The notes beneath the pieces were generated by a model. That model was not told where the DNA came from, did not search any database, and saw only the letters and a program-made list of their open reading frames with translations. A DNA stretch of 64,000 nt from NCBI GenBank assembly GCA_024654575.1, contig JANLHG010000014.1, forward strand, positions 88,745 to 152,744, given 5' to 3'. The DNA comes from Patescibacteria group bacterium. GTDB taxonomy: Bacteria; Patescibacteriota; Minisyncoccia; Phycocordibacterales; PALSA-1337. The translations under genes were made by a program, and so were the position numbers. Positions 1 through 64,000 of the stretch are shown in pieces. How positions within the stretch are numbered: position 1 is the stretch's first letter; each line of letters begins with the position of its first letter.

Positions 1-333
1 TTGAGAATGGTGAGAAACAGAATGAAGTATATTGTTTTTATAAATGAAAAATAATACCATAAAAAACAACAGAATTACAGATGTGGGATTTCCTAAGGTC
101 AATTTTGAGGTAAAAACTACAAAAAATGGCTAAAACAAAGGATATTTTCCATTATTTCTAAAATTATTAATCCCTATATAACCCTATATTTTCATACATT
201 GTTTATTTAACTAAAACTCCAATTAAATCCTAGTTTTTCCTAGTATTTTAAAGTTTACTTTTTTGAGATTTTACAGAATAACTAGCTTCTTAAATTAACA
301 CTTTACAAACCTTTCCTGCCATACCCCCCCACA

Positions 334-483
334 CTAATAACAATCACCATAAGCAGTACAATTTCCTACCATATCATCTGGAACCCCACGAGGAGTTGGA
401 TCGGAGCGAAATAATGTTGCAATAAAATACACAATAATAATCAAAATTGCTAGTCCAATAGCTTTTCCAATTAATTCCTTCAT
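334..483 (-). CDS. Small hydrophobic membrane protein (49 aa, MKELIGKAIGLAILIIIVYFIATLF...), hypothetical
   Basis: Minus-strand ORF found by hand; it is below the ORF-track length cutoff. It has one predicted TM helix and sits in an otherwise non-coding AT-rich leader. Confidence 0.25.
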   Translation of the reverse strand: MKELIGKAIGLAILIIIVYFIATLFRSDPTPRGVPDDMVGNCTAYGDCY

Positions 484-617
484 ACCTTACAAAATATCAT
501 AAATATGCCCAATTAACAATAATAAATAAAAAATAATTAGGTATTATAATTTTTCTCTAACTATAAGATTTTGTTTAAATAGATATAGTGAATTACACGG
601 TGTGGTAAAATAAAACT

Positions 618-1148
618 ATGAAAATACCAGACATAAAAAAATATATAGATCTATATGGTACTGAAAATTATTTATTCAAAATCATTGGTCCTAAAGTAAA
701 AGAAAGAGGATATTTTTTATTTGAGGAGTTTTTTGAAGTTTGTATGTGGAAATCTGCTAGGCAGAAGCAGAGATATATAGAAAATAAGGATAGTGTTGAG
801 CGAATATCTAGAAATGCTTTTTCTGAAAAAGATGAAAAGCGAAAAATGGAAGTCCTATGTCAGTTGAAAGGTGTTAACGTACCAATGGCATCAGCACTTC
901 TTACTATCGTCTGTCCAGAAAGCTATGCTGTCATTGATATTAGATGTCTTGAAATGCTTACAGAAATGAAACATGGTATAGGTAATAATCCCTCTATTGA
1001 AACTTGGTTAAAATATTTGGCTAAAATGAGAGAATGGGCAAAAGAGAACAATGTTACGCCGAGAGAATTAGATATGGCTTTATATGCAAAACATAAAGAA
1101 ACACAGGGTTATAGAAATCTATACAAAAAACCGAATTCAAAAATGTAG
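618..1148 (+). CDS. Hypothetical protein (176 aa)
   Basis: Long ORF with no recognisable family motifs. It is preceded by an extended -10 element (TGgTAAAAT at 603-611) only 6 nt before the ATG, suggesting a leaderless transcript. Confidence 0.5.
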   Translation: MKIPDIKKYIDLYGTENYLFKIIGPKVKERGYFLFEEFFEVCMWKSARQKQRYIENKDSVERISRNAFSEKDEKRKMEVLCQLKGVNVPMASALLTIVCPESYAVIDIRCLEMLTEMKHGIGNNPSIETWLKYLAKMREWAKENNVTPRELDMALYAKHKETQGYRNLYKKPNSKM

Positions 1149-1297
1149 TAATAGATATGATATAATCACATTAATGTCATAGATTGAAGTTCTGGAATAT
1201 AGATTGTAGCGTCATTTTTACGCTCAAACACAGTTCTAACATCCTCCACGACGGCACCCAATGTAGATATTTTTAGATATGATATAATATTTTTAAT

Positions 1298-2044
1298 ATG
1301 AATAAAGAAAAAATATATTATTTTGCAAATGTTGGACTTATACTTTTATCTATTTTCCTTTTATCAAAAACTATATCCGAAATAAAAGGTTGGGGATTAA
1401 TCGGAAAAGATATTGCTCCACAGACGACAATAAGTGTTTCAGGAAAAGGTGAAGTTGTAGTAAAACCAGATATCGCTACTTTTTCTTTTAGTATTCAAGA
1501 AGAATCGCTTATTGTAAGCGACGCTCAGAATAAAGTGGCTAAAAGTGAAAAAGAAGCAATTTCTTTTATTGAAAAAAGTGGAGTGAGTAAAGATGATATA
1601 AAGGTTTCTGGTTATAATATATATCCGAGATACGATTATCTTAAAACAGGTAAGCAAACTCTTGTTGCTTATGTAATTTCTGAGTCAATTGAAGTAAAAG
1701 TTCGTGATATAAACAACGCAGGAAAAATTATAGGAAGTTTGGGTGAATTAGGGGTGACTAATTTGAGCGGGCTAACTTTTAGTGTTGATAAATATGATGA
1801 TATTGTGAAGCAGGCACGAGAAAAAGCTATTGCTGATGCCAAATTGAATGCTAAAAGTTTAGCTAAAGACTTAGGTGTTTCACTTTCTCGTATCGTTAAT
1901 TTTTCAGAAAATGGCTCAACTCCTTCACCAATTTACTATGGAAAAGCAATGGTAATGTCTAGTATTGAAATCGCAACACCAGAGTTACCGAGCGGGACAA
2001 ACAAAATCATTTCTAATGTTTCTATAATTTACGAGATTAGGTAA
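1298..2044 (+). CDS. SIMPL-domain (DUF541) periplasmic/immunogenic protein family
   Basis: N-terminal TM/signal segment followed by a SIMPL-like region (VSGKGEVVVKPDIATFSFSI...ISESIEVKVRD...KAIADAKLNAKSLAKDLGVSL). The extended -10 TGaTATAAT lies at 1280-1288. Confidence 0.75.
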   Translation: MNKEKIYYFANVGLILLSIFLLSKTISEIKGWGLIGKDIAPQTTISVSGKGEVVVKPDIATFSFSIQEESLIVSDAQNKVAKSEKEAISFIEKSGVSKDDIKVSGYNIYPRYDYLKTGKQTLVAYVISESIEVKVRDINNAGKIIGSLGELGVTNLSGLTFSVDKYDDIVKQAREKAIADAKLNAKSLAKDLGVSLSRIVNFSENGSTPSPIYYGKAMVMSSIEIATPELPSGTNKIISNVSIIYEIR

Positions 2045-2186
2045 AATCTTCATAATTAGAGCCGTTGTTTTATCTATTGACTAAATAGTTAGTAGTATGA
2101 TATACTATAAATAGTTCAAAGCACATTGATATGTAGCAGAGGACTTGTAATTAAAAACAAACCCAGAAAGGGAGAAAGGACTGCGT

Positions 2187-2918
2187 ATGAAAAATGCGAC
2201 TGCCTTGCAGATAGAAGTACGAACAGCAACACCAGATCAAATGAAAGACATCTACGGACTCGCCATACAGGCAATTCCGACTGGAATTTCATTTGAATCG
2301 GCTCAAGCAATCATCGGAAACAAATCGGCATTCATCACCAAGGTTCAAGATTTGTTTCCTGATCCAGCGATACTGCATGATCCTTTAAAACAGTGGGAGG
2401 TCTTCTACAGGGAAGAATTCAACGAAACCCACGATTTCTCGGAAATCAAAATTCCCGAAAAGCGAGAATGTTTCAACCGTCTCATCATCGTCCCCAAAGG
2501 AATGACGATGAATCGAGCATACAAAGCATGTGAAAAACACTTTCCGTGCTGGCGGTACAACAACGACCTAGACACCAGAGTCCCCACAAACGATCGCACA
2601 CCATCAGAATCATACGCCATCTGGGTCAGGGACCGGGTGGAGGCAGACGAGGAATTGAAAAAACTCTCTGCCAACGATCTTGTGGATCAGAAAGTGGGCG
2701 GTATCACCTTACTGGAACGTATTCTCTTGGAACTCAAATACTTCCGAGAAACCGGCAAGCACCTGGACATCAAAAATGTCACTCTTTGTTCAGGTTCGCG
2801 CGATGCCGATGGCGATGTGCCGAATGCGTGCTGGGATGGCGGTAAGTTCGGGGTGTCTTGGGACTATTGCGACTACCGGTACTCGTGCTTGCGTTCTCGC
2901 GAGGCAGTTTCCCTTTGA
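2187..2918 (+). CDS. Hypothetical protein encoded on a high-GC (foreign-composition) segment
   Basis: Sharp GC shift (about 50-55% versus about 32% in the flanks). A good sigma70-like promoter (TTGACT-17-ATATACT at 2078-2107) and an RBS (AAGGGAGAAAGG) precede it, and a terminator hairpin follows it. No family is recognised. The antisense and overlapping ORFs here are GC-driven artefacts. Confidence 0.5.
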   Translation: MKNATALQIEVRTATPDQMKDIYGLAIQAIPTGISFESAQAIIGNKSAFITKVQDLFPDPAILHDPLKQWEVFYREEFNETHDFSEIKIPEKRECFNRLIIVPKGMTMNRAYKACEKHFPCWRYNNDLDTRVPTNDRTPSESYAIWVRDRVEADEELKKLSANDLVDQKVGGITLLERILLELKYFRETGKHLDIKNVTLCSGSRDADGDVPNACWDGGKFGVSWDYCDYRYSCLRSREAVSL

Positions 2919-2941
2919 CCTTGTACCTTGTTCTATTCATT

Positions 2942-2970
2942 CCCCCGCTTTTTGCAAAGCGGGGGTTTTA
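2942..2970 (+). terminator. Rho-independent terminator hairpin (CCCCCGCTTTTTGCAAAGCGGGGG + T-run)
   Basis: Perfect 9-bp GC-rich stem followed by TTTTAT, immediately after the high-GC ORF. Confidence 0.6.
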
Positions 2971-2996
2971 TAAATAAAAATGCTATACTTTTTCTT

Positions 2997-4712
2997 ATGT
3001 CTAATTATTCTGTACGGGAAAAAATTTCTTCGGAAGTGGCTAGAGAGCTTGAAGAATATCCGAAAATTATTCGTCATTTACTTTTTCACAGGGGGATTAC
3101 TAAAAAGGAAGATGCAGAAAAGTTTTTAAAACCAGATTATCAGAGAGATATACATGACCCATATCTTTTGAAAGATATGAAAAAAGCAGTTGAGCGAATT
3201 TTGTCGGCTATTTTAAAAGAAGAGAAAATATTAATTTACGGTGATTATGATGCCGATGGTATCCCTGGTTCGGTTATACTTCACGACTTTTTCAAAAAAA
3301 TTGGCTATGATAAATTTGAGAATTATTTTCCACATCGTCATAATGAGGGTTATGGATTGAATATGGAAGCGGTGGAACAGTTTAAAAATAAGGGTATTAA
3401 TTTGATAATTACTATTGATTGTGGAACCAATGATGTATTAGAGGTAGTTAAAGCACAAGAATATGGGATAGATGTCATAATAACCGACCATCACTTATCT
3501 CAAGATGAAAAAATACCTCCAGCTTTTGCGATTATTAATTCCAAGCAATCAGATTGTGATTACCCGTATGATATGCTTTGTGGTTCGGGTGTAATTTTTA
3601 AATTAATACAGGCCATTTTGAATAAAAATAATTTTGGGATTAAGGAAGGAATGGAAAAATGGCACTTGGACATGGTTGGATTGGCTACCATGGCGGATAT
3701 GGTACCTTTACAGGGTGAAAATAGAGCTTTTGCTTTTTTTGGATTAAAAATGCTTCGTCTGTCGCCTAGGATTGGTTTGAAAAAACTTTTGCAGAAAAAT
3801 AAAATTATACAAAAATATCTTTGTGAAGATGATATTGGTTTTACTATTGCTCCAAGAATTAATGCTGCTTCAAGAATGGGGGACCCGCTTCAAGCTTTTC
3901 AATTATTAACTGCAGTTGATGAAGCGAGTGCTGAAACGCTTGCTGACCATTTGAATAAAATAAATGATGAACGAAAAACTATTGCAGGCACTATTACTAA
4001 AGAAATAAAAAAAGTTCTCAAAAAAAGGCAAGGAGATGATGCAAAAAAAGTATTAGTCATAGGTAATCCTGATTGGAAACCGGCTCTTTTAGGACCGGTA
4101 GCTAATAATTTAGCGGAAGAATTTAATACTCCTGTGTTTATCTGGGGGCGGGCAGATGGTGAATTTATAAAAGGTTCCTGTCGTTCTAATGGAAAAATTA
4201 ATTTATCTGAACTTATGGAACACACTCCATCTGATTTATTTTTAACTTACGGTGGTCACAAAATGTCTGGTGGTTTTTCTATTTCCCATGAAAAAATACA
4301 TTTACTTGAAAGCGAATTATGTAAGGCCTATGAGATTCTTACTAAAGATGGAATTAAAGAAGATGAGTCTTTTGTTGATTTAAAATTAAATATTAATGAT
4401 GTGAATTGGACAACTTATAATGATATTGAAAAACTTTGTCCGTTTGGTATCGGTAATGAAAAACCTTTATTTCTTTTTGAAAATATTATTATTGATGAAG
4501 TGAAATTATTTGGTAAAGAGAAAAATCATTTAGAATTAATTTTTAGAAATAGTGAAAATAAAAAAGTATCATCTATGGGATTTTTTATGACTCCTGAAAA
4601 TTTTTCTTTTCCGATTATACGAGGAGAAAAAATCAATTTAGTGGCGACTATGGAAAAATCTATGTTTAGAAGTTTTCCAGAATTGAGGTTGAGGATTGTG
4701 GATATAGTATAA
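2997..4712 (+). CDS. recJ: Single-stranded-DNA-specific exonuclease RecJ (DHH/DHHA1)
   Basis: DHH motif region (ILIYGDYDADGIPGSVILHDFF...ITDHH) and a DHHA1-like C-terminal part (GGHKMSGGF). The start is moved to the ATG at 2997 so that it does not overlap the upstream terminator. Confidence 0.9.
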   Translation: MSNYSVREKISSEVARELEEYPKIIRHLLFHRGITKKEDAEKFLKPDYQRDIHDPYLLKDMKKAVERILSAILKEEKILIYGDYDADGIPGSVILHDFFKKIGYDKFENYFPHRHNEGYGLNMEAVEQFKNKGINLIITIDCGTNDVLEVVKAQEYGIDVIITDHHLSQDEKIPPAFAIINSKQSDCDYPYDMLCGSGVIFKLIQAILNKNNFGIKEGMEKWHLDMVGLATMADMVPLQGENRAFAFFGLKMLRLSPRIGLKKLLQKNKIIQKYLCEDDIGFTIAPRINAASRMGDPLQAFQLLTAVDEASAETLADHLNKINDERKTIAGTITKEIKKVLKKRQGDDAKKVLVIGNPDWKPALLGPVANNLAEEFNTPVFIWGRADGEFIKGSCRSNGKINLSELMEHTPSDLFLTYGGHKMSGGFSISHEKIHLLESELCKAYEILTKDGIKEDESFVDLKLNINDVNWTTYNDIEKLCPFGIGNEKPLFLFENIIIDEVKLFGKEKNHLELIFRNSENKKVSSMGFFMTPENFSFPIIRGEKINLVATMEKSMFRSFPELRLRIVDIV

Positions 4713-4720
4713 TTAAATCT

Positions 4721-5170
4721 ATGAGTATAACAATCTTCACTGATGGTGCTTCGCGAGGTAATCCTGGACCAGGAGGATGGGGTGTTGTTATTATCATGGA
4801 GCATGAAGCAGGAAATATGAAACATAAAGAAATAGGAGGTAGAGAAGAACACACAACGAATAATAGAATGGAACTGAGGGCGGTTATTGAAGGATTGAGG
4901 GTCATTGAAAGTGGTCAGAAGGTGATTGTTAATGCCGATTCAGAATATGTCGTAAAAGGAATAACTTTATGGATAAAGGGGTGGATAACTAAAGGATGGA
5001 AGACTGCAAGTAAAAAAGCAGTTTTGAATCAAGATTTATGGAAAGAACTTCTGGAGGTTTCAGAAGGTAAAGATATCTCTTGGAATGTTGTGAAAGGACA
5101 CTCTGGAGTAAAATGGAATGAACGAGCAGATGAAATTGCTACCGCCTTTGCGGATAAGGTCTCTCTATGA
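4721..5170 (+). CDS. rnhA: Ribonuclease HI
   Basis: MSITIFTDGASRGNPGPGGWGVV...TNNRMELRAVIEGL...ADSEYVV. The TGA stop overlaps the next ATG in an ATGA arrangement. Confidence 0.9.
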   Translation: MSITIFTDGASRGNPGPGGWGVVIIMEHEAGNMKHKEIGGREEHTTNNRMELRAVIEGLRVIESGQKVIVNADSEYVVKGITLWIKGWITKGWKTASKKAVLNQDLWKELLEVSEGKDISWNVVKGHSGVKWNERADEIATAFADKVSL

Positions 5171-6621
5171 AGTCCGATTACTTGTACATTATTTTAGGTG
5201 GTTTTTTTGTGGGGGTTGTTTTTAGAAGTTTTGTTTATTCAAAAATTGCTTTTGCGTTATCGATTATTTTTTTGTCGCTGATATTTCTGATTTGGAGAAA
5301 TAAAAAAGCTTTTTTCATTATTTTTATATTTATTTTTTCGTTTGGAGTTGGAATACTTCGTTATGATATTAAAGATGAAAGTCCGTTAAAAAATATTCTT
5401 GATGATATTGTAGGAAAGAAAATGATAGTAGAGGGGATTGTTTCAACAGACCCAGAAATAAAAGATGACACTTTGCGTTTTGTTATAGCGTCAAAGTCAA
5501 ATATTTTTGTGAGAACCCAATTATATCCGACCGTAAAATACGGTGACCTTATTAGATTGGAAGGTAAAATTATGAAACCGGAAAATTTTGATGGTGGTTC
5601 TGGAAAAATATTTGACTATGTCTCTTATCTTTCAAAAGACGATGTCTATTACACCATGAGTATGCCGAGTGTATCGGTTATTTCTCATAATAATGGAAAT
5701 CCGATTAAAAATGTTCTTTATAAAATAAAAAATAGTTTTTTGACGCAGATTGAGAAGATTATTCCAGCACCATATTCAGCACTTGAAGGAGGGCTTTTGT
5801 TGGGTACTAAACAATCACTTGGTACGAAATTACAAGATGATTTTAGGCGTGCTGGTATTATTCACATTGTGGTACTTTCTGGATATAACATTACTATTAT
5901 CGCTGATTTTATAATGAAAATAATGGTTCCTTTACCGAATGTTTATGGGATAGGTGCCGGAATTATAGGTATCATTCTTTTTGCTATTATGGCTGGAGGT
6001 GAAGCTACTGTAGTGAGAGCGACTATTATGGCTCTTTTTGTCATTTTAGCAAAATCCTCACGGCGAAATTACGATGTGACTCGAGCATTAAGTCTGGCAG
6101 GTTTTCTTATGATATTACATAATCCCAAAATAGTGGTTTATGATTCATCTTTTCAACTCTCTTTTATGGCAACACTAGGATTAATATATGTCGCTCCCAT
6201 TATTGAAACAAAACTTGTCTGGATTACGAAACATTTTAAAATTAGAGAAATTATGACTACTACATTAGCAACGCAATTATTCGTTTTACCAATGTTGCTT
6301 TATAAAATGGGAGAGTTGTCTCTTGTTGGTATTCCAGTCAACCTTTTAATTTTAGGAATTATTCCAATTACCATGCTTTTAGGTTTTATTACTGGCTTAG
6401 TAAGTTTTTTAAGTATTTTTATTGCTTGGATAACTGGGGGTCTGACATATTTTCTTCTGTGGTATCAAATAGGAGTAGTGGAATTTTTCTCTTCACTTCC
6501 ATTCGCGTCAATTAAAATATCATATTTTCCATTTTGGCTAGCGGTTTTGGTTTATGTGGGATATTTAATTATTTACTTGCGTTTTTATAATTCTCCTCAA
6601 TTACATCCCAATTCAAATTAG
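5167..6621 (+). CDS. comEC: ComEC/Rec2 family competence protein, N-terminal membrane part (DUF4131 + competence domain)
   Basis: Multi-pass membrane protein with a ComEC-like organisation. A separate MBL-domain ORF lies downstream. Confidence 0.7.
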   Translation: MKSDYLYIILGGFFVGVVFRSFVYSKIAFALSIIFLSLIFLIWRNKKAFFIIFIFIFSFGVGILRYDIKDESPLKNILDDIVGKKMIVEGIVSTDPEIKDDTLRFVIASKSNIFVRTQLYPTVKYGDLIRLEGKIMKPENFDGGSGKIFDYVSYLSKDDVYYTMSMPSVSVISHNNGNPIKNVLYKIKNSFLTQIEKIIPAPYSALEGGLLLGTKQSLGTKLQDDFRRAGIIHIVVLSGYNITIIADFIMKIMVPLPNVYGIGAGIIGIILFAIMAGGEATVVRATIMALFVILAKSSRRNYDVTRALSLAGFLMILHNPKIVVYDSSFQLSFMATLGLIYVAPIIETKLVWITKHFKIREIMTTTLATQLFVLPMLLYKMGELSLVGIPVNLLILGIIPITMLLGFITGLVSFLSIFIAWITGGLTYFLLWYQIGVVEFFSSLPFASIKISYFPFWLAVLVYVGYLIIYLRFYNSPQLHPNSN

Positions 6622-7120
6622 CGAAAAAGTCCTCAATATATCGTTTTTTTCCAGATGGTTGATAATCATAAATAAAAGCGTGTTCCCACATATCAATACC
6701 TAAAATAAGTTGACAACCATTTAATTGACCAAGATGTTGTTCATCAATCCATGTATTGATTAGTTTTTTTACAGTGGGGTCATAATAAAGCATTGCCCAA
6801 CCAACACCTCTAGTTAGAGCTATTGATTTGAATGTTATAAGCCATTTATCAAATGATTCAAATTGTTCAGTGATAGCTTTTTTTAGAATACTTATGTCAG
6901 AGAGTGCTTTAGGTCCACCCTCTAAACTTTTAAAATAATATTCATGATTTCTCATACCGTTAAATTCAAAACCAATGCGTCTAATATCCTGCTTGCCTTC
7001 AAGGGTGTCATTGATATTTTTTACATAACCAGCATAAAGTTTTAGATGTTCCTCTATGTTTTTCTTTGAAATTCCTTTTAATTCTGGTATATTAAATTTT
7101 TGTTCATCATATTTAAACAT
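6569..7120 (-). CDS. sod: Fe/Mn superoxide dismutase family protein (divergent N-terminus)
   Basis: C-terminal signature GIDMWEHAFIYDYQ...NLNWD matches the Fe/Mn-SOD motif (D-x-WEH-A-Y-Y). The helix-1 HHxKHH motif is degenerate. The gene is antisense, lies between the two comEC ORFs and overlaps both. Confidence 0.7.
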   Translation of the reverse strand: MFKYDEQKFNIPELKGISKKNIEEHLKLYAGYVKNINDTLEGKQDIRRIGFEFNGMRNHEYYFKSLEGGPKALSDISILKKAITEQFESFDKWLITFKSIALTRGVGWAMLYYDPTVKKLINTWIDEQHLGQLNGCQLILGIDMWEHAFIYDYQPSGKKRYIEDFFANLNWDVIEENYKNASK

Positions 7121-7969
7121 AAAATCAAGTATATCATTTTTACTACGCTTTGTTTAGCGAATTTTTTCATATGGTATGGTGTTTATTGGGAAAACAGAGG
7201 AAATACTTTAACTGTCGCTTTTATGGATGTCGGACAAGGTGATTCAATTTTTATTGAAGCACCAAATGGTAATTCCATTATTATTGATGGTGGTCCATCT
7301 AGAGCTATTCTTTCAGAGTTAGGTAAACTTTTACCATTTTATGACCGCTCTATTGATATGTTGATTGTGACAAATCCCGATAAAGACCATTTAGCTGGTT
7401 TTATTGATGTTCTCAAAAATTATAAAGTGGGAGAAGTTCTTGAACCAGGTACCCATTCGGATACCGTAATTTATACAGAACTTGAGAAAACGATTGCTGA
7501 TAAAAAAGTTTTAAAAGAAATTGCTCATCGCGGAATGAAAATAATCCTTGATGAAGAATATGGAATTTATTTAGATATTCTTTTTCCTGATAGAGATGTG
7601 TCACAGTGGACTTCAAATGATGGTTCAATTGTCGCCAAGTTAGTTTATGGAAATACTTCTTATTTGTTAATGGGAGACGCTACGAAAAAAACAGAAAATA
7701 TTGTCATGAGTAATGAAAGCCCGGATGCTTTAAAGAGTGATGTTTTAAAATTAGGGCATCATGGTTCAAAAACGTCTTCTGGTTATGATTTTGTTAAAAT
7801 TGTTTCTCCGTATTATGCCGTGATTTCCGCTGGATTTCATAATAGATATGGACATCCGAATAAAGAAACGATGAATACTCTTACCAAACTCCACATTTCA
7901 TCACTTATTACATTTAAATTAGGAACGATAGTAACAGAATCGGATGGGAGTAGGGTACAGATAAAGTAA
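7100..7969 (+). CDS. ComEC C-terminal metallo-beta-lactamase domain protein (separate ORF with its own TM anchor)
   Basis: VAFMDVGQGDSIFIEAPNGNSIIIDGG...LGHHGS is typical of the ComEC MBL domain. Confidence 0.8.
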   Translation: MFIIFKHKIKYIIFTTLCLANFFIWYGVYWENRGNTLTVAFMDVGQGDSIFIEAPNGNSIIIDGGPSRAILSELGKLLPFYDRSIDMLIVTNPDKDHLAGFIDVLKNYKVGEVLEPGTHSDTVIYTELEKTIADKKVLKEIAHRGMKIILDEEYGIYLDILFPDRDVSQWTSNDGSIVAKLVYGNTSYLLMGDATKKTENIVMSNESPDALKSDVLKLGHHGSKTSSGYDFVKIVSPYYAVISAGFHNRYGHPNKETMNTLTKLHISSLITFKLGTIVTESDGSRVQIK

Positions 7970-8075
7970 GTAAAAATGGTTTGTCTGGGCACGCATAATT
8001 TTCTGATGAAAATTTGCTCTTCTCATGCCGTCGCACTCCGAAAGACCCGACCAAACCATTTTTACTTACTTTTTA
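7966..8075. terminator. Long nested inverted repeat (roughly 25-bp outer stem, with an inner AATTTTC/GAAAATT hairpin) between convergent genes; probable bidirectional terminator or structured element
   Basis: AAGTAAGTAAAAATGGTTTGTCTGGG ... CCCGACCAAACCATTTTTACTTACTT. Confidence 0.45.
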
Positions 8076-8315
8076 GATTAATCCTGCTTTTTTCAAAACT
8101 GCATAAGCGCCGTTTTTATTGATTGTTTTAATGGCTCTGGTAGAAATAGTGAGATTGAGGTATTTTTTTAGTTCAGGGACATAAATTCGCTTTTTTTGTA
8201 GATTAACATATTTACGAACTTTTCCAGTAGGATTAAATTTCGTTGCACGGGTACGGTTTGAGTAACCACCTCCCATTATTGAACTTTTTTTTGTAATTGC
8301 ACAGATTTTTGCCAT
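8073..8315 (-). CDS. rpmB: 50S ribosomal protein L28
   Basis: MAKICAITKKSSIMGGGYSNRTRATKFNP...VPELKK matches the L28 pattern. Confidence 0.85.
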   Translation of the reverse strand: MAKICAITKKSSIMGGGYSNRTRATKFNPTGKVRKYVNLQKKRIYVPELKKYLNLTISTRAIKTINKNGAYAVLKKAGLI

Positions 8316-8358
8316 AGAATTGTATGGTATCATATTGTTTATAATAAGCAAGAATTTT

Positions 8359-8976
8359 ATGGAAATAAATTTTATTTTTTCAATATTGGTACTTTTAATG
8401 TCTGTCGTGGTACATGAAGTTGCTCATGGCTATACAGCAGAGATTTTAGGAGACCCTACTGCACGACTTGCAGGACGACTTACACTTAATCCAGTAAAAC
8501 ATCTTGATATGATTGGTTCAATTATTGTTCCTATCGTTACCTTTATTACAGGAGGTGTTATTTTTGGTTGGGCAAAACCAGTACCTTTTAATCCCTATAA
8601 TTTAAAAAGTCAGAGATGGGGTGAAGGGATGGTGGCCTTAGCTGGACCATTATCAAATCTTTGTATTGCATTATTCTTTTCCATTATTATTCGTTTTTTT
8701 GCAAATTCCAACCTTCTATCTCAATCTTTCTTAGAAATCTCTATTCTTATCGTAATTATCAATATAACACTGGCCGTATTCAACCTTATTCCCATCAGTC
8801 CGCTCGATGGTTCAAAAATCTTATTTTCTTTCATACCTTACCGTTTTGATTACATTAGAAGCTGGATAGAAAGACATTCTTTGATTTTAGTGCTTATTCT
8901 ATTATTTTTTCTATGGCAATTCATAGTTCCCATAATTCCATGGCTATTTAAGATTTTTACAGGGATAAGGTTTTAA
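8359..8976 (+). CDS. Site-2 protease family (M50) zinc metalloprotease
   Basis: HEVAHGYTAEILGD...LTLNPVKHLD motif in a multi-TM protein. Confidence 0.75.
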   Translation: MEINFIFSILVLLMSVVVHEVAHGYTAEILGDPTARLAGRLTLNPVKHLDMIGSIIVPIVTFITGGVIFGWAKPVPFNPYNLKSQRWGEGMVALAGPLSNLCIALFFSIIIRFFANSNLLSQSFLEISILIVIINITLAVFNLIPISPLDGSKILFSFIPYRFDYIRSWIERHSLILVLILLFFLWQFIVPIIPWLFKIFTGIRF

Positions 8977-9015
8977 TTGCATTTTTTTGGTGTATATAGT
9001 ATTGTAAATCACGCA

Positions 9016-9429
9016 ATGCCGACAATTAATCAATTAGTTAAAACAAAAAGAATAAGACTTAAAAGAAAGTCAAAATCAATCGCACTTATGCGTAGTTTTA
9101 ATACGATTAAAAATCGTCCTCGTTTTTTTGCATCTCCTTTTAAAAGAGGTGTATGTATCAAGGTCACCACAAAAACTCCTAAGAAGCCAAACTCTGCTAT
9201 TCGAAAAGTGGCTAGAGTGCGTCTTACAAATGGAATGGAAGTGACTGCCTATATCCCAGGTATCGGACATAATCTTCAAGAACACTCAGTGGTTTTGCTT
9301 AGAGGTGGTCGTGTAAAAGATGTTGGACTTCGCTATACTGTAGTTCGTGGTGTGCTTGATTCCACAGGAGTAGAAACGAGACGAAAGGGTCGTAGTCAAT
9401 ACGGTATGAAAAAACCTAAAAAAGCATAA
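9016..9429 (+). CDS. rpsL: 30S ribosomal protein S12
   Basis: [12 protein letters not shown]...[19 protein letters not shown]... Confidence 0.95.
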
Positions 9430-9434
9430 ATTTT

Positions 9435-9905
9435 ATGAGAAGAAAAATAAAAAATAAACATATATTGCAACCAGATATTCAATATGAATCAGTAAAAGTC
9501 GCCAAGTTCATAAACTATATTATGGAAAAAGGTAAAAAAAATACTGCGAGAAGTATTGTTTATGATTGTTTTAATACGATTAAAGAAAAAGCTAAAGTAG
9601 AAAATCCAATGGAAGTTTTTGATACAGCTTTAAAAAATACAGCGCCGATGATGGAGGTACGTTCAAGGAGAGTAGGGGGAGCAAACTATCAAGTACCGCG
9701 AGAAGTGCGACCAGAGAGAAGACAAGCACTTTCTATGAAATGGATAATTGATGCAGCTAGGAGCAAAAAAGGTGCAGAAATGCATAAAAAACTTGCGGAT
9801 GAGATAATTTCCGCATCTAAAAATGAAGGTGAAGCAGTTAAAAAACGAGAAAATACTCACAAAATGGCGGAAGCTAACAAAGCCTTTGCTCACTTCGCGT
9901 GGTAA
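9435..9905 (+). CDS. rpsG: 30S ribosomal protein S7
   Basis: S7 family sequence; standard str-operon order. Confidence 0.95.
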   Translation: MRRKIKNKHILQPDIQYESVKVAKFINYIMEKGKKNTARSIVYDCFNTIKEKAKVENPMEVFDTALKNTAPMMEVRSRRVGGANYQVPREVRPERRQALSMKWIIDAARSKKGAEMHKKLADEIISASKNEGEAVKKRENTHKMAEANKAFAHFAW

Positions 9906-9914
9906 TATAATGAT

Positions 9915-12059
9915 ATGAATAGAGATTACCCATTAGAAAGAGTTAGAAATTTTGGAATTATCGCACATATTGATGCGGGAAAGACGACTACTTCGGAACG
10001 AATTTTGTATTACACTGGTGAATCGCATAAAATTGGTGAAGTTCACGAAGGAAATACCACTACTGACTGGATGGAACAAGAACGAGAGCGAGGGATTACC
10101 ATTACTGCCGCCGCTATTACTTGCTTTTGGAATCCGACTTATATGGGTTTGGATGTTACAGATAAACATCGTTTTAATATTATTGATACTCCAGGACATA
10201 TTGACTTTACAGCTGAAGTAAAACGTTCACTTAGAGTGCTTGACGGTGCTGTTGTTGTTTTTGATGGTGTTGCTGGTGTGGAACCACAAAGTGAGACTAA
10301 TTGGCGTTATGCAGATGATGGAAAAGTTCCGAGAATTTGTTTTATAAATAAATTAGATAGAATGGGAGCTTCATTTGAACGTTCTTATGCTTCAATTCTA
10401 GATCGTTTGACCAAAAATGCAGTTAGAGTGCAGATACCTATAGGTTTGGAAGAAAATTTTAACGGAGTAATAGATCTTCTAAAGATGAAAGCGTATTATT
10501 TTGAAGGGGAGATGGGAAATAAAATTCGTGAAGAAGAAATTCCAGAGGAATATCTTAATGATGCTAAAAAATACCGAGCGGAACTTGTGGAAAAAATTGT
10601 TAGTGAAGATGATAATGCGATGACAATGTTTCTTGAAGGAAAAGAACCGTCAGTGGAAGATTTGAAAAAAATATTAAGAAAAGCCACACTGGAAGTAAAA
10701 TTAATTCCTGTATTTGCTGGTTCGGCACTGAAGAACAAAGGTGTTCAATTGGTGCTAGATGGCGTAGTTGAATATCTTCCTTCTCCTTTAGATATTCCGC
10801 CAGTTGTTGGGGTACATCCAGTAACAGGCGAAGAGGTCATTCGTCATGCTTCTGATTCAGAGCCATTTTCAGCTCTCGCCTTTAAACTTCAGAATGACCC
10901 ATTCGTCGGTCAATTAACTTTCTTTAGAGTTTATTCTGGAACGATTGAAGCGGGAAGCTATATTTATAATGCAACCACTGGAGAAAGAGAACGTCTTGGA
11001 CGAATCGTGCGACTTCAAGCAGATGAAAGAGAAGAAGTAAAAAAGGTTTTTTCTGGAGAAATTGCTGCTGCAGTAGGACTTAAGACAGCTAGAACCTCTA
11101 ACACTTTTTGTGATGAAAATAATCCAATAATTCTTGACCCTATTAAGTTTGTTGAGCCTGTGGTGTCATTAAGAATTGAACCTAAAACAAAAGCTGACCA
11201 AGAAAAAATGGGTATGGCTTTGAAAAAACTTTCTGATGAAGATCCGACTTTTAAAATTTCATCAAACACGGAAACAGGAGAGACTATTATTTCGGGAATG
11301 GGTGAACTTCATCTTGAAATTATGATTGATAGAATGAAGCGAGAGTTTGGAGTGCAGGCAAATGTTGGTGAACCGCAAGTGGCCTATAGAGAAACAATTA
11401 CTTCTAGTGCAGAAGCGGAACATAAATATATCAAACAATCTGGAGGAAAAGGACAATACGGTCACGTTAAACTTACTATTAAGCCGATGGAAAAACTTGA
11501 AGAAGGTAAAAAAATTCCTAAAAATGTTAAACGATATGATCATTTTGAGTTTATCGATTCCATTAAGGGAGGAGTAATTCCAATTGAGTTTATCCCTGCC
11601 GTTGAAAAAGGAGTGAAAGAAGCTATGGAAAGAGGAATTGTGGCTGGATTTAGAATGGAAGACATTTCTTGTGAGCTTACTTTCGGTTCATATCATGATG
11701 TGGATTCTTCCGAAATTGCCTATAAAATTGCTGCCTCACAAGCTTTTCAAGAGGCCGCTAGACGAGCAAAACCGGTTATTTTAGAGCCGATTATGAAACT
11801 TGAAGTGGTTATGCCAGAAAAGTTTATGGGTGATGTTACAGGAAGTCTTTCATCAAAAAGAGGACAAATTGAAGGAATGGAAGATAGAGGAATGTTAAGA
11901 GTCATTCGTTCTAAGGTACCACTTTCGGAAATGTTTGGTTTTACTACCCAACTTCGCTCAATGACCGAAGGTCGTGGTTCTGCTAATATGGAATTCTCAC
12001 ATTATGAAATTGTGCCTCCAAATATAGAAAAAGAGATTGTGGAAAAGCGGAAGAAGTAG
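9915..12059 (+). CDS. fusA: Elongation factor G
   Basis: [10 protein letters not shown] GTPase motifs followed by the EF-G domains. Confidence 0.95.
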
Positions 12060-12078
12060 ATGTGGTATAATTTAATAT

Positions 12079-14133
12079 GTGAAACGCTTTATTGTTTTTA
12101 TTTTTGTTGTAGAAATATTTATTTTATTACCATCTTATGTTCATGCAGATATTTTTTCTAATATTAATTTTTTAAAAACAGCTATAGGTGAAGAACAAAG
12201 TGCTTCTGTGATTGTGAGTGTATCAGATTTTTCCGTAAGAAAATTTATTTTAGATACCAAAAGTAAAAATGTAAAGCTTGAAGGCAATAATAAAGGTATT
12301 TTAACTGAAGTATCAAATACTGGTAATTATATAAAGTCGTGGGATATTGAATATGAAAAGAAAGGGAATAGTCGAGATGTATGTAATCCGCCCGTACTTA
12401 ATCTGAAATTTGATAAAAAAGATAAAAAAAATAACCCCAAACCACTATTTAATGGGACTACGACTCTCTTCGGAAAAAATGTACTTAATTATCAAAAAAT
12501 TCGTCTAATTCCTGATTGTGAAATTTGGGAATCAACTCAATTTATAGCTTCTACTGGTATCAATGTGTTACTTAAGGAATATTTTATTTATTCACTTTTT
12601 CGTTTATTTGAAATACCGACATCTGATGTAATAGCATTTGCAAACATAACTTTTAATTCAAGTGATACTAATTTTGATAAAAATAAGGAATATAAATATT
12701 TAATATTACAACGTGATAACGAACCAGACGATCAAATACCATTTCTATCACAATATGGTTTGAGTGAATTAGTTGAAGCAAGTGATGCTGGTAAAACTTC
12801 AAATTATCAAAAATCTGGCGATCATTTTTATTCTATTAATTATGAAGAAAATGAAATCAAAAGAGATCTTAAACTTGACCCAGAAACCACCATTAAATAT
12901 TTCATTCTTTCTGATTTTGTAAATCTCAACGACCATTTTCTTTTCTGGAATGAAGATTATGGGAAAGATAAAATAACTGGTTTATGGAAAATTGTGCCGT
13001 TTGACTTTGATCTCTCATTTGATTGTGGTCTACCTGTAGTACCAACTGGACTTGTAAAAGAAATAGAGAAACTATCTCCAGAAGAAAAAATTAAATACAA
13101 AAATTTATATTATAAAATTAGTCGAGAAATTTTTGATAATCCAGAATCTCTTGAAAAGATGCTTGCGATAGTAGATCGCTTTCCTTTTGAGGGTAATAAA
13201 GAAACTTTAAAAAATTATGTTAGAGTTGCATTTTATAACTACGCTTTGTATTTTGGATTACCTGAGTTTTCAAATTATATTGGTAAATCACATATTTCAT
13301 TTGTAAACGAAGAATCTTATATAAAATCTGTAGAATCAATTAAAATCATAAGTACTCTTAATAAGTATTGTGATGATTCGTACAAAAAAAGACTTAATGA
13401 TTCATTATCTACTTATTCAAAAATTAAATCTGTTCAATTGAAAAGTGTTGAAACACTTAATGTATTAATGACTGAGGTCTCTCCTTTTTTCTCAATAACT
13501 CTTATACCTAGTAAAGCTTCAATTAATGACAAAGTTACACTTTACTGGAGAGGAGCAGATACTGATATAGACAGCACGATTGAGATATATAGTTTATCAG
13601 AAAAAGTGACATTACAGGAACGTTCAAGTGATGGTTTTTCGCTAATATTTACAGTGCCAGCTTCTCTGAATGGAGGAACTTATAATGTTAAAGTCAACAA
13701 TACTCGTCATGGAGTTAGTGGAACTAAACAACTCATAATAAACCCCCCTATCAAAGTCGCACCAATTCTTTTTACTAAGATACTTACTGATGCTCAAATC
13801 TTAAGTGTTAAAGGATTACTTCAAGCTTTTGGTGCCAATCAAGATGTGGTAAATAACGTGCAAAATGTATTAAGTGGAAAGGTGGCCCCAACTCCAACCC
13901 CCATCTATACTCCAGTTTACACTCCGTCTCCAACTTACACACCAATTTATACTCCTTCTCCTACTTATACCCCTACAGTAACAGCTACTCCTACATCAAC
14001 TTCTACACCAACTCCAACAATTACTTCTTCCCCCACTCCTTCTCCAAGTCCATCTTCTTCTCCTACATCTAGAATATATTTTGGTTCTTTTGTAGGGAAT
14101 GTGCTTGATGGGATTAAGGGATTGTTTAGGTAG
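12079..14133 (+). CDS. Secreted protein with a possible CotH-like core and a C-terminal Pro/Thr-rich linker plus conserved 21-aa tail
   Basis: Signal/TM N-terminus. The segment FLFWNEDYGKDKITGLWKIVPFDFDLSFD is reminiscent of the CotH WD-x-D region (tentative). The C-terminal module is shared with the 16604..20752 protein. Confidence 0.55.
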   Translation: MKRFIVFIFVVEIFILLPSYVHADIFSNINFLKTAIGEEQSASVIVSVSDFSVRKFILDTKSKNVKLEGNNKGILTEVSNTGNYIKSWDIEYEKKGNSRDVCNPPVLNLKFDKKDKKNNPKPLFNGTTTLFGKNVLNYQKIRLIPDCEIWESTQFIASTGINVLLKEYFIYSLFRLFEIPTSDVIAFANITFNSSDTNFDKNKEYKYLILQRDNEPDDQIPFLSQYGLSELVEASDAGKTSNYQKSGDHFYSINYEENEIKRDLKLDPETTIKYFILSDFVNLNDHFLFWNEDYGKDKITGLWKIVPFDFDLSFDCGLPVVPTGLVKEIEKLSPEEKIKYKNLYYKISREIFDNPESLEKMLAIVDRFPFEGNKETLKNYVRVAFYNYALYFGLPEFSNYIGKSHISFVNEESYIKSVESIKIISTLNKYCDDSYKKRLNDSLSTYSKIKSVQLKSVETLNVLMTEVSPFFSITLIPSKASINDKVTLYWRGADTDIDSTIEIYSLSEKVTLQERSSDGFSLIFTVPASLNGGTYNVKVNNTRHGVSGTKQLIINPPIKVAPILFTKILTDAQILSVKGLLQAFGANQDVVNNVQNVLSGKVAPTPTPIYTPVYTPSPTYTPIYTPSPTYTPTVTATPTSTSTPTPTITSSPTPSPSPSSSPTSRIYFGSFVGNVLDGIKGLFR
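13885..14067 (+). repeat. Imperfect short tandem coding repeats encoding the Pro/Thr-rich linker ([11 protein letters not shown] / TPT)
   Basis: Repeated CCAAC/TACAC/TCCTAC units. The protein is 684 aa; the PT-rich stretch runs from about residue 603 and ends before the 21-aa tail. Confidence 0.7.
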
Positions 14134-14184
14134 AGGATATTATATTAAACTCTTTCTATTTTCTAATTTACAAAACATTTTGAC

Positions 14185-14205
14185 ATACACACTATCAGTG
14201 TGTAT
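14185..14205. promoter_or_regulatory. Perfect palindrome ATACACACT-ATC-AGTGTGTAT, about 10 bp upstream of the antitoxin start; putative toxin-antitoxin operator
   Basis: 9-bp inverted repeat with a 3-bp spacer, seen directly in the sequence. Confidence 0.4.
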
Positions 14206-14215
14206 TATATACAAT

Positions 14216-14449
14216 ATGAAACGAATTAATATTACATTACCAAAAGATACTCTTGAGTTACTTGATAGTGTTGCTTTGAAGGGAGATAGGAGTCGTTTAG
14301 TTCATACTGCTGTACAATATTACATCAGACAAAAAAGTAAAAATGCAATCAAGGCACTTCTTCAGGAAGCTGGAAAGCAAAATTACTCGCGTGATATTGA
14401 TATAGCTCGCGATTGGTTTGCAATCGACGAACACATATGGAAAAAATAA
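14216..14449 (+). CDS. Ribbon-helix-helix (CopG/MazE-like) antitoxin
   Basis: A 77-aa ORF (MKRINITLPKDTLELLDSVA...) sits immediately upstream of the MazF-like gene and overlaps it by 13 nt. Confidence 0.6.
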   Translation: MKRINITLPKDTLELLDSVALKGDRSRLVHTAVQYYIRQKSKNAIKALLQEAGKQNYSRDIDIARDWFAIDEHIWKK

Positions 14450-14802
14450 TAGAATTACCTAGACGGGGCGATATATATCTTGTTAATTTTGATCCAACAA
14501 TAGGTAGAGAAATTAAAAAAACACGACCAGCTGTAATTATTCAAAATAATATTTCTAACGAATATAGTTCTGTAGTAATTGTTGCGGCCGTTACTTCTTA
14601 TCGTGCAAATTATAAAATTTATCCGACAGAAGTTATTGTGCCTTGTAAGGAAAGTGGCTTAAATCATGATTCACTTGTTTTATTGAACCAGATTCGAACA
14701 ATAGATAAACAACGTTTATTGCTTAAAGTTGGTAAAGTAAATTCAGAAATTTTATTAAAAATAGATAAAGCACTTGAGATAAGTTTGGGAATTGTGTTAT
14801 AA
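14437..14802 (+). CDS. mazF: MazF/PemK family endoribonuclease toxin
   Basis: RGDIYLVNFDPTIGREIKKTRPAVIIQNN...SVVIVAAVTS is the PemK/MazF signature. Confidence 0.8.
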   Translation: MEKIIELPRRGDIYLVNFDPTIGREIKKTRPAVIIQNNISNEYSSVVIVAAVTSYRANYKIYPTEVIVPCKESGLNHDSLVLLNQIRTIDKQRLLLKVGKVNSEILLKIDKALEISLGIVL

Positions 14803-14834
14803 TTACCATATTAAAATTTAACATCTAGTATTTT

Positions 14835-15758
14835 ATGAAATATAACAAAGGTTTTTTAGGAATAGGTATGATAATCGCAATCGTTGCCATTTTGGCTGTT
14901 GGTGGGGGTGTCGTTTATTACACAACAAAAACTCCAGCTCCTTCTTTAAACACAGAAGAAGATAATTATCAAACACAAGCAAATCAGAATAATAACTCTT
15001 CATCTGCTTCTGTCGGTACTCCAACGATAACTGTTGTTAGTCCAGATGGAGGAGAAATGTGGCAAGAAGGCAAGACGTATCAGATAACATGGTCGGCAAG
15101 AAATATCTCTGGAAACCAAAGTATTAAGTTGGTTGATAGAAATAACTTAGTTATAAGAACTATTAATTCCAATATAAATACAGTAAATGATGGTTCAAAT
15201 TCCTATTCTTACAATTGGATAATACCTCAAGAGTTTGTATCAGAAGCTTCTCCATTAAAATTTAAGATTCTTATTTCTTCTTCGGACAATACAGTCTCAG
15301 ACTATAGTAATAATCAATTTACAATTTCTGCTCCAGACAATATCGCAAATTGGAAAACATATACTGATAGTAAATCGAGTTATTCAATTGATTATCCAAC
15401 AGGAACCCAAATAAATGCGAACGCTACTACCGTTTACTTTTCGCCTATTTCTACAAAAAGCGAATTAAGTATAGATGTCGTCATGTCCTCCTCCGCGAGT
15501 TGTTTTAATACCGCCTCTGGCGCAGACCCGACTTATGCAACTATCAATGGTATAAATTTTACTGTATGGAATAAGAGCAAAGAATATAGCACAGGATCTA
15601 ATACTTGGGCTACAGCTAAAGAATACTGTGTTGTGCATGGTGGAAGTATATATAAAATAATTTCCAAACTTCCTTACAAAGCTGGCACTACTCCTTCGGA
15701 TGTAGACAAAGATGTAATCTTGAATAAGATGATTGCAAGTTTCAAATTCACGAAATAG
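14835..15758 (+). CDS. Hypothetical membrane-anchored surface protein
   Basis: N-terminal TM segment followed by a low-complexity N/S/T-rich region. Confidence 0.45.
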   Translation: MKYNKGFLGIGMIIAIVAILAVGGGVVYYTTKTPAPSLNTEEDNYQTQANQNNNSSSASVGTPTITVVSPDGGEMWQEGKTYQITWSARNISGNQSIKLVDRNNLVIRTINSNINTVNDGSNSYSYNWIIPQEFVSEASPLKFKILISSSDNTVSDYSNNQFTISAPDNIANWKTYTDSKSSYSIDYPTGTQINANATTVYFSPISTKSELSIDVVMSSSASCFNTASGADPTYATINGINFTVWNKSKEYSTGSNTWATAKEYCVVHGGSIYKIISKLPYKAGTTPSDVDKDVILNKMIASFKFTK

Positions 15759-15761
15759 TTA

Positions 15762-16562
15762 CTAGTTTTTTGGAAAGTATTCAATAAGCTCATTTGAATT
15801 ATAAAAATTTTTTGCAAGAGTACCGAAACTATATGGAACATTTTTTATTTCTATAATCGCTCCGCCAGATTGAGGATTGGCGTTTGGAATAGAATGTTTA
15901 AAACCGATATTGTAGAGCGTACTTATGATATCTATACGGTCTGTGATAGGAAAACCAGCTTTTTCCCATTGAGTAAGAATCTGTTTAATATATAAGGCGG
16001 TATAAAGATAAGAATAATATCTATCATCTTCTTTTGTAATTCTTGTAAATCGTTCTTTATCTTTATCTTTCGTTTCAAAATCAAGAATATTTTCATAAGA
16101 TAGTCCAAGATAATATATAGAAGAAGTATCTTTCAAATGTTTCTCAATAAGTTTTGCAGTTTCTTCTTTAATTCCCATCACTCCCCAAGAAAATTGATTT
16201 TGATTGCCTAAGAGTTTTAATGGATAAAAGATTTTCTTGAATAACTCTCTATTACTGTGGTAAAGTCGCAATTGTTCCACTACCAGTTGCGCTACAATAA
16301 GTCGTGATGGTATTCCCGTTATTTCTCCCGCTCTTTTTATGACTTCTTCATCTTTAATAATCGCTGTTTTTAATGTTTCCCATTCTTCGCCAATATTCCA
16401 AGTTTTTTCCGTTTGAATAAAATTACTTTGTTGATTATCAATAATTCCTTTCGTATTTGTCAAACCAAATTTTACTGCAAAGTATCCTACTACCAATACA
16501 AAACCAATAAAAGCGAAAATGTATACGATAATTTTTCCAATTGATTTAAATGGGGATAACAT
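15762..16562 (-). CDS. Hypothetical membrane-anchored protein
   Basis: N-terminal TM segment; no confident family assignment. Confidence 0.45.
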   Translation of the reverse strand: MLSPFKSIGKIIVYIFAFIGFVLVVGYFAVKFGLTNTKGIIDNQQSNFIQTEKTWNIGEEWETLKTAIIKDEEVIKRAGEITGIPSRLIVAQLVVEQLRLYHSNRELFKKIFYPLKLLGNQNQFSWGVMGIKEETAKLIEKHLKDTSSIYYLGLSYENILDFETKDKDKERFTRITKEDDRYYSYLYTALYIKQILTQWEKAGFPITDRIDIISTLYNIGFKHSIPNANPQSGGAIIEIKNVPYSFGTLAKNFYNSNELIEYFPKN

Positions 16563-16603
16563 AGATAGATAAAGTATATCATCTGGGCTATAATTGAGGG
16601 ATT

Positions 16604-19600
16604 ATGAGAAAGGTATTTTTCTTCGGGTTTATAGTTATATTTATTCTTGGTTCTTATTCACATACGATATATGCTCAATCAACACCTACTCCGATACCTG
16701 CTACGGTATCTAATTTTATTATAACTTCGGCTAGTACGATTGATAATGATATAGATAAACAAACTCAAGCAATTATTATAGCTAATGATCAATTGAGTCG
16801 ATTAAAAAATGATTCTAGAGCTATTCCTATAGCTAGAGAAAGACAGATACTTATGAAAAATTTGGCTAGGAAAAATGCACAACGATTTTTGAGTGTCACT
16901 CTTAGTAGTAAAATTCGAGCACAGCTAGTTCCAGAAGCACAACAATATATTGAAAAAAGAGATACGATTACAGGCACACTTGAGGTGATGCACATTGACG
17001 ATTTCAAAAATCATGATAACTCTAAATTTGAATATACATTAAATGCAATTATTAAAAAATATAGCATATTAAGCCCAACTCCGATAACGCCCATAAATGG
17101 TGGTAAGGTAAAAGTGGATGGATATGCACTTGATGATCTTATGGTGCTAGCAAATGGAGACCCGTCTATGGTTATTCTTGCTGGACAAGGGTCAAAGGAA
17201 GCTCTCGGTAATCAGCGTGTTTTAGCACTCATCACTGAAATGAAAGGAGAAACTAGTCCAATTACTGTAGCAGATGCTGAAAAGGCACTTTTTGATGAGA
17301 CAAGTCCTTTTCAGAAGTTTTACAGAGAGCAATCTTATGGTAAGGCGTGGTTTAGTGGAAAAGCATATAAAATCAAACTTGACCGTGCTGGTGGTGAAGG
17401 ATGTACCAGTGGTATTAATATTTTTGATGAAGATGTTATTGCAGCTATTAAAGCTCAAAATATAAATCTAGATAATTTTGATCGTATTTTATTTATTCCA
17501 CCAGTTGGGTATTGTTCTGGTGTCGGAAAAGGTGTGATTGAGATTGAAGGGAAAAAGTATATGTTGTCCACATCTTGGGTTAGTTTTAATGACTTTAAAA
17601 GCCACTTAGATAATAATACTTTCTCTATTACTTTGGCACATGAGCTTGGTCACGCGCTCGGAGTTATGCATGCTAATTTTCTTTTATGTGACAAACATGA
17701 TCCTTGTGTCCATCAAGAATATGGAAATTATTTTGATGTGATGGGAAGCGGTGTCGGTGATTTTAATGCACTTTATAAAGAACAACTAAACTGGCTCGTT
17801 CCAGATGATTTTGTAGTTATCACAAAAGATGGAAATTACAATATAAAACCACTTGAAAATAAAAATGGTATAAGAGCCGCTAAAGTTATCAATCCTTTTA
17901 TCGGCCCTCTTTCGATTATGTATTTGGAAGCAAGAGCAAATGTTAATAGTCGTTATAAAGGGGATCTTGTATCTGGTCAGGAAAATTCATTACTACTTAA
18001 TATTCCACAACGACCTAAGGAATTGAAACAGACAGATGTAGAGTTAATAGATATGACTCCAGGAATTCCAGGTTGGAATCTTCCAATTGGTGGATATTTT
18101 TTTGATAAAGAAAATATTGCACTTGGTCCTAATGCATTGTCTTATACTCCAGATTCATCTGGTGTCACTATAGGCTCTGTCAAACAAGAGACGGGTGAAG
18201 TTGGTTTTCATATTGCAATAAGTAAACTAATATGCAATCCAAAGTTTCCTCAAATACATTCTGATGATTATGTACCAAAGATTACCCAAGGTTCGTTAAT
18301 TAGTATAGGTGTTAGGTTTACTAATAATGACCCAATTTGTTATCAACCTTCTGATTTCACATTTGAATTAAAAAATCTTCCTGCGGGGTTTGTTATTGAT
18401 ACTGATCGTAGTGATTTAAATAATAATGCTAAAATAATAGCTCCACGCGAACAATCATATTTATCGACTGCTGTTAATGTTCAACCATCTGTATTACCTG
18501 GTTTTTATAATATCAATTATGAAATAAAAAATACAAGGTCAGGTTTAGTTGCTCAAGGATCTCAAGAAATTCAAGTGATTGCTAAACCTGTAATACTTTC
18601 TATTGACCCTCAATTAGTCGCGATAGGGGGAGATATTAAAATTATAGGTAAAAATTTTAATCAGAAAAACAAAGTTGTCTTCCAAACACTTATAGACGGT
18701 GTGTGGTTGAATGGTATTTTTGATGGAGTAGTTGCCACTGATGGAACTAATAAAGATGAACAAGTTCTTGCTCTTAAAATGCCTACAACTCTTTGTAAAT
18801 GGGGTGATGGAGGTTCTTGTGAAGGGAATTTCCCAGCATTGCCTGGAACGTATTGGGTATATGTACAAACTGACTTTACTTCAACTGAACAATTTAACTT
18901 TTCAGTATTTGATCAAAAAGATATATCTTCACCAAAAATCAATATTCTCTCTCCCACTTCAGATGAAGTCATTGAAAAAGGAAAATTGTATGTTATTAAA
19001 TACAAAACGAAAGGGGTCTCAAATGTTAAAATCGATTTAATGGACTATAAAGGAATAAAAGTGATTAGAAATATTGAACCGAGTGTGTCTGGTGATTTTA
19101 CCAATTATTATTGGACCGTTCCTAATGATTTAGATATTGAGCGGAATAACTTGTTTACTATTCGTATTTCAGATGTCAATAACTCAAAAGTACATAGTGA
19201 TAGTGGTAAGTTTATGATTATAGAACAGGATGATCCAGAACTAGAAGTAACAAGTAATGTTCTTTCTGTAGAATATGATTCTAATAGAAAAGAAGTGTCA
19301 GTGGTTTCAAAAATTAAAGTCAAAATAACTGCCTCAAAAGATATTGACTTAATCATTCCAAAGCAATGGGCGTTTTCAGTCGGAGCTACAAATACTAATT
19401 ATCAATGGGCTGGGGAAAGTCAGACGACTTATACTTCTACCGCTTCAAATTATGGTTCAAACTCATATATAATACCAAAAGGCAAAAGTGCTGATTTTGA
19501 ATTGACTACACAATTTAATCCGAAAATAATGTTTCCAGGGTCATATAAAGCGTTTATGAATGGTTTTACTTACGGTGCTAATTATAATGGTTATAAATCC

Positions 19601-20752
19601 ACACCTGATAACTACTCAAATGTACTAACTATTATTGGAGAAACATCACCATATATTACCTCCGTTACTGACCCTGCATATATTAATGTACCGATTACAC
19701 TGACGGGTGAACGATTCGGTTCTGCTATTGTCGGAATTGTTTTAAATGATAAACAGATTTCTTTAAAACCTCAACACAATGGTAATTTTGACTCTGTTAC
19801 ATTTACACCTCAAAAGTATGAAGTAGATTCAGGGTTTGCAAAGATGCAATTGTTTAATGAAATTGGTGCAAGTAATATTTATTATTTTGAATTACTACCA
19901 GCCAAAACAGTATTTGGAAACTTAAAAGAACAGTTTGCTAATGTGTTACAGGCGATAGAAGAAATTTTGAAATTTTTCTCTCCAACGGAAGTGCACGCGG
20001 AAAGCAATTGTCTCATTCTTCATGAGACAATGAGATTTCGTTCTGATGACGAACAGACAAAAGGGGAAGTATCAAAACTTCAACAATTTTTGAAATCAAA
20101 AGGTTATTTTACAGAAAAAGTTTCTGGTTTTTATGGTAAGGCGACGATGCAAGCTATTATTGCTTTTCAGAGAGCAAATAATATAGCTCCTTCAAGTCAA
20201 AACCCATGGCTTTCTGCTGTAGTTGGTCCAAAAACCCAACAAAAAATCGCTTCACTTACTTGCAATGCTTCAAGTCCTATTACTTCTCCTTCTTCTACTC
20301 CAATGATTATCTCTAACCCTAATAAACTTCTTACAAATGCCCAAGTCTCAAGCATTCTCGGATTACTCAAATCATTCAACGCTAATCAGAGTGTTATAGA
20401 CAATGTCCAAAAATCTTTAGGAGGCACACCTACAGCAACCCCCATCTATACTCCAGTCTACACTCCATCTCCAACTTATACTCCTACAGTAACTCCTACT
20501 CCTACTTATACTCCCACCTCGACATCTTCTCCATCTCCAACATATTCTCCCACCCCGACTGTGACCACTACTCCTTCTCCTACTTATACCCCTACAGTAA
20601 CAGCTACTCCTACATCAACTTCTACACCAACCCCCACAATTACCTCATCTCCATCTCCGAGCCCGAGTCCATCTTCTTCTCCCACATCTAGGATATATTT
20701 TGGTTCTTTTGTAGGAAATGTGATTGATGGGATTAAGGGATTGTTTAGGTAG
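16604..20752 (+). CDS. Giant secreted zinc-metalloprotease-like protein (metzincin HEXXHXXGXXH motif) with beta-rich repeats, a PG_binding_1-like domain, a PT-rich linker and the conserved 21-aa C-terminal tail
   Basis: Signal peptide; [11 protein letters not shown] zinc motif; [41 protein letters not shown] resembles a peptidoglycan-binding domain. The C-terminus ...[21 protein letters not shown] is identical, apart from V/L and I/L differences, to the tail of the 12079..14133 protein. Confidence 0.7.
20429..20686 (+). repeat. Pro/Thr-rich coding tandem repeats (second copy of the PT linker)
   Basis: [25 protein letters not shown]...[20 protein letters not shown], with DNA segments near-identical to 13885..14067. 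Confidence 0.7.
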
Positions 20753-20797
20753 GGTTGAATACACTATTTTACGAATGTATGCTATGGTAGCGGTGAA

Positions 20798-22417
20798 ATG
20801 AATATAAGGGTTAAGATAAAAAAACATAAGGTTTTATCAAGTTTTGCTTTGATAATTATTTTACTTATCGGATATTATTTCTATGGTAAGATAAATAATT
20901 CTTCAGTCCAAGTTTCTTATGTTTTAGGTAGTGTTGAAAGAGGAGTGATTACAACTTCTGTTTCTGCTAGTGGACAGGTTTCCACTCTAAAACAAGTAGA
21001 TATCAAACCTAAGGCTTCTGGGGATATTGTTTCTGTACCTGTGATAAATGGTCAGGAAGTCAAAGCAGGGACTCTTATTGCTGTGATTGATACAAGAGAT
21101 GCAGAAATAGCTCTTGAAAGTGCTAGAATTGCATTAGCAAAATTAACACAACCAGCGGATGCCGTTTCTCTTATTCAAGCTCAAAATGCTCTTGAAGATG
21201 CAATTCAGTCAAATCAAAAAAGTATAGATGATGGATTTAGTGCTGTTTCTAATGCTTTTTTGGATATGCCCGATGTAGTTATTGGTCTTTCTGATATATT
21301 TTATAAAAATGGAAGTTATCTTAATGAACAAAATGTACTGTATTTAGGAGACACAACTAGAGAATATAGAAATAAAGCCATAATAAGTTTAGGTGTTGCA
21401 AGGAATAAATATGATGCAACCTTGATTCAATACAAAACATTGAGTAGAACAAGCGCTACTTCAAGTATTGAATCGCTTATCGTCAACACTTACGATACAG
21501 TAAAAAGTTTGTCAGATGCTATCAAAGATGCTAAAAACACGATTGACTATGTAATTTCTCAAAAATCAGATCGTGGTCAGAGTTTAGCTGTAAGTGCTAT
21601 AGCTGATGTAAATAATTGGACTGGTAAAATTAATAATAATTTAGTTAATTTATTATCGATTAAAAATAATATCATAAATTTTGCTAGTTCTTTGCGTGAG
21701 AAACAACAATCGCTTATAAAACTAGAAAGTGGACCAGATGCGCTTGATATTCAATCCCAACAATTATCTTTGAAACAAAAAGAATATGCTTATCAAGATT
21801 ACTTTGTTCGTGCACCGTTTGATGGAATTATCGCCAAACTTAATTTAAAGAAAGGTGATTCTGCATCATCTGGTACAGCTATAGCAACATTAATTACTAG
21901 TCAAAAAATCGCTAATATATCACTTAACGAATTAGATGTAGCAAAAATTAAATTAGGTAATAAATCTATACTTTCATTTGATGCGGTGCAAGATCTATCA
22001 ATCACTGGAGAAGTTACTGAAATAGACACCATAGGTACGGTTACTCAAGGTGTCGTAACATATTCTGTGCAGATTACTTTTGACACACAAGATGAAAGAA
22101 TAAAATCAGGAATGAGTGTTTCGGCTTCTATAATAAGTGATTCAAGACAAGATGTATTAAAGGTGCCTAATTCTGCTATTAAAACATCCAGAGGTATTTC
22201 TTCTGTTCAAATGTTGATTAACAATGTCCCAAGTAATATTCCTGTCACAGTTGGAATCTCTAATGATACTGAATCGGAAATAATATCAGGTATAAACGAA
22301 GGAGATTCTATTATCATACGGACAGTTAATTCTTCCTCTCAAACAACTGCAGTATCAGCGACCAGAACACCAAGCTTATTTAATATAGGAGGAGGGACTA
22401 CTCGTAGAGCACAATAA
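20798..22417 (+). CDS. HlyD/MacA-family periplasmic adaptor (membrane fusion protein)
   Basis: N-terminal TM; MFP-type beta-barrel/lipoyl motifs (VSASGQVSTLKQVDIKPKASGDIVSVPVINGQEVKAGTLIAVID...) with a coiled-coil hairpin. Confidence 0.75.
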   Translation: MNIRVKIKKHKVLSSFALIIILLIGYYFYGKINNSSVQVSYVLGSVERGVITTSVSASGQVSTLKQVDIKPKASGDIVSVPVINGQEVKAGTLIAVIDTRDAEIALESARIALAKLTQPADAVSLIQAQNALEDAIQSNQKSIDDGFSAVSNAFLDMPDVVIGLSDIFYKNGSYLNEQNVLYLGDTTREYRNKAIISLGVARNKYDATLIQYKTLSRTSATSSIESLIVNTYDTVKSLSDAIKDAKNTIDYVISQKSDRGQSLAVSAIADVNNWTGKINNNLVNLLSIKNNIINFASSLREKQQSLIKLESGPDALDIQSQQLSLKQKEYAYQDYFVRAPFDGIIAKLNLKKGDSASSGTAIATLITSQKIANISLNELDVAKIKLGNKSILSFDAVQDLSITGEVTEIDTIGTVTQGVVTYSVQITFDTQDERIKSGMSVSASIISDSRQDVLKVPNSAIKTSRGISSVQMLINNVPSNIPVTVGISNDTESEIISGINEGDSIIIRTVNSSSQTTAVSATRTPSLFNIGGGTTRRAQ

Positions 22418-22419
22418 AA

Positions 22420-23094
22420 ATGATAGAGTGTAAAAATATTAAAAAAACGTATGTAAATGGAGATATGGAAACTCCAGCGTTAAAAGGAATTTCCTTTACC
22501 ATAAAAGATGGTGAATTTGTAGCTATTATGGGTCCGTCAGGCTCTGGAAAATCAACTCTTATGCATATTTTAGGTGCTTTAGATATTCCAACTTCTGGGA
22601 CATATCATCTTGATGGCGAAGACGTTTCTAGACTTTCTGATGATGAATTGGCCGATATTCGTGGTAAAAAAATAGGTTTTGTTTTTCAATCTTTTAACCT
22701 TCTTTCTCGTACGAATGTGTTACGAAATGTTATGTTACCACTTGTCTATGCTGATATCCCATTAGTTGATAGAGAAAAAATAGCAAGAAAATCTCTTTTA
22801 TCAGCTGGGTTGGTAGAAAATAGATGGCACCATTTATCAAATCAGCTTTCTGGTGGTCAAATTCAAAGAGTAGCGATCGCTCGTGCTTTAGTAAATAATC
22901 CGTCTCTTATTATGGCAGATGAACCGACGGGAAATCTTGACTCAAAAACAGGTGAAATAGTATTGGATACATTTCAAAAACTTAATAAAGAGGAAGGTCG
23001 AACAATTATTCTGATAACTCACGAATATGATGTTGCTAAACACGCAGATAGAATTATTCATATAAGAGACGGTTTAATTTATGACAATATCTGA
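22420..23094 (+). CDS. ABC transporter ATP-binding protein (MacB/LolD-type)
   Basis: Walker A GPSGSGKST, signature [15 protein letters not shown], Walker [12 protein letters not shown]. Confidence 0.9.
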   Translation: MIECKNIKKTYVNGDMETPALKGISFTIKDGEFVAIMGPSGSGKSTLMHILGALDIPTSGTYHLDGEDVSRLSDDELADIRGKKIGFVFQSFNLLSRTNVLRNVMLPLVYADIPLVDREKIARKSLLSAGLVENRWHHLSNQLSGGQIQRVAIARALVNNPSLIMADEPTGNLDSKTGEIVLDTFQKLNKEEGRTIILITHEYDVAKHADRIIHIRDGLIYDNI

Positions 23095-24292
23095 TTTATT
23101 ACACGAAACAACAATAGCCCTTCTTGGAAATAAAGTTAGGTCAGGACTAACGATGTTGGGGATTGTTATTGGTATTGCCTCAGTTATTGCTATGCTCGCT
23201 ATAGGTCAGGGTGCTAAAAATCAAATTCAATCAAGTATTGAAGGTTTGGGGTCTAATCTTCTAACTATTATGCCTGGAGTTATTCAGCCAGGTAGAGGAA
23301 TTGTTTCGTCAGGTCGAGGTTCTGCTCAAACTTTAAAAAATGAAGATGTTGATGTGATTCAAAAAATTTCAGGTGTAGCATACGTTTCTCCAGAATCATC
23401 TAGAAGATTTCAAATTGTAGCGTCTACGGGCAATAATACAAATAGTACTGTCACAGGAGCGTCATCAGTATATGAAATGGTACATAATATTTCTATTTCT
23501 GATGGTTTTTTTATTTCTGACGCTCATGTTAGAAGTATTAGTAGGGTAGCGGTTTTGGGAGCTACCATAGCTACAGATCTTTATGGCGAAGAAAATCCTA
23601 TTGGTAAAAAAATTCGTATCAATGGTGGCATTTTTACAATTATTGGGTTATTGACAGCTAAAGGAGGGGCTGGTTTTTCTGGTCCAGATGATATGGTGCT
23701 AGTTCCTATTTCAACAATGCAAAAAATATTGAGTGGAAGTGATTATTTATCAATTATTACTGTTAGTGTTACAGATAAAAATACAATGAATGATATTCGT
23801 GATTCTATAAATGATTCATTAATAGTAAAACATAGAGTAGTTGAAGCTGATTTTTCAATTATTTCTCAAGAAGATATTTTGGGGGCACTTTCACAAGTTG
23901 TTACAACCTTTACATTGTTTTTGGCATCAATTGCGGGAATATCTCTTTTGGTGGGCGGAATTGGAATTATGAATATGATGCTGACAACAGTTACGGAACG
24001 AACTAGGGAAATTGGTTTACGTAAAGCCATTGGTGCTAAAAAGAAAGATATTAATAAACAATTTTTAGTTGAAGCGGTGATACTTACTTTTGTTGGTGGA
24101 TTAGTGGGAGTCATTTTTGGATGGTTTATAGCTTTTATTGTTTCTTCTACAGGTTTGGTTCAAGCTAGTGTGAGCTTGTTTTCAATTGTGCTTGCTTTCG
24201 GTGTTTCTACTTTTATAGGTATTATTTTCGGATATTATCCTGCCCGTAGAGCATCGGGACTTAATCCGATAGAGGCGTTGAGGTATGAGTAA
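23081..24292 (+). CDS. ABC transporter permease (FtsX/MacB-type, with a large periplasmic domain)
   Basis: N-terminal TM, a periplasmic domain and three C-terminal TM helices with the FtsX-like motif (ERTREIGLRKAIGA). Confidence 0.85.
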   Translation: MTISDLLHETTIALLGNKVRSGLTMLGIVIGIASVIAMLAIGQGAKNQIQSSIEGLGSNLLTIMPGVIQPGRGIVSSGRGSAQTLKNEDVDVIQKISGVAYVSPESSRRFQIVASTGNNTNSTVTGASSVYEMVHNISISDGFFISDAHVRSISRVAVLGATIATDLYGEENPIGKKIRINGGIFTIIGLLTAKGGAGFSGPDDMVLVPISTMQKILSGSDYLSIITVSVTDKNTMNDIRDSINDSLIVKHRVVEADFSIISQEDILGALSQVVTTFTLFLASIAGISLLVGGIGIMNMMLTTVTERTREIGLRKAIGAKKKDINKQFLVEAVILTFVGGLVGVIFGWFIAFIVSSTGLVQASVSLFSIVLAFGVSTFIGIIFGYYPARRASGLNPIEALRYE

Positions 24293-24938
24293 CTTGGGTA
24301 AGTGACGGAAGCTTTTTTTCTATGTCTTCTATACTCTGAAAACCGTTATAGACCTTATCATTTATCATGATTGCCGGAAGTTGATTACCGATTTCGTATA
24401 AAGATATGATAGTTTTTATGACGCTTGAATCAAGGTCATAGTCAAATGTATAAACTCTCAATTGTGGATATTGTTCTCGGAGAGATGTTAGAACATAACC
24501 TTGTCTTTGACAGTCGTCACAATTTCTTTTGTTTGAATAGAAATAAACAATAATTATTGGACGAATATCACATTTATCTTGGAATTTTTTGATAAGGAGA
24601 AAATCTTTTATTTCAAGTAATGAATAATATTTTTTTAATTGACTAACTTCTTGAGAATCTATTTCATTATGGCTTTCAGCGTACGATAATTTATCAGCAA
24701 GAGAATTTAACTCGTCTGTCAGTATAGAGCCGTCTATTTTTTCACAAGAAGATGTTTCTTGTAATAACTCAAATTGAGTTTCAAGTGTGAGTATATCTAT
24801 GGAAATTTTATCTGCAGTCGCCCTTATCTCATTTATTTTTCTATCATTAAGAGTTTGACTTATCGCAAAAGCGGTAAAGAAAATAATGGTAGTAATGAGA
24901 AATACTAATATGTATTTTTTGATGTTTATTTTAGGCAT
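24261..24938 (-). CDS. Membrane-anchored thioredoxin-fold protein (CxxC)
   Basis: N-terminal TM; CDDC motif in a thioredoxin-like context (IIIVYFYSNKRNCDDCQRQ...LPAIMIN). Confidence 0.45.
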   Translation of the reverse strand: MPKINIKKYILVFLITTIIFFTAFAISQTLNDRKINEIRATADKISIDILTLETQFELLQETSSCEKIDGSILTDELNSLADKLSYAESHNEIDSQEVSQLKKYYSLLEIKDFLLIKKFQDKCDIRPIIIVYFYSNKRNCDDCQRQGYVLTSLREQYPQLRVYTFDYDLDSSVIKTIISLYEIGNQLPAIMINDKVYNGFQSIEDIEKKLPSLTQVTHTSTPLSD

Positions 24939-24944
24939 AAAGTT

Positions 24945-26198
24945 TTATCTCCAGGGTGATACTTTTGAGGTTATTGTGTTATACACAGCTTTTGTTAGCC
25001 AGAAGGGACTTATAAAACTATAAAATAAAATAAAATAAAATATATCACGAGATAATTTTATATTGCCTTCAGCCATTTTTTTACCGATAAATATGAAAGC
25101 GATGGTAAAAATGATTGTGACTAGGGCTAAGATTGAAATTGATTCTGTGTTCACAAAAAACCAATCAAAATGAGGTAAGCTAAAATTGAAACCAATGGTA
25201 TTCATTTTTATTATTTTTTCTATGATGTAATGACCTATGTTATATAATATTGTACCAAGTACATAGAGGGCTATGAAAATAGAAATGAAAGAAAATGGTA
25301 AAGTAAACACTCCCATGTTGCCGTATTTTTTCTTGAAAAATAGATGTCTGTAGTCTAAACAATTTTTTAAAAAACCTGACATCCAACGGACTCTTTGAAC
25401 ATGAAGTTTGCGGATGGTAGATGGAGCTACGGTATAGACAAAAGCATTTGAGCAGTTAGCTATTTTATAACCATTTTCTTGCATGCGAAAGGCAATTTCC
25501 ATATCTTCTGTATTATGGGCATGCTTGTATTCTCCTAAATTATCAAAAACTTTTTTTCTAAAAATAGAAAGAGGTCCGGGGGTAACATGAATTGCATCAA
25601 TTTTTGCCATTAAATGTCTTCCTAAAATACCGAAATTATATTCCGCTTTTTGCATAAATTGAATTATGTTTTTTGGTTTATGAATTCGTATTGCTGGAGT
25701 AACGGCCATAATTTTCGGGTCATCAAAGTAGGGAATCATTCTTTTTAACGCTTGTGGGTCAACAAATGAATCGGCATCAAGACCTGCAACTAATTCGCTA
25801 TTATTTTCTCTTAATCCTAAGTTTAATGCTGTATGTTTTCCACCATTTTCCTTTTTAATCAATTTAATTTGAGAATATTTTTCAGTTAATTTTTTAACCA
25901 CATTAAAAGTATTATCAGTACTTCCATCATCTATAACAATGAAGCTCAATTTATCTTTTGGATAATCAAGGTTGAGTAGTGAAAGAATGGTTTCAGTCAC
26001 AGTGTTTTCTTCATTGAAACACGGAACGGTTATATTTATAGTTGGCCATTTTCTTTGTTTATCACCTAATTTTTCTTCAAAAAACCTGTTGTTTTTCTCT
26101 AACAAAGTAACTAAAAGAAAAATTTGAAAATATAATCCGACAAATATGAATATATAAAGCATTACTAACACTATAGCTATTTCTATCCAATTCTGCAA
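24945..26198 (-). CDS. Family 2 glycosyltransferase with flanking TM helices
   Basis: INITVPCFNEE...FIVIDDGSTDNT with DxD-type motifs; TM helices at both ends. Confidence 0.8.
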   Translation of the reverse strand: MQNWIEIAIVLVMLYIFIFVGLYFQIFLLVTLLEKNNRFFEEKLGDKQRKWPTINITVPCFNEENTVTETILSLLNLDYPKDKLSFIVIDDGSTDNTFNVVKKLTEKYSQIKLIKKENGGKHTALNLGLRENNSELVAGLDADSFVDPQALKRMIPYFDDPKIMAVTPAIRIHKPKNIIQFMQKAEYNFGILGRHLMAKIDAIHVTPGPLSIFRKKVFDNLGEYKHAHNTEDMEIAFRMQENGYKIANCSNAFVYTVAPSTIRKLHVQRVRWMSGFLKNCLDYRHLFFKKKYGNMGVFTLPFSFISIFIALYVLGTILYNIGHYIIEKIIKMNTIGFNFSLPHFDWFFVNTESISILALVTIIFTIAFIFIGKKMAEGNIKLSRDIFYFILFYSFISPFWLTKAVYNTITSKVSPWR

Positions 26199-26222
26199 AT
26201 TTTATGTATACTTCTTTGTAAT

Positions 26223-27098
26223 ATGATTCAGTCAACTATTTTAACAACTAAAAAGGATTCAGATTATGAATTACTAGATAGTGGAGAAGGTCAAAAACTT
26301 GAACGTTTTGGTAACGTTATTTTATCTCGCCCTGACCCACAAGTGCTTTGGCATAAAGAATTGTCAAAAGAAGAATGGCAAAAAAGCGATGGATATTTTG
26401 ATAATGGTGAATGGAAATTAAATAAAAATGTTCCTAGCGATTGGCAGATAGAAATGTCGGGATTAAAATTTTTAATAAAACCAACAGCGTTCAAACATAC
26501 AGGGATTTTTCCAGAGCAGTTATCTAACTGGGAGTGGTTGAAGGGGGTAGTTAAAGAGGGAACAGAAGTACTTAATCTTTTTGGTTACACAGGAGGAGCT
26601 TCACTTATTTGTGCTAAAGCTGGGGCGAAAGTAGTTCATGTTGATAGTTCAAAATCAGCAATTACTTGGGCCAAAGAGAACGCTAAACTTTCTGGACTTG
26701 CTGATAAACCAATTCGTTGGATTCTTGATGATGCACAAGCGTTTGTGGAAAGGGAAATTAAAAGAGGTAGAAAATATGATGGAATTATTATGGATCCGCC
26801 ATCATTTGGTCATGGGCCGAATAATGAACTTTGGAAAATTGAAGAACATTTTTTGAATCTTATGGATAATTGCTTAAAAAAACTTCTTTCTGATAAACCA
26901 ATTTTCTTTTTAGTTAGTGGTTACTCTGCTGGCTATTCTGCAATTGCCTATAAAAATAGTTTGTTTCCTTTGCAAGAAAAGTTGGGTGGTTCTGTAGAAT
27001 ACGGTGAATTAACTATCCAAGAATCTCGTTCAGAAAGATTACTCCCTTGTGGTATTTTCGCAAGGTGGTCCACCCCAGAGGCAAGACCTATGGGGTAA
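26223..27098 (+). CDS. Class I SAM-dependent methyltransferase (RlmI/YccW-like catalytic domain, no PUA)
   Basis: LNLFGYTGGASL...VVHVDSSKSAI...DGIIMDPPSFG. Confidence 0.7.
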   Translation: MIQSTILTTKKDSDYELLDSGEGQKLERFGNVILSRPDPQVLWHKELSKEEWQKSDGYFDNGEWKLNKNVPSDWQIEMSGLKFLIKPTAFKHTGIFPEQLSNWEWLKGVVKEGTEVLNLFGYTGGASLICAKAGAKVVHVDSSKSAITWAKENAKLSGLADKPIRWILDDAQAFVEREIKRGRKYDGIIMDPPSFGHGPNNELWKIEEHFLNLMDNCLKKLLSDKPIFFLVSGYSAGYSAIAYKNSLFPLQEKLGGSVEYGELTIQESRSERLLPCGIFARWSTPEARPMG

Positions 27099-27107
27099 AA
27101 TTAACTT

Positions 27108-27938
27108 ATGTCAAAAATTCTAGATGGAAAAGTAATTAAAATGGAAAGGAAAGAGAAGTTCAGGGAAGCTTTTGCGGAGCTTGGTTTTGTTTCAACATTG
27201 GCTATTATTCAAATAGGTAATCGTGAAGATTCAAATTCATATATTGCTAGCAAAAAAAAGTTTGGCACAGAAATAGGTGTGAAGGTGGAACACATTATTT
27301 TTCCAGAAAATGTTCACGAAAATGAAATTATTGCTAAAATAACAGAATTAAATGATGATAAAAATGTAAACGGCATTATTGTTCAATTACCTATGCCAGT
27401 CAGTATTGATAAAGATAAAGTCATTGATTCAATAAATCCCAAAAAAGATGTTGATGGTTTGACTAGTACAAGTTTGAAATATCTTTATGAAGGGAAAGAA
27501 GGAGGATTTGTCCCAGCGACGACACTCGGCATTCTTAATTTGCTTGATTATTATAAAATTCCGTTGGAGGGTAAAAAAGTGACAATTGTCGGCAGGTCTT
27601 CTTTGGTAGGTAAACCGACAATGTTGGCGTTATTAAATGAAGATGCAACGGTGACAATTTGTCATAGTAAAACATTAAATCTCAAAGAACATACACAAAA
27701 TGCAGATATTTTGATTGTGGCTATAGGTAGAGCCAAATTTATTAATCATGAATTTGTATCATCTGGGCAAATTGTTATTGATGTAGGGACTAATATGGTA
27801 GACGGAAAGATAGTGGGGGATGTGGATTTTGATGAGGTGTTTGATATCGTTGAAGCTATTACTCCAGTCCCCGGAGGTGTCGGGCAAATGACAGTACTTT
27901 CTCTTTTTGAAAATGTCTTGAAATCTTGCAAAAAATAG
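27108..27938 (+). CDS. folD: Bifunctional methylenetetrahydrofolate dehydrogenase/cyclohydrolase
   Basis: GIIVQLPMP...VTIVGRSSLVGKPTMLALL...ITPVPGGVGQMTV. Confidence 0.9.
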   Translation: MSKILDGKVIKMERKEKFREAFAELGFVSTLAIIQIGNREDSNSYIASKKKFGTEIGVKVEHIIFPENVHENEIIAKITELNDDKNVNGIIVQLPMPVSIDKDKVIDSINPKKDVDGLTSTSLKYLYEGKEGGFVPATTLGILNLLDYYKIPLEGKKVTIVGRSSLVGKPTMLALLNEDATVTICHSKTLNLKEHTQNADILIVAIGRAKFINHEFVSSGQIVIDVGTNMVDGKIVGDVDFDEVFDIVEAITPVPGGVGQMTVLSLFENVLKSCKK

Positions 27939-27961
27939 AAGTTCTAGTATACTAATTTCAT

Positions 27962-28189
27962 ATGGTTAATCGAATGCGAGCCACTCGAGCACATCGAGAT
28001 AATAGACGGTCTCATCACGCACTTCAAGCGAACCGTCTTTCTAAGTGTAAAGATTGCGGTACTCTCCATTTGAGACACCGATTATGTCTAAATTGCGGAA
28101 AATATCGAGGTAGAATGCTGATTGATGTTAAAGAGATAATTGCCAAGAAAGAAAAGAGAACAAAGGAACGGGAAAAAGTAGCACATTAA
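27962..28189 (+). CDS. rpmF: 50S ribosomal protein L32
   Basis: Basic N-terminus (RATRAHRDNRRSHHAL) and LHLRHRLCLNCGKYRGR, matching L32. Confidence 0.75.
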   Translation: MVNRMRATRAHRDNRRSHHALQANRLSKCKDCGTLHLRHRLCLNCGKYRGRMLIDVKEIIAKKEKRTKEREKVAH

Positions 28190-28201
28190 ATTAATTAAAA
28201 A

Positions 28202-29110
28202 ATGAGTAACAGGCACCTCTCAAGGTCAATAGTTCTCCAGACACTCTTTGAGTGGGATTTTAGAGGTCAAAATAATAGCGAAATTCAAAACATTATAAGA
28301 CGTGATATTGACGAGTTTGCACCTGGAATGGGAGATATTTCTTTTGTTGAAAAACTGATAAATAATATTCTTGAAAAGCGTTTTGATTTGGATAAGATAA
28401 TTGAAAAAGCGGCGCCAGATTGGCCGATTGATAAAATATCCATCACTGATAGAAATATTTTACGTATCGGGCTTTATGAGCTTTTATTTGCTGATAGAAA
28501 TGAGGTACCAGCAAAAGTAGCAATAAATGAATCTATAGAATTAGCCAAAACCTTTGGTGGAGAAAATAGCGGAAAATTTATAAACGGTGTACTTGGTTCT
28601 GTTTATAAAGAAATAGGTGAGCCAGGTAAAGATGCGGTATCAAAAAATAGAGTCAGAAAACCTGAAGCTGTACCTTATGAAAAAATTCCAGTTAAAAAAC
28701 TGGGTGGGGCAGTAGTATATGCTAAAGATGAAAATGGTGAAATATATCTTGCCTTGGTCCATGATATTTTTGGACACTGGACTCTTAGTAAAGGAAAAAT
28801 AGAAGAAGGAGAAGATGAAATTCAAGCTACGATACGAGAGGTTGGTGAAGAACTTGGTCTTAATAATTTGAAAATAAAAGAAAAACTCGGCGAAAACGAA
28901 TATGTCGCTTCACATCCAGAGAGTGGTAAACTACGCAAACACGTGATGTATTTTTTGGTTGAATCAAAATTTGATGAAGTTAAGCTTGAAAAAGAAAAAG
29001 GCGGACTTGATGACGCGAAATGGTTTAAACTTGCTGATATTCTTGAACTTAATTTTTATAATGATATTTTACCAATTGTTACCAAAGCCATAACTATTCT
29101 TTCATCATGA
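28202..29110 (+). CDS. nusB: NusB-like antitermination factor fused to a C-terminal NUDIX hydrolase domain
   Basis: The N-terminal roughly 140 aa resemble NusB (SRSIVLQTLFEWDF...RIGLYELLF...IELAKTFGGENSGKFINGVLGSV). The C-terminus carries a Nudix box, GKIEEGEDEIQATIREVGEELGL (Gx5Ex7REVxEExGL). Confidence 0.7.
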   Translation: MSNRHLSRSIVLQTLFEWDFRGQNNSEIQNIIRRDIDEFAPGMGDISFVEKLINNILEKRFDLDKIIEKAAPDWPIDKISITDRNILRIGLYELLFADRNEVPAKVAINESIELAKTFGGENSGKFINGVLGSVYKEIGEPGKDAVSKNRVRKPEAVPYEKIPVKKLGGAVVYAKDENGEIYLALVHDIFGHWTLSKGKIEEGEDEIQATIREVGEELGLNNLKIKEKLGENEYVASHPESGKLRKHVMYFLVESKFDEVKLEKEKGGLDDAKWFKLADILELNFYNDILPIVTKAITILSS

Positions 29111-29802
29111 TTGATTTTAGCCAATTTGAAAAAAAAGCGGATGTTGTTTTTAAAGATAAAATGCTATTAAAGCAGGCCTTTTTACATCGTTCTTATTTAA
29201 ATGAAAATAAAAATTCTGGGTTGGCTCATAATGAACGGCTGGAGTTTTTGGGGGATGCAGTACTTGAACTTGTCGCTACTGATTTTTTATTTAAGCGTTA
29301 TCCCAAAAAAAATGAAGGAGAATTAACTTCATATCGTGCGGCTTTGGTCAATACACAGAGTTTAAGTAAGGCATCAACTGAACTCGGAATTAATGAATAT
29401 CTTCTTTTATCAAAAGGTGAAGCTAAAGATACAGGTAGAGCTAGACTTATTATTCTGGCTGATGCGATGGAAGCTGTGATCGGAGCTATTTATTTGGACA
29501 GGGGATATATTTCGGCCAAGAAATTTATTGAAAAGAATATTTTTGAATTTATGGATATTGATGAGATTGTTAGAAAAAAACTTTGGATGGATTCTAAAAG
29601 TAATTTTCAGGAAAAAGCTCAGGACAAAACGGGCTTTACTCCTTCTTATAAAACAATTAAAGAAACAGGTCCCGACCACAGTAAACATTTTTTTATGGCG
29701 GTTTTTGTCGGTGATAAACAAGTGGCTATTGGTGAAGGTGAATCAAAACAGGAAGCGGAACAAGATGCGGCGGAAAAAGCGCTTGCAGTTAAGGGATGGT
29801 GA
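29107..29802 (+). CDS. rnc: Ribonuclease III
   Basis: ERLEFLGDAVLELV signature plus a dsRBD C-terminus. Confidence 0.9.
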   Translation: MIDFSQFEKKADVVFKDKMLLKQAFLHRSYLNENKNSGLAHNERLEFLGDAVLELVATDFLFKRYPKKNEGELTSYRAALVNTQSLSKASTELGINEYLLLSKGEAKDTGRARLIILADAMEAVIGAIYLDRGYISAKKFIEKNIFEFMDIDEIVRKKLWMDSKSNFQEKAQDKTGFTPSYKTIKETGPDHSKHFFMAVFVGDKQVAIGEGESKQEAEQDAAEKALAVKGW

Positions 29803-29820
29803 GGTTATAATTGAAATATT

Positions 29821-30075
29821 ATGATGGATGCAAATAAATTAGGAGCGGATTTCGCTAGATTAAAAGCTGATTTTGATAAGAAGCTTCATGAATTTACTGA
29901 TAAGAGTCGTCAGATTGAACAAGAATTACATACTAAAGAAGGAAGACAAAAAGAATTGGAAAGAGAACTAGATAAATTGAAGATAGAAATTCCTCCACTT
30001 AGACATAACCTTGACCATCTAAAAGAGGAACATAGAAATTACGAACAACAGTTTAAACAATTGGGAGGAAGATAG
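29821..30075 (+). CDS. Small coiled-coil protein, hypothetical
   Basis: 84 aa, entirely heptad-like and charged; lies upstream of the SMC-like gene. Confidence 0.35.
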   Translation: MMDANKLGADFARLKADFDKKLHEFTDKSRQIEQELHTKEGRQKELERELDKLKIEIPPLRHNLDHLKEEHRNYEQQFKQLGGR

Positions 30076-30095
30076 AAAAATGGTAATATTGAAGT

Positions 30096-32009
30096 ATGTA
30101 CTTGAAAAGTTTAGAAATATCTGGATTTAAATCTTTTGCCAAGAAATCAATACTTGAATTTAAAGCACCTATTACAGCTATCGTTGGGCCAAATGGTTCT
30201 GGTAAATCAAATGTTGCCGAAGCATTTCGTTTTGTGTTAGGTGAACAGTCTATAAAATCTCTCAGAGGGAAACGAGGAGAAGACCTTATCTTTAATGGAG
30301 GTAATACTGAGGGTAGAAATCTTAATCGTGCGGGTGTTAAAGTTATTTTTGATAATAAAAAAAGGTCTTTTAATATTGATTTTGATGAGATTTCAGTGGA
30401 AAGAATAGTTAATAGAGATTCTTCTAACGAATATATAATTAATGGGAGTCAGATTAGATTAAAAGATGTCTTAGAACTTTTAGCTGGAGCACATATAGGT
30501 TCATCCGGGCATCATATTATTTCTCAAGGTGAAGCAGATAGAATTTTAAATGCTACTATTAAAGAACGTAGGGAGATGATAGAAGATGCCCTTGGTTTGA
30601 AATTGTATCAATATAAAAAACTAGAAAGTATTAAAAAACTTGATAAGACTCAAGAAAATATTAAAGATGTGGAATCATTAAAACGTGAGATTGCTCCACA
30701 TTTGAAATTTTTAAAAAAACAAGTTGAAAAAATTGACAAGGTTTTAGAAATGAAAAAGTCTCTTGTTGATTTTTATAAAGAATATTTTAAGCGAGAAGAA
30801 ATATATCTACAATCAAAAAGAAAAAAAATTGAAGATGGTATGCGTGAGCCAAAACAAAAGCTTATTGAGCTTGATAATGAACTTGTAAAAGTAAAAGAAA
30901 AACTTGTAGAAACAGAAAATATTGAGCACCCTACCGAAGTAGATAAAATCGTCCATTTCAAAGATACTGAATCACTTTTAAAACATATTGATATCTTGGC
31001 GGAAGAGGGAGAAAAAAGTGAAAATGTGACGGATGTAAAAAATATTTTGAAAAAAATTAGGTCTTTCGCTAAAGAGTTTTCTATTATTGTTGATAAAGAA
31101 TCTGAAATTGAAAAATTGAAAGCCGAAAAAGATGTTTTCAGAATTATTGCTATTCAAAATGAACTTAAAGGGGTACTTAATTCTTTAGAAACTCAAGAAA
31201 AAACACTTGTTTTTGAAGAAGAATCTTTTAAAAGAACTCTTTCTGAAGCGTATGTATTGGCTGGTAGAGAAGCTGTAGACTTTCAAAAACTTTCTTTTGA
31301 AATTGAAGAAGATAGATCATCACAGGAAGAAAGAAGAAAAAATATTGAAAAAATAAAAATAAGAATTGAAGATTCTGGTGCTGGTAATAGTGCTGATGTA
31401 GTCAAAGAATATAAAGAAGTGGAAGACAGAGATGTTTTCCTTTCTAAAGAACTTGAAGATTTGCGTAAATCAGCAGAAACGCTTGAAGGACTTATAAAAG
31501 AGCTAGATGTTCGATTAGATACTGAATTTAAAAACGGTATTATCAAAATAAACATTCAATTTAATCATTTCTTTTCACTTATGTTTGATGGAGGAAATGC
31601 TTCATTAGAGATTGTTAAAGAAAAGAAAAAGAGCGATGAGACAGAAGAGATCGAAAATGGAGTGGAGATTAATGTTAATTTACCACGCAAGAAAATTAAA
31701 GGCCTTGAAATGTTGTCTGGTGGGGAACGGGCTCTTACTTCAATTGCTTTACTTTTTGCTATATCTCAAGTTAATCCTCCTCCCTTTATTATTCTTGATG
31801 AAACTGATGCTGCACTTGACGAAGCTAATTCACGAAAGTATGCCGATATGATTGAAAATCTTTCACATTATTCTCAACTTATTTTAATTACTCATAATCG
31901 CGAAACGATGTCTCGTGCTGGGGTTTTGTATGGTGTTACAATGAGCTCTGATGGTGCATCTAAGTTACTTTCTATCCAATTTGAAGAAGCCGTCAAAGTG
32001 GCGAAATAA
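30096..32009 (+). CDS. smc: SMC-family ATPase with an abbreviated coiled coil (637 aa)
   Basis: Walker A GPNGSGKSN; coiled-coil middle; signature LSGGERALTSIALLFAI; Walker B FIILDETDAALD. Confidence 0.6.
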   Translation: MYLKSLEISGFKSFAKKSILEFKAPITAIVGPNGSGKSNVAEAFRFVLGEQSIKSLRGKRGEDLIFNGGNTEGRNLNRAGVKVIFDNKKRSFNIDFDEISVERIVNRDSSNEYIINGSQIRLKDVLELLAGAHIGSSGHHIISQGEADRILNATIKERREMIEDALGLKLYQYKKLESIKKLDKTQENIKDVESLKREIAPHLKFLKKQVEKIDKVLEMKKSLVDFYKEYFKREEIYLQSKRKKIEDGMREPKQKLIELDNELVKVKEKLVETENIEHPTEVDKIVHFKDTESLLKHIDILAEEGEKSENVTDVKNILKKIRSFAKEFSIIVDKESEIEKLKAEKDVFRIIAIQNELKGVLNSLETQEKTLVFEEESFKRTLSEAYVLAGREAVDFQKLSFEIEEDRSSQEERRKNIEKIKIRIEDSGAGNSADVVKEYKEVEDRDVFLSKELEDLRKSAETLEGLIKELDVRLDTEFKNGIIKINIQFNHFFSLMFDGGNASLEIVKEKKKSDETEEIENGVEINVNLPRKKIKGLEMLSGGERALTSIALLFAISQVNPPPFIILDETDAALDEANSRKYADMIENLSHYSQLILITHNRETMSRAGVLYGVTMSSDGASKLLSIQFEEAVKVAK

Positions 32010-33947
32010 TTACGCCAGCACATAATCAAGAGTTTTTTTATTCAAATCGGCGGATTTTACTTTGAAACGGATTTTACCACCTAACTGATACATTTTTCCA
32101 GTTTTAGTTCCAATAATTGCATATTTCTTTTTATCTAGTTCATAAAAATCATCATTCATATCACGAAGTTTGATCATACCTTCTGAACGCGTTTCTTCTT
32201 CTTCAACATAAATACCCCATTCAGTGACACCAGAAATAATACCATTAAATTCTTGACCTATTTTTTCTTTCATATATTCAACTTGTTTATATTTTTTTGA
32301 CGCTCGTTCAGCTTCTGATGCGGAAATTTCTCTCTCAGTTGATTTTGAAGCAATGTGACTATATTGAACAAAATCTTTGTCTCCTAGTTTAGCTCCAGTG
32401 AGGTGTGCTTCAAGAATTCTTTGAACTAACAAATCTGGGTAACGACGAATGGGGGAAGTGAAATGAGTATAATATTCAAAAGCCAGACCAAAGTGTCCAA
32501 CATTGTCTATTGAATAAATAGCTTTTGCCATTGAGCGAATAGCGGCGGTTTTAATCAATCCTTCTTCGGCTTTTCCTTCAATTCTTTTAAGAAGAGCATT
32601 AATGTCTTGTTGAGAAACACCTTTTTCTTTTATTGGTAATTCATAACCTAAGGCTTTTACTAAAATGGCTAGATTCTCAATTTTTTCTTTGTCAGGAGTA
32701 TTATGAATTCTGTAAATTGAAGAGATACCTTTTCCACCTTTTTTCTTAATTGAATTGTAGATATATTTAGCCACTTCGCGATTAGCGAGAAGCATATATT
32801 CTTCAACTAATTTATGCGTATCAAGACGAGCTTTTTTGTATACGCCGATAGGTTTGAAATTTTCATCAAGTTTGAATTTTATTTCGTCCTGCTCAAACTC
32901 TATGGCTCCAGCTCTAAATTTTTCTTGTTGAAGTTTTTTTGCAATTTTATTTAATATCCTAAGTTCTTCAGCGTATTGACCACCTGCCTGCGTAGACAGG
33001 CCAGCGTCAATGGTTTCTTGAGCATTTTCGTAAGTAAATCTTTTGTCTGAATTTATAATCGTTTTTCCAAACCAACTTTCGTGAACAATTCCTTCTGTAT
33101 CCATTACAAATACTGCAGAAAATGTTAATTTGTCTTCATTTGGGTTTAAACTACAGACATCGTTTGAAAGAACTTCTGGAAGCATTGGAATAGTTCTATC
33201 TACGAGATAGATGGAACAACCACGAGACAAGGCCTCTTTATCAAGTGCTGTGTTGGGAATAACATAATGAGAAACATCTGCGATATGTACACCTATTTCG
33301 AATCGATTTTCTTCAAGTTTTTTGAATGAAATAGCATCATCAAAATCTTTAGCATCAAATGGGTCAATGGTAAATGTGAGAGTATTTCTAAAGTCTTTTC
33401 TTTTGGCAATTTCTTCTGTAGTTATTTTTTTATTTTGTCTAATTTTTTCAGCTTCTTTTTCCACTTCTATAGGAAATTTTAAATCAAAACCTTTTTCAAG
33501 AACAATTGATTCCATTTCTACATTATGCGTTCCTTTTTCGCCGAGAATCTTGATAATTTCTCCTTGGGGATTTTTTTGAGATTTATCCCATTTGACAATT
33601 TTTACTTGGGCTTTAGTCCCAGTTTTAATTTGATTATTATTTTCTTTTAGTACAAAGATGTCAACATACATTTTGCGGTCGTCTGGTATAAGAAAACATA
33701 AATTTTTAGAACATTCCAAAACTCCTACAAAAGTATCTTTTGCTCTTTTTACCACACTAACTACTTCTCCACTTTGTCGTTGTCCTTTTATAATAGGATG
33801 AAGCAATATCTCAACTTCATCTCCGTTTAGTGCTGTATTCAAAAAACCTGTTTGGATTTCAATGTCTTCAGGTAGGGATTTCTTTTCATCATTTATATAG
33901 CCAACACCTTTGCCCGTGGTTGAAATAATTCCTCTCATTTTTTTCAT
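32010..33947 (-). CDS. rnr: Ribonuclease R / RNase II family exoribonuclease
   Basis: OB/cold-shock domain, RNB domain and a C-terminal S1 domain, organised as in RNase R. Confidence 0.9.
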   Translation of the reverse strand: MKKMRGIISTTGKGVGYINDEKKSLPEDIEIQTGFLNTALNGDEVEILLHPIIKGQRQSGEVVSVVKRAKDTFVGVLECSKNLCFLIPDDRKMYVDIFVLKENNNQIKTGTKAQVKIVKWDKSQKNPQGEIIKILGEKGTHNVEMESIVLEKGFDLKFPIEVEKEAEKIRQNKKITTEEIAKRKDFRNTLTFTIDPFDAKDFDDAISFKKLEENRFEIGVHIADVSHYVIPNTALDKEALSRGCSIYLVDRTIPMLPEVLSNDVCSLNPNEDKLTFSAVFVMDTEGIVHESWFGKTIINSDKRFTYENAQETIDAGLSTQAGGQYAEELRILNKIAKKLQQEKFRAGAIEFEQDEIKFKLDENFKPIGVYKKARLDTHKLVEEYMLLANREVAKYIYNSIKKKGGKGISSIYRIHNTPDKEKIENLAILVKALGYELPIKEKGVSQQDINALLKRIEGKAEEGLIKTAAIRSMAKAIYSIDNVGHFGLAFEYYTHFTSPIRRYPDLLVQRILEAHLTGAKLGDKDFVQYSHIASKSTEREISASEAERASKKYKQVEYMKEKIGQEFNGIISGVTEWGIYVEEEETRSEGMIKLRDMNDDFYELDKKKYAIIGTKTGKMYQLGGKIRFKVKSADLNKKTLDYVLA

Positions 33948-33964
33948 AATAGTGTTATTATGAT

Positions 33965-34261
33965 ATGTATATGATAAATGCACAAGATATTGAAAAACTC
34001 GCTGGTTTGGCTCGGCTTTCTATTTCAGAAGAGGAAAAGGAAGAATTAACAAAAAATATGGGTTCTATTTTGGCTTATATTGATGCTATAAAAAAGGCTA
34101 CGGAAGCGAATAAAAAGGCAAATACAGAAGAAATTTACGGAGTGCGTAATGTGATGCGGGAGGATTCGGAACCTCATCAATCTGGAATGTATTCAGAAAA
34201 GATTTTGAATGAAGCACCGAGGCGAGAAGGGGATTATGTAAAGGTGAAAAAGATATTATGA
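33965..34261 (+). CDS. gatC: Glu/Asp-tRNA amidotransferase subunit C
   Basis: IEKLAGLARLSISEEEKEE... Confidence 0.85.
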   Translation: MYMINAQDIEKLAGLARLSISEEEKEELTKNMGSILAYIDAIKKATEANKKANTEEIYGVRNVMREDSEPHQSGMYSEKILNEAPRREGDYVKVKKIL

Positions 34262-35688
34262 TTATCGATTTAAAAAATCTGACCATTAAAAAAGTTCACG
34301 AACATTTTATTAAAGGTGATTTTACTGCACTTGATTTAGCTCGAGCATATTTAAAAAATATTGAAAGTAAAAATAAAGATTTAAATGCCTATCTTGAAGT
34401 TTTTGATGATGTCGAAGAACAAGCAAAAATTGCTGACGATAAAATAAAAGCTGGTAAAGCAGATATTTTGACTGGTATTCCTTTTGCTATAAAAGATAAT
34501 ATTTTGATTGAGGGTAGAATTGCTAGTTCAGCTTCAAAAATATTGGAAAATTATCATGCAACCTACGATGCAACTGTTATTAAAAAACTTAAAGAAGCTG
34601 GCGCTATATTTTTAGGTAGAACTAATATGGACGAATTTGCGATGGGTGGTTCAACAGAAAATTCAGCTTTTGGAGTGACAAAAAATCCCTATGATCATAC
34701 GAGAGTTGCTGGTGGGTCATCTGGTGGTTCAGCTGTAGTTGTTGCTGGTGATATGGCACTTGTGGCGTTAGGAAGCGATACGGGAGGTTCTGTTAGACAA
34801 CCTGCGAGTTTTTGTGGATTAGTTGGTTTAAAACCGACTTATGGCTCAGTGTCTCGTTATGGACTAATGGCGATGGGTTCTTCTCTTGACCAAATTGGAC
34901 CTATTACAAAAACTGCTGAAGATGCAGAGATTATTTTTAATGAGGTTCATGGAAAAGATATTAATGATAGTACGACTATTTTTGAAAATACTCATCCAAA
35001 AAAAGATTTAAAAAATAAAAAATTAATAATCGGTATACCAAAAAACTTCATAAATAAAGATGGTGTAGACAAAGAAGTTTTCACAAATTTTGAAGCATCA
35101 ATTGCTAAAATAAAATTACTTGGTTATGAAGTTAAAGAAATTTCATTATCAGATATTGATTATTCTCTTGCTGTCTATTACATTATTATGTCCGCTGAAG
35201 CTTCAACGAACCTTTCTCGTTTTGATGGGGTTAAATATGGTTTACACAAAGACGGTAAAAATCTGCTTGAAGATTATTTAATGACTCGAGGGGAAGGTTT
35301 GGGAAAAGAGGTTAGAAGAAGAATACTACTCGGAACTTATGTGCTTTCTTCTGGATATTATGATGCTTATTATAATAAGGCTAATGATATTAGAAAAACA
35401 ATAAAAAAAACATTTGATAATGTCTTTAGAGAAGTTGATGTTATATTAACTCCAACTACACCAACTCCAGCTTTTAAGATAGGTGAAAAATCTAAAGACC
35501 CACTGCAAATGTATTTGGAAGATGTCTTTACAGTTACAGCTAATTTGACGGGTATGCCAGCTATTTCTGTTCCTTCAGGTTTTACTAATGACAAATTGCC
35601 GATAGGAATGCAATTTATTGCTTCTCATGGAAGGGAAAATATTCTCTTTGAGATTAGTAAAGTTTTTGAGAAAAATGGTGTAAAATAA
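34258..35688 (+). CDS. gatA: Glu/Asp-tRNA amidotransferase subunit A (amidase)
   Basis: Amidase signature GGSSGGSAVVVA...GSDTGGS. Confidence 0.9.
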   Translation: MIIDLKNLTIKKVHEHFIKGDFTALDLARAYLKNIESKNKDLNAYLEVFDDVEEQAKIADDKIKAGKADILTGIPFAIKDNILIEGRIASSASKILENYHATYDATVIKKLKEAGAIFLGRTNMDEFAMGGSTENSAFGVTKNPYDHTRVAGGSSGGSAVVVAGDMALVALGSDTGGSVRQPASFCGLVGLKPTYGSVSRYGLMAMGSSLDQIGPITKTAEDAEIIFNEVHGKDINDSTTIFENTHPKKDLKNKKLIIGIPKNFINKDGVDKEVFTNFEASIAKIKLLGYEVKEISLSDIDYSLAVYYIIMSAEASTNLSRFDGVKYGLHKDGKNLLEDYLMTRGEGLGKEVRRRILLGTYVLSSGYYDAYYNKANDIRKTIKKTFDNVFREVDVILTPTTPTPAFKIGEKSKDPLQMYLEDVFTVTANLTGMPAISVPSGFTNDKLPIGMQFIASHGRENILFEISKVFEKNGVK

Positions 35689-35692
35689 GAGT

Positions 35693-36292
35693 ATGCTTAA
35701 TTATCTATCAAATTTACCTCAAATAGATTATCAAAAAATTTTTTCAAGTACTTATGATTTTTTCTATAATTTAAGTTATTTAGAATGGTTAAAAAACTTC
35801 TTTTCTTTTCTGAATTATTATCAGGCTATTTCAACATTGGTAACCCTTATTTTATCTATCGGTATTTTTTATTCAATATTGCGTATTATCCAAATAAGAC
35901 AAAAAGAGGCGATGATTTATTATCCTAATATTTCTGAAATTGAAAACATGGAAATATCTAAAGAGGGAATGAAAACTATTAAAAAATGGGATAAAATATT
36001 AAACCATTTGGAATCAGAAAATATTAATGATTGGAAAGTCGCTATTATTGAAACTGATATTCTTTTAGGAGAAATGCTTGATAAAGTGGGTTATCAAGGT
36101 GATAGTATAGGTGAAAAACTAAAAAGAGTTGAAAAGGGTGATTTGATTACTTTAGATAAAGCATGGGAAGCCCATAAAGTTAGAAATGAAATCGCACATC
36201 AAGGTTCAGAATTCGCTATTAATCAAAGGGAAGCAAGGCGTGTTGTGGCTATGTATAAAGAGGTTATAAATGAGCTTGAGAGAAGGAATTAG
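35693..36292 (+). CDS. Hypothetical membrane protein
   Basis: One TM helix; no family recognised. Confidence 0.45.
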   Translation: MLNYLSNLPQIDYQKIFSSTYDFFYNLSYLEWLKNFFSFLNYYQAISTLVTLILSIGIFYSILRIIQIRQKEAMIYYPNISEIENMEISKEGMKTIKKWDKILNHLESENINDWKVAIIETDILLGEMLDKVGYQGDSIGEKLKRVEKGDLITLDKAWEAHKVRNEIAHQGSEFAINQREARRVVAMYKEVINELERRN

Positions 36293-36962
36293 ACTTTAGT
36301 TGACTAATGCTTCCTAGAATACGTCGTCGTAGATTTGTACCACGTCTTATTTTTATTCTTAATGTACCGTAATAATTGTCGTGATTTAAGTATCTTTTTT
36401 TAGAAATTGTTTTTATTAAACTAGTTTTTGTAAATTGTGAAGTAGGAACGTTTGTAATGCTTGACCAATAATTAATGATTTTTTGTATTCTATTTGAGTG
36501 TACATTGTTAATACTTATTCTTAATATAAAATTCTCTAATTTTATTTGATATATTTTTTCAAACCATTTTATCATTATTTTTATAATTTCTGGATCACTA
36601 TTAGTAAATCCAACTTCCTCATTTCCTTTCTTATATCCTTCTGCCCAGTAAAGAGCAAGTCCTGTTATGTACAAATCTCTTCTACTTAAATCTTTTACAT
36701 CTTTTTTGCCAATATCTGTATAGTATATAGTTTGAATAATTCTTTCTTTTTTGTGTTGTTCGTAATATTTTAGTAGTGCTTTAGAACTTTCACTTTTTTG
36801 TTTTTCTTGTAGTTTTTTTACTTGCGTATCATTAAGTAAAATATTTCTACACCATACACTGGTTGTACTTTTACTGATTTGTAATGTATTTGCGATGTCA
36901 TTAATACTCATTCCTTGTTTACGAAGTATGTGAGCTTTTTCTTTTTTTAGTATGTATGCCAT
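36264..36962 (-). CDS. HTH-domain protein with a LAGLIDADG-like motif (GLALYWAEGYKK); putative homing-endonuclease-like protein, paralog A
   Basis: N-terminal HTH (GMSINDIANTLQISKSTTSVW); central L-x-G-x-A-L-Y-W-A-E-G motif followed by a basic beta-rich region as in single-motif LAGLIDADG enzymes. It is a paralog of 37554..38246. Confidence 0.45.
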   Translation of the reverse strand: MAYILKKEKAHILRKQGMSINDIANTLQISKSTTSVWCRNILLNDTQVKKLQEKQKSESSKALLKYYEQHKKERIIQTIYYTDIGKKDVKDLSRRDLYITGLALYWAEGYKKGNEEVGFTNSDPEIIKIMIKWFEKIYQIKLENFILRISINNVHSNRIQKIINYWSSITNVPTSQFTKTSLIKTISKKRYLNHDNYYGTLRIKIRRGTNLRRRILGSISQLKSNSFSQAHL

Positions 36963-37053
36963 AATTATGTACTAACTATACTAGGTTAGTATACCATGTA
37001 TTGCTATTGATTTAAATTTATAATTACGATAGTATATTAAAAGTAGGTTAAAT

Positions 37054-37353
37054 AGCGGGATAGAGTAACAGTAATTCGCAAGGCTCAATTTGGGCTCATT
37101 TCTTAGTAATAAGATATTGATATTTCGTCAAAGTCGGTGAAACCTATTTTTAAAATGATTGGTAATACCGAGCCAAGTTCTAATTTTTATTAGAAAAGGT
37201 GTAGAGACTAGACGGCGAACATCCTGAGTAGTAATTACGAAGGATGAAGGTATAGTCCAGACCACAAATTTGTTATTATGTAGCAAAGCGATGCAAATCG
37301 TAGCGGTAAGCATAACCTTGAGATCTGGGTGCGACTCCCGGTCCCGCAACCAC
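37054..37353 (+). ncRNA. Structured RNA with a tRNA-like 3' domain (T-arm, acceptor, ACCA); candidate tmRNA (ssrA)
   Basis: The 3' end CTGGG-TGCGACT-CCCGG (T-arm) then TCCCGCA-A-CCA. A complementary 5' AGCGGGA lies at 37054-37060, followed by AATTCGCAAGG resembling the tmRNA GAUUCGACGGG element. CAAGG/CCTTG pairing brackets the body as a P2 helix would. The downstream hairpin with T-runs on both strands marks the transcript end. The ORFs called here in the six-frame track are rejected. Confidence 0.35.
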
Positions 37354-37362
37354 GTAAAAAGA

Positions 37363-37390
37363 AAAACTCCACACTGTGTGGAGTTTTTCT
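37363..37390. terminator. Bidirectional rho-independent terminator (CTCCACACTGTGTGGAG flanked by A-run/T-run)
   Basis: Perfect hairpin between the convergent candidate ncRNA (+) and tRNA-Asp (-), with T-runs on both strands. Confidence 0.6.
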
Positions 37391-37391
37391 T

Positions 37392-37468
37392 TGGCGCGGT
37401 CGACCGGGCTTGAACCGGCAACCTCTCACGTGACAGGCGAGTGCTCTAACCAGTTGAGCTACGACCGC
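37392..37468 (-). tRNA. tRNA-Asp (GTC), CCA encoded
   Basis: Cloverleaf folded by hand: acceptor GCGGTCG/CGACCGC, anticodon loop CTGTCAC, T-loop TTCAAGC, GCCA 3' end. Confidence 0.9.
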
Positions 37469-37553
37469 ATCTCCTAAAATGTATCAGATTTAGCGATTCA
37501 AATCAATCTTGTGGATAAAGTCGTACTATCAATATGGTATTATATATTACACT

Positions 37554-38246
37554 ATGGCTAAGTTTGATTTACGCTTAAAAGCTTTAAAACGAAGGAGAAT
37601 AGGTGAAAGTATAGGACATATTGCAAAGGAATTGAATGTTTCAAAAGGTACGGTAAGTTTATGGTGTTCAGATATAGAATTAACCGAAAAACAAAAAGAA
37701 ATTTTAGCTAAAAAATCTAATCTCGCAAGTCTTGATGGAAGAATGCGAGGAGTTGAAACAAATAGAAAAAAAAGACTTGATACAATCTCACGATATGAAA
37801 AGGATGGAAAAGAATTTACTGGATGTTTATCCAGTCGAGATAAAATGCTTATTGGGGTAGCATTATATTGGGCAGAGGGGAGTAAAAAGAAAGGTGTTTT
37901 TAGTTTTGTTAACTCTGATGCAGTAATAGTTAAATGTGTATCTAGATGGTTAAATGATGTTATGGGAGTTTCTAAAGAAGATTTTATTCCTAGGGTTGCA
38001 ATCAATGAAATGCATAGAAAGCGTATTGAAAAAGTTTTGAATTTTTGGTCAAATCTGTTAGAATTGCCGCGTAGTCAATTTAGGAATACTTTTTTTATTA
38101 AAACTGTTCAAAAGAAAGTATATGAGAACTATGACACTTATTATGGTACTCTTGTACTTAGAGTTAGAAATAGTACTCATTTAAAGTATAGGATATTAGG
38201 TTTAATTGAGGGATTAAAGAACGGTATTTATAATTTGCTGGGGTAG
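37554..38246 (+). CDS. HTH-domain protein with a LAGLIDADG-like motif (GVALYWAEGSKK); paralog B
   Basis: HTH (IGHIAKELNVSKGTVSLW) plus the same central motif and C-terminal pattern (NYWS/NFWS...TNVP/LELP...SQF...YDTYYGTL) as paralog A. Its stop overlaps the first bases of tRNA-Met. Confidence 0.45.
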   Translation: MAKFDLRLKALKRRRIGESIGHIAKELNVSKGTVSLWCSDIELTEKQKEILAKKSNLASLDGRMRGVETNRKKRLDTISRYEKDGKEFTGCLSSRDKMLIGVALYWAEGSKKKGVFSFVNSDAVIVKCVSRWLNDVMGVSKEDFIPRVAINEMHRKRIEKVLNFWSNLLELPRSQFRNTFFIKTVQKKVYENYDTYYGTLVLRVRNSTHLKYRILGLIEGLKNGIYNLLG

Positions 38247-38310
38247 CTCAGGTAGTTAGAGCATCTCACTCATAAAGAGAAGGTCACAGGTGCAAGTCCT
38301 GTCTCCAGCA
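38237..38310 (+). tRNA. tRNA-Met/Ile2-type (anticodon CAT), elongator-like, 3' CAA (CCA not encoded)
   Basis: Cloverleaf: GCTGGGG/CTCCAGC with one G-U pair, D-arm GCTC...GAGC, anticodon loop CTCATAA, T-loop TGCAAGT. There is an A31-A39 mismatch. Confidence 0.75.
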
Positions 38311-38348
38311 CAAATTTGATCAAAATGAATAACTATTATAAATAAATT

Positions 38349-38873
38349 ATGATTTTACCTGGACATCTTGCAACTGGATTTTTGGCTACCACTGCTATAT
38401 TAAGTGTTATTCATCCAGAGTTTTCATCAGCTCAAACTAATTTTCTTTTAATTTTTGGCACATTAGCTGGAGATTTTCCAGATATTGATGTGCTCTATCA
38501 TTTTTTAAAAAAGAAAAGTATAAATCCAGAAAATTTAGGTGATCATAGGCATTACGTTACTCACGCACCGATTTTATGGTTTATACTAGGTATTATAATA
38601 TTTTTAGTTGGTAGTAATCTATTTTTAAAAATAATAGGTTTATTGACATTAGTAGGACCAACTGTACATTTTTTATGTGATTCTATTGACTATGGAGTAA
38701 TGTGGCTTTGGCCTTTTTCTAATCGTCGTTTCTCAATTATCCCGTGGCGTGAACCGACTAATTTATTATCTCGTTCACCATGGGGACGATTGTTTGAAAA
38801 ATATAAGAAAGTGCCGACTTTTTACGTAGAAATAGTAGTCGTTATTATTGCAATTGTTCTTTTATTGCAATAA
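38349..38873 (+). CDS. Membrane-bound metal-dependent hydrolase-like protein (YdjM/DUF457-like)
   Basis: MILPGHLATGFLA... start and multiple TM helices. Confidence 0.45.
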   Translation: MILPGHLATGFLATTAILSVIHPEFSSAQTNFLLIFGTLAGDFPDIDVLYHFLKKKSINPENLGDHRHYVTHAPILWFILGIIIFLVGSNLFLKIIGLLTLVGPTVHFLCDSIDYGVMWLWPFSNRRFSIIPWREPTNLLSRSPWGRLFEKYKKVPTFYVEIVVVIIAIVLLLQ

Positions 38874-38891
38874 GATTACTTGTGATGCCCT

Positions 38892-38946
38892 AAAACATTT
38901 TACAAATAAAATGTTCGGGCGAACATTTGCGAAGCAAATGTTTTAG
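38892..38946 (+). repeat. Two tandem related hairpins (AAAACATTTTACAAATAAAATGTT and CGAACATTTGCGAAGCAAATGTTTTAG) immediately upstream of tRNA-Thr; the second is near-identical to a hairpin inside rnpB
   Basis: Direct reading of the sequence; compare 59996..60024. Confidence 0.55.
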
Positions 38947-39022
38947 CCGTTGTAGCTCAGATGGTTAGAGCACTCCATTGGTAATGGGGAGGTCATCGGT
39001 TCAATTCCGATCAACGGCTCCA
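38946..39022 (+). tRNA. tRNA-Thr (GGT), CCA encoded
   Basis: GCCGTTG...anticodon loop TTGGTAA...T-loop TTCAATT...CAACGGC-T-CCA. Confidence 0.9.
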
Positions 39023-39031
39023 GTGCAAATT

Positions 39032-39107
39032 GCCAAAGTAGCTCAGTTGGTAGAGCACCGCTTTCGTAAAGCGGGGGTCGTCGGTTCAATCCCGACCTTT
39101 GGCTCCA
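39032..39107 (+). tRNA. tRNA-Thr (CGT), CCA encoded
   Basis: GCCAAAG...anticodon loop TTCGTAA...T-loop TTCAATC...CTTTGGC-T-CCA. Confidence 0.9.
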
Positions 39108-39111
39108 ATTT

Positions 39112-39848
39112 CCCGAAAGACGGTCTTTCGGGTATAATAGAAAGATGGGATATAGAAAGGTATCATTAATGGAGGGTGAATTTTACCATGTTTATAATCG
39201 TGGTAATAGTCGTCAAAGGATATTTTTTGACGATAATGATTATCGTCGCTTTATTAAATTACTTTATATTTGTAATTCCGTAAAGAAATTAGATTTTCGT
39301 GAAGATATAGTTGAAAAGAAAATCGATGTTTGGGATGTTGATCGAGAAAAAACATTAGTTTCAATAGGGGCGTGGGTTTTAATGCCTAATCATTTTCATA
39401 TCTACATTATTACTTCCCCAAAAGACGGTCTTTCGGGAGACTCAAAAGATAATAATATTACTATTTTTATGCGTAAACTTTGTACTGCTTATTCTAAATA
39501 CATTAATACAAAATATAAACGCACAGGTTCTCTTTTTGAGGGAAGATTTAAATCTGTCCATATTAGTGATGATATTCAAGCGAAATATCTTTTTTCGTAC
39601 ATTCATTTAAATGCCGTGAAATTAATTGACAAAAATTGGAAAATAAACGGTATAAAAAATTGGACGAAGGTCAAAAAGTTTCTAGAGAATTATAAATGGT
39701 CAAGCTATTTAGATTATAAAAAAGTTGTTCGTCATGAAAATAATATTTTAAATATAGAAGCATTTCCAAGTTATTTTAAAAATATAAAAGATTTCAATAC
39801 TGAAATAAATGATTGGCTTATGTAGTTCCCGAAAGACCGTCTTTTGGG
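39112..39848 (+). mobile_element. IS200/IS605-like (RAYT-type) Y1-transposase element flanked by REP-like hairpins CCCGAAAGAC(G/C)GTCTTT(C/T)GGG; a third copy lies in-frame inside the gene
   Basis: Hairpins at 39112-39132, 39416-39437 (intragenic, encoding PKDGLSG) and 39828-39848. Confidence 0.6.
39145..39825 (+). CDS. IS200-like / REP-associated tyrosine (Y1, HuH) transposase
   Basis: EFYHVYNRGNSRQRIFFDDNDYRRF...WVLMPNHFHIYI (HuH motif)...YSKYINTKYKRTGSLFEGRFKSVHISDD...YIHLN (catalytic-Tyr region). Confidence 0.7.
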   Translation: MGYRKVSLMEGEFYHVYNRGNSRQRIFFDDNDYRRFIKLLYICNSVKKLDFREDIVEKKIDVWDVDREKTLVSIGAWVLMPNHFHIYIITSPKDGLSGDSKDNNITIFMRKLCTAYSKYINTKYKRTGSLFEGRFKSVHISDDIQAKYLFSYIHLNAVKLIDKNWKINGIKNWTKVKKFLENYKWSSYLDYKKVVRHENNILNIEAFPSYFKNIKDFNTEINDWLM

Positions 39849-39914
39849 ACTGAAGTTCGTTCGGCATGGGGGGTGGCTCAGGTTACATATATTTGCTATT
39901 CTGTAATTATCTTT

Positions 39915-40796
39915 ATGTCCAAAGAACAAATTGAAAATAAAATAAAAGAATTAGAAGTGTCTATGAATACGGGTAATTTTTGGAATGATAAGGAAAAAGC
40001 TCAAGCTGTTATTAAAGAAATTCAACAATTAAAAAATGATTTAGAGGGAGTTGGGAAGTATGATAAAGGAAATGCCATCATGACTATTTTTTCTGGTGCG
40101 GGGGGTGATGATGCGGAGGATTTTTCAGCGATACTTTTTAGAATGTACACTAGATATTTTGACAAGCAAGGTTTTGGTTATAAAATTTTACACGAAAATA
40201 CAAATGACCACGGAGGCTTTAGAAATGTCACAATGGAAATTTCGGGAGGGGTCGGACCTTATGGAACTCTTAAAAATGAATCTGGTGTCCATCGTCTTGT
40301 TCGCATTTCTCCATTTAATGCTAAACAACTTCGCCATACTTCATTTTCAATGGTTGAAGTTATACCTAAATTGGATAAAACCGATAATGATATTGTTATT
40401 CCAGATAAAGACCTTGAAATTACTACAGCAAAATCAAGTGGACCGGGAGGTCAAAATGTTAACAAAAGAGAGACGGCAGTGCGAGCACTTCATATTCCTA
40501 CAAAACTTTCTGTTCATGTTGATAGTGAACGTTCTCAAATACAAAATAGAGAAAAAGCAGTTGAGATTTTAAAAGGTAAATTATATAAACTTCAAGAAGA
40601 TGAAAGAAAAGCCAAAGAAAAAGGAATGTATATTTCTAAAACCACTTCAATAGAATGGGGTAATCAAATTCGTTCCTATGTCCTTCATCCTTATAAAATG
40701 GTTAAAGACCACCGAACAAACATTGAAACATCACAAGTGGATAAGGTTCTAGAAGGTGATATAGACCAATTCATTAGCGCGGAGAAAAATATGTAG
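39915..40796 (+). CDS. prfB: Peptide chain release factor 2 (SPF motif); short N-terminal domain, no programmed +1 frameshift site
   Basis: RISPFNA (SPF tripeptide) and GGQ motif (SSGPGGQNVNK). It is 294 aa; the in-frame upstream sequence lacks a CTT-TGA-C shift site. Confidence 0.8.
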   Translation: MSKEQIENKIKELEVSMNTGNFWNDKEKAQAVIKEIQQLKNDLEGVGKYDKGNAIMTIFSGAGGDDAEDFSAILFRMYTRYFDKQGFGYKILHENTNDHGGFRNVTMEISGGVGPYGTLKNESGVHRLVRISPFNAKQLRHTSFSMVEVIPKLDKTDNDIVIPDKDLEITTAKSSGPGGQNVNKRETAVRALHIPTKLSVHVDSERSQIQNREKAVEILKGKLYKLQEDERKAKEKGMYISKTTSIEWGNQIRSYVLHPYKMVKDHRTNIETSQVDKVLEGDIDQFISAEKNM

Positions 40797-40809
40797 TATA
40801 CTAAATAGG

Positions 40810-41490
40810 ATGATTTATTTTGATAAAGTCTCAAAAATTTATAATGATGATTCTATTGCCCTTAAAGATGTTAGTTTTACTGTAGAGCCAAAAGAATTTG
40901 TTTCTATTGTGGGACATTCTGGTGCAGGTAAAACGACACTTCTAAAACTTCTTCTTGCTGAAGAATATCCGACTGAGGGAAATATTTTTTTTGAATCAAA
41001 AAATGTTCATAATTTAGGACGTAACGATGTGATGAAATTAAGGCGTAGAATTGGAGCTGTTTTTCAGGATTTCAAACTTATCCCAAATAAAACAGCGTAT
41101 GAGAATATTGCTTTTGCTATGGAAGCGGCGGGTAAAACAGAAGAAGAAATAGAATCTGATGTGCCTCATGTTCTTGAACTTGTGGATTTAGGTAAAAAAA
41201 TATGGAGTTTTCCTCACGAACTTTCTGGAGGTGAAAAACAAAGAGTAGCAATTGCTCGGGCTATTGTTAACCAACCAGATGTTATTATTGCTGATGAACC
41301 GACTGGTAATCTTGACCCAATGAATACTTATGAAATCATCAAGATTTTGTGTAAAATAAATGAACTTGGGACGACAGTTATTTTGACTACACATAATAAA
41401 GGAGTTGTGGATTCTGTCGGCAAAAGAGTGTTAACAATAGATGCTGGTAGTATTACAAGGGACGATAAAGAAGGGAAGTATGTATTATAA
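40810..41490 (+). CDS. ftsE: Cell division ATP-binding protein FtsE
   Basis: ABC ATPase motifs; it is immediately followed by the ftsX-like permease. Confidence 0.85.
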
Positions 41491-41498
41491 TAATCAAT

Positions 41499-42425
41499 AT
41501 GATTTGGACTTCAATCAAAAGAATATGTAAATCAGGATTTATTAATTTTTGGAGAAACGGTTTCGTTTCGTTTGCTTCTGTTTTGGTGGTAGTAATGTCT
41601 CTATTTGTTTTTGAAGCATTGATATTTTTTAGTATTCTCGGGGGTGTTTATATAAATCAAATTAAAGATAAAGTTGATGTTAATGTTTATTTCGCTACTA
41701 ATGCTTCAGAACAAGATGTTTTAGTATTAAAAAAATCAATTGAAAGTTTACCGGAAGTAGCGAAAGTTGAGTATGTCTCTAGAGACCAATCTTTGATAGA
41801 TTTTAAAGCAAGACATTCAGATGATGAATTAACTATTCAAGGATTAAATGAACTGGGTTTAAACCCATTTCCAGCTGCACTTAATATAAAAGCCAAAGAT
41901 ACTTCTCAATATGGAAGTGTGGCAAAGTTTCTAGAAAGTAAAAATGCTTTGACTAAAAATGGCTCGACTATTATTGAGAGTATAAATTATAATAAAAATA
42001 AATTGATTATAGACCGTCTAATTAAAATTTTAGATTCCTTGAATAAATTAGGTGTAGCCATAACTTCTATTTTAATTTTTATTGCTATCGCTATAACTTT
42101 CAATACTATACGCCTTAGTATTTATGCTTCTCGTGAAGAAATCGGAGTAATGAAATTGGTTGGAGCAAGTAATAAATATGTTCGTGGACCGTTTGTAGTT
42201 TCCGGTATTATGTATGGGCTTATATCATCATTTATCACTCTGATTATTTTTTATCCCACAGTGTATTATTTAGGCACTATTACCAATAACTTTTCCTCTG
42301 ATGTTAATTTAGTAAATTATTACATTATTAATTTTGGTCAAATTTTTTTGATTATCACTGGATCAGGTATTCTTCTAGGGGCAATCTCTAGCTATTTAGC
42401 AGTAAGGAGGTATTTGAAAGTATGA
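41499..42425 (+). CDS. ftsX: Cell division permease-like protein FtsX
   Basis: Four-TM FtsX topology with a periplasmic domain. Confidence 0.8.
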   Translation: MIWTSIKRICKSGFINFWRNGFVSFASVLVVVMSLFVFEALIFFSILGGVYINQIKDKVDVNVYFATNASEQDVLVLKKSIESLPEVAKVEYVSRDQSLIDFKARHSDDELTIQGLNELGLNPFPAALNIKAKDTSQYGSVAKFLESKNALTKNGSTIIESINYNKNKLIIDRLIKILDSLNKLGVAITSILIFIAIAITFNTIRLSIYASREEIGVMKLVGASNKYVRGPFVVSGIMYGLISSFITLIIFYPTVYYLGTITNNFSSDVNLVNYYIINFGQIFLIITGSGILLGAISSYLAVRRYLKV

Positions 42426-43690
42426 CTTACAAAAAAAAGATTTTAAAAAATGGCTTGCGGATTATTACCGTACCAATAAAAGACAATCCGGCAGTAACTA
42501 TGCTTGTGATGGTTGAAGCTGGTTCAAAATATGAGTCAAAAAAGATAGGAGGAGTTTCTCACTTTTTGGAACATATGTGTTTTAAAGGAACTGAAAAGCG
42601 TCCGAAAGCTATAGATATTTCTCGTGAATTGGATAGTATCGGTTCTCAATATAATGCTTTTACAGCTCAGGAATTTACTGGATATTATGCTAAAAGTGAC
42701 CCTAAACATTTAAATACTATTTTAGATGTAATTTCTGATATGTATTTAAATCCTATTTTTGATAAAAATGAAATTGAAAAAGAAAAAGGTGTCATTATTG
42801 AGGAAATAAATATGTATGAAGATATGCCTCAGCAAGATGTTCAGGAAGTTTTTATGAAGCTTTTGTATGGAGACCAGCCAGCTGGTTGGGGTATTGCTGG
42901 TACTAAAGAAAGTGTTAAAGCTTTGACACAGGAAGATTTTAAAGATTATAGAAACAAACATTACGTTTCTGGAGCTACAAGCGTAATTGTGGCTGGAAAA
43001 TTTGATGAAGAATCAATTTTTGAGGCCATTGAAAAGAAATTTAATGGAATCCATGAAGGTGAAAAACACAGTAAAACAAAAGTTTTAGAAAGTCAAGAAA
43101 AACCAGCTATAGTTATTAAAAATAAAAAAACAGACCAAACACATATAGTAATTGGAACGAGGACATTTGATACTTTTAATAATTTCAATTGGGTGCTTAA
43201 AGTTATCGGTGTGATTTTAGGGGGTGGTATGAGCTCTCGTTTATTTCAAAAACTGCGAGACGAAATGGGGGTTGGTTATTATGTTAGTGCAGGAAATGAC
43301 ACCTATACTGACCACGGTTGTTTTCAGGTGTCTGCTGGTATAGACAGTTCTAGAATAGTTGAAACGACTAAAGTAATTTTGAATGAATTTATAAAATTAA
43401 AAAATGAAGATATTTCAGAGGAAGAATTGAAAAAGGCTAAAGATTATATTATCGGTAATATGTTCTTATCTTTAGAGACATCTGATTCACTAGCAGAGTT
43501 TTATGGATATCAAGAAATTTTGAAAAAGAATATACAAACTCCACAAGAAATGGCCGATAAAGTTTCTATGGTGACTAGCAAAGATATAAAAGAGGTAGCG
43601 AATATGATTTTCCAAGATAAAAATCTTAACATGGCTATTTTAGGTAATTTTGAAAAAACTAAAGAGTTTGAAGATATATTTCACATTTAG
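42422..43690 (+). CDS. M16 family zinc peptidase (pitrilysin/insulinase-like)
   Basis: Inverted zinc motif HFLEHMCFKGT...E. Confidence 0.8.
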   Translation: MTYKKKILKNGLRIITVPIKDNPAVTMLVMVEAGSKYESKKIGGVSHFLEHMCFKGTEKRPKAIDISRELDSIGSQYNAFTAQEFTGYYAKSDPKHLNTILDVISDMYLNPIFDKNEIEKEKGVIIEEINMYEDMPQQDVQEVFMKLLYGDQPAGWGIAGTKESVKALTQEDFKDYRNKHYVSGATSVIVAGKFDEESIFEAIEKKFNGIHEGEKHSKTKVLESQEKPAIVIKNKKTDQTHIVIGTRTFDTFNNFNWVLKVIGVILGGGMSSRLFQKLRDEMGVGYYVSAGNDTYTDHGCFQVSAGIDSSRIVETTKVILNEFIKLKNEDISEEELKKAKDYIIGNMFLSLETSDSLAEFYGYQEILKKNIQTPQEMADKVSMVTSKDIKEVANMIFQDKNLNMAILGNFEKTKEFEDIFHI

Positions 43691-43722
43691 CGAGTTAGTG
43701 TTATAATCTTGATATAAATAAT

Positions 43723-44763
43723 ATGGGAGATAAGAATATATCAATAAAAATCACTTCTGGAACTATAGTTAAGGCACTTTGCTATATTTTACTTTTCTAT
43801 ATTTTGTTTTTAATTAAAGATCTAGTACTGGTGGTGTTTGGTGCTATTGTGATAGCTTCTTCCATTGAGCCTGTTACTAAATGGTTGGGGAAACATAAGA
43901 TTAAACGCCTGCTAGCGGTAATCATTTCTTACGTTATCTTAGGTGTTATATTGTCTGGGATATTATTTTTGTTCCTTCCAAGAGTGCTTTCAGAAGCTAT
44001 TGTATATGTAAATAATCTCCCACAGAATATAAGTGTTGATGATTTGTGGAATCCTATAAAAGATAGTAGTTTTGCTCAGAGTTTTTCTTTGCAAGATGTA
44101 ACTGAACAAATAAAAACTTTTATATCTGGAACGGGTGAGAGTATTATAAAAACTGCCAATTTGATTTTCGGGGGAGTATTATCTTTTATTTTGATTATAG
44201 TTCTATCTTTTTATTTTGCAGTGCAAGAAGATGGGGTGGGCAATTTTTTGAAAATAATAACTCCATTAAAAAAGGAAAATTATATTATTGATTTATGGAA
44301 AAGATCACAATTAAAAATAGGTTATTGGCTTCAAGGTCAATTATTACTCGGACTTTTAATTGGTATCTTCGTTTATGTAGGTCTTCTTATTTTAGGTATC
44401 AAACACGCGTTACTTTTGGCGACTTTAGCGGCAATCTTTGAATTAATTCCTATTTTTGGTCCTCTTCTTTCAGCAGTACCAGCTATTTTGATTGCTTATG
44501 TTGATGGAGGAGTGACAACAGGATTACTCGTTATAGGACTTTATATCATCATTCAACAATTTGAAAATCATTTGATTTATCCTTTGGTAGTAAGAAAAAT
44601 TGTTGGTATTTCTCCGATTTTAGTTATTCTTTCTTTGGTTATTGGAGCAAAATTAGCAGGCTTTCTCGGAATGATTCTTTCTGTTCCGATAGCTTCGGCT
44701 ATTATGGAATTCGTTAACGATATTGAAAAAAATCGTCGTAGTCCAAGTGAAATCGAGGTCTAG
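43723..44763 (+). CDS. AI-2E family transporter (PerM/UPF0118)
   Basis: Eight-TM protein with the typical AI-2E layout. Confidence 0.65.
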   Translation: MGDKNISIKITSGTIVKALCYILLFYILFLIKDLVLVVFGAIVIASSIEPVTKWLGKHKIKRLLAVIISYVILGVILSGILFLFLPRVLSEAIVYVNNLPQNISVDDLWNPIKDSSFAQSFSLQDVTEQIKTFISGTGESIIKTANLIFGGVLSFILIIVLSFYFAVQEDGVGNFLKIITPLKKENYIIDLWKRSQLKIGYWLQGQLLLGLLIGIFVYVGLLILGIKHALLLATLAAIFELIPIFGPLLSAVPAILIAYVDGGVTTGLLVIGLYIIIQQFENHLIYPLVVRKIVGISPILVILSLVIGAKLAGFLGMILSVPIASAIMEFVNDIEKNRRSPSEIEV

Positions 44764-44772
44764 TAAAAATTT

Positions 44773-46239
44773 ATGAAAACGTTTTATATCACAACCACAT
44801 TACCATATGTGAATGCTCCTCTCCATATCGGGCATGCACTTGAGCTTGTGCGTGCAGATGTTATAGCTCGTTATAAAAAACTTACAGGATATGATGTTTA
44901 TTTTAACACAGGAACTGACGAGCATGGTCTTAAAATATATGAAAAAGCTAAGGAAAAAGGTTTAAGTGTACAGGATTTTGTTGACCAAGGGTTTGCAACT
45001 TTTAAAAATCAATTAGAAATGTTTGGTGTGACTAAAGATGTTCATTTTGTTCGTACTACCGATAAACACCACATAGAATCAGCTCAACATTTTTGGAAAC
45101 TTGTTGAAAAGAATGGTTTTATGTATAAAAAAGATTATGAATCTAAGTATTGTATTGGTTGTGAAAGTGAAAAAACAGATTCCGAATTAAAGAATGACGA
45201 ATGTGTAGAACACCCAGGAGCAAAAGTTTCTGTAATTAAAGAAGAGAATTATTTTTTTAAATACTCGGTCTTTGGAGATAAACTCTTGGATTTTTATGAA
45301 AAAAATCTAAATTTTATTGTTCCAGATTTTCGTTTTAATGAGATAAAAACATTTGTAAAAACAGGTTTGCAAGATTTTTCTATCTCTAGATTGAAGTCAA
45401 AAATGCCTTGGGGTATTGAAGTTCCGGGGGATAAAGAACAAGTAATGTATGTATGGTTTGATGCTTTGATTAATTATATTTCCACTTTGGGCTGGCCGGA
45501 AGATATGAAAACTTTTGAAAAATATTGGGTAAATGGAAACTCTACTCAGTATTGTGGAAAAGACAATACTCGTTTCCAGGGTGCTATGTGGCAAGCTATG
45601 CTTTTTGCCGCTGGAGTTCCTAATTCACATAAAATAGTTGTCAATGGTTTTATTACTGGTGATAGGGGTATTAAGATGTCTAAATCTATCGGTGACGTGA
45701 TAAACCCGTGTGACATTGTCAAAGAATACGGCACAGATGCTTTACGATATTTCCTTTTGCGAGAGATTTCTAGTTTTGAAGACAGTCCGTTTACAATGGA
45801 GAGATTCAAAGATGCTTACAATGCGAATTTGGCGAATGGTTTGGGGAATTTGGTTTCAAGAGTAATGAAAATGGCTACGACCAACAATATAACTATTGAT
45901 AAATTTCCAACCTATAAACAAGCATTAGAAGTTGATACTGAAGACATGGTACGCTTTTCTGACTCAATAGAAAAATTTGATATTAAACTTGCTATGGATC
46001 TATTATGGACACGCATACAAATTATGGATAAATTGATACAATTAGAACAACCGTTTAAATTACTGAAAAGCAAGAAGACAGAAACAAAAGGAATTCAATG
46101 TATCAAAGATATTCTTGTTGGTGTTTATCAGGTTGCGTTACTATTAGAGCCTATGATGCCTAGTACTGCTATTGAAGTTCAAAGACTTATCCAAGAAAAT
46201 AAAATGCCAGAGAAGCCATTGTTTTTGAGGAGGGAGTAA
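44773..46239 (+). CDS. metG: Methionyl-tRNA synthetase (compact form)
   Basis: HIGH-type motif PYVNAPLHIGHA, a Cys-rich knuckle and KMSKS. Confidence 0.9.
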   Translation: MKTFYITTTLPYVNAPLHIGHALELVRADVIARYKKLTGYDVYFNTGTDEHGLKIYEKAKEKGLSVQDFVDQGFATFKNQLEMFGVTKDVHFVRTTDKHHIESAQHFWKLVEKNGFMYKKDYESKYCIGCESEKTDSELKNDECVEHPGAKVSVIKEENYFFKYSVFGDKLLDFYEKNLNFIVPDFRFNEIKTFVKTGLQDFSISRLKSKMPWGIEVPGDKEQVMYVWFDALINYISTLGWPEDMKTFEKYWVNGNSTQYCGKDNTRFQGAMWQAMLFAAGVPNSHKIVVNGFITGDRGIKMSKSIGDVINPCDIVKEYGTDALRYFLLREISSFEDSPFTMERFKDAYNANLANGLGNLVSRVMKMATTNNITIDKFPTYKQALEVDTEDMVRFSDSIEKFDIKLAMDLLWTRIQIMDKLIQLEQPFKLLKSKKTETKGIQCIKDILVGVYQVALLLEPMMPSTAIEVQRLIQENKMPEKPLFLRRE

Positions 46240-46685
46240 GAACCTCACCCCCAACCCCTCTCCTTAATAAGGAGAGGGGGGTCCAAACTCAAATTATTAT
46301 ATGACTATTTTCTATAATAAATCAAAAAATTTAACTAAGCGGATTTTATTAAGACGCTCTCAAACGCCTCAAGAGACAATACTGTGGGGTAAGATTAGAG
46401 ATAATCAATTGGGTTTCAAAATAAAAAGACAATATTCTGTTGGACCATATGTTTTGGATTTTTATTGTTCTTCAAAAAAGTTAGCTATTGAAATAGATGG
46501 CTCGCAACATATAAAGGAGAAAGAATATGATATTGAACGGTCAGAATATTTGTCTATATTTGGTATAAAAGTAATTCGTTTTTGGAATAATGAAGTTAAT
46601 GTTAATATTGAGGGTGTAATATTAAAAATTGTGAATGAATTGAATTCACCCTCTCCTTATTAAGGAGAGGGTAGGGTGAGGTTCT
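46240..46685. mobile_element. Cassette bounded by roughly 40-bp inverted repeats (each ending in the palindrome CCTCTCCTTAATAAGGAGAGG) carrying a DUF559 gene; inserted between metG and tatD
   Basis: Left end GAACCTCACCCCCAACCCCTCTCCTTAATAAGGAGAGGGG. The reverse complement of the right end is GAACCTCACCCTACCCTCTCCTTAATAAGGAGAGGG. Confidence 0.5.
46301..46663 (+). CDS. DUF559 (Vsr/restriction-endonuclease-like fold) protein
   Basis: LRRSQTPQETILWGKIRDNQLGFKIKRQYSVGPYVLDFYC...LAIEIDGSQH...VIRFWNNEV matches the DUF559 pattern. Confidence 0.75.
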   Translation: MTIFYNKSKNLTKRILLRRSQTPQETILWGKIRDNQLGFKIKRQYSVGPYVLDFYCSSKKLAIEIDGSQHIKEKEYDIERSEYLSIFGIKVIRFWNNEVNVNIEGVILKIVNELNSPSPY

Positions 46686-46694
46686 TGAGTTATT

Positions 46695-47444
46695 ATGACT
46701 TCTAAATACATAGACATACACAGCCACGTAAACTTCAAAGCCTTTGACGAAGATAGGGAAACGGTTATTGGGCGTGCATTAGATAATAATATTTGGATGA
46801 TAAATGTTGGAACAGATTTAGAAACTTCAAAAAAAGCCATTGATATCGCTGGGCAATATAAAAAAGGAATTTATGCGACTATTGGATTACACCCTACGCA
46901 TACGGGAGAAATTTTTGATATTGATACTTATCTAAATATTGCAAAGAATAATAAAGTAGTAGCTATTGGAGAATGTGGGTTGGATTATAAGGAGGGGAAG
47001 CAAGAAGGACAGAAGGATATTTTTATAAAACACATAGAATTAGCGAATGAGGTTAGTAAACCTTTGATGTTGCATATAAGGGAGGCATATAAAGATGCGA
47101 TCGAGATTCTTAAGAGATATGCAAAGGTTAAGGGTAATGTTCATTTTTTTGCTGGTACAATAGAGGAAGCAAAACAATTTTTGGAACTCGGTTTTACCCT
47201 TTCTTTTACTGGAGTAATTACTTTTGCTAAACAGTATCAAGAGTTGGTTGAGTACATTCCGCTGGATATGATGATGTCGGAGACAGATTGCCCATTTGTA
47301 ACGCCAATTCCTTATCGAGGAGAAAGAAATGAGCCATTATATGTTCAGGAAGTTGTTAAAAAAATTGCAGAGATAAAAAATATGAACATAGATTTAGTAA
47401 AAAAACAACTAGTTGAGAATGCTTTTAAAAGTTTCCATTTTTGA
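46695..47444 (+). CDS. tatD: TatD family hydrolase/DNase
   Basis: IDIHSHVNF...GECGLDY...HIREA... Confidence 0.85.
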   Translation: MTSKYIDIHSHVNFKAFDEDRETVIGRALDNNIWMINVGTDLETSKKAIDIAGQYKKGIYATIGLHPTHTGEIFDIDTYLNIAKNNKVVAIGECGLDYKEGKQEGQKDIFIKHIELANEVSKPLMLHIREAYKDAIEILKRYAKVKGNVHFFAGTIEEAKQFLELGFTLSFTGVITFAKQYQELVEYIPLDMMMSETDCPFVTPIPYRGERNEPLYVQEVVKKIAEIKNMNIDLVKKQLVENAFKSFHF

Positions 47445-47498
47445 TGGACATTTTTCATGGTTATATGGCAGAACCAGAGGTATGGAGTTTTTTCTTAA

Positions 47499-48668
47499 TT
47501 ATTTAGTGTCTTCCAGAGTCAGACTATACCTTAATCCATAGAGAATAATTATTCCAAGTACTATAAAAGAATATCTGTAATCAATAAATAAGAAAGTTGA
47601 GCTAGCGATAAGTGGTGCGACTACGTAAGCGGTTGGACGAGTTATTCTAAAGAAAGATAAAATGCTTGAAGATCTACCGTCAATTTTTTTAAAAAAATAT
47701 GTTTCGTTCATAACCTCTATCATTGACGCTCCGACGCGGGTCATAAAAAGAACGAGTGCCCATAACCAGATATTTTTAACTGTAATTAGAGAAATTGAGA
47801 TAGTTGCTAAAGCGGTAATAATAAAACCTATAGATAGAATTTCTTTTTCCCCTAATTTTTTATCAGCAATATTTCCTAACGGCATTTCTAGAATAACAAA
47901 AGGTAAAAGCATAATGGTGAATATTATACCTATTTCTTTCCAATTAAATCCGACATATTGATGTAAATATATCGGCATATAGATAACCATCCAAGCATAA
48001 AAGAAGTTTAATAATATGCTGGATAAAAATATTCTATAATAATTTTTATTCCTTAATATTTTACTAAAAGTGTTTTTGATACTCAAATGGTCGTAAATGG
48101 GATCTTTGAATTTTTTAAAATTTGTTTGTAGAAAATAAATTAATGGAATAAGTAAAATGATGGCACTTAAGTATATTTTTTTATAATCATTTATACCAAT
48201 CAACATCCCTACAATCATTGGTGATAATATCCAAGCAGAGTTTGCTACTGTTAAATACATTCCACGAATTCCACCTGTATGGATGTCTTCAGATTGATTT
48301 TCCAGAAAAATATCAAGAGTGAAAAAAATTAATCCGATTACTACGAAATTTGCTACGAAAAGTGGAGCGATAAGATAAAAACTTTCAAAATAAACAATTC
48401 CCGAAAAAATCAGAGCTTGAAAGGTGATTAATGTTAGGGTTATTTTATAATTACCAAAACGCCGTAGTAGGCGACTCATAAACAAAAAACTCAATATGGT
48501 AAGTATTGAGCCGATACTATATAACAATCCTAGTCCTCTTTCGGAAGTGTATTGATTCAGAAAAGAAGAGTTGACAATCGTTGGTAAGGCAGAGTGTATA
48601 GTTAATATAAATACCAAAAGACAAATTGAATATAGTGAGCGATTATGCCTTCTGTGTACGAATTTCAT
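47499..48668 (-). CDS. MFS transporter
   Basis: About 12 TM helices with MFS-like loops. Confidence 0.65.
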   Translation of the reverse strand: MKFVHRRHNRSLYSICLLVFILTIHSALPTIVNSSFLNQYTSERGLGLLYSIGSILTILSFLFMSRLLRRFGNYKITLTLITFQALIFSGIVYFESFYLIAPLFVANFVVIGLIFFTLDIFLENQSEDIHTGGIRGMYLTVANSAWILSPMIVGMLIGINDYKKIYLSAIILLIPLIYFLQTNFKKFKDPIYDHLSIKNTFSKILRNKNYYRIFLSSILLNFFYAWMVIYMPIYLHQYVGFNWKEIGIIFTIMLLPFVILEMPLGNIADKKLGEKEILSIGFIITALATISISLITVKNIWLWALVLFMTRVGASMIEVMNETYFFKKIDGRSSSILSFFRITRPTAYVVAPLIASSTFLFIDYRYSFIVLGIIILYGLRYSLTLEDTK

Positions 48669-48690
48669 AACAGAGATATTATAGCACGGC

Positions 48691-50457
48691 TTATATTCCC
48701 AAAATCACTGGAATGACGATGGGGTGTTTGGCTGTTCGTTGGAATAAGAGACGATTGACGTTATCGGTGATGTTAGCTTTTACAAAATCAAAGTTTATTG
48801 GATTTTGTCCTTTTGTTGAGTCTTCAATAGTGAATTTTATGATATTTCTGGCTTCGTGAAGTAATTCCTGCGATTCACGAAGATAAACGAACCCACGAGA
48901 AATAATATCTGGAGATTTTTTAAGTTTTCCAGTTTGAGCATTGATGATAGCAAAGATAATAAAGATTCCATCTTGAGCTAACATTTGCCTATCACGAATA
49001 ACGACATCTTGAATATCTCCAATAGAAAAACCATCTACCATAACAATTCCCGATGGCGCTTTTTCTTTTAGTTTGATTATTTTTTCACCTTTTTCTTGAA
49101 TTTCAATTATAGAACCGTTGTCTGGAATAATGACATCATGTTCTTTTAGACCATTTGCTTCTTTAGCAATATCACCATGTACTCTAAGCATATAATGGTA
49201 ACCATGAACTGGCATAAAAAACTTCGGTTTAATTTTTCTGTGAATCCAAGCGGTTTCGTCTTTATTAGCATGCCCAGATGAATGCACATCAGCAATTCTG
49301 TAGTGAATTATTCTAGCGCCTTGTCTAGAAAGATTATCTTTAAGTTTCTGAACAGCTCGTTCATTTCCTGGAATAACAGAAGAAGAAAGCATAACAGTAT
49401 CGCGAGTGTTGATTCTAATTTGTTTGTGAGTTTTGTTTGACATCCTCATCATTGCAGCGAACTCATCTCCTTGTGCGCCTGTCGCTAGAATGACAATTCT
49501 TTCTGGAGGAAATTTTTCCATTTCTTCGTTGCTGATGATGGTTTCTTTTTTTGCTTTCAGTAATCCGAGATGTTTACATATTTCTATGTTAGTTTTCATA
49601 CTTCTACCTTCAATTACAACTCTTTTCCCATATTTTTCAGCGAATTCAACAATTTTTAACATTCTTTCAAGAAGTGAAGCGAAGGTTGCGATAATAAGTC
49701 GTCCCTGAGTGTTTTTTATAATTTCTTCAATATTCTTATGAACCAATTTTTCTGGAATTGAAAAGCCGGGATTTTCTACGTTAGTGGAATCAGCCATAAG
49801 CATTAACACTTTTTCTTTTTTGAATTTTTTATCCCATTCTGCTTCTTCCTCTTCGGTTGGAATACCATCAACGTGATCAAGTTTTAAATCACCAGTATGT
49901 ACAATAGAGCCATGTGGAGTTTCTATGATAACTCCCATAGCATCAGGAATTGTGTGAGTTACAGCAAAGAATTTTACTTTTAAATCACCTATTTTTATGA
50001 TGTCATCTTTTTCAACCACCCTAATGTCTAGTGGAGGAACATGAGAAAATTCTTCTTGTCTTTTCTTTATCATAACTGTCGTCAGGTTTCTAGAGTAAAG
50101 AGGCGGATTTCCTATTCTTGGCATGACATAAGGAATTCCTCCTATATGGTCTAAGTGTCCGTGAGTTATGATGACGGCTTTAATTTTACTTTTACGTTCT
50201 TCTAGATATTTTGTGTTCGGTAATATGTAGTCAATTCCAGGAGTATTTTCATCCTTAAATTGAAAGCCACAATCAATAACAATAATGTCATCCTTGTATT
50301 CAATTAAGGTCATATTTTTACCAATTTCTTCTACACCACCAAGTGGAATAATACGAACATTGTCTCCAATATCTGGAACGGAGTCCTCAATTTTTTTATG
50401 AACTTGAGTGGCGTCTGGTGGACGAACACTACGCGGTCTGCTATTGTGCATTTTCAT
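48691..50457 (-). CDS. rnj: Ribonuclease J (MBL + beta-CASP)
   Basis: IIPLGGVEEIGKNMTLIEY...IVIDCG...HGHLDH. Confidence 0.9.
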   Translation of the reverse strand: MKMHNSRPRSVRPPDATQVHKKIEDSVPDIGDNVRIIPLGGVEEIGKNMTLIEYKDDIIVIDCGFQFKDENTPGIDYILPNTKYLEERKSKIKAVIITHGHLDHIGGIPYVMPRIGNPPLYSRNLTTVMIKKRQEEFSHVPPLDIRVVEKDDIIKIGDLKVKFFAVTHTIPDAMGVIIETPHGSIVHTGDLKLDHVDGIPTEEEEAEWDKKFKKEKVLMLMADSTNVENPGFSIPEKLVHKNIEEIIKNTQGRLIIATFASLLERMLKIVEFAEKYGKRVVIEGRSMKTNIEICKHLGLLKAKKETIISNEEMEKFPPERIVILATGAQGDEFAAMMRMSNKTHKQIRINTRDTVMLSSSVIPGNERAVQKLKDNLSRQGARIIHYRIADVHSSGHANKDETAWIHRKIKPKFFMPVHGYHYMLRVHGDIAKEANGLKEHDVIIPDNGSIIEIQEKGEKIIKLKEKAPSGIVMVDGFSIGDIQDVVIRDRQMLAQDGIFIIFAIINAQTGKLKKSPDIISRGFVYLRESQELLHEARNIIKFTIEDSTKGQNPINFDFVKANITDNVNRLLFQRTAKHPIVIPVILGI

Positions 50458-50482
50458 GATTTATTATTTTTTAATTATTTTA

Positions 50483-52222
50483 TTAACTATTTACAAAAAT
50501 TTTCCACACTTGGTCCGTATTTATATACCACTTATTTACGTCGGCAAATCTATCTCCTGGGGTGGTTACTTGACCAAATGAAAATCCTTTAATATTTTTC
50601 GTCATGACATATATAAAATCTGGAGAATATGCAAATAAAGCTGGTATTTCTTGATGGATAATATTATCAAATTCTTCGTATTTAGCTTTTCGTTGGGCAG
50701 TGTCTGAAATAGAGCGAACGTCTTCAAGTATTTTATCTACTTTGCTATTCACATACATTGCTATATTTAATCCTGGGTCATTGCGTTGTGAAGAATGCCA
50801 AAAAGCAAACAGGTCAAGATCTCGTCCTACAATTTCTCCAAAAAGAAGAGCGTCATATTTTCTGGTTTTTATTATGTTTTGGTTTAGATCACCAGAATCA
50901 AATATTTTTACAGTGACCTCTGCTCCTAATTTTGTCCATGCATCTTTTATTATCTCTGCTGATTGTTTTAATTCTGGAGCGTTTGAAGTGACTAAAGAAA
51001 ACTGCATAAGAGTGGTGCTTTTTTTTGTTTTTTTCTCAAGAATCCCATCTTTATTTATTTCCCAGCCATCTTTAGCTAAAATATCTTTCGCTTCATTTAT
51101 TCTATCATCAAAAGATATAGAGTCCACTTTTTTTTCTTTTGATGGGATTGGACCATCTATACTTGTAGCATATCCTTGTAGTACTTCTTGAACTAGAACT
51201 TCCTTAGGCATTGCTATATTAAGGGCTTTACGTACATTCTGATCAGAAAATAAAGGGGCATTATTTTGGTTTAGAAATACAGCGAATATTCTAGGTAAAG
51301 AAATTGTTTCTATTCTAGCATCACTCATCTTCAATAATCTTGCTTCTTGAGGAGCTATACTGTTCATATTTTGTATACTTCCATTAGTATAGGCTGATAG
51401 GAGGGCTTTTTCATTTGGATAGAATTTTATAAAGATAGTAGATATATATGGTTTACCTAAGGCATATTTCTTAAACGAAGAGAGTTCGTAGTATTGGATA
51501 AGTCCTCCAGAATCACGGTATATATTTTTAATTTCATATGGTCCAGAACCGATAGGTTCAATGTTGAATTGGCTGAAAGCAAACTCCTCGTTATTTACAT
51601 TCTTCCAGATATGCTTTGGTAATATTCCTATAGTTGTGTTTTCTATGAACGGCGAATAAGGTTTTTTTAGAATAAAACGGATTTGTTTTTCGGTTACTTT
51701 TTCAATAATGACACCATCCCAGTTTGCTCTTTTGGGACTTTTAGTTGAAGGGTCTTGTACGCGGGCAATAGTGAATTCTATGTCATTTGTTGTTACAGGT
51801 GTATTATCGTGAAAAAAAATATTATCTTTAAGATAGAATGTGTATGTTAAACCATCATCTGATATAGTGTAGTTTTTTGCCAAATCGGGTATTAATTTTC
51901 CTTCAGAATTAGCTTTTAAAAGTCCTGAATATATTAAAGAAGTCATATCTCTCTCGGCATCTCCGATTGCAATTACTGGATTGATAAAACGCGGAGTACC
52001 AATAATTCCTTCAGAAAACGAACCTCCATCGGCTGGGACCCCTACTAAAAAGTTTTGATTTACTTGCCATACTAATGTTGTAGCACTTATTATAAGTATT
52101 ATTGATAGAATACTGAAAATAATTTTTTCAGTTGCTGAAAAACTACCTACCGCATTAGATAGAAGTTCTTCTTTTGGAATCTTGAATTCCTTTTTTAAAA
52201 TATGTGGGATGATATCTTTCAC
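50483..52222 (-). CDS. ABC transporter substrate-binding protein, family 5 (peptide/nickel)
   Basis: N-terminal TM anchor; SBP_bac_5-like region (LLKANSEGKLIPDLA...YTFYLKDNIFFHD). Confidence 0.75.
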   Translation of the reverse strand: MKDIIPHILKKEFKIPKEELLSNAVGSFSATEKIIFSILSIILIISATTLVWQVNQNFLVGVPADGGSFSEGIIGTPRFINPVIAIGDAERDMTSLIYSGLLKANSEGKLIPDLAKNYTISDDGLTYTFYLKDNIFFHDNTPVTTNDIEFTIARVQDPSTKSPKRANWDGVIIEKVTEKQIRFILKKPYSPFIENTTIGILPKHIWKNVNNEEFAFSQFNIEPIGSGPYEIKNIYRDSGGLIQYYELSSFKKYALGKPYISTIFIKFYPNEKALLSAYTNGSIQNMNSIAPQEARLLKMSDARIETISLPRIFAVFLNQNNAPLFSDQNVRKALNIAMPKEVLVQEVLQGYATSIDGPIPSKEKKVDSISFDDRINEAKDILAKDGWEINKDGILEKKTKKSTTLMQFSLVTSNAPELKQSAEIIKDAWTKLGAEVTVKIFDSGDLNQNIIKTRKYDALLFGEIVGRDLDLFAFWHSSQRNDPGLNIAMYVNSKVDKILEDVRSISDTAQRKAKYEEFDNIIHQEIPALFAYSPDFIYVMTKNIKGFSFGQVTTPGDRFADVNKWYINTDQVWKIFVNS

Positions 52223-52249
52223 TGAAATACAGAGTAGAAAATGGTTTTA

Positions 52250-52522
52250 TTATTTTAACAATAGAGCCATAAATGACGTAACGATAAAAAGAATTGATAT
52301 GATTATAGTTCCGTTAAATAGGGTCTTTTCAAATCCGCGTCTTGTGTGATGTGCTGAACTGAAATTATCGCTACCACCAAATGCTCCTCCTAATTCCGAA
52401 CCTGTTCGTTGTAAAAGCACTGCGCTGATAAGTAGAACAGCCAAAACAATTTGGATATATGGTATTAGGGGAGTAATCTGACTCATTGCTAGTATGCTAG
52501 CACCCTTGCTTCTTTTTTGCAA
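52250..52522 (-). CDS. secG: Preprotein translocase subunit SecG
   Basis: Two TM helices with LLQRTGSELGGAFGGS between them. Confidence 0.65.
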   Translation of the reverse strand: MQKRSKGASILAMSQITPLIPYIQIVLAVLLISAVLLQRTGSELGGAFGGSDNFSSAHHTRRGFEKTLFNGTIIISILFIVTSFMALLLK

Positions 52523-52564
52523 ATAATTATAATGAAATTACATTATTAGTAACAAATTACAGCT

Positions 52565-52888
52565 ATGAAAAAAGAACAAAAAAACGTTAAAAAAAAGAAT
52601 ATTACACCTCTCGCTGATAGGGTTTTAATAAGAGAAATTGATGAATCCCAATCAGAAACAAAAACCAAATTTGGAATTATTATTCCTGTGACTGTAGGAG
52701 AAGATAAGGGGGCAAAAAAGGGTCAAGTTGTTGCTGTGGGAATAGGACGATATGAAGAAGGTAAACTTATCCCCGTTGCAGTCAACGTGGGTGATGAAGT
52801 CCTTTTTTCTTGGGGTGACAAAATCAAAATAGATGGCGAGGAGTTTTATATTATAAGAGAAAATGAAATAATTGCTGTAGTTAAATAA
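52565..52888 (+). CDS. groES: Co-chaperonin GroES
   Basis: PLADRVLIRE...GIIIP...GQVVAVG. Confidence 0.95.
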   Translation: MKKEQKNVKKKNITPLADRVLIREIDESQSETKTKFGIIIPVTVGEDKGAKKGQVVAVGIGRYEEGKLIPVAVNVGDEVLFSWGDKIKIDGEEFYIIRENEIIAVVK

Positions 52889-52890
52889 TT

Positions 52891-54546
52891 ATGTCAAAAA
52901 AAATAATTTACAATGAAGAAGCTAGAAAAGCTTTAAAAAAAGGAGTAGATGCAGTGGCTGATGCGGTGAAAATTACCATTGGTCCTAGAGGAAGAAATGT
53001 TGTTCTTGATAAAGGATATGGTGCACCTACTATTACTAATGATGGTGTTTCAATCGCTAAAGAAATCACTCTTAAAGATAAATTTGAAAATATGGGAGCA
53101 GAAATTGTTAAAGAGGTAGCCACAAAAACAAATGATATCGCCGGTGACGGTACAACTACATCTGTTATTCTCACTCAAGCTATTATCGCTGAAGGTATGC
53201 GACATACGACAATGGGTGTCAATGCGATGGGTATAAAACTTGGTATTGATAAAGCTAGAGAACAAGCTGTGAAAGCTCTTAAAGAAATCGCTAAACCAAT
53301 AAAGAGCGATGAAGAAATTAGACAAGTCGCTACTATTTCGGCAGAATCTATAGAAATCGGAAAAATTATCGCAGATACTATTAAAAAAGTAGGGAAAGAT
53401 GGTGTGGTAACTGTAGAGGAATCACAAACTATCGGAGTGGATTCGGAAGTTGTGAGCGGTATTGAATTTGATAAAGGTTTTGTCTCGCCATATATGATTA
53501 CTAATGGTGAAAGAATGGAGGCAGAATATGAAGAACCGTTAATTCTTATCACTGACAAAAAAATTGTGTCAATTAAAGAAATTTTACCTCTTTTAGAAAA
53601 ATTAGCACAAACAGGTAAAAAAGAATTAGTCATTATTGCTGAAGATGTAGAAGGAGAAGCGTTGGCTACATTTGTGGTAAACAAACTTCGCGGAGCATTT
53701 AGTGTTTTAGCTATTAAAGCACCAGGTTATGGAGATAAGAAAAAAGAAATGTTGCAAGATATTGCAGTGACAGTTGGAGCTCAAGTTATTTCTGACGAAA
53801 CTGGAATGAAAATTGAAACTGCTGATTTGAACATACTTGGTAAAGCTAGAAAGGTCATTTCAACTAAAGACAGCACTATTATTGTTGGAGGTAAGGGTAA
53901 AAAATCCGACATTGATTCCAGAATTGCCCAATTGAAAAAACAGAAAGAAAATAGTGATTCAAAGTTTGACACTGAAAAATTAGAAGAAAGAATAGCTAAA
54001 CTTTCTGGAGGGGTTGCCGTCATTCGTGTAGGAGCTGCTACTGAAACTGAGATGAAGTATCTAAAATTGAAAATTGAAGATGCTGTTAATGCTACTAAAG
54101 CGGCGATTGAAGAAGGGATTGTTGCTGGAGGAGGTGTGGCATTTATACGGGCTGCTCAAAAAATGGAAGAATGGATGAAAAAAGATATCAATCGTAGTAA
54201 AGATTTTACCAAAGAATTTGAAGTTGGTTTTATGATTGTGCTTAAAGCTCTTGAGGTACCGTTAAAACAAATTGCTATCAATGCTGGTAAAGATGACGGT
54301 TCTGTTATTGTTGAAAAAATAAAAAATTCAAAGGGTAATGCTGGGTATGATGCACTTGTTGACGCTATTATTCCAGATATGCTTTCTGCTGGAATTATTG
54401 ACCCCGTAAAAGTAACTAGAAGTGGTATTGAAAATGCATCATCTGCCGCCGCCATTCTCCTTACGACTGAAGTAGCGATTGCTGATGAACCAAAGGCTAA
54501 ATCGTTCCAAGAAGATGTGGAACGATCGCCCGATCATTTTGCATAA
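52891..54546 (+). CDS. groEL: Chaperonin GroEL
   Basis: ITIGPRGRNVVL...DGTTT...AVIRVGAATE. Confidence 0.95.
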   Translation: MSKKIIYNEEARKALKKGVDAVADAVKITIGPRGRNVVLDKGYGAPTITNDGVSIAKEITLKDKFENMGAEIVKEVATKTNDIAGDGTTTSVILTQAIIAEGMRHTTMGVNAMGIKLGIDKAREQAVKALKEIAKPIKSDEEIRQVATISAESIEIGKIIADTIKKVGKDGVVTVEESQTIGVDSEVVSGIEFDKGFVSPYMITNGERMEAEYEEPLILITDKKIVSIKEILPLLEKLAQTGKKELVIIAEDVEGEALATFVVNKLRGAFSVLAIKAPGYGDKKKEMLQDIAVTVGAQVISDETGMKIETADLNILGKARKVISTKDSTIIVGGKGKKSDIDSRIAQLKKQKENSDSKFDTEKLEERIAKLSGGVAVIRVGAATETEMKYLKLKIEDAVNATKAAIEEGIVAGGGVAFIRAAQKMEEWMKKDINRSKDFTKEFEVGFMIVLKALEVPLKQIAINAGKDDGSVIVEKIKNSKGNAGYDALVDAIIPDMLSAGIIDPVKVTRSGIENASSAAAILLTTEVAIADEPKAKSFQEDVERSPDHFA

Positions 54547-54621
54547 CAAAATGATTTAGGGAATGGGGTATTAAATTGTGGTATAATTATTTTATAATTA
54601 AATTATTATAAAAATATAAAT

Positions 54622-55176
54622 ATGAAAAAAAGTACATGGATTTGGATAGGTGTTATAGTTATTTTGGCTCTCTACAGCTGGACTAGTTATAACGGTCTCG
54701 TTGGTTCAAATGAGGGAATTGATAATCAATGGGCACAAGTTGAAGCACAATATCAGCGTCGTTTGGACTTAATTCCTAACCTTGTTGAGTCAGTGAAGGG
54801 AGTAATGAAGCAAGAACAGACTGTGTTTAATGATATCGCTCAAGCTCGTACTCAATATGCAGGAGCGAAAACTGTTGACCAAAAAGCTCAAGCTGCTACA
54901 AATATGGAAGGTGCATTGGGTAGATTGTTAGCTATTGTTGAAAATTATCCGCAATTAAAATCTGCCGATACGGTCCAAACACTTATGTCGCAACTTGAAG
55001 GAACAGAAAACAGAGTCAGTGTGGAAAGAAAAAGATTTAACGATATGGTGCAAGTGTATAATCTAAAAACGAAGCAATTCCCAAGTTCAATTTCAGCAAA
55101 ATTATTCGGATTTGCTTCACATTCGTATTTTGAGTCGGTTCAGGGGGCAGAAGTAGCACCAGAAGTGAAATTCTAA
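54622..55176 (+). CDS. lemA: LemA family protein
   Basis: N-terminal TM followed by a LemA-like region (NQWAQVEAQYQRRLDLIPNLVE). Confidence 0.85.
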   Translation: MKKSTWIWIGVIVILALYSWTSYNGLVGSNEGIDNQWAQVEAQYQRRLDLIPNLVESVKGVMKQEQTVFNDIAQARTQYAGAKTVDQKAQAATNMEGALGRLLAIVENYPQLKSADTVQTLMSQLEGTENRVSVERKRFNDMVQVYNLKTKQFPSSISAKLFGFASHSYFESVQGAEVAPEVKF

Positions 55177-56057
55177 TGAAGAGATTTTTTGTTACAGCTT
55201 TTTTTGTCACGTTTGCTATTCCTGTAATTAGTTTGGCGTATAAAAATCCGGGTAATCCATCTGGTTTTGTTAATGATTTCGCTAAAGTTTTGACTGTTGA
55301 ACAGAAAAACGTACTGGAGCAAAAACTTTCTGCATTTGAACAACAAACTAGTAATGAAATTTCTATTGTTACCATTCCGACACTAGACGAAGATACTATT
55401 GAAAATTATGCTGTGGCACTTTTCAAAGATTGGGGAATTGGAAAAAAGAAAAATGATAATGGAGTTTTGCTTCTTGTTGCAATCGGTGACCATAAAATGA
55501 GAATTGAAGTTGGGTATGGACTGGAAGGGGCGTTAACGGACGCTATAAGTTCCGATATTATTCGCAATACACTGACACCTGCTTTTAAGAATAATGATTT
55601 TTATGGTGGCATTGATAAAGCAGTTGATAGTATGATTTCTGCTACTAAAAATGAATATTTATCAACTAATCAAAGTAATAATCAGACGTCAAATGATATT
55701 GGTGGTATTTTAGTTATTGCATTTTTTACAATTCATATTTTGATGTGGGTTGCTAGTGTTCTAGCGAGGTCAAAATCATGGTGGGCAGGGGGAGTTGTTG
55801 GAGCAGTAATGTCTATATTTATAGGAATATTTTTAGGGTTGTTTGCTTTTGGTGTTGCTCTTGTTTTATTTATTCCGTTCGGATTACTTTTTGATTTTCT
55901 TGTTTCAAGAATCTATGGTGCACGTAAAATAAATGGTCTGCCTATACCTTGGTTTATTGGAGGTGGACGAAGAGGTGGAGGACGAGGAGGGTTTGGAGGT
56001 TTTGGTGGCTTCGGTGGGGGCGGTTCGGGAGGTGGGGGTTCAAGTGGTGGATGGTAG
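55176..56057 (+). CDS. TPM-domain (YgcG-like) protein with C-terminal TM helices and a Gly-rich tail
   Basis: TPM-like region (GFVNDFAKVLT...EISIVTIPTLD) forming the usual lemA-TPM pair. Confidence 0.75.
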   Translation: MKRFFVTAFFVTFAIPVISLAYKNPGNPSGFVNDFAKVLTVEQKNVLEQKLSAFEQQTSNEISIVTIPTLDEDTIENYAVALFKDWGIGKKKNDNGVLLLVAIGDHKMRIEVGYGLEGALTDAISSDIIRNTLTPAFKNNDFYGGIDKAVDSMISATKNEYLSTNQSNNQTSNDIGGILVIAFFTIHILMWVASVLARSKSWWAGGVVGAVMSIFIGIFLGLFAFGVALVLFIPFGLLFDFLVSRIYGARKINGLPIPWFIGGGRRGGGRGGFGGFGGFGGGGSGGGGSSGGW

Positions 56058-56182
56058 CACTTCAATTGGGCTAAATCAATTTTGTATTCAAAATTAATCG
56101 CTCGACCTTGCTTTGCAAGGTTTAGGGAAGGTTCGCATTGTGCCTCTACGGCACATCCGCCGATGAGGCGGAAGCTAGTAAA

Positions 56183-56440
56183 ATGTATTACTGTTATATT
56201 TTAAAATTCAAAAACGGAGGAAAACTTTATTGTGGATTTACTTCTGATTTAAAAAGAAGGATAAAGGAACATAAATCTGGTTATTCTAATTTTACTTCAC
56301 GAAATGGTGATTTCGAATTAATATTTTATGAAGCATATAAAAACAAAGAAGATGCAAAGGAGGCAGAAAGATATTTCAAAAGCGGTCACGGTAGAGAAAT
56401 TTTAAAAGGAAAATTGAAAAATTATCTCACTTCATTGTAG
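56183..56440 (+). CDS. Small GIY-YIG nuclease-domain protein (UPF0213-like)
   Basis: MYYCYILKFKNGGKLYCGFTSDLKRRIKEHKSG...E. Confidence 0.75.
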   Translation: MYYCYILKFKNGGKLYCGFTSDLKRRIKEHKSGYSNFTSRNGDFELIFYEAYKNKEDAKEAERYFKSGHGREILKGKLKNYLTSL

Positions 56441-56473
56441 AATAAAATAGCGCCTCATTGGTGCTTAGTAAAT

Positions 56474-56561
56474 GGAAGGTTCGCATAGCGGTCTAGTGCG
56501 CACGCTTGGAAAGCGTGTGTCGCCTTATCGGCGACCGAGGGTTCGAATCCCTCACCTTCCG
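56474..56561 (+). tRNA. tRNA-Ser (GGA), long variable arm, CCA not encoded
   Basis: GGAAGGT...anticodon loop TTGGAAA...variable arm GTCGCC-TTATC-GGCGAC...T-loop TTCGAAT...ACCTTCC-G. Confidence 0.9.
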
Positions 56562-56670
56562 CCTTCGCTCGCCGAAGCGGCGAGCTACGGCGGACAAAGT
56601 CCGCAAGTAGCTTGTCGCGAAGGAGATATGAAAAGTGATAAGATGTAAGAACCCTAAAAGGATTCGAACT

Positions 56671-57093
56671 ATGGAGAAAGACTTCTCAAAAAATTTAGTT
56701 AAGGACTATACATACTGGAGTGTCTATGTACACGAAAACCAAGGATATCTTGGTCGTTGTGTCATTTGATGCAAAAGAGAAGATGCTCTTGATTTGCCAG
56801 ATGCTACCCAAAAAGAACAGAAGGAATTATTCGAAGTTTTAAACGATCTCAGAAAGGTCTCAAAGGAATGCTTTAGCGCCGACTGGTTAAATTATGCCTT
56901 CCTAGGGAATGAGACACGACACTTACACGGACATTTTATTCCACGCTACGCTACACCAAAGACTTTTGAAGGAACAGTATTCGAAGATAAGTTGTATGGA
57001 CATAATTATAAAACTGACCACGGTTTTGTAACATCAGAAGAGCTTTTACAAAAAATAAAAAATGCTTTAGTAATTGCATATGAAAAAATCTAA
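56671..57093 (+). pseudogene. HIT-family (histidine triad) gene interrupted by an in-frame TGA at 56767-56769
   Basis: N-part MEKDFSKNLVKDYTYWSVYVHENQGYLGRCVI, then TGA, then in the same frame CKREDALDLPDATQKEQKELFEVL...ETRHLHGHFIPRY (HxHxH-like). The two parts together form a complete HIT-like domain. Confidence 0.5.
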
Positions 57094-57144
57094 GCACAAA
57101 AAGCAATTTGGTTTTGTTTGTACCTCGCACAATCCACTGCTAAA

Positions 57145-57159
57145 ATAAAATGCTATAAT
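57145..57159 (+). promoter_or_regulatory. Extended -10 promoter ATAAAATGCTATAAT, 6 nt upstream of the ATG (leaderless mRNA)
   Basis: TGcTATAAT; it is identical to the 15-mer at 57929-57943. Confidence 0.5.
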
Positions 57160-57165
57160 AAAAAT

Positions 57166-57897
57166 ATGAAAACTAGTAAGAAAATTTCTATTACCGCACT
57201 TGTGGCGATTTTGGCAGCTACGGGATATGGTGGCTACACTGTAATTAAAGAAAGTGATTTGGCGGGGATGCGTTCTGGGCAGGCACCGCTTTATAAAGTA
57301 GCGAGAGTGATAGACGGAGACACTTTTGAGCTTCAAGATGGAGATGTGGTACGCCTCTTAGGCATAGATGCCCCAGAAAAAGGACAATGTTTTTACAAAG
57401 AGTCCAAAGACGCACTTATAAAATTAGTGGAAGGCAAAGAGGTGGAGCTTAGAAAAGACGTTACGGGTACAGACGATTTTAGTCGCCTGTTGCGTTATGC
57501 GATTTTACCAAGTAAAAATATTTTAAATAATAGTGTTTTAGTAGATGAATATATGGTAGAAGGCGGATATGCAGATATACGAAGCGACCCTAGAGATAAA
57601 CTTTTTTACGGCATTCTTTTAGAAAAACACGAGCAAGCACAGAAAAGTAATAAAGGCCTTTGGGGAGCTTGCGATTATGAGCCGAGCGAGCACAGCCAAA
57701 AGGACATCGCACCTCTTAATAAAAATTGTACTATCAAAGGCAACATCTCTACAGGTTCATTTGGTAAGACATATTTTGTGGAAAGTTGTAATAATTACGC
57801 TCAAGTCAAAGTAGACCCCACTCGCGGAGAACAATATTTCTGTTCAGAAAAAGAAGCCATTACGGCCGGTTTCATCAAAGCCCGCTATTGTCCATAA
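57166..57897 (+). CDS. Thermonuclease (SNase-like) family protein with an N-terminal TM anchor and a Cys-containing C-terminal extension
   Basis: ARVIDGDTFEL...VRLLGIDAPE...ELRKDVTGTDDFSRLLRY. Confidence 0.8.
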   Translation: MKTSKKISITALVAILAATGYGGYTVIKESDLAGMRSGQAPLYKVARVIDGDTFELQDGDVVRLLGIDAPEKGQCFYKESKDALIKLVEGKEVELRKDVTGTDDFSRLLRYAILPSKNILNNSVLVDEYMVEGGYADIRSDPRDKLFYGILLEKHEQAQKSNKGLWGACDYEPSEHSQKDIAPLNKNCTIKGNISTGSFGKTYFVESCNNYAQVKVDPTRGEQYFCSEKEAITAGFIKARYCP

Positions 57898-57928
57898 GTG
57901 GAGTAACTATCAAAGATTGGCATGCGTA

Positions 57929-57943
57929 ATAAAATGCTATAAT
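57929..57943 (+). promoter_or_regulatory. Second copy of the extended -10 promoter ATAAAATGCTATAAT, 6 nt upstream of the ATG at 57950
   Basis: Identical 15-mer. Confidence 0.5.
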
Positions 57944-57949
57944 GAAAAA

Positions 57950-58204
57950 ATGATAGATGAAATAAAAGAGGAAAAAGAGAAACTGACAATGGAAATGCGG
58001 GAACGCTCGATTGGCTATATTGCTGGAGCATTTGGTTTAGTTGCTGGTCTCGCGTGGAATGATGCTATAAAAGCGTTTATAGAATATCTTTTTCCTTTAA
58101 GTAAAAATACACTCGTGGCGAAATTTATTTATGCCTTGATTCTTACTGTAGTTGTGGTGGTAGTAACGACGTATATTTCACGTCTTTTTAGTAAAAGAAA
58201 ATAA
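57950..58204 (+). CDS. Small membrane protein, hypothetical
   Basis: 84 aa with two hydrophobic helices. Confidence 0.4.
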   Translation: MIDEIKEEKEKLTMEMRERSIGYIAGAFGLVAGLAWNDAIKAFIEYLFPLSKNTLVAKFIYALILTVVVVVVTTYISRLFSKRK

Positions 58205-58258
58205 TGTGCTAGAATGCGTGTCAGATAGTTTAACCCTTAACCAAGGAGTTCTTTTTAT

Positions 58259-59218
58259 ATGAATATTAGTAAAGGAATAAACGGGGAGGATGGTGAATCC
58301 ATCAGTGCGTATATGAGAGACATATGCACTATCCCTTTATTAAAACAAACGGAAACAATTGAATTGTTTCAGGAGTTGGGTAAAGCCGACAATGATATTG
58401 TTTACAATGAAATAAGAAATAAAATCATTGAGCATAATTTGCGATTTGTTGTACCTATCGCAAAAAAATATGTTGGGTACGGACTGAGTTTCCTGGAACT
58501 AATTCAAGAAGGAAATCTCGGTCTGATGAGAGCGGTAGAACGTTTTAAACTCAGTAAGGGTTTTAAATTGACTACTTATGCTAGTTGGTGGATAAGACAA
58601 GGCATAACACGAGCTATTGCCAATAAATCAAGAACGATTCGTATTCCAATACATGCATTGGATCGCAGACGTCATTTGTTACGTATTATTGACGAACTTA
58701 TTGACGAGTTGAATCGCGAACCCTCGGTCGCTGAGATTGTAGCAACAACAGGAGAATCAGAGACATTTATCATACGATGTTTTAATCCTGTTGTGACGAC
58801 ATCTTTTGATGCCTCAGTATCATCTGATGGAGGAAAAGATACTACTGTAGGTGACCTCATAGCAGATGAACACGCAGTTGACCCATCAGGTGAAATTGAC
58901 CAAAAAATGCTTTCTTCAGCTTTTGAACAGGTTTTGAGTACACTTAAACCAAAAGAAGAGCAGGTGTTGAGAGACCGTTTTGGTTTTTCAGACGGTGGGC
59001 AAAAACTGACACTTGAAGAAATCGCTAAAAAAATGGAAGTGACTCGCGAAAGAATTCGCCAAATTGAAACCAAGGCGCTTCGCAAACTCAGGACACCGTC
59101 AAGACTCAAAATGTTACTCGGTGATTCTGGACTATCCCCATCTGATCTTAATGGTGATACATGGGAGGATACCAATGTAAGGTTTAAAAAACCTACTAAA
59201 CGCAATCGAAATTCATGA
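58259..59218 (+). CDS. RNA polymerase sigma-70 family factor (compact primary-like)
   Basis: Region 2 ([34 protein letters not shown]...YASWWIRQ) and region 4 ([29 protein letters not shown]). Confidence 0.85.
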
Positions 59219-59271
59219 GGACTACTTTAATCGGTGGTCCTCTTTTTATTTAGGGTATAATAAAATAATCT

Positions 59272-59715
59272 ATGACTTCAAAAGATATTAAAATATGTAT
59301 TGTCGGATTATTATTTTTGATTTTAATATTTTTAGGTATTTCAGATAAAATATCGCATACCCCTAAACTTTATTTTGAAGATGTAAAAGTTAATTTAATA
59401 ATTGCCGATACTGAAGATAAAAAAGAAAAAGGATTGGGAGGATTTGTGTCACTTCGTTCTGATAATGGAATGCTTTTTGTATTTTCGGAATTAGGTATCT
59501 ATTCGTTCTGGATGAAAGATATGCAATTTCCTATTGATATAATATGGCTTGATGAAAAATGTGTCATTACTCATATTGAAAATAATATAAGTCCAGAAAC
59601 ATATCCAACAGCATATTCATCTAATAGTAATTCGCTTTATGTACTAGAGATTGGTGCAGGATTTGTGAAGAAAAACAATCTTAAGGTAGGGGATACTTGT
59701 GTTTTACAAAAGTAG
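59272..59715 (+). CDS. DUF192-family membrane-anchored protein
   Basis: KGLGGFVSLRSDNGMLFVF...FWMKDMQFPIDIIWLDEKCVI. Confidence 0.5.
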   Translation: MTSKDIKICIVGLLFLILIFLGISDKISHTPKLYFEDVKVNLIIADTEDKKEKGLGGFVSLRSDNGMLFVFSELGIYSFWMKDMQFPIDIIWLDEKCVITHIENNISPETYPTAYSSNSNSLYVLEIGAGFVKKNNLKVGDTCVLQK

Positions 59716-59735
59716 ATAAATAGTATATAATATCG

Positions 59736-60192
59736 TTCTCTTTGTATCGGGTAGTTGCTCTTTGGCTAAATCAATTTTTAATTGATCGCTCAAGGGAGGA
59801 AAGTCCGAACACAACCTCATTTAGCTTTATGCAAAGTGGGGAGCAGAGTAGTGGGTAACACCCATCCAGAGCAATCTGCGAGGTGCGAACAGTGACGCTT
59901 TTTTTCGAAAGGAAAAAAGTATCCTACATTTGTAGGATAAATATCATGGTAACATGAGTGCTAAACCCAATGAGAATTTGTCTCATTGGGTCGCACGAAC
60001 ATTTTGCAGAGCAAAATGTTTTAGTGCAACGGCTAAATCCTTACTTTTGTGCAAGGCCGTGTCCGCCGTTAAGCCTGCCTGCGCAGGTAGGGCGGAAGTG
60101 CCGCTAGAGCCCGAGAGTAATCAAGGGCCCAGATAAATAGCTATCTCTGCCGTTGAGGCGGAACAGAATTCGGCTTATAGATATAAAGAGAA
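59736..60192 (+). ncRNA. rnpB: RNase P RNA (bacterial type), enlarged by extra hairpins
   Basis: P4 strands AGGGAGGAAAGTCCGAAC and ACAGAATTCGGCTTAT; P1 pairing TTCTCTTT/AAAGAGAA. A TATATAAT -10 lies at 59724-59731 and a terminator hairpin at 60199-60234. The internal ORF 59954..60136 is rejected. Confidence 0.85.
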
Positions 60193-60198
60193 TATGAT

Positions 60199-60234
60199 AA
60201 AGTCCCGAGCGAAAGCGAGGGACTTTGTCTTTAT
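60199..60234 (+). terminator. Rho-independent terminator after rnpB (AAGTCCC...GGGACTT + TGTCTTTAT)
   Basis: 7-bp stem with a 12-nt loop, followed by a T-rich tract. Confidence 0.55.
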
Positions 60235-60282
60235 AATGCTTTCATATTATAATTAATATAATTTAAATAAATAAATAAAAAG

Positions 60283-62592
60283 ATGAATAATCCAACAAAA
60301 TTTGATAGTTTAGCGTTTTATGTATTTTTGATTTTAGTTTTCGTTTTACCGTTTTTCTTTATTCCATCAACATCAGTGCCTTTTCAAAATACTAAAACAA
60401 TATTAGTCGTGATGAGTACATTAGTTATATTTTTTGCATGGATTATTTCTTTACTTAAAAATCCATCTTTTAAAGTTTACAAAACATCTCTTATACCGGT
60501 AGTACTAGCTCTTTCTGTTGTTGCGATTTTAGCTGGATTATTTTCAGGTAATTTTGCAAAATCTTTTATTGGGCAAGGTTTTGAAGTAGGAACAATGATA
60601 TTTATTACTGTACTAGTTTTGTTATTATTCATAACACCATACGTATTAAAAAATCGCGATAGAATATTATATGTCTACTTGGCTTTCATATCATCTTTTC
60701 TTCTTTTAGCATTTTTTCAGATTGGACGACTGGTTTTTGGTGAAAATTTTTTATCTTTCGGAATTTTTAATTCAGTGACGCAAAATCCCTTAGGTAATTG
60801 GAGTGAATTAGGAATATTTTTTGGATTATCGGCGATGTTATCTGTGATAACTCTTGAACTTCTTACTTTTACAAGAGGATTTAGAGTACTTTTGTATATA
60901 GCTTTAGCATTATCACTTTTCTTGTCAATAGTCGTTAATTTTAGCTCAATATGGTATGTGCTTGGAGTTTTTAGTATTGTATTTTTTGTTTATCTTATAT
61001 CCTTTTCGGTAAAAAAAGTTTCTTACATTTCTTTGGTTACTTTACTAGTATCTTTGGTACTTATATTTGGAGGTGATTCTGTGAGTGCTAAAATTAACGA
61101 CTATTTTAAAGTTCAGAATGTTGATGTTAGACCATCGTGGTCTGCTACGTTTAGTGTGGCTAAGAATACTTTAAAAGAAAATTCTCTTCTTGGTTCTGGT
61201 CCAAATAGGTTTGCAAATGAATGGTTAAAATGGAAGCCGACTGGATTAAATAATACTGTATTTTGGAATACAGATTTCAATTATGGCATTGGTTTAATTC
61301 CAACATTCTTAGTTACTCAGGGAGTGTTAGGTATGATAGCGTGGATTGTTTTTCTAGCTTTGTTTATATGGGTAGGTTTTAAATCTATTTTTAAGGTTAT
61401 TTCCGATTCGTTTTCACGTTATCTAATAATTTCGTCTTTCTTTGTTGCTCTTTATTTATGGATATTCTCTGTTATTTATATTCCTTCATCAGTACTCTTT
61501 ACTTTTGCTTTCATATTTACCGGAATCTTCATTGCTTCACTCGCGCATGAAGGATTTGTAAAAACCACAGATATTAAGCTTTTTGAAGAACCGAAAACAG
61601 GATTTATTTCTATTTTGAGTTTAATATTGGTTTTAATTCTTTCGGTTACGGTTGGATATGTGTCTCTCAGAAAGTATGTCGCAAGTATTTATTATAATTC
61701 TAGTTTGGTAGAGTTTAATAAAAATGCAGATTTGTCTTTGGTTTTATCTGGTATTAATAGTGCTGTAAAAATGAGTCCATCTGATTTATATTACAGGTCT
61801 CTTTCTGATATTGATATAGCAAGAATGAATGAATTATTGAATAAAAAAGATATATCAAATGAAGAAATGAGAACAGCTTTTCAAGATATTCTTGGTAATG
61901 CTATATCTAATGCAGAGCAGGCAATAACTATAGATTCTACCAATTACCAGAATTGGATGTCTTTAGGTCGTGTTTATGAGACGGTTTTACCGTTAGGTGT
62001 TTCTAGTGCGTATGAGAATGCTAATGTGGCTTATAGTCAGGCCTTGAATCTTAATCCACAGAGTCCAGCTTTACTTTTGATTTTAGCACGCCTTGATATT
62101 GCAAATAAAAAATTTGATACTGCAAAACAATATATAAGTAGAGCTCTTAATGCTAAAAATGATTATACAGAGGCAATTTTCCTTCTTGCTCAAATACAAG
62201 TTAATGAGGGAAATATTAAAGACGCTATCAGTTCTGTAGAAGCAGCCGCCTTTATTTCTCCAAACGATTCAGGGGTATTTTTTCAGTTAGGAGTACTTCG
62301 TTATAGTAATAAGGATTATAAGGGCGCTATAGACGCTTTGGGTAGAGCTGTTGCCTTAAACGATTCTTATTCAAATGCTCGATATTTCTTGGGACTCTCT
62401 TTTGCTCAGTTAGGAGATTATGCTGGAGCAGTTGATCAATTTAAGGTTATTGAAAAATTTAATCCAGATAATGAGGAAATAAAACTTATTTTGAAAAATT
62501 TATTAGCTGGTAAATCACCATTTACTAATGCAACTCCACCTGTAGATAGTAAGCCAGAAAAGCGTTCTACATTGCCGATAAAAGAAAAATAA
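60283..62592 (+). CDS. Polytopic membrane protein (O-antigen-ligase-like core) with C-terminal TPR repeats
   Basis: About 12 TM helices followed by a roughly 300-aa TPR-like region (AYSQALNLNP...ALNAKNDYTEAIFLLAQ...). Confidence 0.45.
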   Translation: MNNPTKFDSLAFYVFLILVFVLPFFFIPSTSVPFQNTKTILVVMSTLVIFFAWIISLLKNPSFKVYKTSLIPVVLALSVVAILAGLFSGNFAKSFIGQGFEVGTMIFITVLVLLLFITPYVLKNRDRILYVYLAFISSFLLLAFFQIGRLVFGENFLSFGIFNSVTQNPLGNWSELGIFFGLSAMLSVITLELLTFTRGFRVLLYIALALSLFLSIVVNFSSIWYVLGVFSIVFFVYLISFSVKKVSYISLVTLLVSLVLIFGGDSVSAKINDYFKVQNVDVRPSWSATFSVAKNTLKENSLLGSGPNRFANEWLKWKPTGLNNTVFWNTDFNYGIGLIPTFLVTQGVLGMIAWIVFLALFIWVGFKSIFKVISDSFSRYLIISSFFVALYLWIFSVIYIPSSVLFTFAFIFTGIFIASLAHEGFVKTTDIKLFEEPKTGFISILSLILVLILSVTVGYVSLRKYVASIYYNSSLVEFNKNADLSLVLSGINSAVKMSPSDLYYRSLSDIDIARMNELLNKKDISNEEMRTAFQDILGNAISNAEQAITIDSTNYQNWMSLGRVYETVLPLGVSSAYENANVAYSQALNLNPQSPALLLILARLDIANKKFDTAKQYISRALNAKNDYTEAIFLLAQIQVNEGNIKDAISSVEAAAFISPNDSGVFFQLGVLRYSNKDYKGAIDALGRAVALNDSYSNARYFLGLSFAQLGDYAGAVDQFKVIEKFNPDNEEIKLILKNLLAGKSPFTNATPPVDSKPEKRSTLPIKEK

Positions 62593-62611
62593 TTGTTGAA
62601 TAGTTTATGTT

Positions 62612-64000
62612 ATGGTAAAGACGATTTTTAGTTTTTTAAACAAAGAGGTACGTGGCTTACATGAAGCCGCATATCTTTTGGGTTTTTCAGCCATTCTTTC
62701 ACAGATTTTGGCTCTCGTTAGGGATAGGTTGTTAGCTTACTCTTTTGGAGCAGGACATGAACTTGATATTTATTATGCCGCTTTTAGAATTCCAGATTTA
62801 ATTTTTGTCTCTATCGGTTCTATTGTTTCCATTTCTGTTTTGGTACCGTTTCTTATTGAAAAAATAAATAAAAGTGAAAAAGAAGGTAAAAGTTTTATTG
62901 ATAGCACTTTTTCACTTTTTTTTATTCTTATAATCGTTGCCAGTGTTTTAGTTTACATTTTTATTCCATATTTAGCATCAAAAGTTTTTCCTGGATTTAT
63001 AGATAGTAAAACCCTTTCACATCTTATTTCTTTAAGTCGTATTCTTTTATTATCTCCAATTTTATTGGGTATTTCAAATTTTCTAGCAAGCATCACTCAA
63101 GTTCATAATAGATTTTTTATTTATGCTATAAGCCCACTTCTGTATAATGTTGGTATTATTTTTGGAATAATTTTTCTTTACCCTTTCTTTGGTTTACTGG
63201 GACTAGGGTGGGGAGTAGTCTTAGGGGCTTTAATGCACTTATTGATTCAAGTTCCATTTGCGATAAGTAAAGGATTATTTCCTCGTCTTAGTTTTAATAT
63301 TGACTTTGCTTCAATACGAAAAGTGATGACGTTATCATTACCTAGGACTCTTACCCTTTCATCAAATCAAATTGCCACTTTCTTTCTAATTGGTATGGCT
63401 TCAGTTATGACTGCTGGTTCTATTTCAATTTTTAGTTTTTCATTTAATCTTCAATCCGTACCTCTCTCTATTATTGGAGTTAGTTACGCTTCAGCAGTTT
63501 TTCCAGCATTAGCACGACTTTTTTCAAGTGGAAATAGAGATAAATTTATAGAACAAATGATTGTTTCGGCTCGTCACATTATTTTCTTATCAACGCCATT
63601 AATGGTTCTTTTTGTAGTTCTTAGAGCCCAAATCGTGCGAGTTATACTTGGTGCAGGTAATTTCAATTGGTCTGATACTCGTTTGACTGCTGCCGCTTTA
63701 GCAATCTTTAGCATATCGGTAGTTCCGCAGGGTTTACTGATGCTTTTTGTAAGGGCTTATTATTCAAAAGGTGATACTAAAAAACCGCTTGTCATCAACC
63801 TTGTTTCCTCAACACTTATTGTTGTATTAGGATATTATTTTATAACAATATTTAATAAATTTCCTACTTTTCACTACTTTACAGAAGAACTCTTCAAGGT
63901 TTCTGGACTTTCTGGTAGCGTAGTCTTAATGCTTCCATTAGCATATTCAATTGGCGTATTAGTAAATACTGCACTTCATTGGATAGCTTTTCATAAAGAG
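62612..64000 (+). CDS. murJ: Lipid II flippase MurJ (MviN), 5' partial; continues beyond the window
   Basis: LLGFSAILSQILALVRDRLLAYSFGAGHELDIYYAAFRIPDLIF matches the MurJ N-terminus; no stop codon before the window ends. Confidence 0.75.
   Translation, partial: MVKTIFSFLNKEVRGLHEAAYLLGFSAILSQILALVRDRLLAYSFGAGHELDIYYAAFRIPDLIFVSIGSIVSISVLVPFLIEKINKSEKEGKSFIDSTFSLFFILIIVASVLVYIFIPYLASKVFPGFIDSKTLSHLISLSRILLLSPILLGISNFLASITQVHNRFFIYAISPLLYNVGIIFGIIFLYPFFGLLGLGWGVVLGALMHLLIQVPFAISKGLFPRLSFNIDFASIRKVMTLSLPRTLTLSSNQIATFFLIGMASVMTAGSISIFSFSFNLQSVPLSIIGVSYASAVFPALARLFSSGNRDKFIEQMIVSARHIIFLSTPLMVLFVVLRAQIVRVILGAGNFNWSDTRLTAAALAIFSISVVPQGLLMLFVRAYYSKGDTKKPLVINLVSSTLIVVLGYYFITIFNKFPTFHYFTEELFKVSGLSGSVVLMLPLAYSIGVLVNTALHWIAFHKE

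Follow-up and report, generated by a model that had tools for sequence, protein, structure and literature searches.

In E. coli, the C-terminal tail of PBP5 is well known to tether the protein to the outer face of the inner membrane (PMC2909392). LPXTG/sortase proteins combine a signal peptide, passenger domains, a Pro/Thr-rich extended spacer and a short C-terminal element common to unrelated surface proteins, and the exosortase, archaeosortase and rhombosortase tags are again short and C-terminal, occur on diverse secreted proteins of one genome and are often specific to a lineage; the PEP-CTERM, PGF-CTERM and GlyGly-CTERM tags are tripartite (a signature motif, a transmembrane (TM) helix and an Arg-rich cluster) and go together with a polytopic processing enzyme. 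The interaction of Patescibacteria with their hosts depends on surface-exposed proteins. These bacteria (CPR) are ultrasmall, and all cultivated members are episymbionts on other microbes (PMC11623550). In the literature that we searched there was nothing relevant on CPR surface anchors or on CotH in Patescibacteria, and no description of how CPR retain large secreted enzymes on the cell.

Here we analysed a stretch of 64,000 nucleotides from a patescibacterial metagenome-assembled genome (MAG), called the window below, in which two large secreted proteins, ORF A and ORF B, share a C-terminal end that resembles these systems in several respects. It differs from LPXTG/sortase proteins in having no LPXTG-like motif, no hydrophobic TM segment of 15-20 residues and no basic cluster, with no sortase found in the window, and it differs from the tripartite tags in that neither their three parts nor a polytopic processing enzyme was found here. 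The best explanation of the data as a whole, which we put at a probability of roughly 0.5, is a recombining three-part display cassette and not a single sorting signal, the tail of which would be a non-covalent surface tether.

Architecture of the two secreted proteins

ORF A (MCR4334475.1; positions 12079..14133 of the window, 684 aa) matches a database entry exactly and is named CotH kinase family protein at NCBI; like ORF B, and like all the parts of both proteins described below, it lies on the plus strand. Its order is a signal peptide, a CotH-like kinase, one Ig-like sandwich and then the C-terminal cassette. The Pfam CotH model scores 20.7 bits on it, just under the cutoff of 23.8. The AF2 model, built from a 12-sequence alignment, has as its top PDB match the B. 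cereus CotH kinase 5jd9 (E 5e-9, probability 1.0), and with 5jd9 and 5jda as its best PDB folds (TM-score 0.50, normalised to the target) it shows the CotH atypical kinase fold.

ORF B (MCR4334480.1; 16604..20752, 1382 aa), also an exact database entry, is a secreted protein in which a Zn-metalloprotease is followed by an Ig-like stalk, an internal relic tail, a PG_binding_1 domain and then the C-terminal cassette, as indicated by its domain matches. The region of the HExxH zinc-protease motif (aa 337-357; 17612..17674) gives weak matches to Peptidase_M11, Reprolysin, M10, M43 and the NCBIfam M6 model, and the PG_binding_1 domain (aa 1154-1196; 20063..20191) matches Pfam PF01471 with E 3.7e-9, above the curated cutoff. 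The relic tail (aa 1107-1123; 19922..19972) aligns with the true C-termini of two homologues, P0216 and P0217. ORF B is a fusion of two ancestral genes that has kept this internal relic: in the related contig L014 the orthologue of B ends where the relic tail lies in B, and a separate gene after it, with a signal peptide of its own, contains the PG_binding_1 region.

Both proteins begin with a predicted signal peptide of typical Sec type, the strongest hydrophobic window lying at residues 1-23. In A it covers aa 1-23 (12079..12147; Kyte-Doolittle mean of the top window 2.27), with an AxA-like site read from the sequence between ...SYVHA and D, and in B aa 1-24 (16604..16675), with a cleavage site read between ...HTIYA and Q.

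The shared end and its recent gene conversion

Both ORFs proved to be as the first-pass annotation had drawn them, and both carry the same C-terminal end, the tail and then the stop codon. The sole significant BLASTP similarity between them joins residues 567-684 of A to residues 1241-1382 of B (65% identity, E 1e-14), B having 26 additional residues in its Pro/Thr region; all other segments give E > 0.3, and the two have in common only the C-terminal 118 aa of A and 142 aa of B. The earlier statement that most of their length is unrelated is true of A compared directly with B, but not for the wider family, as the Ig-like stalk of B (aa 688-1122; 18665..19969) is homologous to the C-terminal halves of other A-family proteins (38% identity to residues 407-875 of P0217, BLASTP E 1e-82).

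In A, the shared end consists of a 32-aa domain that we call 'SFGA' (LTDAQILSVKGLLQAFGANQDVVNNVQNVLSG; aa 569-600; 13783..13878; local HMM match E 1.4e-14), a low-complexity Pro/Thr-rich linker whose imperfect repeats have periods of 12 and 18 nt (aa 603-663; 13885..14067) and the tail with its stop codon (aa 664-684; 14068..14133), recognised by its AF2 helix, its amphipathicity and its fit to the family motif given below. The same parts in B are a 32-aa 'SFGA' domain (aa 1243-1274; 20330..20425; local HMM match E 3.8e-16), a Pro/Thr-rich linker 26 aa longer than that of A (aa 1275-1361; 20426..20686) and the tail with its stop codon (aa 1362-1382; 20687..20752), which was found by BLASTP, DNA alignment, pattern search and motif HMM. 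Neither the helical segment nor the tail was found in any other ORF of the window.

The two tails are identical at 20 of 21 residues and both end in (L/I)DGIKGLFR before the stop codon. Counted back from the stop codon without gaps, DNA identity between A and B is 95.5% over 66 nt, 89.3% over 150 nt, in agreement with the figure of about 90% given earlier for the last 150 nt, and 84.5% over 213 nt; directly downstream of the stop codon it is 34-40%. For the helical segment, identity is 56% at the protein level and 63% at the DNA level. Synonymous divergence (pS) falls from 0.78 in the domain through 0.35 in the stalk to 0.14 in the tail, and because of this fall along the module we interpret the near-identity of the ends as recent 3' gene conversion ending at the stop codon, while the pN/pS of 0.14-0.19 in linker and tail points to purifying selection on both. 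The first-pass annotation had deduced recent duplication or gene conversion together with selection on the tail from the DNA identity; the gene conversion is supported by the pS gradient, but the identity of about 90% is no indication of selection on the tail, since that gradient is the signature of gene conversion.

The 'SFGA' domain as a separate unit

The shared end had been regarded as a single module of about 115 aa, a view that has to be abandoned, as the end has three separable parts (domain, Pro/Thr stalk and 20-aa tail) and the domain occurs independently. The 'SFGA' domain is a two-helix unit of about 32 aa with the consensus LTxAQIxxILxLLxSFGAxxxxIxNVxxxLxG. Using the helix segment alone as query, we collected at least 430 protein cluster representatives at E <= 1e-3. 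The domain is found in secreted proteins, and the few matches with a source name all come from Patescibacteria (CPR). The first copy begins no more than 80 residues from the N-terminus, just after the signal peptide, in 125 of the 149 top matches; two to five copies, often in tandem, are present in 39 proteins, and PG_binding_1 often follows. Because it lies mostly just after the N-terminal signal peptide, the domain is not part of a C-terminal sorting signal, and because it is usually N-terminal and adjoins PG_binding_1, it is probably an envelope- or wall-associated module. Pfam and NCBIfam models gave no match to it in these searches. Two further homologue searches carry no weight: the whole 118-aa module as query returned only Pro/Thr low-complexity proteins (81-203 aa) and missed A and B themselves, and a 44-aa doubled tail returned no candidate, the method seeming ill-suited to short domains within longer proteins.

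A family of C-terminal tails

The core of the tail follows the motif small-[NS]-[VI]-h-[DEQ]-[GA]-[IF]-x-[SG]-[LI]-F-[RK], after which come 0-6 residues and the stop codon. A further protein encoded in this MAG, P0074 (MCR4334817.1, NUV47_03790), has the cassette too, the domain and the stalk being followed by a tail (...ASIFNSFTNFWKWIFR) that has diverged but still conforms to the motif; its passenger is unrelated to A or B, and its 'SFGA' domain is 89% identical to that of B. The proposal that the shared end is portable on unrelated secreted passengers is thus confirmed by a third cassette in the same genome. Related C-terminal tails are also present in 10 of the 14 homologues of A (CotH-like, 25-63% identity); the C-termini of P0211, P0210 and P0215 read ...TFGKMVGSVMEAFKSLFR, ...HYIFFMTNIFEGIESLFK and ...IGASIADAFLSLFR, respectively, and the orthologue P0210 has the tail without the 'SFGA' domain and the long stalk. 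At least five secreted proteins of other families, encoded near CotH-like homologues in related contigs, end in the tail motif as well (L011 at 5171-6319 and 6362-8266, L013 at 908-2329 and 2481-3587, L014 at 5826-7016), and the last of these, which is outside the seeds of the motif HMM, scores 11.8 bits with it at the C-terminus. Seeds for the motif alignment were chosen by hand, and the HMM is too short for sensitivity, missing P0214, P0220 and P0065; the relic tail of B is one of its seeds and owes its 11.7 bits partly to that construction.

The tail is therefore not confined to the two ends in which it was noticed, as many other CPR secreted proteins end in it, and the similarity is not limited to the low-complexity Pro/Thr region, beyond which it reaches well. 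The elements before it vary, from CARDB and Ig-like domains to Pro/Thr/Ser linkers of about 10 to 87 aa, and because they differ the tail can be considered independent of the preceding domain. Except for the fusion relic in B, every member has it within 0-6 residues of its C-terminus, and in most of them basic residues flank the segment. An N-terminal hydrophobic segment with an AxA-like site is present in A, B and all tail-bearing relatives examined. Much of the recurrence, being within the homologous CotH-like family, is vertical inheritance and not independent tagging. Pfam and NCBIfam models gave no match to the tail in these searches, and the comparisons place it in an uncatalogued C-terminal tail family of this CPR lineage.

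A strict back-translated pattern of the tail (S[FI]VGN.[LIM]..[VI]..[LI]FR-stop), which is too strict for the real family, has two matches in the window; in collections that do not include the source MAG it has three in 185,579 GTDB species genomes, four in 241 million metagenome records and none in viral contigs, and all seven of these outside matches are due to chance, in ORFs of 3-105 codons. The exact tail sequence would accordingly be essentially unique to the source genome, and only the looser 12-residue motif more widespread.

Two borderline cases deserve mention. A 307-aa secreted protein encoded between A and B (...NKMIASFKFTK) was considered as a tail bearer and rejected, as its end does not fit the motif. 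At the C-terminus of P0065 the in-register score is 30, the best of 88,126 15-mers, and MAFFT puts the motif further upstream; this case is suggestive only.

Sorting signals and a possible surface tether

Known sorting signals were searched for in both proteins. The last 60 residues of A and of B contain no LPXTG-type pentapeptide, neither protein matches an NCBIfam or Pfam sorting-signal model at E <= 1, and there is no PEP-CTERM, GlyGly-CTERM or PGF-CTERM motif, TM segment or NCBIfam match. The arrangement of a TM segment with a positively charged tail is likewise absent, N, D and K lying within the segment and a single Arg at its end. The end is not a T9SS C-terminal domain, being a disordered linker with a 20-aa helix and no Pfam or NCBIfam match in a member of the Patescibacteria, nor an outer-membrane-protein beta-signal, as Phe is penultimate, Arg or Lys is last, a helix is predicted and there is no OMP fold; to our knowledge, CPR cells have no outer membrane. 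Among the 45 ORFs of the window none has a Pfam match to a sortase, and no sortase-like, polytopic sorting or other processing enzyme was found within it. The first-pass annotation was thus right that the tail is not of the LPXTG, PEP-CTERM or GlyGly-CTERM type. Its further suggestion of an undescribed tag stands as far as the tail is portable, recurring and uncatalogued, but no processing enzyme was found in the window, and nothing points to cleavage or covalent attachment.

AF2 predicts a helix at residues 662-683 of A with low-to-moderate pLDDT (45-58), after a disordered linker with a pLDDT of about 27 and no secondary structure. On the Eisenberg scale the tail of A has a hydrophobicity H of 0.31 and a moment muH of 0.57, the latter above 98% of shuffles, and the PBP5 anchor GNFFGKIIDYIKLMFHHW (sequence from PMC3189734) gives H 0.33 and muH 0.49 on the same scale. 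The Wimley-White interfacial energy of the tail is -3.1 kcal/mol; that of some members is near zero or positive (P0211 +1.1, the internal copy in B +3.7).

By analogy with PBP5, the tail probably holds the secreted proteins at the cell surface non-covalently. In the display cassette, the two-helix 'SFGA' domain of about 32 aa would be the first part, a disordered Pro/Thr stalk of 60-87 aa the second, spanning the wall and presenting the enzyme outside it, and an Arg-flanked amphipathic alpha-helix of 20 aa at the C-terminus the third. After Sec export, the tail would be retained non-covalently on the outer face of the cytoplasmic membrane, where it may lie in the membrane plane like the 18-aa PBP5 anchor or dock on a conserved envelope partner. 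The cassette would have replaced the native C-terminal region in A and been added after gene fusion in B, and it would be the same unit that is seen on the third protein of this genome.

Alternative explanations

A dedicated partner might instead recognise the tail as a tag, be it a receptor on the surface or machinery for processing or attachment that is peculiar to this CPR lineage, a reading that we consider unlikely. It would make the tail part of a new sorting or docking system, as the first-pass annotation suggested. The motif positions N/S, D/E/Q, G/A and S/G are held at fixed spacing, a conservation beyond generic amphipathicity, and the conserved acidic and small residues, unneeded for lipid binding, would be explained no less well by a specific protein-protein contact. 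Different tagged proteins are encoded close together in each genome: L011 has three such genes in a row, L013 also has three, L014 has two or three, and the window has A and B. One conserved neighbour of genes with the tail, to be regarded as no more than a candidate partner, is a 266-aa protein with an N-terminal TM helix, encoded at 15762..16562 on the minus strand and divergent from B, the orthologues of which (73% and 47% identity) divergently adjoin tail-bearing genes in L014 and L013. However, the gene is absent from the examined parts of L008-L012, the protein has no Pfam or PDB sequence match by profile search and no protease, transpeptidase or sortase signature, and none of the cleavage motifs, TM segments or basic clusters of known sorting systems is present in the tail. 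A more specific form of this reading, in which the motif would be the address tag of an undescribed Patescibacteria-specific surface-attachment or sorting system, read by a dedicated envelope partner (the 266-aa protein being one candidate) and serving to display kinases, proteases and other host-interaction enzymes on the episymbiont, is slightly more doubtful. By eye, the 266-aa protein has motifs like those of lytic transglycosylases, which is a lead only.

A purely structural or oligomerising role of the tail helix, for example as a short coiled coil or a stalk cap, with no part in localisation, seems to us improbable. The hydrophobic face of the tail covers only about 120 degrees, with i, i+3/4, i+7 spacing, and its charged residues stand at salt-bridge distances; the internal copy in B and the tail of P0217 contain much E, K and Q, like a soluble helix, and B tolerates the motif internally, all of which would suit such a role. 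On the other hand, a stable coiled coil needs more than 12-20 residues, the tail is set apart from folded domains by disordered linkers of 10-87 aa, unrelated domains precede it and, the relic in B apart, its place is always within the last few residues of the protein.

It is very unlikely that the tail is a C-terminal TM stop-transfer anchor of type I topology with a single cytoplasmic Arg. A mostly apolar stretch of 18 residues does lie between two Arg, and the P0215 version, IVLIIGASIADAFLSLF, is almost hydrophobic enough (H 0.60). The Kyte-Doolittle mean of the tail is nevertheless 1.04, and 0.75-0.79 for the last 19-residue window, whereas TM segments usually reach about 1.6; the Wimley-White octanol energy, at +0.85, is positive, N, D and K are inside the segment, and P0216 has only about 12 tail residues, ASIMDAIKSIFKSK.

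The last explanation, that the shared end is a functionless by-product of recent duplication or gene conversion between neighbouring genes, would account for the pS gradient, a mark of recent homogenisation of the 3' ends, and for the strict pattern giving only chance matches in short ORFs elsewhere, but it is highly improbable and appears largely refuted by the wider tail family, with related tails in other genomes ending both homologues of as little as 25% identity and non-homologous secreted proteins, low pN/pS in linker and tail, and a third paralogous cassette in the same genome whose diverged tail keeps the motif.

Significance and comparison with known systems

Read as a display cassette, the locus would represent a modular solution in which an enzyme, an Ig-like or Pro/Thr stalk and a short conserved C-terminal helix are combined, and which is reused on kinases, proteases and binding proteins while recombination shuffles the parts between genes. 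The tail motif and the 'SFGA' domain, both without a Pfam or NCBIfam match here, could help to predict the surface proteome from metagenomes, and if the tail needs a specific partner it would belong to a new protein-sorting system.

Dockerin and cohesin offer a parallel in that a portable, non-catalytic module attaches diverse secreted enzymes to a surface scaffold; the dockerin, however, is a Ca-binding duplicated fold of about 60 aa, compared with a 20-aa helix here, and no cohesin-like partner is known in the present case. Three CotH homologues without the tail carry dockerins, and as these are located mid-protein and not at the position of the tail, we dropped the idea of a tail replaced by a dockerin as positional evidence. 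MinD and FtsA likewise have membrane-targeting sequences at the C-terminus, amphipathic helices of 8-15 aa with many F, L and K/R residues, and the MinD C-terminus ...KGFLKRLFGG is comparable with the ...GIKGLFR of the tail, but MinD and FtsA are cytoplasmic and bind the inner leaflet, whereas the tail proteins are exported.

A close likeness is to the anchors of low-molecular-weight PBPs (E. coli PBP5/DacA, PBP6 and DacD), which are, as here, Sec-exported enzymes whose last 18-20 residues or so are amphipathic and non-TM, and the N-terminal part of the tail is similar too (xFFGK.. in PBP5, xYFGS.. in A, xTFGK.. in P0211). The tail is not homologous in sequence to that of PBP5, and the present family has its own conserved motif ending in F-[RK], many unrelated passengers, often a long Pro/Thr stalk before the tail, and a CPR bacterium as its bearer, with membrane binding predicted where that of PBP5 is established. 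In its export, its C-terminal helix outside the folded domain and its non-TM amphipathicity, as read from the sequences and the structural model, the tail would fall within the class of PBP5-type anchors, a functional class and not one of homology.

The shared ends of A and B

The kinase-like protein A and the protease-like protein B are both encoded on the forward strand of a 183,331-bp contig of a Patescibacteria MAG (locus tags NUV47_), and both begin with a Sec-type signal peptide. A (12079..14133, 684 aa) is a CotH-like kinase with a weak Pfam match, the AF2 model of which has B. cereus CotH kinase 5jd9 as its best match (E 5e-9), and it carries a single Ig-like sandwich (aa 472-554) C-terminal to the kinase. 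B (16604..20752, 1382 aa) contains a metalloprotease region with an HExxH motif, which matches M11, M6 and reprolysin weakly, and a PG_binding_1 domain (aa 1154-1196); over residues 688-1122 it shares homology with CotH-family members, in their C-terminal half (P0217, a homologue of A, 38% identity, E 1e-82).

The sole significant similarity between the two by BLASTP joins A567-684 to B1241-1382 (65% identity, E 1e-14); an insertion makes the Pro/Thr region of B 26 aa longer, and both proteins terminate in (L/I)DGIKGLFR and a stop codon. Going back from the stop, the two DNA sequences are 95.5% identical over 66 nt, 89.3% over 150 nt and 84.5% over 213 nt, but only 34-40% immediately past it. 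The first-pass annotation had described these ORFs, their matching ends and their DNA identity accurately. It had also read the identity as implying both recent duplication or gene conversion and selection on the tail. Because synonymous divergence drops along the module, from 0.78 in the domain (the helical segment) through 0.35 for the linker to 0.14 for the tail, the two 3' ends must have been homogenised recently by gene conversion, along a tract that terminates at the stop codon; the high identity itself reflects conversion and is no mark of selection at the DNA level.

A family of related C-terminal tails

The back-translated exact-tail pattern S[FI]VGN.[LIM]..[VI]..[LI]FR-stop matched A and B alone in the window, where neither domain nor tail was found in other ORFs, and nothing real was recovered from viral contigs, 185,579 GTDB species genomes and 241 million metagenome records; seven outside matches, all in ORFs of 3-105 codons, were rejected. 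Judged by sequence, a looser family clearly exists beyond these two ends, so that the confinement to A and B which would have counted against the first-pass annotation does not hold. The domain search retrieved P0074 (MCR4334817.1, NUV47_03790), encoded on a different contig of the same MAG. Its passenger resembles neither A nor B, and it carries a domain 89% identical to that of B, a Pro/Thr stalk and, as its tail, ...TASIFNSFTNFWKWIFR. Among 14 A homologues (25-63% identity), 10 likewise end in related tails, namely P0210 (...RHYIFFMTNIFEGIESLFK), P0211 (...RATFGKMVGSVMEAFKSLFR), P0215 (...RNIVLIIGASIADAFLSLFR), P0214 (...SPFFTDIRLLLGSLFRR), P0216 (...AASIMDAIKSIFKSK), P0217 (...FANILQAIEGIFSTKNVKQ) and P0220-P0223; of the other four, one is cut off at a contig end and the three tail-less ones contain dockerins. 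The contigs around these homologues encode additional tail-bearing secreted proteins of other families: a Kre9_KNH Ig-like protein (L011 5171-6319, ...SLLGAIIEAFRR), a TIG and CARDB protein (L011 6362-8266, ...LIANILDAFRVVFDR), a PG_binding_1 protein (L013 908-2329, ...VASVFDSVITLASLVM), a further secreted protein (L013 2481-3587, ...GSFVSLLTGSVIDSMKLLFGIFK) and a B-like protein (L014 5826-7016, ...EASVMDAIKNLFKSK).

Alignment of about 25 tails, partly by hand, gave the motif small-[NS]-[VI]-h-[DEQ]-[GA]-[IF]-x-[SG]-[LI]-F-[RK], then 0-6 residues and the stop, usually with a basic residue a few positions upstream. Every match of an HMM built from hand-aligned seeds lay 0-6 residues from the C-terminus, and the B-like protein of L014, which was not a seed, was recovered. 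Since the preceding elements differ (a CARDB or Ig-like domain, or a Pro/Thr/Ser linker about 10 to 87 aa long), the tail behaves as an autonomous terminal element, and it is a real, uncatalogued one common to unrelated secreted CPR proteins.

The linker-tail junction (A aa 657-665; also P0210, P0074 and two other matched proteins, P0134 and P0180) is conserved across passengers, reading SSSP[TIV]S(E)R or SPISER ahead of a hydrophobic helix, and may serve as a hinge or as a site of glycosylation or processing. Between A and B (14835-15758) lies the gene of a 307-aa secreted Kre9_KNH/Ig-like protein, which ends ...DVILNKMIASFKFTK and was rejected as a tail-bearer because this does not fit the tail motif; its end resembles that of P0135 (...KIFSTFKFNL) and may be a separate conserved C-terminal element.

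The domain and the linker

The 115-aa module, initially taken as a single unit, is a composite of three separate parts: domain, linker and tail. A profile of the domain copies in A (13783-13878) and B (20330-20425), searched against 1.84 billion cluster representatives, matched at least 430 of them at E <= 1e-3; P0062-P0209 are among the proteins that carry the domain. Among the 149 best matches, the first copy starts within 80 residues of the N-terminus, directly past the signal peptide, in 125; 39 proteins have two to five copies, often in tandem, and 15 have one at the extreme C-terminus. The copies follow the consensus LTxAQIxxILxLLxSFGAxxxxIxNVxxxLxG, which is matched by no Pfam or NCBIfam model, and the few matches with a named source are all CPR (Patescibacteria, Candidatus Taylorbacteria). 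As it is mostly N-terminal, often multicopy and very often followed next by PG_binding_1, it is an independent small extracellular domain outside any C-terminal signal, and may serve in wall or envelope binding or in oligomerisation. The Pro/Thr linker consists of imperfect repeats of 12 and 18 nt and is predicted to be disordered (AF2 pLDDT about 27).

Origin of the cassette and of B

In P0210, the closest orthologue of A (63% identity in a multi-sequence alignment, 60% by BLASTP), CARDB, SSSPISER and the tail occupy the place of domain, stalk, SSSPTSR and tail in A. P0210 thus has the tail without domain or long stalk, and therefore the tail is ancestral in A and the other two were acquired. 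B contains an internal tail relic (19922-19972, aa 1107-1123) exactly at the point where P0216 and P0217 end. On the related contig L014, the B orthologue ends at this same point, and the gene after it starts with a separate signal peptide and encodes a PG_binding_1 region that continues B. Because these genes are separate there, B is a gene fusion in which the old tail is now internal and a new cassette terminal; the signal peptide of the downstream gene has degenerated within it (19973-20062). Within the corresponding L014 region (3675-8035) the B orthologue itself looks split, into 3675-5738 and 5826-7016; a frameshift or assembly error may be the cause.

Neighbouring genes

On five CPR contigs (window 8977-14133; L008, L010, L011 and L013) the CotH-like surface-protein gene lies directly 3' of fusA (EF-G) or within the S10 ribosomal-protein cluster, an unusual position for a large secreted-protein gene, conserved inside core translation operons. 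A small ribbon-helix-helix-like antitoxin ORF overlapping a PemK/MazF-like toxin ORF (14240-14802) separates A from the following surface-protein gene as an insertion, both recognised by eye, and a PemK_toxin gene is also near the CotH-like gene in L009. A YknX/MacA-like adaptor, an ABC ATPase and a MacB-type permease are encoded just downstream of B (20798-24292), and in L010 (5051-8579) the same trio lies 3' of the A orthologue, at a distance of about 1.3 kb; this is synteny conserved between close relatives. In three genomes, the gene of a conserved 259-266-aa protein with a single N-terminal TM helix is divergent from tail-bearing genes (window 15762-16562, L013 3633-4412 and L014 253-1047, all minus strand). 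The protein matches no Pfam or PDB sequence; lytic-transglycosylase-like motifs seen by eye (VEQ ... SWGVMGIK..TA ... YNIGF) offer a lead only.

Proposed function of the tail

The tail has no LPXTG, PEP, GlyGly or PGF motif and no basic cluster, no NCBIfam or Pfam sorting-signal model matches it, and no sortase or exosortase-like gene was found among the 45 window ORFs. To the extent testable here, the known kinds of sorting signal are ruled out, which agrees with the first view of the tail as unlike LPXTG, PEP-CTERM and GlyGly-CTERM; of the proposed undescribed attachment or sorting tag, the C-terminal element stands and a processed covalent signal is unsupported.

In the AF2 model of A the tail is helical at 662-683 (pLDDT 45-58). 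It is amphipathic, with an interfacial energy of -3.1 kcal/mol and a helical moment that is greatest at 100-110 degrees and larger than in 98% of shuffles. The favoured reading is a non-covalent surface tether, to which we give a probability of about 0.5: after Sec export the terminal helix would retain the protein at the membrane or envelope, with the stalk crossing the wall and the enzyme displayed. The position-by-position conservation of polar and small residues would allow for a dedicated protein partner that reads the tail, a rather unlikely reading; a candidate partner is the 266-aa membrane protein (15762..16562, minus strand), conserved but unannotated, orthologues of which adjoin tail-bearing genes divergently in L013 and L014. 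A specific partner, if found, would make the tail substantially more interesting. The other readings are less likely: a purely structural or oligomerising helix is doubtful, and a TM anchor is improbable, the tail having no TM segment (Kyte-Doolittle mean 0.75-1.04, positive Wimley-White octanol energy). That the shared end is a functionless by-product of conversion is very improbable; pN/pS along the module is 0.14-0.33.

As for the non-covalent tether, exported E. coli PBP5 is held at the outer face of the cytoplasmic membrane by an 18-residue helix (PMC2909392). The hydrophobicity and moment of the tail (Eisenberg H/muH 0.31/0.57) are close to those of this terminal helix (GNFFGKIIDYIKLMFHHW, PMC3189734; 0.33/0.49 on the same scale), and the tail would belong with the known C-terminal amphipathic tethers, as a novel variant.

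Follow-up and report, generated by a model that had tools for sequence, protein, structure and literature searches.

A Patescibacteria gene for a putative Y1 HUH nuclease with matching hairpins at both ends and in frame within its coding sequence

The locus and its nuclease

The window, the whole 64-kb stretch of DNA that was analysed, carried a gene for a 226 amino acid putative Y1 HUH nuclease between two tRNA-Thr genes and a prfB-like release-factor gene (Table 1). This order had been described in the original prediction, which was made from the letters of the sequence, and it was confirmed by the ARAGORN tRNA calls (to 39107) and by the start of prfB (39915). A 21-nt near-palindrome, CCCGAAAGACNGTCTTTCGGG, was found at exactly three sites in the window when up to three mismatches were allowed, and at none in 100 shuffled sequences. 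The three sites were upstream of the gene (hairpin U), in frame inside it (hairpin I) and downstream of it (hairpin D), as had been claimed. The internal copy had been placed at 39416-39437; its location and reading frame were correct but it begins one base later, at 39417. The three-hairpin feature of the window is real and statistically unambiguous.

Hairpin U lies 13 nt ahead of the ATG and hairpin D 2 nt past the stop codon, a layout that is the same family-wide. With a centre G in U and a centre C in D, the two flanking copies form an inverted pair in the window; other loci have either arrangement. Hairpin I is the exact reverse complement of hairpin D, a relationship that had gone unremarked in the earlier reading. 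The codons of hairpin I encode P92-K-D-G-L-S-G98, immediately past the HUH motif H83-F-H85. When folded as single-stranded DNA hairpin U gave -9.2 kcal/mol (z = -3.9), while the imperfect hairpins I and D gave -4.5 to -6.6 kcal/mol depending on the strand.

Table 1. Features of the nuclease locus, with positions counted from the first letter of the window
Feature	Position	Strand	Details
tRNA-Thr(GGT)	38946-39022		First of two tRNA-Thr genes ahead of the element
tRNA-Thr(CGT)	39032-39107	+	ARAGORN; Rfam tRNA 69.9 bits; element starts 4 nt past its 3' end
Hairpin U (upstream)	39112-39132	+	CCCGAAAGAC-G-GTCTTTCGGG; perfect 10-bp stem, centre G
TATAAT -10 box	39133-39138	+	Adjoins the foot of hairpin U, 6 nt ahead of the ATG
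Y1 HUH tyrosine nuclease / transposase-like gene	39145-39825	+	226 aa; assigned by profile matches and fold match
HUH motif H83-F84-H85	39391-39399	+	On strand E83-90; aligns with H59-M-H61 of TnpA_REP
Inserted loop, residues 91-103 (SPKDGLSGDSKDN)	39415-39453	+	Between the HUH strand and helix 104-123
Hairpin I (internal, in frame)	39417-39437	+	CCCAAAAGAC-G-GTCTTTCGGG; one A/C mismatch
Y152 codon, predicted catalytic tyrosine	39598-39600	+	N156 next in the YIHLN motif
Hairpin D (downstream)	39828-39848	+	CCCGAAAGAC-C-GTCTTTTGGG; one G/T mismatch; starts 2 nt past the TAG stop
Decayed tRNA-Thr(CGT) T-arm and 3' acceptor strand	39849-39881	+	Alignment to L161: GGTGGCTCAG plus leader near-identical
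prfB-like release-factor gene	39915-40796	+	293 aa; PCRF and RF-1 domains

Of 37 loci, 29 had a hexamer resembling TATAAT (at least 5 of 6 positions) that ended 6-8 nt before the ATG; in 21 the distance was exactly 6 nt. At 21 of the 37, the window among them, such a hexamer lay 0-6 nt past hairpin U. A consensus scan gave no match to a -35 box. A -10 box 6 nt from the ATG implies a leaderless mRNA, and since the box lies downstream of hairpin U, this hairpin would occupy the promoter spacer and the -35 region, outside the gene's own transcript. The terminator scan gave neither a T tail nor a terminator call at U, I or D, and Rfam had no match in the region besides the tRNAs.

The protein matched the NCBIfam model REP_Tyr_transpos (NF047646) with E = 1.4e-10 and 41.3 bits, which is below the 80-bit cut-off, and Pfam Y1_Tnp (PF01797) with 17.0 bits, which is under the 23-bit gathering threshold. 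All 32 aligned relatives matched REP_Tyr_transpos (best E = 2.2e-13) and 25 of the 32 matched Y1_Tnp weakly. Residues H83, H85, Y152 and N156 were invariant in the alignment of relatives. Their counterparts in E. coli TnpA_REP (4ER8), by alignment, are H59/H61, Y115 and N119, the metal-binding and catalytic residues of that enzyme (PMC3479197). An AlphaFold2 model of the protein (pLDDT 84, pTM 0.83) was compared to the PDB with Foldseek. The top match was TnpA_REP 4ER8 (E = 9e-7), followed by the ISDra2, IS608 and IS200 transposases. Searching the PDB by sequence gave a marginal match only, to 4ER8 at E = 0.22, and the fold search was therefore needed to establish the relationship to TnpA_REP.

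There were 6866 matches to homologues of the protein, and the named ones were all Patescibacteria (Paceibacterota, Nomurabacteria and Zambryskibacteria). Four MAGs encoded two divergent paralogues each. The earlier description of a RAYT/IS200-like Y1 nuclease flanked by its own hairpins agrees with the fold match and with the invariant HUH, Tyr and Asn residues. Judged by profile and predicted fold, the gene product is a Y1 HUH nuclease whose nearest kin are the RAYTs, but it falls outside the curated families. Binding and cleavage of single-stranded DNA would be expected of it by homology, at about 13% sequence identity.

The in-gene hairpin and its partners in relatives

Two sets of relatives were compared with the window locus. 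The wider set contained 80 genome loci with 41-63% identity and the closer set 80 metagenomic loci with 57-76% identity; counts of 81 include the window locus. In the AlphaFold2 model, residues 91-103 were assigned by DSSP as coil between the strand at 83-90 and the helix at 104-123. The confidence was lowest in the whole protein at residues 95-98 (pLDDT below 50). The TnpA_REP alignment had a 6-residue gap at the insert position. Counted from the HUH motif to the helix that follows, 53 of 60 outgroup proteins had a spacing of 13 residues; in the clade with the insert the median was 22. Most of the 80 genome loci had the 13-residue spacing without a palindrome there, and those nearest to the window had a longer loop that encodes a strong palindrome, its stem 8-15 bp long. 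On the evidence of alignment and model, the in-gene copy came in as an insert of about nine codons, in a predicted disordered loop after the HUH strand. Alignment of the PKDGLSG segment to homologues had been suggested earlier, and against both the wider family and TnpA_REP the segment is an insertion. A tolerated loop insertion, one of the two origins offered at that time, fits the longer spacing and the low confidence of the loop.

A strong palindrome past the HUH motif was present in 78 of the 81 close loci. The median palindrome score at the insert was 9.7, whereas 75-nt windows elsewhere in these ORFs had a median of 4.4 (95th percentile 6.7). In a neighbour-joining tree one clade had 90 tips, of which 81 carried the insert state, and most of the apparent exceptions were near-matches missed by the thresholds. 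The insert must be ancient, since it occupies the same in-gene position in about 80 homologues with 54 different sequences. Read from the tree, it is an old event, a single gain at the base of one Paceibacteria clade. The second origin that had been offered was in-frame invasion of the transposase by a mobile hairpin. It holds in that the segment is an insertion relative to the wider family (13 versus 22 residues), but not as a recent event, the segment being native to about 80 homologues and evolving with the flanks.

The internal copy had decayed in two loci (L005 and L011) and diverged in a third (L158), and in each the flanking pair was intact or perfect. A decayed or diverged internal copy beside a perfect flanking pair indicates that the internal copy is dispensable. 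It may persist through copying drive alone. Recombination at the internal hairpin was also considered. In a module shuffling test the identities of the N- and C-terminal halves were correlated (r = 0.58) and the standard deviation of their differences was 0.065, about that of the estimated sampling noise alone, which left no clear signal of recombination.

A second in-gene site was found at 15 loci of other clades, about 75 nt ahead of the HUH codons, where it encodes QGxxL. The hairpin at this site is of the CAAGG-N5-CCTTG type and matches the flanking hairpins of its own locus. Cognate in-gene hairpins have thus arisen at two positions.

Within the insert clade, the upstream flank of a locus contained that locus's own core (two mismatches or fewer) in 47 of 53 cases, and the downstream flank did so in 43 of 52. 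Foreign cores were present in 62 of 2809 upstream and 68 of 2756 downstream comparisons (about 2%). The upstream equivalents sit 30-60 nt ahead of the start codon and the downstream equivalents at -35 to +26 nt relative to the stop codon. There were 54 distinct cores, examples being CCCCGAAGAC.GTCTTCGGGG, TCCCCTAAACC.GGTTTAGGGGA, CCACATGTC.GACATGTGG, TGCGGAAGTC.GACTTCCGCA and CAGCCCTAGGC-AAG-GCCTAGGGCTG, and the palindrome centre ranged from 1 to 7 nt across loci. By these comparisons the three copies in the insert clade are alike within a genome and diverge between genomes. When the window was counted with the 80 genome loci, 56 of 81 had a locus-specific palindrome common to the upstream and downstream flanks, about 30-60 nt ahead of the start codon and again at the stop codon or shortly past it. 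On this count, end hairpins are a trait of the Patescibacteria family as a whole.

Imperfections were shared between copies of one locus: between I and D in the window and between I and U in L083, L093 and L094, sometimes in reverse-complement form. The same imperfection within a locus points to copying between the sites over independent selection for pairing. The relatives have A-T at stem position 4, where the window has G-C in U, A/C in I and G/T in D, from which we infer a compensatory change caught midway. Ten loci at the lysS-[gene]-mraZ position had at least five different palindromes. Since these divergent palindromes share one conserved chromosomal position, the concerted evolution takes place in situ.

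Identity of whole hairpins as reverse complements, including the stem mismatch (the window and L083), argues for copying in the inverted sense. Every combination of loop orientation occurred across the loci. Where the stems are perfect, orientation is defined by the loop alone. A simple inversion between the arms could flip the loops. A strictly strand-specific mechanism of the IS608 type does not predict variable loop orientation. Inspection of the sequence beside the 54 distinct hairpin trios revealed no guide tetranucleotide, conserved head (GTAG/GTGG) or cleavage motif; the flanks had palindrome extension (TT...AA) and occasional half-arm duplication only.

Neighbourhood and copy number

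In the closest relatives of the window prfB (74-80% identity), tRNA-Thr(CGT) was 28-65 nt ahead of prfB and no nuclease gene lay in the interval. This empty junction was present in L161 and L165-L168. Empty sites in related strains had been proposed as a check on the element, and the tRNA-Thr(CGT)-prfB junction without the gene is such a site. In the window, the tRNA remnant that follows hairpin D passes without a break into the conserved prfB leader and shows where the tRNA and prfB used to meet. The empty junction of the relatives, together with the displaced remnant, indicates that the unit was inserted at the window site. A replacement tRNA possibly came along with it. No conserved insertion target motif was seen in the flanks, the window junction being complicated by the tRNA remnant.

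Both tRNA-Thr and prfB were beside the gene in 0 of 160 homologous loci, and conserved synteny with these genes was rejected. The order lysS-[gene]-mraZ was found at 10 loci, which include the closest long-contig relatives of the window, and a downstream membrane-protein gene was common to 14 loci. The genes lysS, greA, mraZ and rsmH were absent from the 64-kb window. The lysS-mraZ and membrane-gene synteny indicates that inside the clade the gene is mostly inherited vertically, with hairpins changing in place and occasional relocation. With regard to mobility, there was one copy of the unit in 64 kb and there were two subgroups with long-term synteny. Neither an identical second copy nor structural variants were seen, and any current mobility is thus putative.

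Away from the gene no further hairpin copies were found in the window with up to three mismatches or as single arms, the lone 10-nt arm occurring elsewhere at chance level only. Distant copies in the flanks of relatives numbered 4 in one set of 770 kb and 8 in another of 395 kb, together 12 in 1.16 Mb. These were mostly intergenic, 5-39 nt past the stop codons of other genes, and one (L103) was inside a 127-codon open frame. Extra copies clustered at the gene as arrays and REPIN-like doublets at some loci, and duplicated half-arms adjoined hairpins. In the window and the flanks of relatives the hairpins are gene-associated, not genome-wide. The REP-like abundance that had been put forward as support for RAYT function was not seen, as all three copies in the 64 kb were at the gene and the distant ones numbered only the 12 in 1.16 Mb. 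The hairpin therefore occurs in the window only here and the PKDGLSG segment is native to close homologues, yet the segment is an insertion when set against the wider family and TnpA_REP.

Interpretation and comparison with known systems

The explanation towards which we lean is that the locus is a one-gene Y1 unit of the RAYT/IS200 superfamily, with its own recognition stem-loops at both ends and in frame inside, kept alike by copying. If it behaves like TnpA_REP and IS608 TnpA, the enzyme would bind the stem-loops in single-stranded DNA and would cut and rejoin beside them. Copying between the three sites in either orientation, by enzyme-mediated strand transfer or by templated repair, would keep the hairpins identical because all three adjoin the place where the protein is made. 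The upstream hairpin lies in the gene's own promoter, where its binding or extrusion would probably throttle expression. The internal copy would be tolerated and may add to this promoter feedback, a role for which it is a candidate. The recognition stem-loops of the RAYT and IS200/IS605 systems are a precedent for the reading (PMC2817692, PMC3479197).

A more ambitious version of the same idea is possible, although we hold it tentatively and think it doubtful. Here the in-gene hairpin would be a selected self-referential control element, read by the nuclease in its own coding strand, serving feedback or inter-site copying and having arrived at least twice. The coding-strand stem-loop would be exposed during transcription or replication, and the internal, promoter and terminal copies would feed back on expression or trigger copying between the sites. 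If this were true, Patescibacteria Y1 nucleases would have reached a built-in mechanism of concerted evolution at least two times, at two protein positions.

The palindromes might instead be double-stranded operators of a dimeric DNA-binding protein, either the encoded one or one of the host, which would form a three-site repression loop without single-stranded chemistry. In favour of this, the sites are near-perfect palindromes, the orientation of the centre does not matter, as expected of a dyad-symmetric site, and the upstream site fills the promoter spacer by the -10 box. This is unlikely, however. A centre that varies from 1 to 7 nt suits hairpin loops, unlike the fixed half-site spacing of operators. 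The invariant catalytic HUH, Tyr and Asn argue for retained nuclease chemistry, and operators have no need for imperfections that are shared in reverse-complement form. We consider it quite improbable that the hairpins act in RNA or transcription, with U terminating or insulating the upstream tRNA transcripts, D terminating or stabilising the mRNA, I serving as an attenuator or pause site, and their identity maintained by ordinary gene conversion. Such a role would suit the position of D, which overlaps or follows the stop codon across loci, the distant copies 5-39 nt past other stops, and the G/T variant of D, which would pair as G-U in RNA. Against it, U, I and D have no T tail, the terminator scan was silent and there was no Rfam match. 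Hairpin U is outside the gene's own transcript given the -10 box 6 nt from the ATG, hairpin I has an A/C mismatch on the mRNA strand, and lineage-specific sequences tied family-wide to an HUH nuclease gene would be left unexplained.

It is very unlikely that the locus is a classical RAYT with a genome-spread REP, one mobile copy of which recently entered the transposase gene. The flanking palindromes and the RAYT-like protein do point in that direction, as do the REPIN-like doublets and the few distant copies in relatives, most of which closely follow the 3' ends of other genes. The numbers speak against it: the 64-kb window has 3 copies, none of them away from the gene, and the flanks of relatives have 12 distant ones in 1.16 Mb, compared to 584 REPs in E. 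coli K12 (PMC3333891). A recent jump also disagrees with the shared position in about 80 homologues and the 54 sequences found there, which make the event ancient. The one-gene unit with copied recognition stem-loops is the reading that we carry forward.

RAYT and IS200 enzymes are a model for the co-evolution of hairpin-recognising nucleases and their DNA sites. In those systems the sites are found outside genes, and it is usual to study them as large populations. The system described here is reduced to three "private" sites round one gene. The internal site is doubly constrained, by the protein code and by the palindrome, and exists in dozens of natural variants at orthologous loci. Together these would provide a compact natural data set for finding the hairpin features that are read by the enzyme. 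The locus is also a visible case of short-palindrome copying, which would include the putative half-way compensatory change in the window, and it offers a testable instance in which a mobile-element site has become fixed within the coding sequence of its own enzyme. For annotation it is a warning, as conserved peptides of these proteins such as PKDGLLG or SPKPGLGE are set by DNA symmetry and not by protein function.

Compared to RAYT/TnpA_REP (E. coli YafM, 4ER8), the window protein shares the Y1 HUH fold, has 4ER8 as its best PDB match with the HUH, Tyr and Asn residues aligned, and like it has a C-terminal extension past the catalytic helix. RAYT genes are bracketed by their own cognate palindromes (PMC2817692), as are the window gene and its relatives. 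Single-locus and largely vertical inheritance in part of the clade is a further likeness (compare PMC5581495). Unlike the RAYTs, the protein scored 41 bits against the 80-bit cut-off, and in the window and the flanks of relatives the system shows neither a genome-wide REP population nor a conserved GTAG-like head. A further difference is the cognate palindrome within the coding sequence, which co-evolves with its flanking counterparts. In the main RAYT and HUH papers that were searched and read, flanking REPs are described, and no account was found of a conserved cognate hairpin within a RAYT or IS200 gene.

The locus resembles the IS200/IS605 elements (IS200, IS608 and ISDra2) in being a minimal unit, about 0.74 kb long, whose single Y1 gene has a subterminal hairpin at either end. 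Terminal inverted repeats are not evident, relatives have an empty site and the TnpA folds match. The locus differs from them in that Y1_Tnp is matched below its gathering threshold and the protein is 226 aa long, against about 130-150 aa. No multicopy identical elements were seen, and the locus has a third hairpin within the gene. The left and right hairpins are here essentially identical perfect palindromes of variable orientation.

For in-frame palindromic inserts, the nearest analogy appears to be the Rickettsia palindromic elements, repeats that are tolerated in frame in proteins (PMC10969869). The insert described here is likewise in frame, in a surface loop of low model confidence. Rickettsia palindromic elements are about 150 bp long and occur in many unrelated genes, whereas the insert here is 17-31 nt long, lies in the gene of the presumed recognising enzyme and is matched to the copies that flank it.

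Hairpins within and beside the nuclease gene

In other clades of the nuclease family, the Patescibacteria homologues of the window nuclease, the gene was found to hold, at a second site, an in-frame copy of the locus-specific flanking hairpin. The second-site hairpin was of the CAAGG-N5-CCTTG type and encoded the peptide QGxxL. Family members carrying it showed no obvious length change compared with those without it. Carriers and positions are listed in the table.

One hairpin arm (8-11 nt) was often directly repeated 2-3 nt from the hairpin. Two complete hairpins in inverted orientation, resembling REPIN doublets, were present at five loci of relatives (L005, L094, L121, L025, and L060). The arm repeats and the inverted doublets may be traces of a hairpin copying process. 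At locus L110 the downstream hairpin recurred 1.2 kb further on (L110:2189), directly after the next gene, and the identity between the two copies extended 10 nt or more into the flank on either side. This repeat points to a duplicated segment with hairpins at its boundaries.

In 12 of 52 loci a nonamer resembling a DnaA box (TTATCCACA or TTTTCCACA) was located 3' of the downstream hairpin, compared to approximately 0.3 loci expected from the background frequency of the nonamer. It lay in the spacer ahead of a conserved membrane-protein gene with the start MEKIKM.

Features of the window and of related loci
Feature	Position	Loci or remarks
Second-site hairpin	~70-83 nt before the PNHFH codons	L017, L045, L047-L050, L056, L057, L061, L068, L071
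Arm direct repeats	Flanks of upstream or downstream hairpin	L081, L083, L099, L100, L110, L120, L132, L138
DnaA-box-like nonamer	8-63 nt after stop codon	L097, L098, L099, L102, L103, L105, L110, L113, L114, L134, L137, L142
tRNA-Asp	37392-37468	Minus strand
245-codon ORF	37509-38246	Fills the space between tRNA-Asp and tRNA-Met
tRNA-Met	38237-38311	
tRNA-Thr(CGT)	39032-39107	Functional
Decayed duplicate of tRNA-Thr(CGT) T-arm and 3' acceptor strand	39849-39881	Between downstream hairpin and prfB leader
Release-factor gene (prfB)	39915-40796	293 codons

The tRNA genes and the prfB junction

The functional tRNA-Thr(CGT) of the window was compared with the tRNA at L161, the locus of the closest prfB relative, where the contig begins within the tRNA. 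The T-arms differed, as did the 3' acceptor strands (CTTTGGC in the window and AGGTGGC in L161). With these differences it is possible that the window tRNA was replaced together with insertion of the nuclease unit.

In another close relative an unrelated GC-rich stretch (L162:100-300) was located upstream of the prfB leader, in the place occupied by tRNA-Thr(CGT) in other relatives. It contained long inverted repeats, such as CCGCCCTCAACACCACAC...GTGTGGTGGTGAGGGCGG. A tRNA-like remnant adjoined the prfB leader. The junction upstream of this leader may be an insertion hot spot.

Elsewhere in the window, the 245-codon ORF overlapped the start of tRNA-Met by approximately 10 nt.

The release factor

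The window release-factor gene is one uninterrupted ORF encoding PCRF and RF-1 domains. No programmed frameshift was found in this ORF. Homologues in the same lineage were likewise approximately 293 amino acids, and a typical RF2 is longer than the window protein.

Follow-up and report, generated by a model that had tools for sequence, protein, structure and literature searches.

We propose that positions 46238–46686 of the window, by which we mean the whole 64-kb stretch of DNA analysed here, form a self-contained mobile cassette lodged between metG and tatD, in which a DUF559 nuclease gene lies between two inverted repeats of the intrastrand-triplex type (triplex motifs, TMs), and that the nuclease acts on its cognate TMs. 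This reading, which draws on analogy with a known repeat and its enzyme, seems to us probable. The features of the region, all on the forward strand, are as follows.

44773–46239, + strand: metG (methionyl-tRNA synthetase), the upstream boundary gene (Pfam tRNA-synt_1g, E 6.7e-94)
46238–46279, + strand: left TM, head-hairpin orientation, from fold and triad tests
46280–46300, + strand: spacer or leader from the left TM to the DUF559 start codon, read from the sequence
46301–46663, + strand: gene for a DUF559 / Vsr-fold PD-(D/E)XK-type nuclease of 120 aa (Pfam PF04480, E 1.5e-33)
46648–46686, + strand: right TM, hairpin-head orientation, from fold and triad tests
46695–47444, + strand: tatD (TatD-family hydrolase), the downstream boundary gene (Pfam TatD_DNase, E 1.2e-74)

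The first-pass annotation had described a DUF559 gene between inverted repeats of about 40 nt in the metG–tatD gap, and this anatomy is confirmed. The outer arms, AAGAACCTCACCC (46238–46250) and GGGTGAGGTTCTT (46674–46686), are complementary at 13 of 13 positions, and the inner 23-mers (46256–46278 against 46649–46671) at 100%. The inner part had been called a perfect palindrome; it is instead a stem of 11 bp closed by a loop of 3 nt, and at its central base the 21-mer departs from its reverse complement. The left repeat had been said to begin at the last base of the metG stop codon (TAA, 46237–46239), which is right as to place and needs adjusting as to the base: GAACCTCACCC begins at the first base after the stop, and the extended repeat (AAGAACC...) takes in the stop's last two. 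Likewise, the right repeat ends 8–10 nt before the tatD ATG at 46695, according to where the end is drawn, a range that includes the 9 nt first given. The right TM overlaps the final 16 nt of the ORF, with the last five DUF559 codons and the stop inside its hairpin, and the C-terminus NSPSPY with its stop codon is encoded by the right repeat, as had been noted, specifically by the 5' arm and loop of the hairpin. The 21-mer occurs at only two sites in 64 kb and at none in 100 shuffles, and a chance origin of the two repeats is excluded; GAACCTCACCC has the same two sites only but is weak by itself, because two matches were also reached in 2 of 100 shuffles. An A-rich ..CTCAAAT.. stretch of the left spacer is found again in related cassettes.

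Both repeats have 11-bp perfect polypyrimidine/polypurine stems with 3-nt loops (46255–46279 and 46648–46672). In the left TM the third-strand block, written as its C-rich complement, is AACCTCACCCC (46241–46251), followed by a CAA loop and the hairpin CCCCTCTCCTT-AAT-AAGGAGAGGGG (46255–46279); the DNA fold has an energy of −12.3 kcal/mol (z −3.0), and 11 of 11 purine-motif triads are allowed on the minus strand. In the right TM the hairpin ACCCTCTCCTT-ATT-AAGGAGAGGGT (46648–46672) is followed by a 2-nt loop and the G-rich third strand GGGTGAGGTT (46674–46683), with a fold of −11.3 kcal/mol (z −4.3) and 10 of 10 triads allowed. The general ITxF definition describes a Watson-Crick hairpin formed by blocks 1 and 2, with a stem of 6–15, short loops and at most one mismatch, and a third block, running antiparallel to the purine arm and pairing by the triads G·G:C, A·A:T and T·A:T; both window repeats agree with it in hairpin and in third block. 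The right unit, CCCTCTCCT-TATTA-AGGAGAGGG-TA-GGGTGAGGT, is also near the published CCCTCNCCC-N3-6-GGGNGAGGG-N3-GGGNGAGGG. It does not match the strict TMECO pattern of Holder et al., because inner stem positions are A/T (each block has an A/T substitution at its inner end) and the second loop is 2–3 nt, being 2 nt in the right unit against N3 in the pattern. Judged by their sequence, the window repeats are low-GC relatives, not strict members, of the BoxC/PIT/TMECO intrastrand-triplex repeats. Exactly two TMs occur in the 64-kb window, both flanking DUF559, and with no dispersed copies nothing in this part of the genome points to current spread within the genome. No RNA family in Rfam matched the repeats, either at the gathering threshold or at E up to 5 on 46150–46780.

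DUF559 proteins make up a very large family whose function is not known. The protein of the window scores 115 bits against PF04480 (cutoff 20.6) and matches PDB 3HRL at E 2.6e-26, and the best fold matches of its AlphaFold model (pLDDT 79.5) are 3HRL, I-Bth0305I, the nuclease domain of PvuRts1I, and Vsr. The DUF559 alignment has 36 invariant columns, and D53, E64, D66, Q69, H70, R93, W95 and N96 are invariant in 27 DUF559 sequences; model and alignment together give a predicted Vsr-type fold with a conserved acidic/His core. A dN/dS of 0.07–0.10 shows that the nuclease is under purifying selection and, taken with the invariant columns and the fold match, predicts a functional enzyme. This 120-aa protein is the single ORF of the cassette, where neither a transposase of known class nor a Y1_Tnp match was found. 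Elsewhere, 7 kb off, lies a separate weak Y1-like ORF with palindromes of its own. Only two weak DUF559 matches were present among 50,697 phage records, and the 39 matches on plasmids or chromids were mostly on non-mobilizable ones, which leaves no obvious vector.

The pairing of this gene with TMs extends far beyond the window. Among the 74 DUF559 loci with enough flank, drawn from many phyla, 65 have pyrimidine-armed hairpins on both sides of the gene. The density of such hairpins is 4.4 per kb near DUF559 against 0.18 per kb elsewhere, and at least nine triads are allowed in 56% of the DUF559-flanking hairpins, compared with 1.2% when the flanks are shuffled. By contrast, 140 kb of TatD-selected loci without DUF559 contained no TMs. 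The pairing is present in Patescibacteria, Alphaproteobacteria, Gallionella, Deinococcus and Chloroflexus, as well as on a cyanobacterial plasmid and at ycjD of E. coli K-12. At the level of sequence, these comparisons establish a co-location of DUF559 genes and TMs that is pan-bacterial and highly specific. Of the loci, 14 have third strands outside the DUF559 gene and 23 have them inside, two architectures that a single transposition geometry does not account for. Gene-less head-hairpin...hairpin-head doublets occur in four loci (L011, L026, L031 and L072), and dispersed TM copies occur in other DUF559-bearing genomes. Left and right TMs match better within a locus (0.77) than between loci (0.64), a modest excess that we dropped as a main argument for that reason. 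A three-way covariation table was also set aside as selection-biased, its units having been picked for at least eight triads; the shuffled-flank comparison is the valid control.

The E. coli case connects the pairing with a repeat described long ago. In E. coli the BoxC/PIT/TM repeats were recognised as early as the 1990s; later work found thousands of them in hundreds of genomes and linked them to local genome instability, leaving origin and spread to be explained. The main survey states that no transposase, integrase or other mobility function has come to light in their vicinity (PMC4666352). The supplementary table of Holder et al. places TMECO no. 9 at 167 nt from ycjD, and the same paper reports five TM pairs in inverted orientation from E. 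coli K-12 (PMC4666352). Enterobacter and Microcystis are rich in TMs, and Salmonella is reported to have no TMECO. E. coli genomes carry a median of about 20 TM copies. Those with ycjD have 16–30 TM places (mean 23.4, n=37) and those without it a median of 5 (range 2–23, n=22), a correlation that is confounded by phylogroup in this sample. As TMs persist in lineages that lack ycjD, including O157:H7 with about 15, their retention does not require the nuclease.

The cassette had been regarded as an insertion into a tight housekeeping gap, and junctions of relatives support this. In L084, L096, L107 and L108 the metG stop and tatD start lie 0–15 nt apart; these empty junctions belong to distant relatives only, with TatD about 40% identical, and a metagenome scan with TatD, which reached relatives of at most 58% identity, found no empty site in a close relative. 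The L012 junction carries a solo TM at the same position as the left TM of the window, the window and L118 have the full TM-DUF559-TM arrangement, and the cassette comes with a cargo gene in three loci, encoding a nucleotidyltransferase (L001), a glyoxalase (L002) or a peptidase S51 (L112). From the end of the right TM to the tatD ATG downstream, the distance is between a few and about 25 nt at all the occupied loci examined. From these junctions we read the metG–tatD gap as ancestrally tight and the cassette as an insertion there. The first-pass annotation had also named an outcome that would speak against a mobile unit, namely repeats unique to this locus with relatives sharing the arrangement but lacking the repeats: the repeats are indeed unique within the window, yet relatives keep the same arrangement, repeats included. 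An analogy with integron attC sites, considered because cargo genes sit between repeat units, was dropped since no integrase appears in the locus tables examined. The tight ftsX/M16 junction of the window (a 4-nt overlap) was tried as the empty counterpart of insertions upstream of M16 in L006, L008 and L012 and rejected, because the upstream synteny differs and the loci are not a clean allele pair.

Comparison with related cassettes shows that the block has moved between hosts. The DNA of the window and L001 shares 86% identity over the cassette and 65–68% over the flanks, and across related cassettes the corresponding values are 82–86% and 62–68%. Similarity to L001 starts at TAAGAACCTCACC, the exact end of the left repeat, despite a different upstream gene, showing the left boundary to be discrete in these alignments; on the right, moderate similarity runs on into the conserved start of tatD, and the boundary is less clear there. 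Synonymous divergence of DUF559 is dS 0.78 and 0.92, while metG, tatD and a permease are saturated (pS 0.71–0.81), which indicates a cassette younger than its hosts. The gene trees also conflict. In metG, L001 groups with L016, L023 and L025 (68–70% identity) and is 49% identical to the window, whereas its DUF559 is 89% identical to that of the window and only 55–56% to those of L016, L023 and L025; two different cassette lineages occupy the same site in related hosts. Cassette relatives of 78–83% identity also lie at pth/dnaE and near uvrA. The conflict between DUF559 and metG trees shows that the cassette has been exchanged horizontally; its recurrence at one junction could also have arisen as relatives exchanged a linked block by ordinary homologous recombination. 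The idea of a compact mobile cassette stands in its discrete block, horizontal exchange and presence at other sites, but not in its generic MITE-like terminal inverted repeats, and the homing unit suggested with it fits poorly. By eye, the ends in the window, L001, L004, L114, L116 and L118 show no consistent target-site duplication.

Another conceivable reading makes DUF559 a domesticated nuclease of the host, at work on the processing or regulation of the repeats from a stable host locus, with a gene that is itself immobile. TMs would then gather through local action of the enzyme, or serve as operators, promoters or mRNA-stability elements, and the apparent mobility would reflect recombination between relatives. 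Genomes usually hold one DUF559 copy, its site is conserved across a clade, purifying selection is strong, and RAYTs, the closest analogue, are in one passage of PMC5581495 called single-copy domesticated genes. At many loci, moreover, the G-rich third strand has either a start codon about 8–20 nt downstream or a TATAAT after it, and so could supply expression signals. A terminator scan of the window cassette found no terminator-like site, and promoter-like matches there (8) were not above shuffles (4.8 ± 2.4). Earlier work, as cited at one point in PMC4666352, found PIT/TM elements without promoter or terminator activity. An immobile gene is also hard to reconcile with the conflict between DUF559 and metG trees, the two cassette lineages at one site in related hosts, a cassette dS far under that of the flanks, and close relatives at unrelated sites. 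We regard a domesticated nuclease as unlikely, though it deserves to be kept in mind.

Occupation of the same tight junction in divergent hosts, always directly 5' of tatD, whose first ~25 nt show DNA-level conservation between hosts, might instead suggest a free-standing homing endonuclease that cuts the empty junction, for example at the tatD start, and is copied by double-strand-break repair, with the repeats incidental or regulatory. The resemblance of the fold to that of I-Bth0305I, a homing endonuclease of Vsr-like type (Foldseek probability 0.99), and the presence/absence polymorphism of empty, solo-TM and occupied junctions at a conserved site would suit such an enzyme. Homing does not explain why gene and repeats are conserved together in different phyla, why relatives of 78–83% identity sit at other sites, or why there are TM units and doublets that have no gene. 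Phages hardly carry the protein, and co-conversion of flanking host sequence is not seen on the left, because similarity begins at the repeat end beside a different gene. We therefore give homing only a small probability.

Still less likely is that the inverted repeats act as a programmed-inversion or expression switch, controlling a toxic nuclease by flipping the segment or by pairing of the 5' and 3' ends of the mRNA. DUF559 and 'endonuclease domain-containing' proteins are enriched among predicted programmed-inversion targets in a published study (odds ratios 14.3 and 9.6), and the complementary terminal arms would pair in a transcript spanning both. The gene nevertheless has one and the same orientation in 10 of 10 occupied metG–tatD loci examined, purine-motif triplexes are stated in a passage of PMC4666352 not to form in RNA, and inversion leaves the insertion polymorphism, the horizontal transfer and the third-strand block unexplained. 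Finally, although homologues are named 'very-short-patch-repair endonuclease' in databases and the Caulobacter DUF559 protein VsrA has been proposed in a published study to act in very-short-patch repair, an ordinary mismatch-repair endonuclease serving a cytosine methyltransferase, with coincidental repeats, is hardly credible for a gene that neighbours metG and tatD and no methyltransferase, is associated with repeats far beyond chance and behaves as an inserted, exchanged cassette.

For the mobile TM-DUF559-TM cassette we suggest the following route, modelled on RAYTs and REP sequences. The nuclease would recognise its cognate TMs and nick or cut there, probably on a TM extruded as a hairpin or purine-motif triplex in single-stranded or supercoiled DNA, and repair or recombination at the TMs would then copy or move the segment that they bound. 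Pre-existing solo TMs could serve as landing pads, and neighbouring genes could occasionally be captured as cargo. Neither an excision product nor a circular junction was observed. Triplex formation by the isolated G-rich strand of TMECO has been studied by CD, NMR or UV melting; for duplex DNA and in vivo, Holder et al. report none that was stable (PMC4666352). On the reading favoured here, DUF559 would be to BoxC/TM repeats what RAYT transposases are to REP/REPIN, with an unrelated fold and a different DNA structure. That the same nuclease–repeat pairing runs from candidate-phyla bacteria to E. coli points to DUF559 as the missing protein partner of the BoxC/PIT/triplex repeats, a Vsr-fold enzyme that would read the three-block structure and drive the spread, maintenance or local rearrangement of the repeats; we put this forward tentatively, at slightly less than even confidence.

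If correct, this would be a second symbiosis of the REP–RAYT kind, with unrelated chemistry. The specific pairing gives a candidate function to both the family and the repeat, suggests a new class of structure-recognising nuclease, whether selfish or domesticated, and would account for the odd insertion, in a bacterium with a reduced genome, into a conserved housekeeping operon. It also marks the metG–tatD junction as a hotspot for gain of cargo genes. The question is testable in E. coli K-12, in which YcjD and roughly 20 BoxC copies offer a direct model. Our search of the literature on DUF559, ycjD, Vsr-like proteins, REPIN/RAYT, BoxC and intrastrand triplexes, with few subscription journals covered, yielded no paper that links DUF559 to the repeats.

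Several known systems share part of this design. MITEs and TIR transposons resemble the cassette in having terminal inverted repeats of about 40 nt, in small size and intergenic placement, and in having gene-less derivatives elsewhere, but the cassette lacks a transposase of known class and a visible target-site duplication, and its ends are structured three-block motifs. E. coli Vsr and Caulobacter VsrA belong to the same superfamily as the window protein, and VsrA carries a DUF559 domain; the structural match to Vsr is nevertheless weak (probability 0.66), and the window gene has no linked methyltransferase and behaves as a cassette. I-Bth0305I has a similar Vsr-like fold (Foldseek 0.99, TM-score 0.64 normalised to the target) and a selfish-element lifestyle aimed at conserved genes. 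Its gene, however, lies within a phage recA group I intron, whereas the window gene is free-standing, repeat-bracketed and nearly absent from phages, and the two proteins are only about 20% identical in structural alignment.

The closest parallel in organisation is REP/REPIN–RAYT, in which a single nuclease gene is likewise flanked by a short structured repeat in inverted copies. There too every lineage of the gene is paired with a repeat variant of its own, and the repeat, like the TM in other genomes, is dispersed as singlets and inverted doublets. RAYT (TnpA-REP) is an HUH Y1 tyrosine transposase and the window enzyme a Vsr-fold PD-(D/E)XK-type nuclease; the window repeat has a third, triplex-type block in place of a GTAG-type head; and the window unit as a whole shows horizontal movement, with a putative action of the nuclease on the repeat. 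The closest parallel in the repeat itself is BoxC/PIT/TMECO (Holder et al., 2015, PMC4666352), which has the same pyrimidine arm and purine arm forming a hairpin and the same G-rich mirror block, includes in TMECO no. 2 (CCCTCTCCCTTGAGGGAGAGGGTTAGGGTGAGGGT) a close match to the right unit, forms inverted pairs in E. coli as in the window, and is linked, in one part of that paper, to local genome rearrangement. The window comes from a Patescibacteria-like host, not a proteobacterium, and shows two copies only in 64 kb, and whereas published descriptions report no associated mobility gene, the window copies bracket the gene of a nuclease.

The DUF559 gene of the window sits in a short cassette between metG and tatD, the parts of which are as follows.

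metG, upstream neighbour: 44773-46239, TAA stop codon at 46237-46239
Outer inverted-repeat arms: AAGAACCTCACCC at 46238-46250 and GGGTGAGGTTCTT at 46674-46686, complementary at 13 of 13 positions
Two hairpin copies, just within the outer arms: 46255-46279 and 46648-46672, 11-bp stem and 3-nt loop
DUF559 ORF, 120 aa: 46301-46663, PF04480, E 1.5e-33
tatD, downstream neighbour: start at 46695

The first-pass annotation had described a nuclease gene in a repeat-bounded cassette, and when the ORF, the repeats and the metG and tatD boundaries were rechecked its coordinates and sequences were correct; the finding is real and its core idea largely right. Two details needed adjustment. What it called a palindrome is a genuine hairpin repeat with an odd-numbered loop, a minor correction, and the left repeat, which it began at the last base of the metG stop codon, takes in the last two bases of that codon when extended. 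The right hairpin encodes the last five codons of the ORF (SPSPY) and its stop codon. The hairpin 21-mer is confined to these two places in 64 kb (0 expected from shuffles), no Rfam family matches the repeats, and a scan of the cassette found no terminator-like site.

Each repeat is built of three blocks rather than two. A pyrimidine arm pairs with a purine arm, and a third block follows 2-3 bases further on; on the G-rich strand the right unit reads CCCTCTCCTT-ATT-AAGGAGAGGG-TA-GGGTGAGGTT. Antiparallel to the purine arm, the third block sets G against G and A or T against A at every position, as a purine-motif intrastrand triplex requires; allowed triads number 10 of 10 in the right unit and 11 of 11 in the left. 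The E. coli BoxC repeat, renamed PIT element and then TMECO, has the same architecture. The window units depart from the strict TMECO pattern, CCCTCNCCC-N3-6-GGGNGAGGG-N3-GGGNGAGGG (Holder et al., PMC4666352), by a single A/T substitution in each block, and their second loop is shorter; they are a low-GC relative of TMECO. That the repeats are structurally BoxC-type triplex motifs we regard as nearly certain. In computed folds the single-stranded DNA hairpins are stable (-11.3 to -12.3 kcal/mol, z -2.4 to -4.5).

The nearest DUF559 homologues are in Patescibacteria MAGs, and the C-terminal tails of the homologues (PSP*, NPLLNKERVG, TPLLSKERGRGEV) are one hairpin read in different frames. A DUF559 profile search gave 80 loci (L numbers below denote these and further loci), 74 of them with enough flank, and pyrimidine-armed hairpins flank DUF559 on both sides in 65 of these 74, at 4.4 per kb near the gene versus 0.18 per kb elsewhere. 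With the third block beside them, 56% of the hairpins give at least nine allowed triads, versus 1.2% with shuffled flanks. An unbiased control with this detector, over the full 64-kb window, returned exactly two motifs, both flanking DUF559, with no dispersed copies in this genome fragment, and none in 140 kb of TatD-selected related loci. The association between nuclease and motif is specific, and its hosts include Alphaproteobacteria, Gallionella, Sideroxydans, Deinococcus, Chloroflexus and a cyanobacterial plasmid. The third blocks lie outside the gene in 14 loci (the window among them, with the majority of its closest relatives) and inside, adjoining the gene, in 23. Solo and doublet derivatives also exist: several genomes (e.g. 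L011, L026, L031, L072) carry singlets and inverted doublets (head-hairpin-spacer-hairpin-head) with no gene.

Contig CAYHBT010000005.1 (L001 and L008) has two DUF559 cassettes 4.8 kb apart, at metG-tatD and upstream of an M16 peptidase gene, with distinct proteins and their own motif variants (CCTCTCC/GGTGAGG versus CCTCCCC/GGTGGGG). A second MAG (L004, L073) shows the same two-cassette pattern, and a third has three DUF559 copies (L025, L026, L041) with differing motifs.

The gene order M16 peptidase, permease, metG, tatD is kept in these bacteria. The cassette entered the metG-tatD junction by insertion, and this junction was found in four states. It is empty, with a stop-start gap of 0-15 nt, in L084, L096, L107 and L108, which are distant relatives (TatD ~40% identical); it holds a solo motif in L012, starting right at the metG stop codon as the left motif of the window does; it holds motif-DUF559-motif in the window and L118; and it holds the cassette with an extra gene in L001, L002 and L112. 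In every case the right motif stops a few to ~25 nt short of the tatD ATG, and the occupied site has the character of a hotspot. The extra genes, unrelated and all between metG and DUF559, encode a nucleotidyltransferase bracketed by two direct motif copies (L001, 3461-3934), a glyoxalase-family protein within an inverted motif pair (L002, 3621-3986) and a peptidase S51 (L112, 2324-2944). Just upstream of the M16 gene, where in the window ftsX (41499-42425) overlaps the M16 start codon by 4 nt (42422-42425), L006, L008 and L012 carry a DUF559 cassette at the corresponding position.

The window and L001 share 86% DNA identity in the cassette and 65-68% in the flanks, and the similarity starts exactly at TAAGAACCTCACC despite a different upstream gene. 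Synonymous divergence of DUF559 from the window is 0.78 (L001) and 0.92 (L002); metG, tatD and the permease are saturated, with a proportion of synonymous differences of 0.71-0.81. The nuclease is under purifying selection (DUF559 dN/dS 0.07-0.10). The metG and DUF559 trees conflict: metG places L001 with L016, L023 and L025 (68-70%), at 49% identity to the window, while its DUF559 is 89% identical to that of the window and only 55-56% to those of the same three loci, which have a different motif variant at the metG-tatD site. Relatives of 78-83% identity occupy unrelated sites (pth/dnaE; near uvrA), and the family is nearly absent from phage records and rare on mobilizable plasmids. The cassette is a discrete, repeat-bounded, horizontally exchanged unit, and we consider it likely to be mobile; by eye, no target-site duplication was seen at six cassette ends, and no excision product was seen.

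The rival accounts are a domesticated host nuclease that processes the motifs or regulates itself, classical homing into a tatD-proximal site, an inversion or expression switch, raised by the fact that DUF559 is enriched among genes predicted to be inversion targets, and ordinary very-short-patch repair. The AlphaFold model of the window protein (pLDDT 79.5) matches the DUF559 structure 3HRL (E 6e-7), the Vsr-like homing endonuclease I-Bth0305I (Foldseek probability 0.99), the nuclease domains of PvuRts1I and AbaSI and, more weakly, E. coli Vsr (probability 0.66). The invariant residues D53, E64, D66 and H70 are consistent with a putative active site. Several large-subunit proteins of Toxoplasma and Tetrahymena mitochondrial ribosomes match the model too (probability about 1.0, low identity), which suggests that DUF559-like domains may have been recruited into mitoribosomes.

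In E. coli K-12 a DUF559 protein is the product of ycjD, and downstream of this gene the ycjD-fabI spacer contains a canonical motif, CCCCTCGCCCCTCTGGGGAGAGGGTTAGGGTGAGGGG. This motif is TMECO no. 9, 167 nt from ycjD, in a supplementary table of Holder et al. (PMC4666352), whose text states that nothing with a mobility-related function has turned up near TMECO motifs and mentions neither ycjD nor an endonuclease. At this locus (L119, NC_000913.3, 1351040-1351840) the YcjD C-terminus RSPSP* is coded by a degenerate, motif-like pyrimidine arm, the interval from ycjD to TMECO no. 9 holds a partial copy of the ycjD 3' end, and a perfect 17-bp inverted repeat (TCACCTCATTCTGACAA/TTGTCAGAATGAGGTGA) lies directly upstream of the start codon. 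The gene is carried by 3,378 of 5,426 complete E. coli genomes and is distributed over phylogroups A, B1 and C plus ST69 and ST182 (PMC12817139). The median number of motif places in an E. coli genome is about 20. Among 59 chromosomes sampled at even spacing, those with ycjD have 16-30 places (mean 23.4, n=37) and those without it a median of 5 (range 2-23, n=22). These counts are suggestive of a link between motif number and ycjD, one that phylogroup confounds, and O157:H7, without ycjD, still has ~15 copies. The implied partnership is unusually testable in E. coli.

The window holds two other elements of note. A 226-aa ORF (39145-39825, plus strand) has a weak, below-cutoff IS200/Y1-transposase-like Pfam match (E 0.0066) and an HUH-like HFHIYI motif; the 22-nt palindrome TCCCGAAAGACGGTCTTTCGGG flanks it (39111-39132 and 39828-39849) and recurs within it (39417-39438), and the window has no fourth copy. 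The locus (39111-39849), 7 kb from the DUF559 cassette, looks like a REP/RAYT-type arrangement. At 37053-37346, a tRNA-Leu(CAA)-like gene, uncalled by ARAGORN and with 5' half GCGGGATAGAGTAACAGTAATTCGCAAGGCTCAA and 3' end ...GGGTGCGACTCCCGGTCCCGCAACCA, appears to be split by a group I intron (37076-37275; Rfam RF00028, 67 bits).

The description that best fits the window element is a DUF559 nuclease cassette with inverted intrastrand-triplex (BoxC-type) motifs as its bounds. We infer that the nuclease would recognise its cognate motif and nick or cut there, probably on single-stranded or supercoiled DNA in which the motif has formed a hairpin or triplex. Subsequent repair or recombination at the motifs would copy the bounded segment or move it, with solo motifs serving as landing pads and genes trapped between motifs carried along as cargo. 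This specific enzymatic role we propose tentatively, giving it at most an even chance. The repeat class and the DUF559 family were each known already; their pairing, or DUF559 as the partner enzyme of BoxC/TM motifs, is in no paper that could be searched, most subscription journals lying outside the search. As an overall explanation we lean towards a motif-bounded nuclease cassette resembling RAYT-REP/REPIN, which parallels it in the proposed relationship between enzyme and repeat. The RAYT enzyme is of the HUH type, whereas that of the cassette is an unrelated, Vsr-fold PD-(D/E)XK nuclease, and the DNA structure of its motif differs from that of the REP/REPIN sequences of RAYT.

Follow-up and report, generated by a model that had tools for sequence, protein, structure and literature searches.

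The region upstream of the tRNA-Ser(GGA) gene examined here is, with a probability that we put at about 60%, one copy of a widespread family of selfish, homing-type GIY-YIG cassettes residing in the 5′ part of Patescibacteria tRNA genes. By comparative anatomy, the unit is made up of a pair of hairpins (named hereafter H1 and H2), a gene encoding an 85-aa GIY-YIG nuclease and a 3′ copy of approximately the first 13 nt of the tRNA, the whole sitting at a tRNA loop position. The original 5′ fragment of the tRNA lies displaced upstream, and the copy that the unit carries restores a complete tRNA downstream. Such tRNA-linked GIY-YIG/hairpin cassettes are widespread in Patescibacteria, and the literature that we searched contained no description of GIY-YIG cassettes with a duplication of the tRNA 5′ end.

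The DNA analysed, a 64-kb stretch of a Patescibacteria (CPR) MAG (hereafter the window), has the gene order GroEL, LemA, TPM-domain gene (55176-56057), cassette region and tRNA-Ser(GGA) (56474-56563), followed downstream of the tRNA by a HIT-like gene, an SNase-like gene, a small membrane protein, a sigma factor, DUF192 and the RNase P RNA (59739-60193). All features of the cassette region, as well as the tRNA and the RNase P RNA, lie on the forward strand. The region begins with a 38-nt copy of the distal P3 helix of the genome's own RNase P RNA (56066-56103; see below), which is followed by a hairpin (ACCTTGC-TTT-GCAAGGT, 56105-56121) located between this P3-like piece and the tRNA fragment and detected in a DNA fold of 56058-56182 (z = -4.7). 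Next comes the upstream copy of tRNA-Ser positions 1-13 (56126-56138), i.e. the left direct repeat and putative displaced 5′ fragment, abutted by H1 (TGTGCC-TCTAC-GGCACA, 56139-56155) and H2 (TCCGCC-GATGA-GGCGGA, 56156-56172), two hairpins with 6-bp stems and loops of the classes TCNNC and GNNGA, respectively, which were delimited by alignment and pair counts. Past the hairpin pair, the tRNA D-loop resumes at position 14 in degraded form, as AGCTAGT (56173-56179) in place of the AGTGGT of most relatives. The single-domain nuclease gene (56183-56440) runs from an ATG at 56183 to a stop at 56438-56440, and between this stop and the tRNA the sequence contains a degenerate H1-class hairpin (A-GCGCC-TCATT-GGTGC-T, 56449-56465). 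The intact tRNA-Ser(GGA), identified by ARAGORN and Rfam (55 bits), has a D-arm of the type TC-GCAT-AGCGGTCTA-GTGC, and its positions 1-13 constitute the right direct repeat. The window holds a single H1-H2 module and a single GIY-YIG gene.

A preliminary description of this DNA had pointed to a 13-bp repeat of the tRNA 5′ end, and both of its coordinates were confirmed: GGAAGGTTCGCAT occurs exactly twice in the 64-kb window, at 56126-56138 and at 56474-56486, the two copies being identical at 13/13 positions, and 100 dinucleotide-preserving shuffles yielded zero exact copies. It had also been right that the 335 bp between the repeats contain only the 85-aa GIY-YIG ORF, which is the one real ORF there, plus hairpins, and that an imperfect inverted pair is present, the reverse complement of CCGCCGATGAGGCGG (56157-56171) agreeing with GCGCCTCATTGGTGC (56450-56464) at 11 of 15 positions.

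Dozens of other loci have this architecture too; the preliminary description had proposed a search for further GIY-YIG copies with such flanks. A profile built from 31 homologues retrieved 426 confirmed loci from GTDB contigs (one genome per species), the best 80 of which were examined. In 48 of these 80, a tRNA gene on the same strand starts at most 130 nt from the ORF end (Ser, 32; Gln, 10; Pro, 3; Leu, 3), and in 14 further loci of the 80 a same-strand tRNA ends at most 300 nt upstream of the ORF. ORF and tRNA overlap in at least 21 Ser-type loci, the last four codons and the stop being tRNA positions 1-15: the tRNA starts at the codon after residue 82, and therefore the C-terminus GG(V/F)A and the TAG stop are encoded by the tRNA itself. 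Variant C-termini of the nuclease (GEVA, GRVA, GSVA) parallel variants of the acceptor stem. Upstream of the ORF, nearly all of these overlapping Ser loci carry a module consisting of tRNA positions 1-13, H1, H2, AGTGGT (tRNA positions 14-19) and 8-31 nt leading to the ATG. Compared with this family plan, the ORF in the window has its own stop and, unlike the overlapping ORFs of most relatives, is separated from the tRNA by a 33-nt spacer with the degenerate H1-class hairpin, which is probably a remnant of a second hairpin module; H1/H2 copies between ORF and tRNA are also present in two other loci (L038 and L050). Subfamilies linked to Gln, Pro and Leu tRNAs are built likewise, each with its own tRNA, with breakpoints at 21|22, 15|16 or 13-21, and two cassettes lie in the anticodon loop (at 36|37 in L016 and at 37|38 in L080). 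Taken with the 13|14 breakpoint of the Ser type, this means that insertion always falls at tRNA loop positions. Subfamilies of the nuclease group according to the tRNA targeted and the type of hairpin, and all cassette-linked tRNA-Ser genes of the Ser type share the D-arm TC-GCAT-AGYGGTCTA-GTGC.

The two hairpins abut, are GC-rich, and have the family consensus TGCGCC-TCNNC-GGCGCA for H1 and TCCGCC-GNNGA-GGCGGA for H2. Across 30 modules, 99.4% of the cells in the two 6-bp stems were paired, and slid controls all fell to 33-48%. Six of the 12 stem pairs showed two-sided changes (16 cells), with no one-sided changes of the G-U type in the 30 modules, and every module kept the inner GCC/GGC base pairs as well as the loop classes. 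Given that GNNGA is the reverse complement of TCNNC, either DNA strand reads 5′-hairpin(TCNNC)-hairpin(GNNGA)-3′. This two-strand symmetry, together with the exclusively Watson-Crick exchanges, points away from an RNA leader and towards recognition of the hairpins as DNA, possibly in the form of extruded single strands. Furthermore, 92 of 103 matches to the hairpin core were located within 150 nt upstream of a GIY-YIG ORF, so that H1-H2 is a component of the cassette in cis instead of a repeat dispersed elsewhere. Loop-loop (kissing) pairing between H1 and H2 was considered and rejected as unlikely, since the variable loop positions were not complementary in the loops read. Rfam scans of 56126-56180, at both gathering and permissive thresholds, returned no family.

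The 85-aa protein is a clear GIY-YIG member (Pfam PF01541, E=5.8e-18, 65 bits against a cut-off of 22.6), and the domain fills its entire length, with no separate DNA-binding module. Among 83 homologues found, Y3, Y5, Y16, R26, H30 and E62 are invariant across the 31 compared and, by analogy, would be the GIY-YIG catalytic residues. NCBIfam, PHROGs and PADLOC scans gave only marginal generic matches, and a search of viral contigs recovered no relatives of the cassette nuclease. The nearest solved structures by sequence profile are those of UPF0213 proteins (1zg2, 2e-11; 1ywl, 8e-10). The protein is about equally close to these (cd10456) and to a GIY-YIG gene of N. gonorrhoeae that is flanked by NTS and was taken as an SsnA homologue (38% identity over 64/94 residues, i.e. 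68% coverage; BLASTP 3e-12; hhalign probability 96.8%).

Members of the Ssn family (cd10448; Chenal et al. 2025, PMC11893778) are small single-domain GIY-YIG nucleases that cut ssDNA exclusively, beside hairpin repeats (NTS/SRM) on either side of their own genes, the layout NTS-ssnA-NTS being IS-like. Membership in that study requires a BLASTP match to SsnA with E<1e-10 and coverage of at least 75%. Members also have cd10448 as top CDD hit, and they are single-domain and below 150 aa, as is the 85-aa protein of the window. The associated 20-50-nt inverted repeats flanking the gene were counted as represented by H1 and H2 upstream (17 nt each) and the degenerate H1-class hairpin downstream. No match to the SRM/NTS motif HGTCWY..RNCYNB within 500 bp of the gene was found in the 64-kb window, and only one of the 80 related loci (L038) had one; the same pattern gave several matches in each of two positive controls (L124 and L125). 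Small single-domain GIY-YIG genes flanked by NTS were recovered from N. gonorrhoeae and Azospirillum records. Because the coverage is 68%, and because the SRM is absent from the window and present in 1/80 loci, we treat the nuclease as Ssn-like, i.e. probably related to the Ssn ssDNA nucleases. Like the Ssn systems, the cassette combines a single-domain GIY-YIG protein of less than 100 aa with conserved hairpin inverted repeats arranged in inverted pairs, in the order hairpin-gene-hairpin. Unlike those of Ssn, its hairpins have another motif, abut each other, and lie inside the tRNA 5′ copy instead of being dispersed as genome repeats, and the C-terminal third of the protein differs. tRNA genes are not mentioned in the Ssn paper (PMC11893778).

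Comparison with related genomes revealed the same site both with and without the cassette. In the closest relative, found by a metagenome scan with the TPM protein (L081, from Hainich groundwater; 83% identity for LemA, 77% for TPM and 72% for DUF192), the order is TPM, 8 nt, tRNA-Ser(GGA), 5 nt, DUF192 and rnpB, with no cassette. Its tRNA-Ser has a canonical D-arm and is only 69% identical to that of the window, which shares 86% identity overall, and 98% in the 5′ half, with the tRNA-Ser of an unrelated locus (L032). On these identities, the window's tRNA-Ser allele is one that has been replaced relative to L081. A second pair of genomes differs at the 3′ junction of TPM, where L022 has TPM-H1H2-GIY-Nudix-tRNA and L090 has TPM-Nudix-tRNA. 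tRNA-Ser genes of the TCGCAT type without cassette or remnants occur in L086, L090 and L023, so that this D-arm type is best read as the target, and empty targets exist; the idea that the cassette carries a special tRNA-Ser type was rejected for the same reason. The empty sites that the preliminary description had expected in related genomes are thus found in L081, L086 and L090. Other loci add to the evidence for mobility: several contain two or three cassette copies, frameshifted copies occur (including L034 and L049, with L016 also belonging to this multi-copy/frameshift group), and in L084 a related ORF lies between duplicated 3′ ends of the TPM gene, i.e. at a protein-gene end. L004 has a nested remnant upstream of its current module, made up of an old H1, the terminal ~19 nt of an ORF and tRNA positions 1-13, as would be left by a re-invasion and a later deletion. 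The copy that closes ORF1 in L016 reads GGAGAGG... where the local tRNA has GGAAGGG..., and it is the outermost fragment that agrees with this tRNA. The tRNA of L002 has two mutually consistent acceptor strands, from which the upstream fragment deviates. Both loci indicate that the element brings the right-hand copy along and that co-conversion of the tRNA can occur.

On the other hand, the arrangement GroEL-LemA-TPM-cassette-tRNA-Ser is kept in four genomes (L020, L022, L025 and L028) despite GroEL identities of just 50-68%, and the conservation of the nuclease is roughly that of GroEL in these syntenic genomes, so that residence can be long, or else re-invasion frequent. The synteny would also be expected of a domesticated, vertically inherited module, in which the tRNA fragment and hairpins act as an RNA leader (for processing or stability, or as an RNase P decoy), the nuclease benefits the host, e.g. 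by regulating recombination or transformation as SsnA does in Neisseria, and is co-expressed with tRNA-Ser, and the repeat is under selection. The strong conservation of the protein and its catalytic residues agrees with such a module, as do the perfect 13-nt copies in 16 of 20 Ser loci, which neutral decay does not predict, and the match between H2 and the RNase P RNA hairpin P18 in the lineage of the window. However, the closest relative lacks the cassette; other loci retain remnants that are tandem, nested, frameshifted or devoid of the ORF; the design is shared by Ser, Gln, Pro and Leu tRNAs and by the protein-gene end in L084; and an RNA leader would need neither Watson-Crick-only stem exchanges nor two-strand symmetry. 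We therefore consider domestication unlikely, though with a probability that is far from negligible.

The repeat itself bears on how a selfish cassette would have entered the tRNA. Acceptor-stem positions 3-7 vary among loci, and the upstream fragment follows the tRNA next to it. In 20 Ser loci the fragment had a mean mismatch of 0.25 to its own tRNA against 1.56 to the tRNAs of other loci, none of 10,000 permutations being as good, and the copies that are perfect over 13 nt are so despite differing acceptor sequences. The preliminary description had interpreted the repeat as a target-site duplication. Of that claim, an insertion-type cassette at 13|14 with the tRNA regenerated downstream stands, given the same architecture in dozens of loci, but a classical duplication of fixed length does not: the left edge of the repeat ranges from +1 to about -21, and the tRNA sequence resumes after the hairpins, most Ser loci having the upstream fragment, a 34-nt gap and then tRNA positions 14-20/22. 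Classical transposition, in which a fixed staggered cut duplicates the target site, would explain why direct repeats immediately flank the hairpins-plus-ORF unit and why the right boundary is fixed at 13|14. Yet the repeat varies from 13 to about 34 nt across loci and is always the tRNA 5′ end, not an arbitrary target; besides the resumption of the tRNA past the hairpins, the two copies differ in L016 and L002, one of them being donor-derived; and no transposase or recombinase gene lies between the repeats. This explanation is accordingly improbable.

A selfish cassette could instead spread as follows. The position of the upstream 5′ fragment would let the nuclease ORF be transcribed by whatever transcribes the tRNA. 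The nuclease would bind the TCNNC-class hairpin as ssDNA on each strand and nick 5′ of it, as SsnA does at NTS, and the nicks would then fall at both edges of the 34-nt module, i.e. at the tRNA 13|14 junctions. tRNA genes, being heavily transcribed and hairpin-rich, may expose the single strands needed, and recombinational repair through tRNA homology would copy the cassette into matching tRNA genes, often co-converting the tRNA, which would explain a tRNA-Ser allele in the window unlike that of its nearest relative. Several observations were counted against the selfish-cassette reading: the intact downstream tRNA keeps the presumed target sequence; the stretch of tRNA positions 14-20 after H2 is not required by simple insertion; the window has a single copy, viral copies are lacking, the 85-aa protein has no DNA-binding domain and no SRM is present; and both the synteny and the GroEL-like conservation of the nuclease also fit vertical inheritance of a useful gene. 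A more specific proposal, which we offer as a speculation with rather low odds, is that the cassette represents a new kind of DNA mobility driven by a minimal 85-aa GIY-YIG enzyme, which would read the hairpin pair as ssDNA on each strand, nick where hairpin and tRNA meet, and be directed at the loops that heavily transcribed tRNA genes expose. If true, this would be transposition or homing without a recombinase, an intron or a separate DNA-binding domain.

In the boldest version of that proposal, the adjacent 13-21-nt tRNA-identical segment could even be a nucleic-acid guide. That is, the tRNA fragment and the two hairpins, as a transcript or as a single DNA strand, would program the minimal nuclease to matching tRNA genes, comparable to transposon-encoded guide RNAs with a flank-derived guide. 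SsnA can be directed by a hairpin built from two separate strands (PMC11893778), and in the cassettes a target-identical segment of 13-21 nt adjoins a two-hairpin scaffold and a nuclease gene and co-varies with the target. Nevertheless, the protein has just 85 aa, a guide would match the cassette's own tRNA too, and the two-strand symmetry of the hairpins favours recognition of DNA by the protein. Moreover, no GIY-YIG enzyme is known to be guided by a nucleic acid, and we regard this possibility as very doubtful. Finally, a chance repeat beside an ordinary small gene, which has in its favour the short length of the repeat and nothing else, is refuted by the absence of exact copies from the shuffles and by an arrangement that tracks the local tRNA in dozens of independent loci, and the wide chance recurrence of the 13-mer that the preliminary description had named as a possible objection is dismissed likewise, the repeat being a hallmark of the family.

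The P3-like piece at the upstream edge of the region is a separate matter. The 15-mer GGCTAAATCAATTTT is found exactly at 56069-56083 and at 59764-59778 within the RNase P RNA, with none expected in shuffles, and the similarity extends over 56066-56103 against 59761-59791 (the exact 15-mer plus a 12/13 match), so that the repeat of the RNase P RNA 5′ region noticed earlier upstream of the tRNA fragment is real. The RNase P RNA itself (RF00010, 94.5 bits, E=1e-28) had been missed by the default Rfam scan because its score lies just below the gathering score of 100; a permissive scan of 55900-60400 found RF00010 only at 59739-60193, the upstream piece corresponding to the distal P3 helix alone. 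As for the suggested link between tRNA-Ser and rnpB, a local copy of P3 is borne out, but a shared 5′ leader element is not: the rnpB of L081 has an identical P1 and a short P3 without the sequence, which makes the P3 extension lineage-specific. By eye, no P3-like piece was seen upstream of other cassettes in the loci read. The piece appears to be specific to the window and outside the cassette family, and its link to rnpB is incidental. In L081, rnpB lies about 470 nt from tRNA-Ser, indicating that the two genes were adjacent before a 2.7-kb block entered the window lineage, and we read the P3-like piece as filler or as a local duplication captured in the rearrangement of the locus.

A second resemblance to RNase P RNA had been overlooked in the preliminary description: H2 with its flanks (56156-56173) is 89% identical to the P18 hairpin of rnpB (60146-60163). 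In a comparison of three rnpB genes, P18 was identical to the H2 consensus in L081 and not in L041. A mini-rnpB pseudogene, with P3 and P18 in order, was considered and rejected, as no other rnpB element is present and H2 is a family-wide part of the cassette. A degenerate P4 motif of RNase P was also considered for the 13-mer (GGGAGGAAAGTCCG versus GGGAAGGTTCG) and discarded, because the 13-mer matches the tRNA at 13/13 positions and recurs in all relatives.

Beyond Ssn, several known systems share parts of this design. Phage T4 SegB, a free-standing GIY-YIG homing endonuclease (PMC2330249), is likewise encoded by a GIY-YIG gene among tRNA genes, with co-inheritance of flanking tRNA sequence. 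Seg proteins, however, are multi-domain with DNA-binding modules and have no duplicated tRNA fragment, hairpin pair or ORF/tRNA overlap, whereas the cassette is chromosomal in Patescibacteria and was found in none of the viral contigs searched. Genomic islands and prophages of the integrase type also target tRNA genes, are flanked by a direct repeat of a tRNA segment and restore the tRNA with a carried copy, but they use tyrosine or serine recombinases, involve the 3′ part of the tRNA and measure kilobases; the cassette has no recombinase gene, duplicates the 5′ part and is about 0.35 kb long. In fungal mitochondria, Paquin, Laforest and Lang reportedly described in 1994 a mobile GIY-YIG ORF in Allomyces atp6 that brings a replacement gene terminus and displaces the resident terminus as a duplicate. 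The cassette resembles this element in inserting at a gene end, in restoring function with a carried copy and in leaving a displaced fragment, as L084 does at the 3′ end of a protein gene; it differs in targeting a tRNA, in regenerating the 5′ end, in having an ORF end encoded by the tRNA and in including conserved hairpins. In REP/BIME-RAYT and IS200/IS605 systems, a nuclease gene similarly accompanies inverted pairs of hairpin repeats, which serve there, and putatively in the cassette, as ssDNA recognition sites, but these systems rely on HUH/Y1 enzymes, have many dispersed repeat copies and show no tRNA link. Within the same bacterial group, CPR rRNA genes carry GIY-YIG ORFs in insertions that are not group I or II introns and that sit at the loops or tops of stem-loops (PMC11270868). 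The two have in common GIY-YIG ORFs in the loops of structured-RNA genes, and the rRNA insertions are a plausible cousin of the tRNA cassette. Unlike rRNA, which tolerates excision without re-ligation, the tRNA version needs a duplicated 5′ segment, and tRNA is left out of that study (PMC11270868).

As a practical aspect, the cassettes offer candidate ssDNA tools, i.e. mini-nucleases that come in nature with their own hairpin sites and have defined targets in the genome. They may also account in part for the frequent ending of contigs in these MAGs at tRNAs of this kind and for the differences in tRNA alleles among close relatives. If the selfish-cassette reading is correct, the Ssn ssDNA nucleases would be tied to a concrete mobile-element lifestyle, and the tRNA genes of Patescibacteria would be routinely colonised by a 0.35-kb selfish unit. 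Such a unit would have entered an essential, intron-less RNA gene by way of a spare 5′ end, with the first 15 nt of the tRNA supplying its stop codon.

In both the window (60146-60163) and its closest relative, L081 (2208-2225), hairpin P18 of the RNase P RNA shares its sequence class with H2, the second of the two abutting GC-rich hairpins of the cassette. The match is exact in L081, where the P18 sequence TCCGCCGAAGAGGCGGAA is that of the H2 consensus, and the P18 of L041, the third genome compared, is unlike the H2-class P18 of the other two. The RNase P RNA of the window (59739-60193) is 455 nt long versus 366 nt in L081, carries lineage-specific expansions that include an extension of P3, and has an Rfam score of 94.5, slightly under the gathering threshold of 100.

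On the 3′ side of tRNA-Ser, a GC-rich inverted repeat with 17-nt arms (88% complementary; 56558-56594) begins within the 3′ end of the tRNA and is followed by more GC-rich sequence up to ~56625, the whole stretch being atypical for an AT-rich genome. Downstream, a HIT-family gene (56635-57093, + strand) contains an in-frame TGA at 56767-56769. The two resulting ORFs (56635-56769 and 56794-57093) lie in one frame and the neighbouring genes are uninterrupted; the split could reflect a pseudogene, a sequencing error or local recoding. Further on, a 26-nt repeat (AATAAAATGCTATAATRAAAAWATGA) occurs in two 92% identical copies (57144-57169 and 57928-57953), one before each of two adjacent genes, first an SNase-like gene and then a gene for a small membrane protein. 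The repeat looks like an extended -10 promoter and start region common to both genes. Elsewhere in the window, Rfam identified a group I intron (37076-37275, 67 bits) within the interval 37055-37352 (+ strand). Both sides of the intron look like the halves of a tRNA gene (5′ GCGGGATAGAGTAACAGTAATTCGCAAGGCTCAA, 3′ ...GGGTGCGACTCCCGGTCCCGCAACCA), and ARAGORN made no call for this putative tRNA.

Among the best 80 of 426 GIY-YIG loci, at least 10 contigs (L005, L009, L010, L028, L032, L033, L044, L049, L057 and L073) stop within ~170 nt past the cassette-linked tRNA, a pattern that points to assemblies broken at these sites by repeats or by strain-level heterogeneity. At locus L039 (3430-3530), an H1-H2 hairpin module precedes a tRNA-Gln(TTG) sequence that is complete from position 22 to its 3′ terminus and degenerate in its 5′ part; an intact tRNA-Gln adjoins. 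The arrangement resembles a defunct tRNA copy split by a hairpin pair without the ORF. In L038, from an unclassified MAG, a perfect copy of the NTS/SRM repeat type known from Neisseria (TGTCATTCCCGCGCAGGCGGGAATCCAT; 2831-2858) lies upstream of a Gln-type cassette and has an inverted partner close by.

In L063-L079 (e.g. L076 1955-2420 and L067), the GIY-YIG genes belong to a more distant subfamily (44-50% identity) and directly follow complete tRNAs (Asn, Asp, Ser, Ala and others). There, two longer hairpins with mutually reverse-complementary apexes come after the tRNA, and in L076 the 3′ end of the tRNA occurs again beyond the ORF. This arrangement is the mirror image of the 5′ design of the cassette. 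Finally, at L084 (3340-3700) the 3′ end of the TPM gene is present twice, once on either side of a related GIY-YIG ORF. Both copies encode GGxSGRW-stop, so that the logic of gene-end duplication extends beyond tRNA genes to a protein-coding gene.
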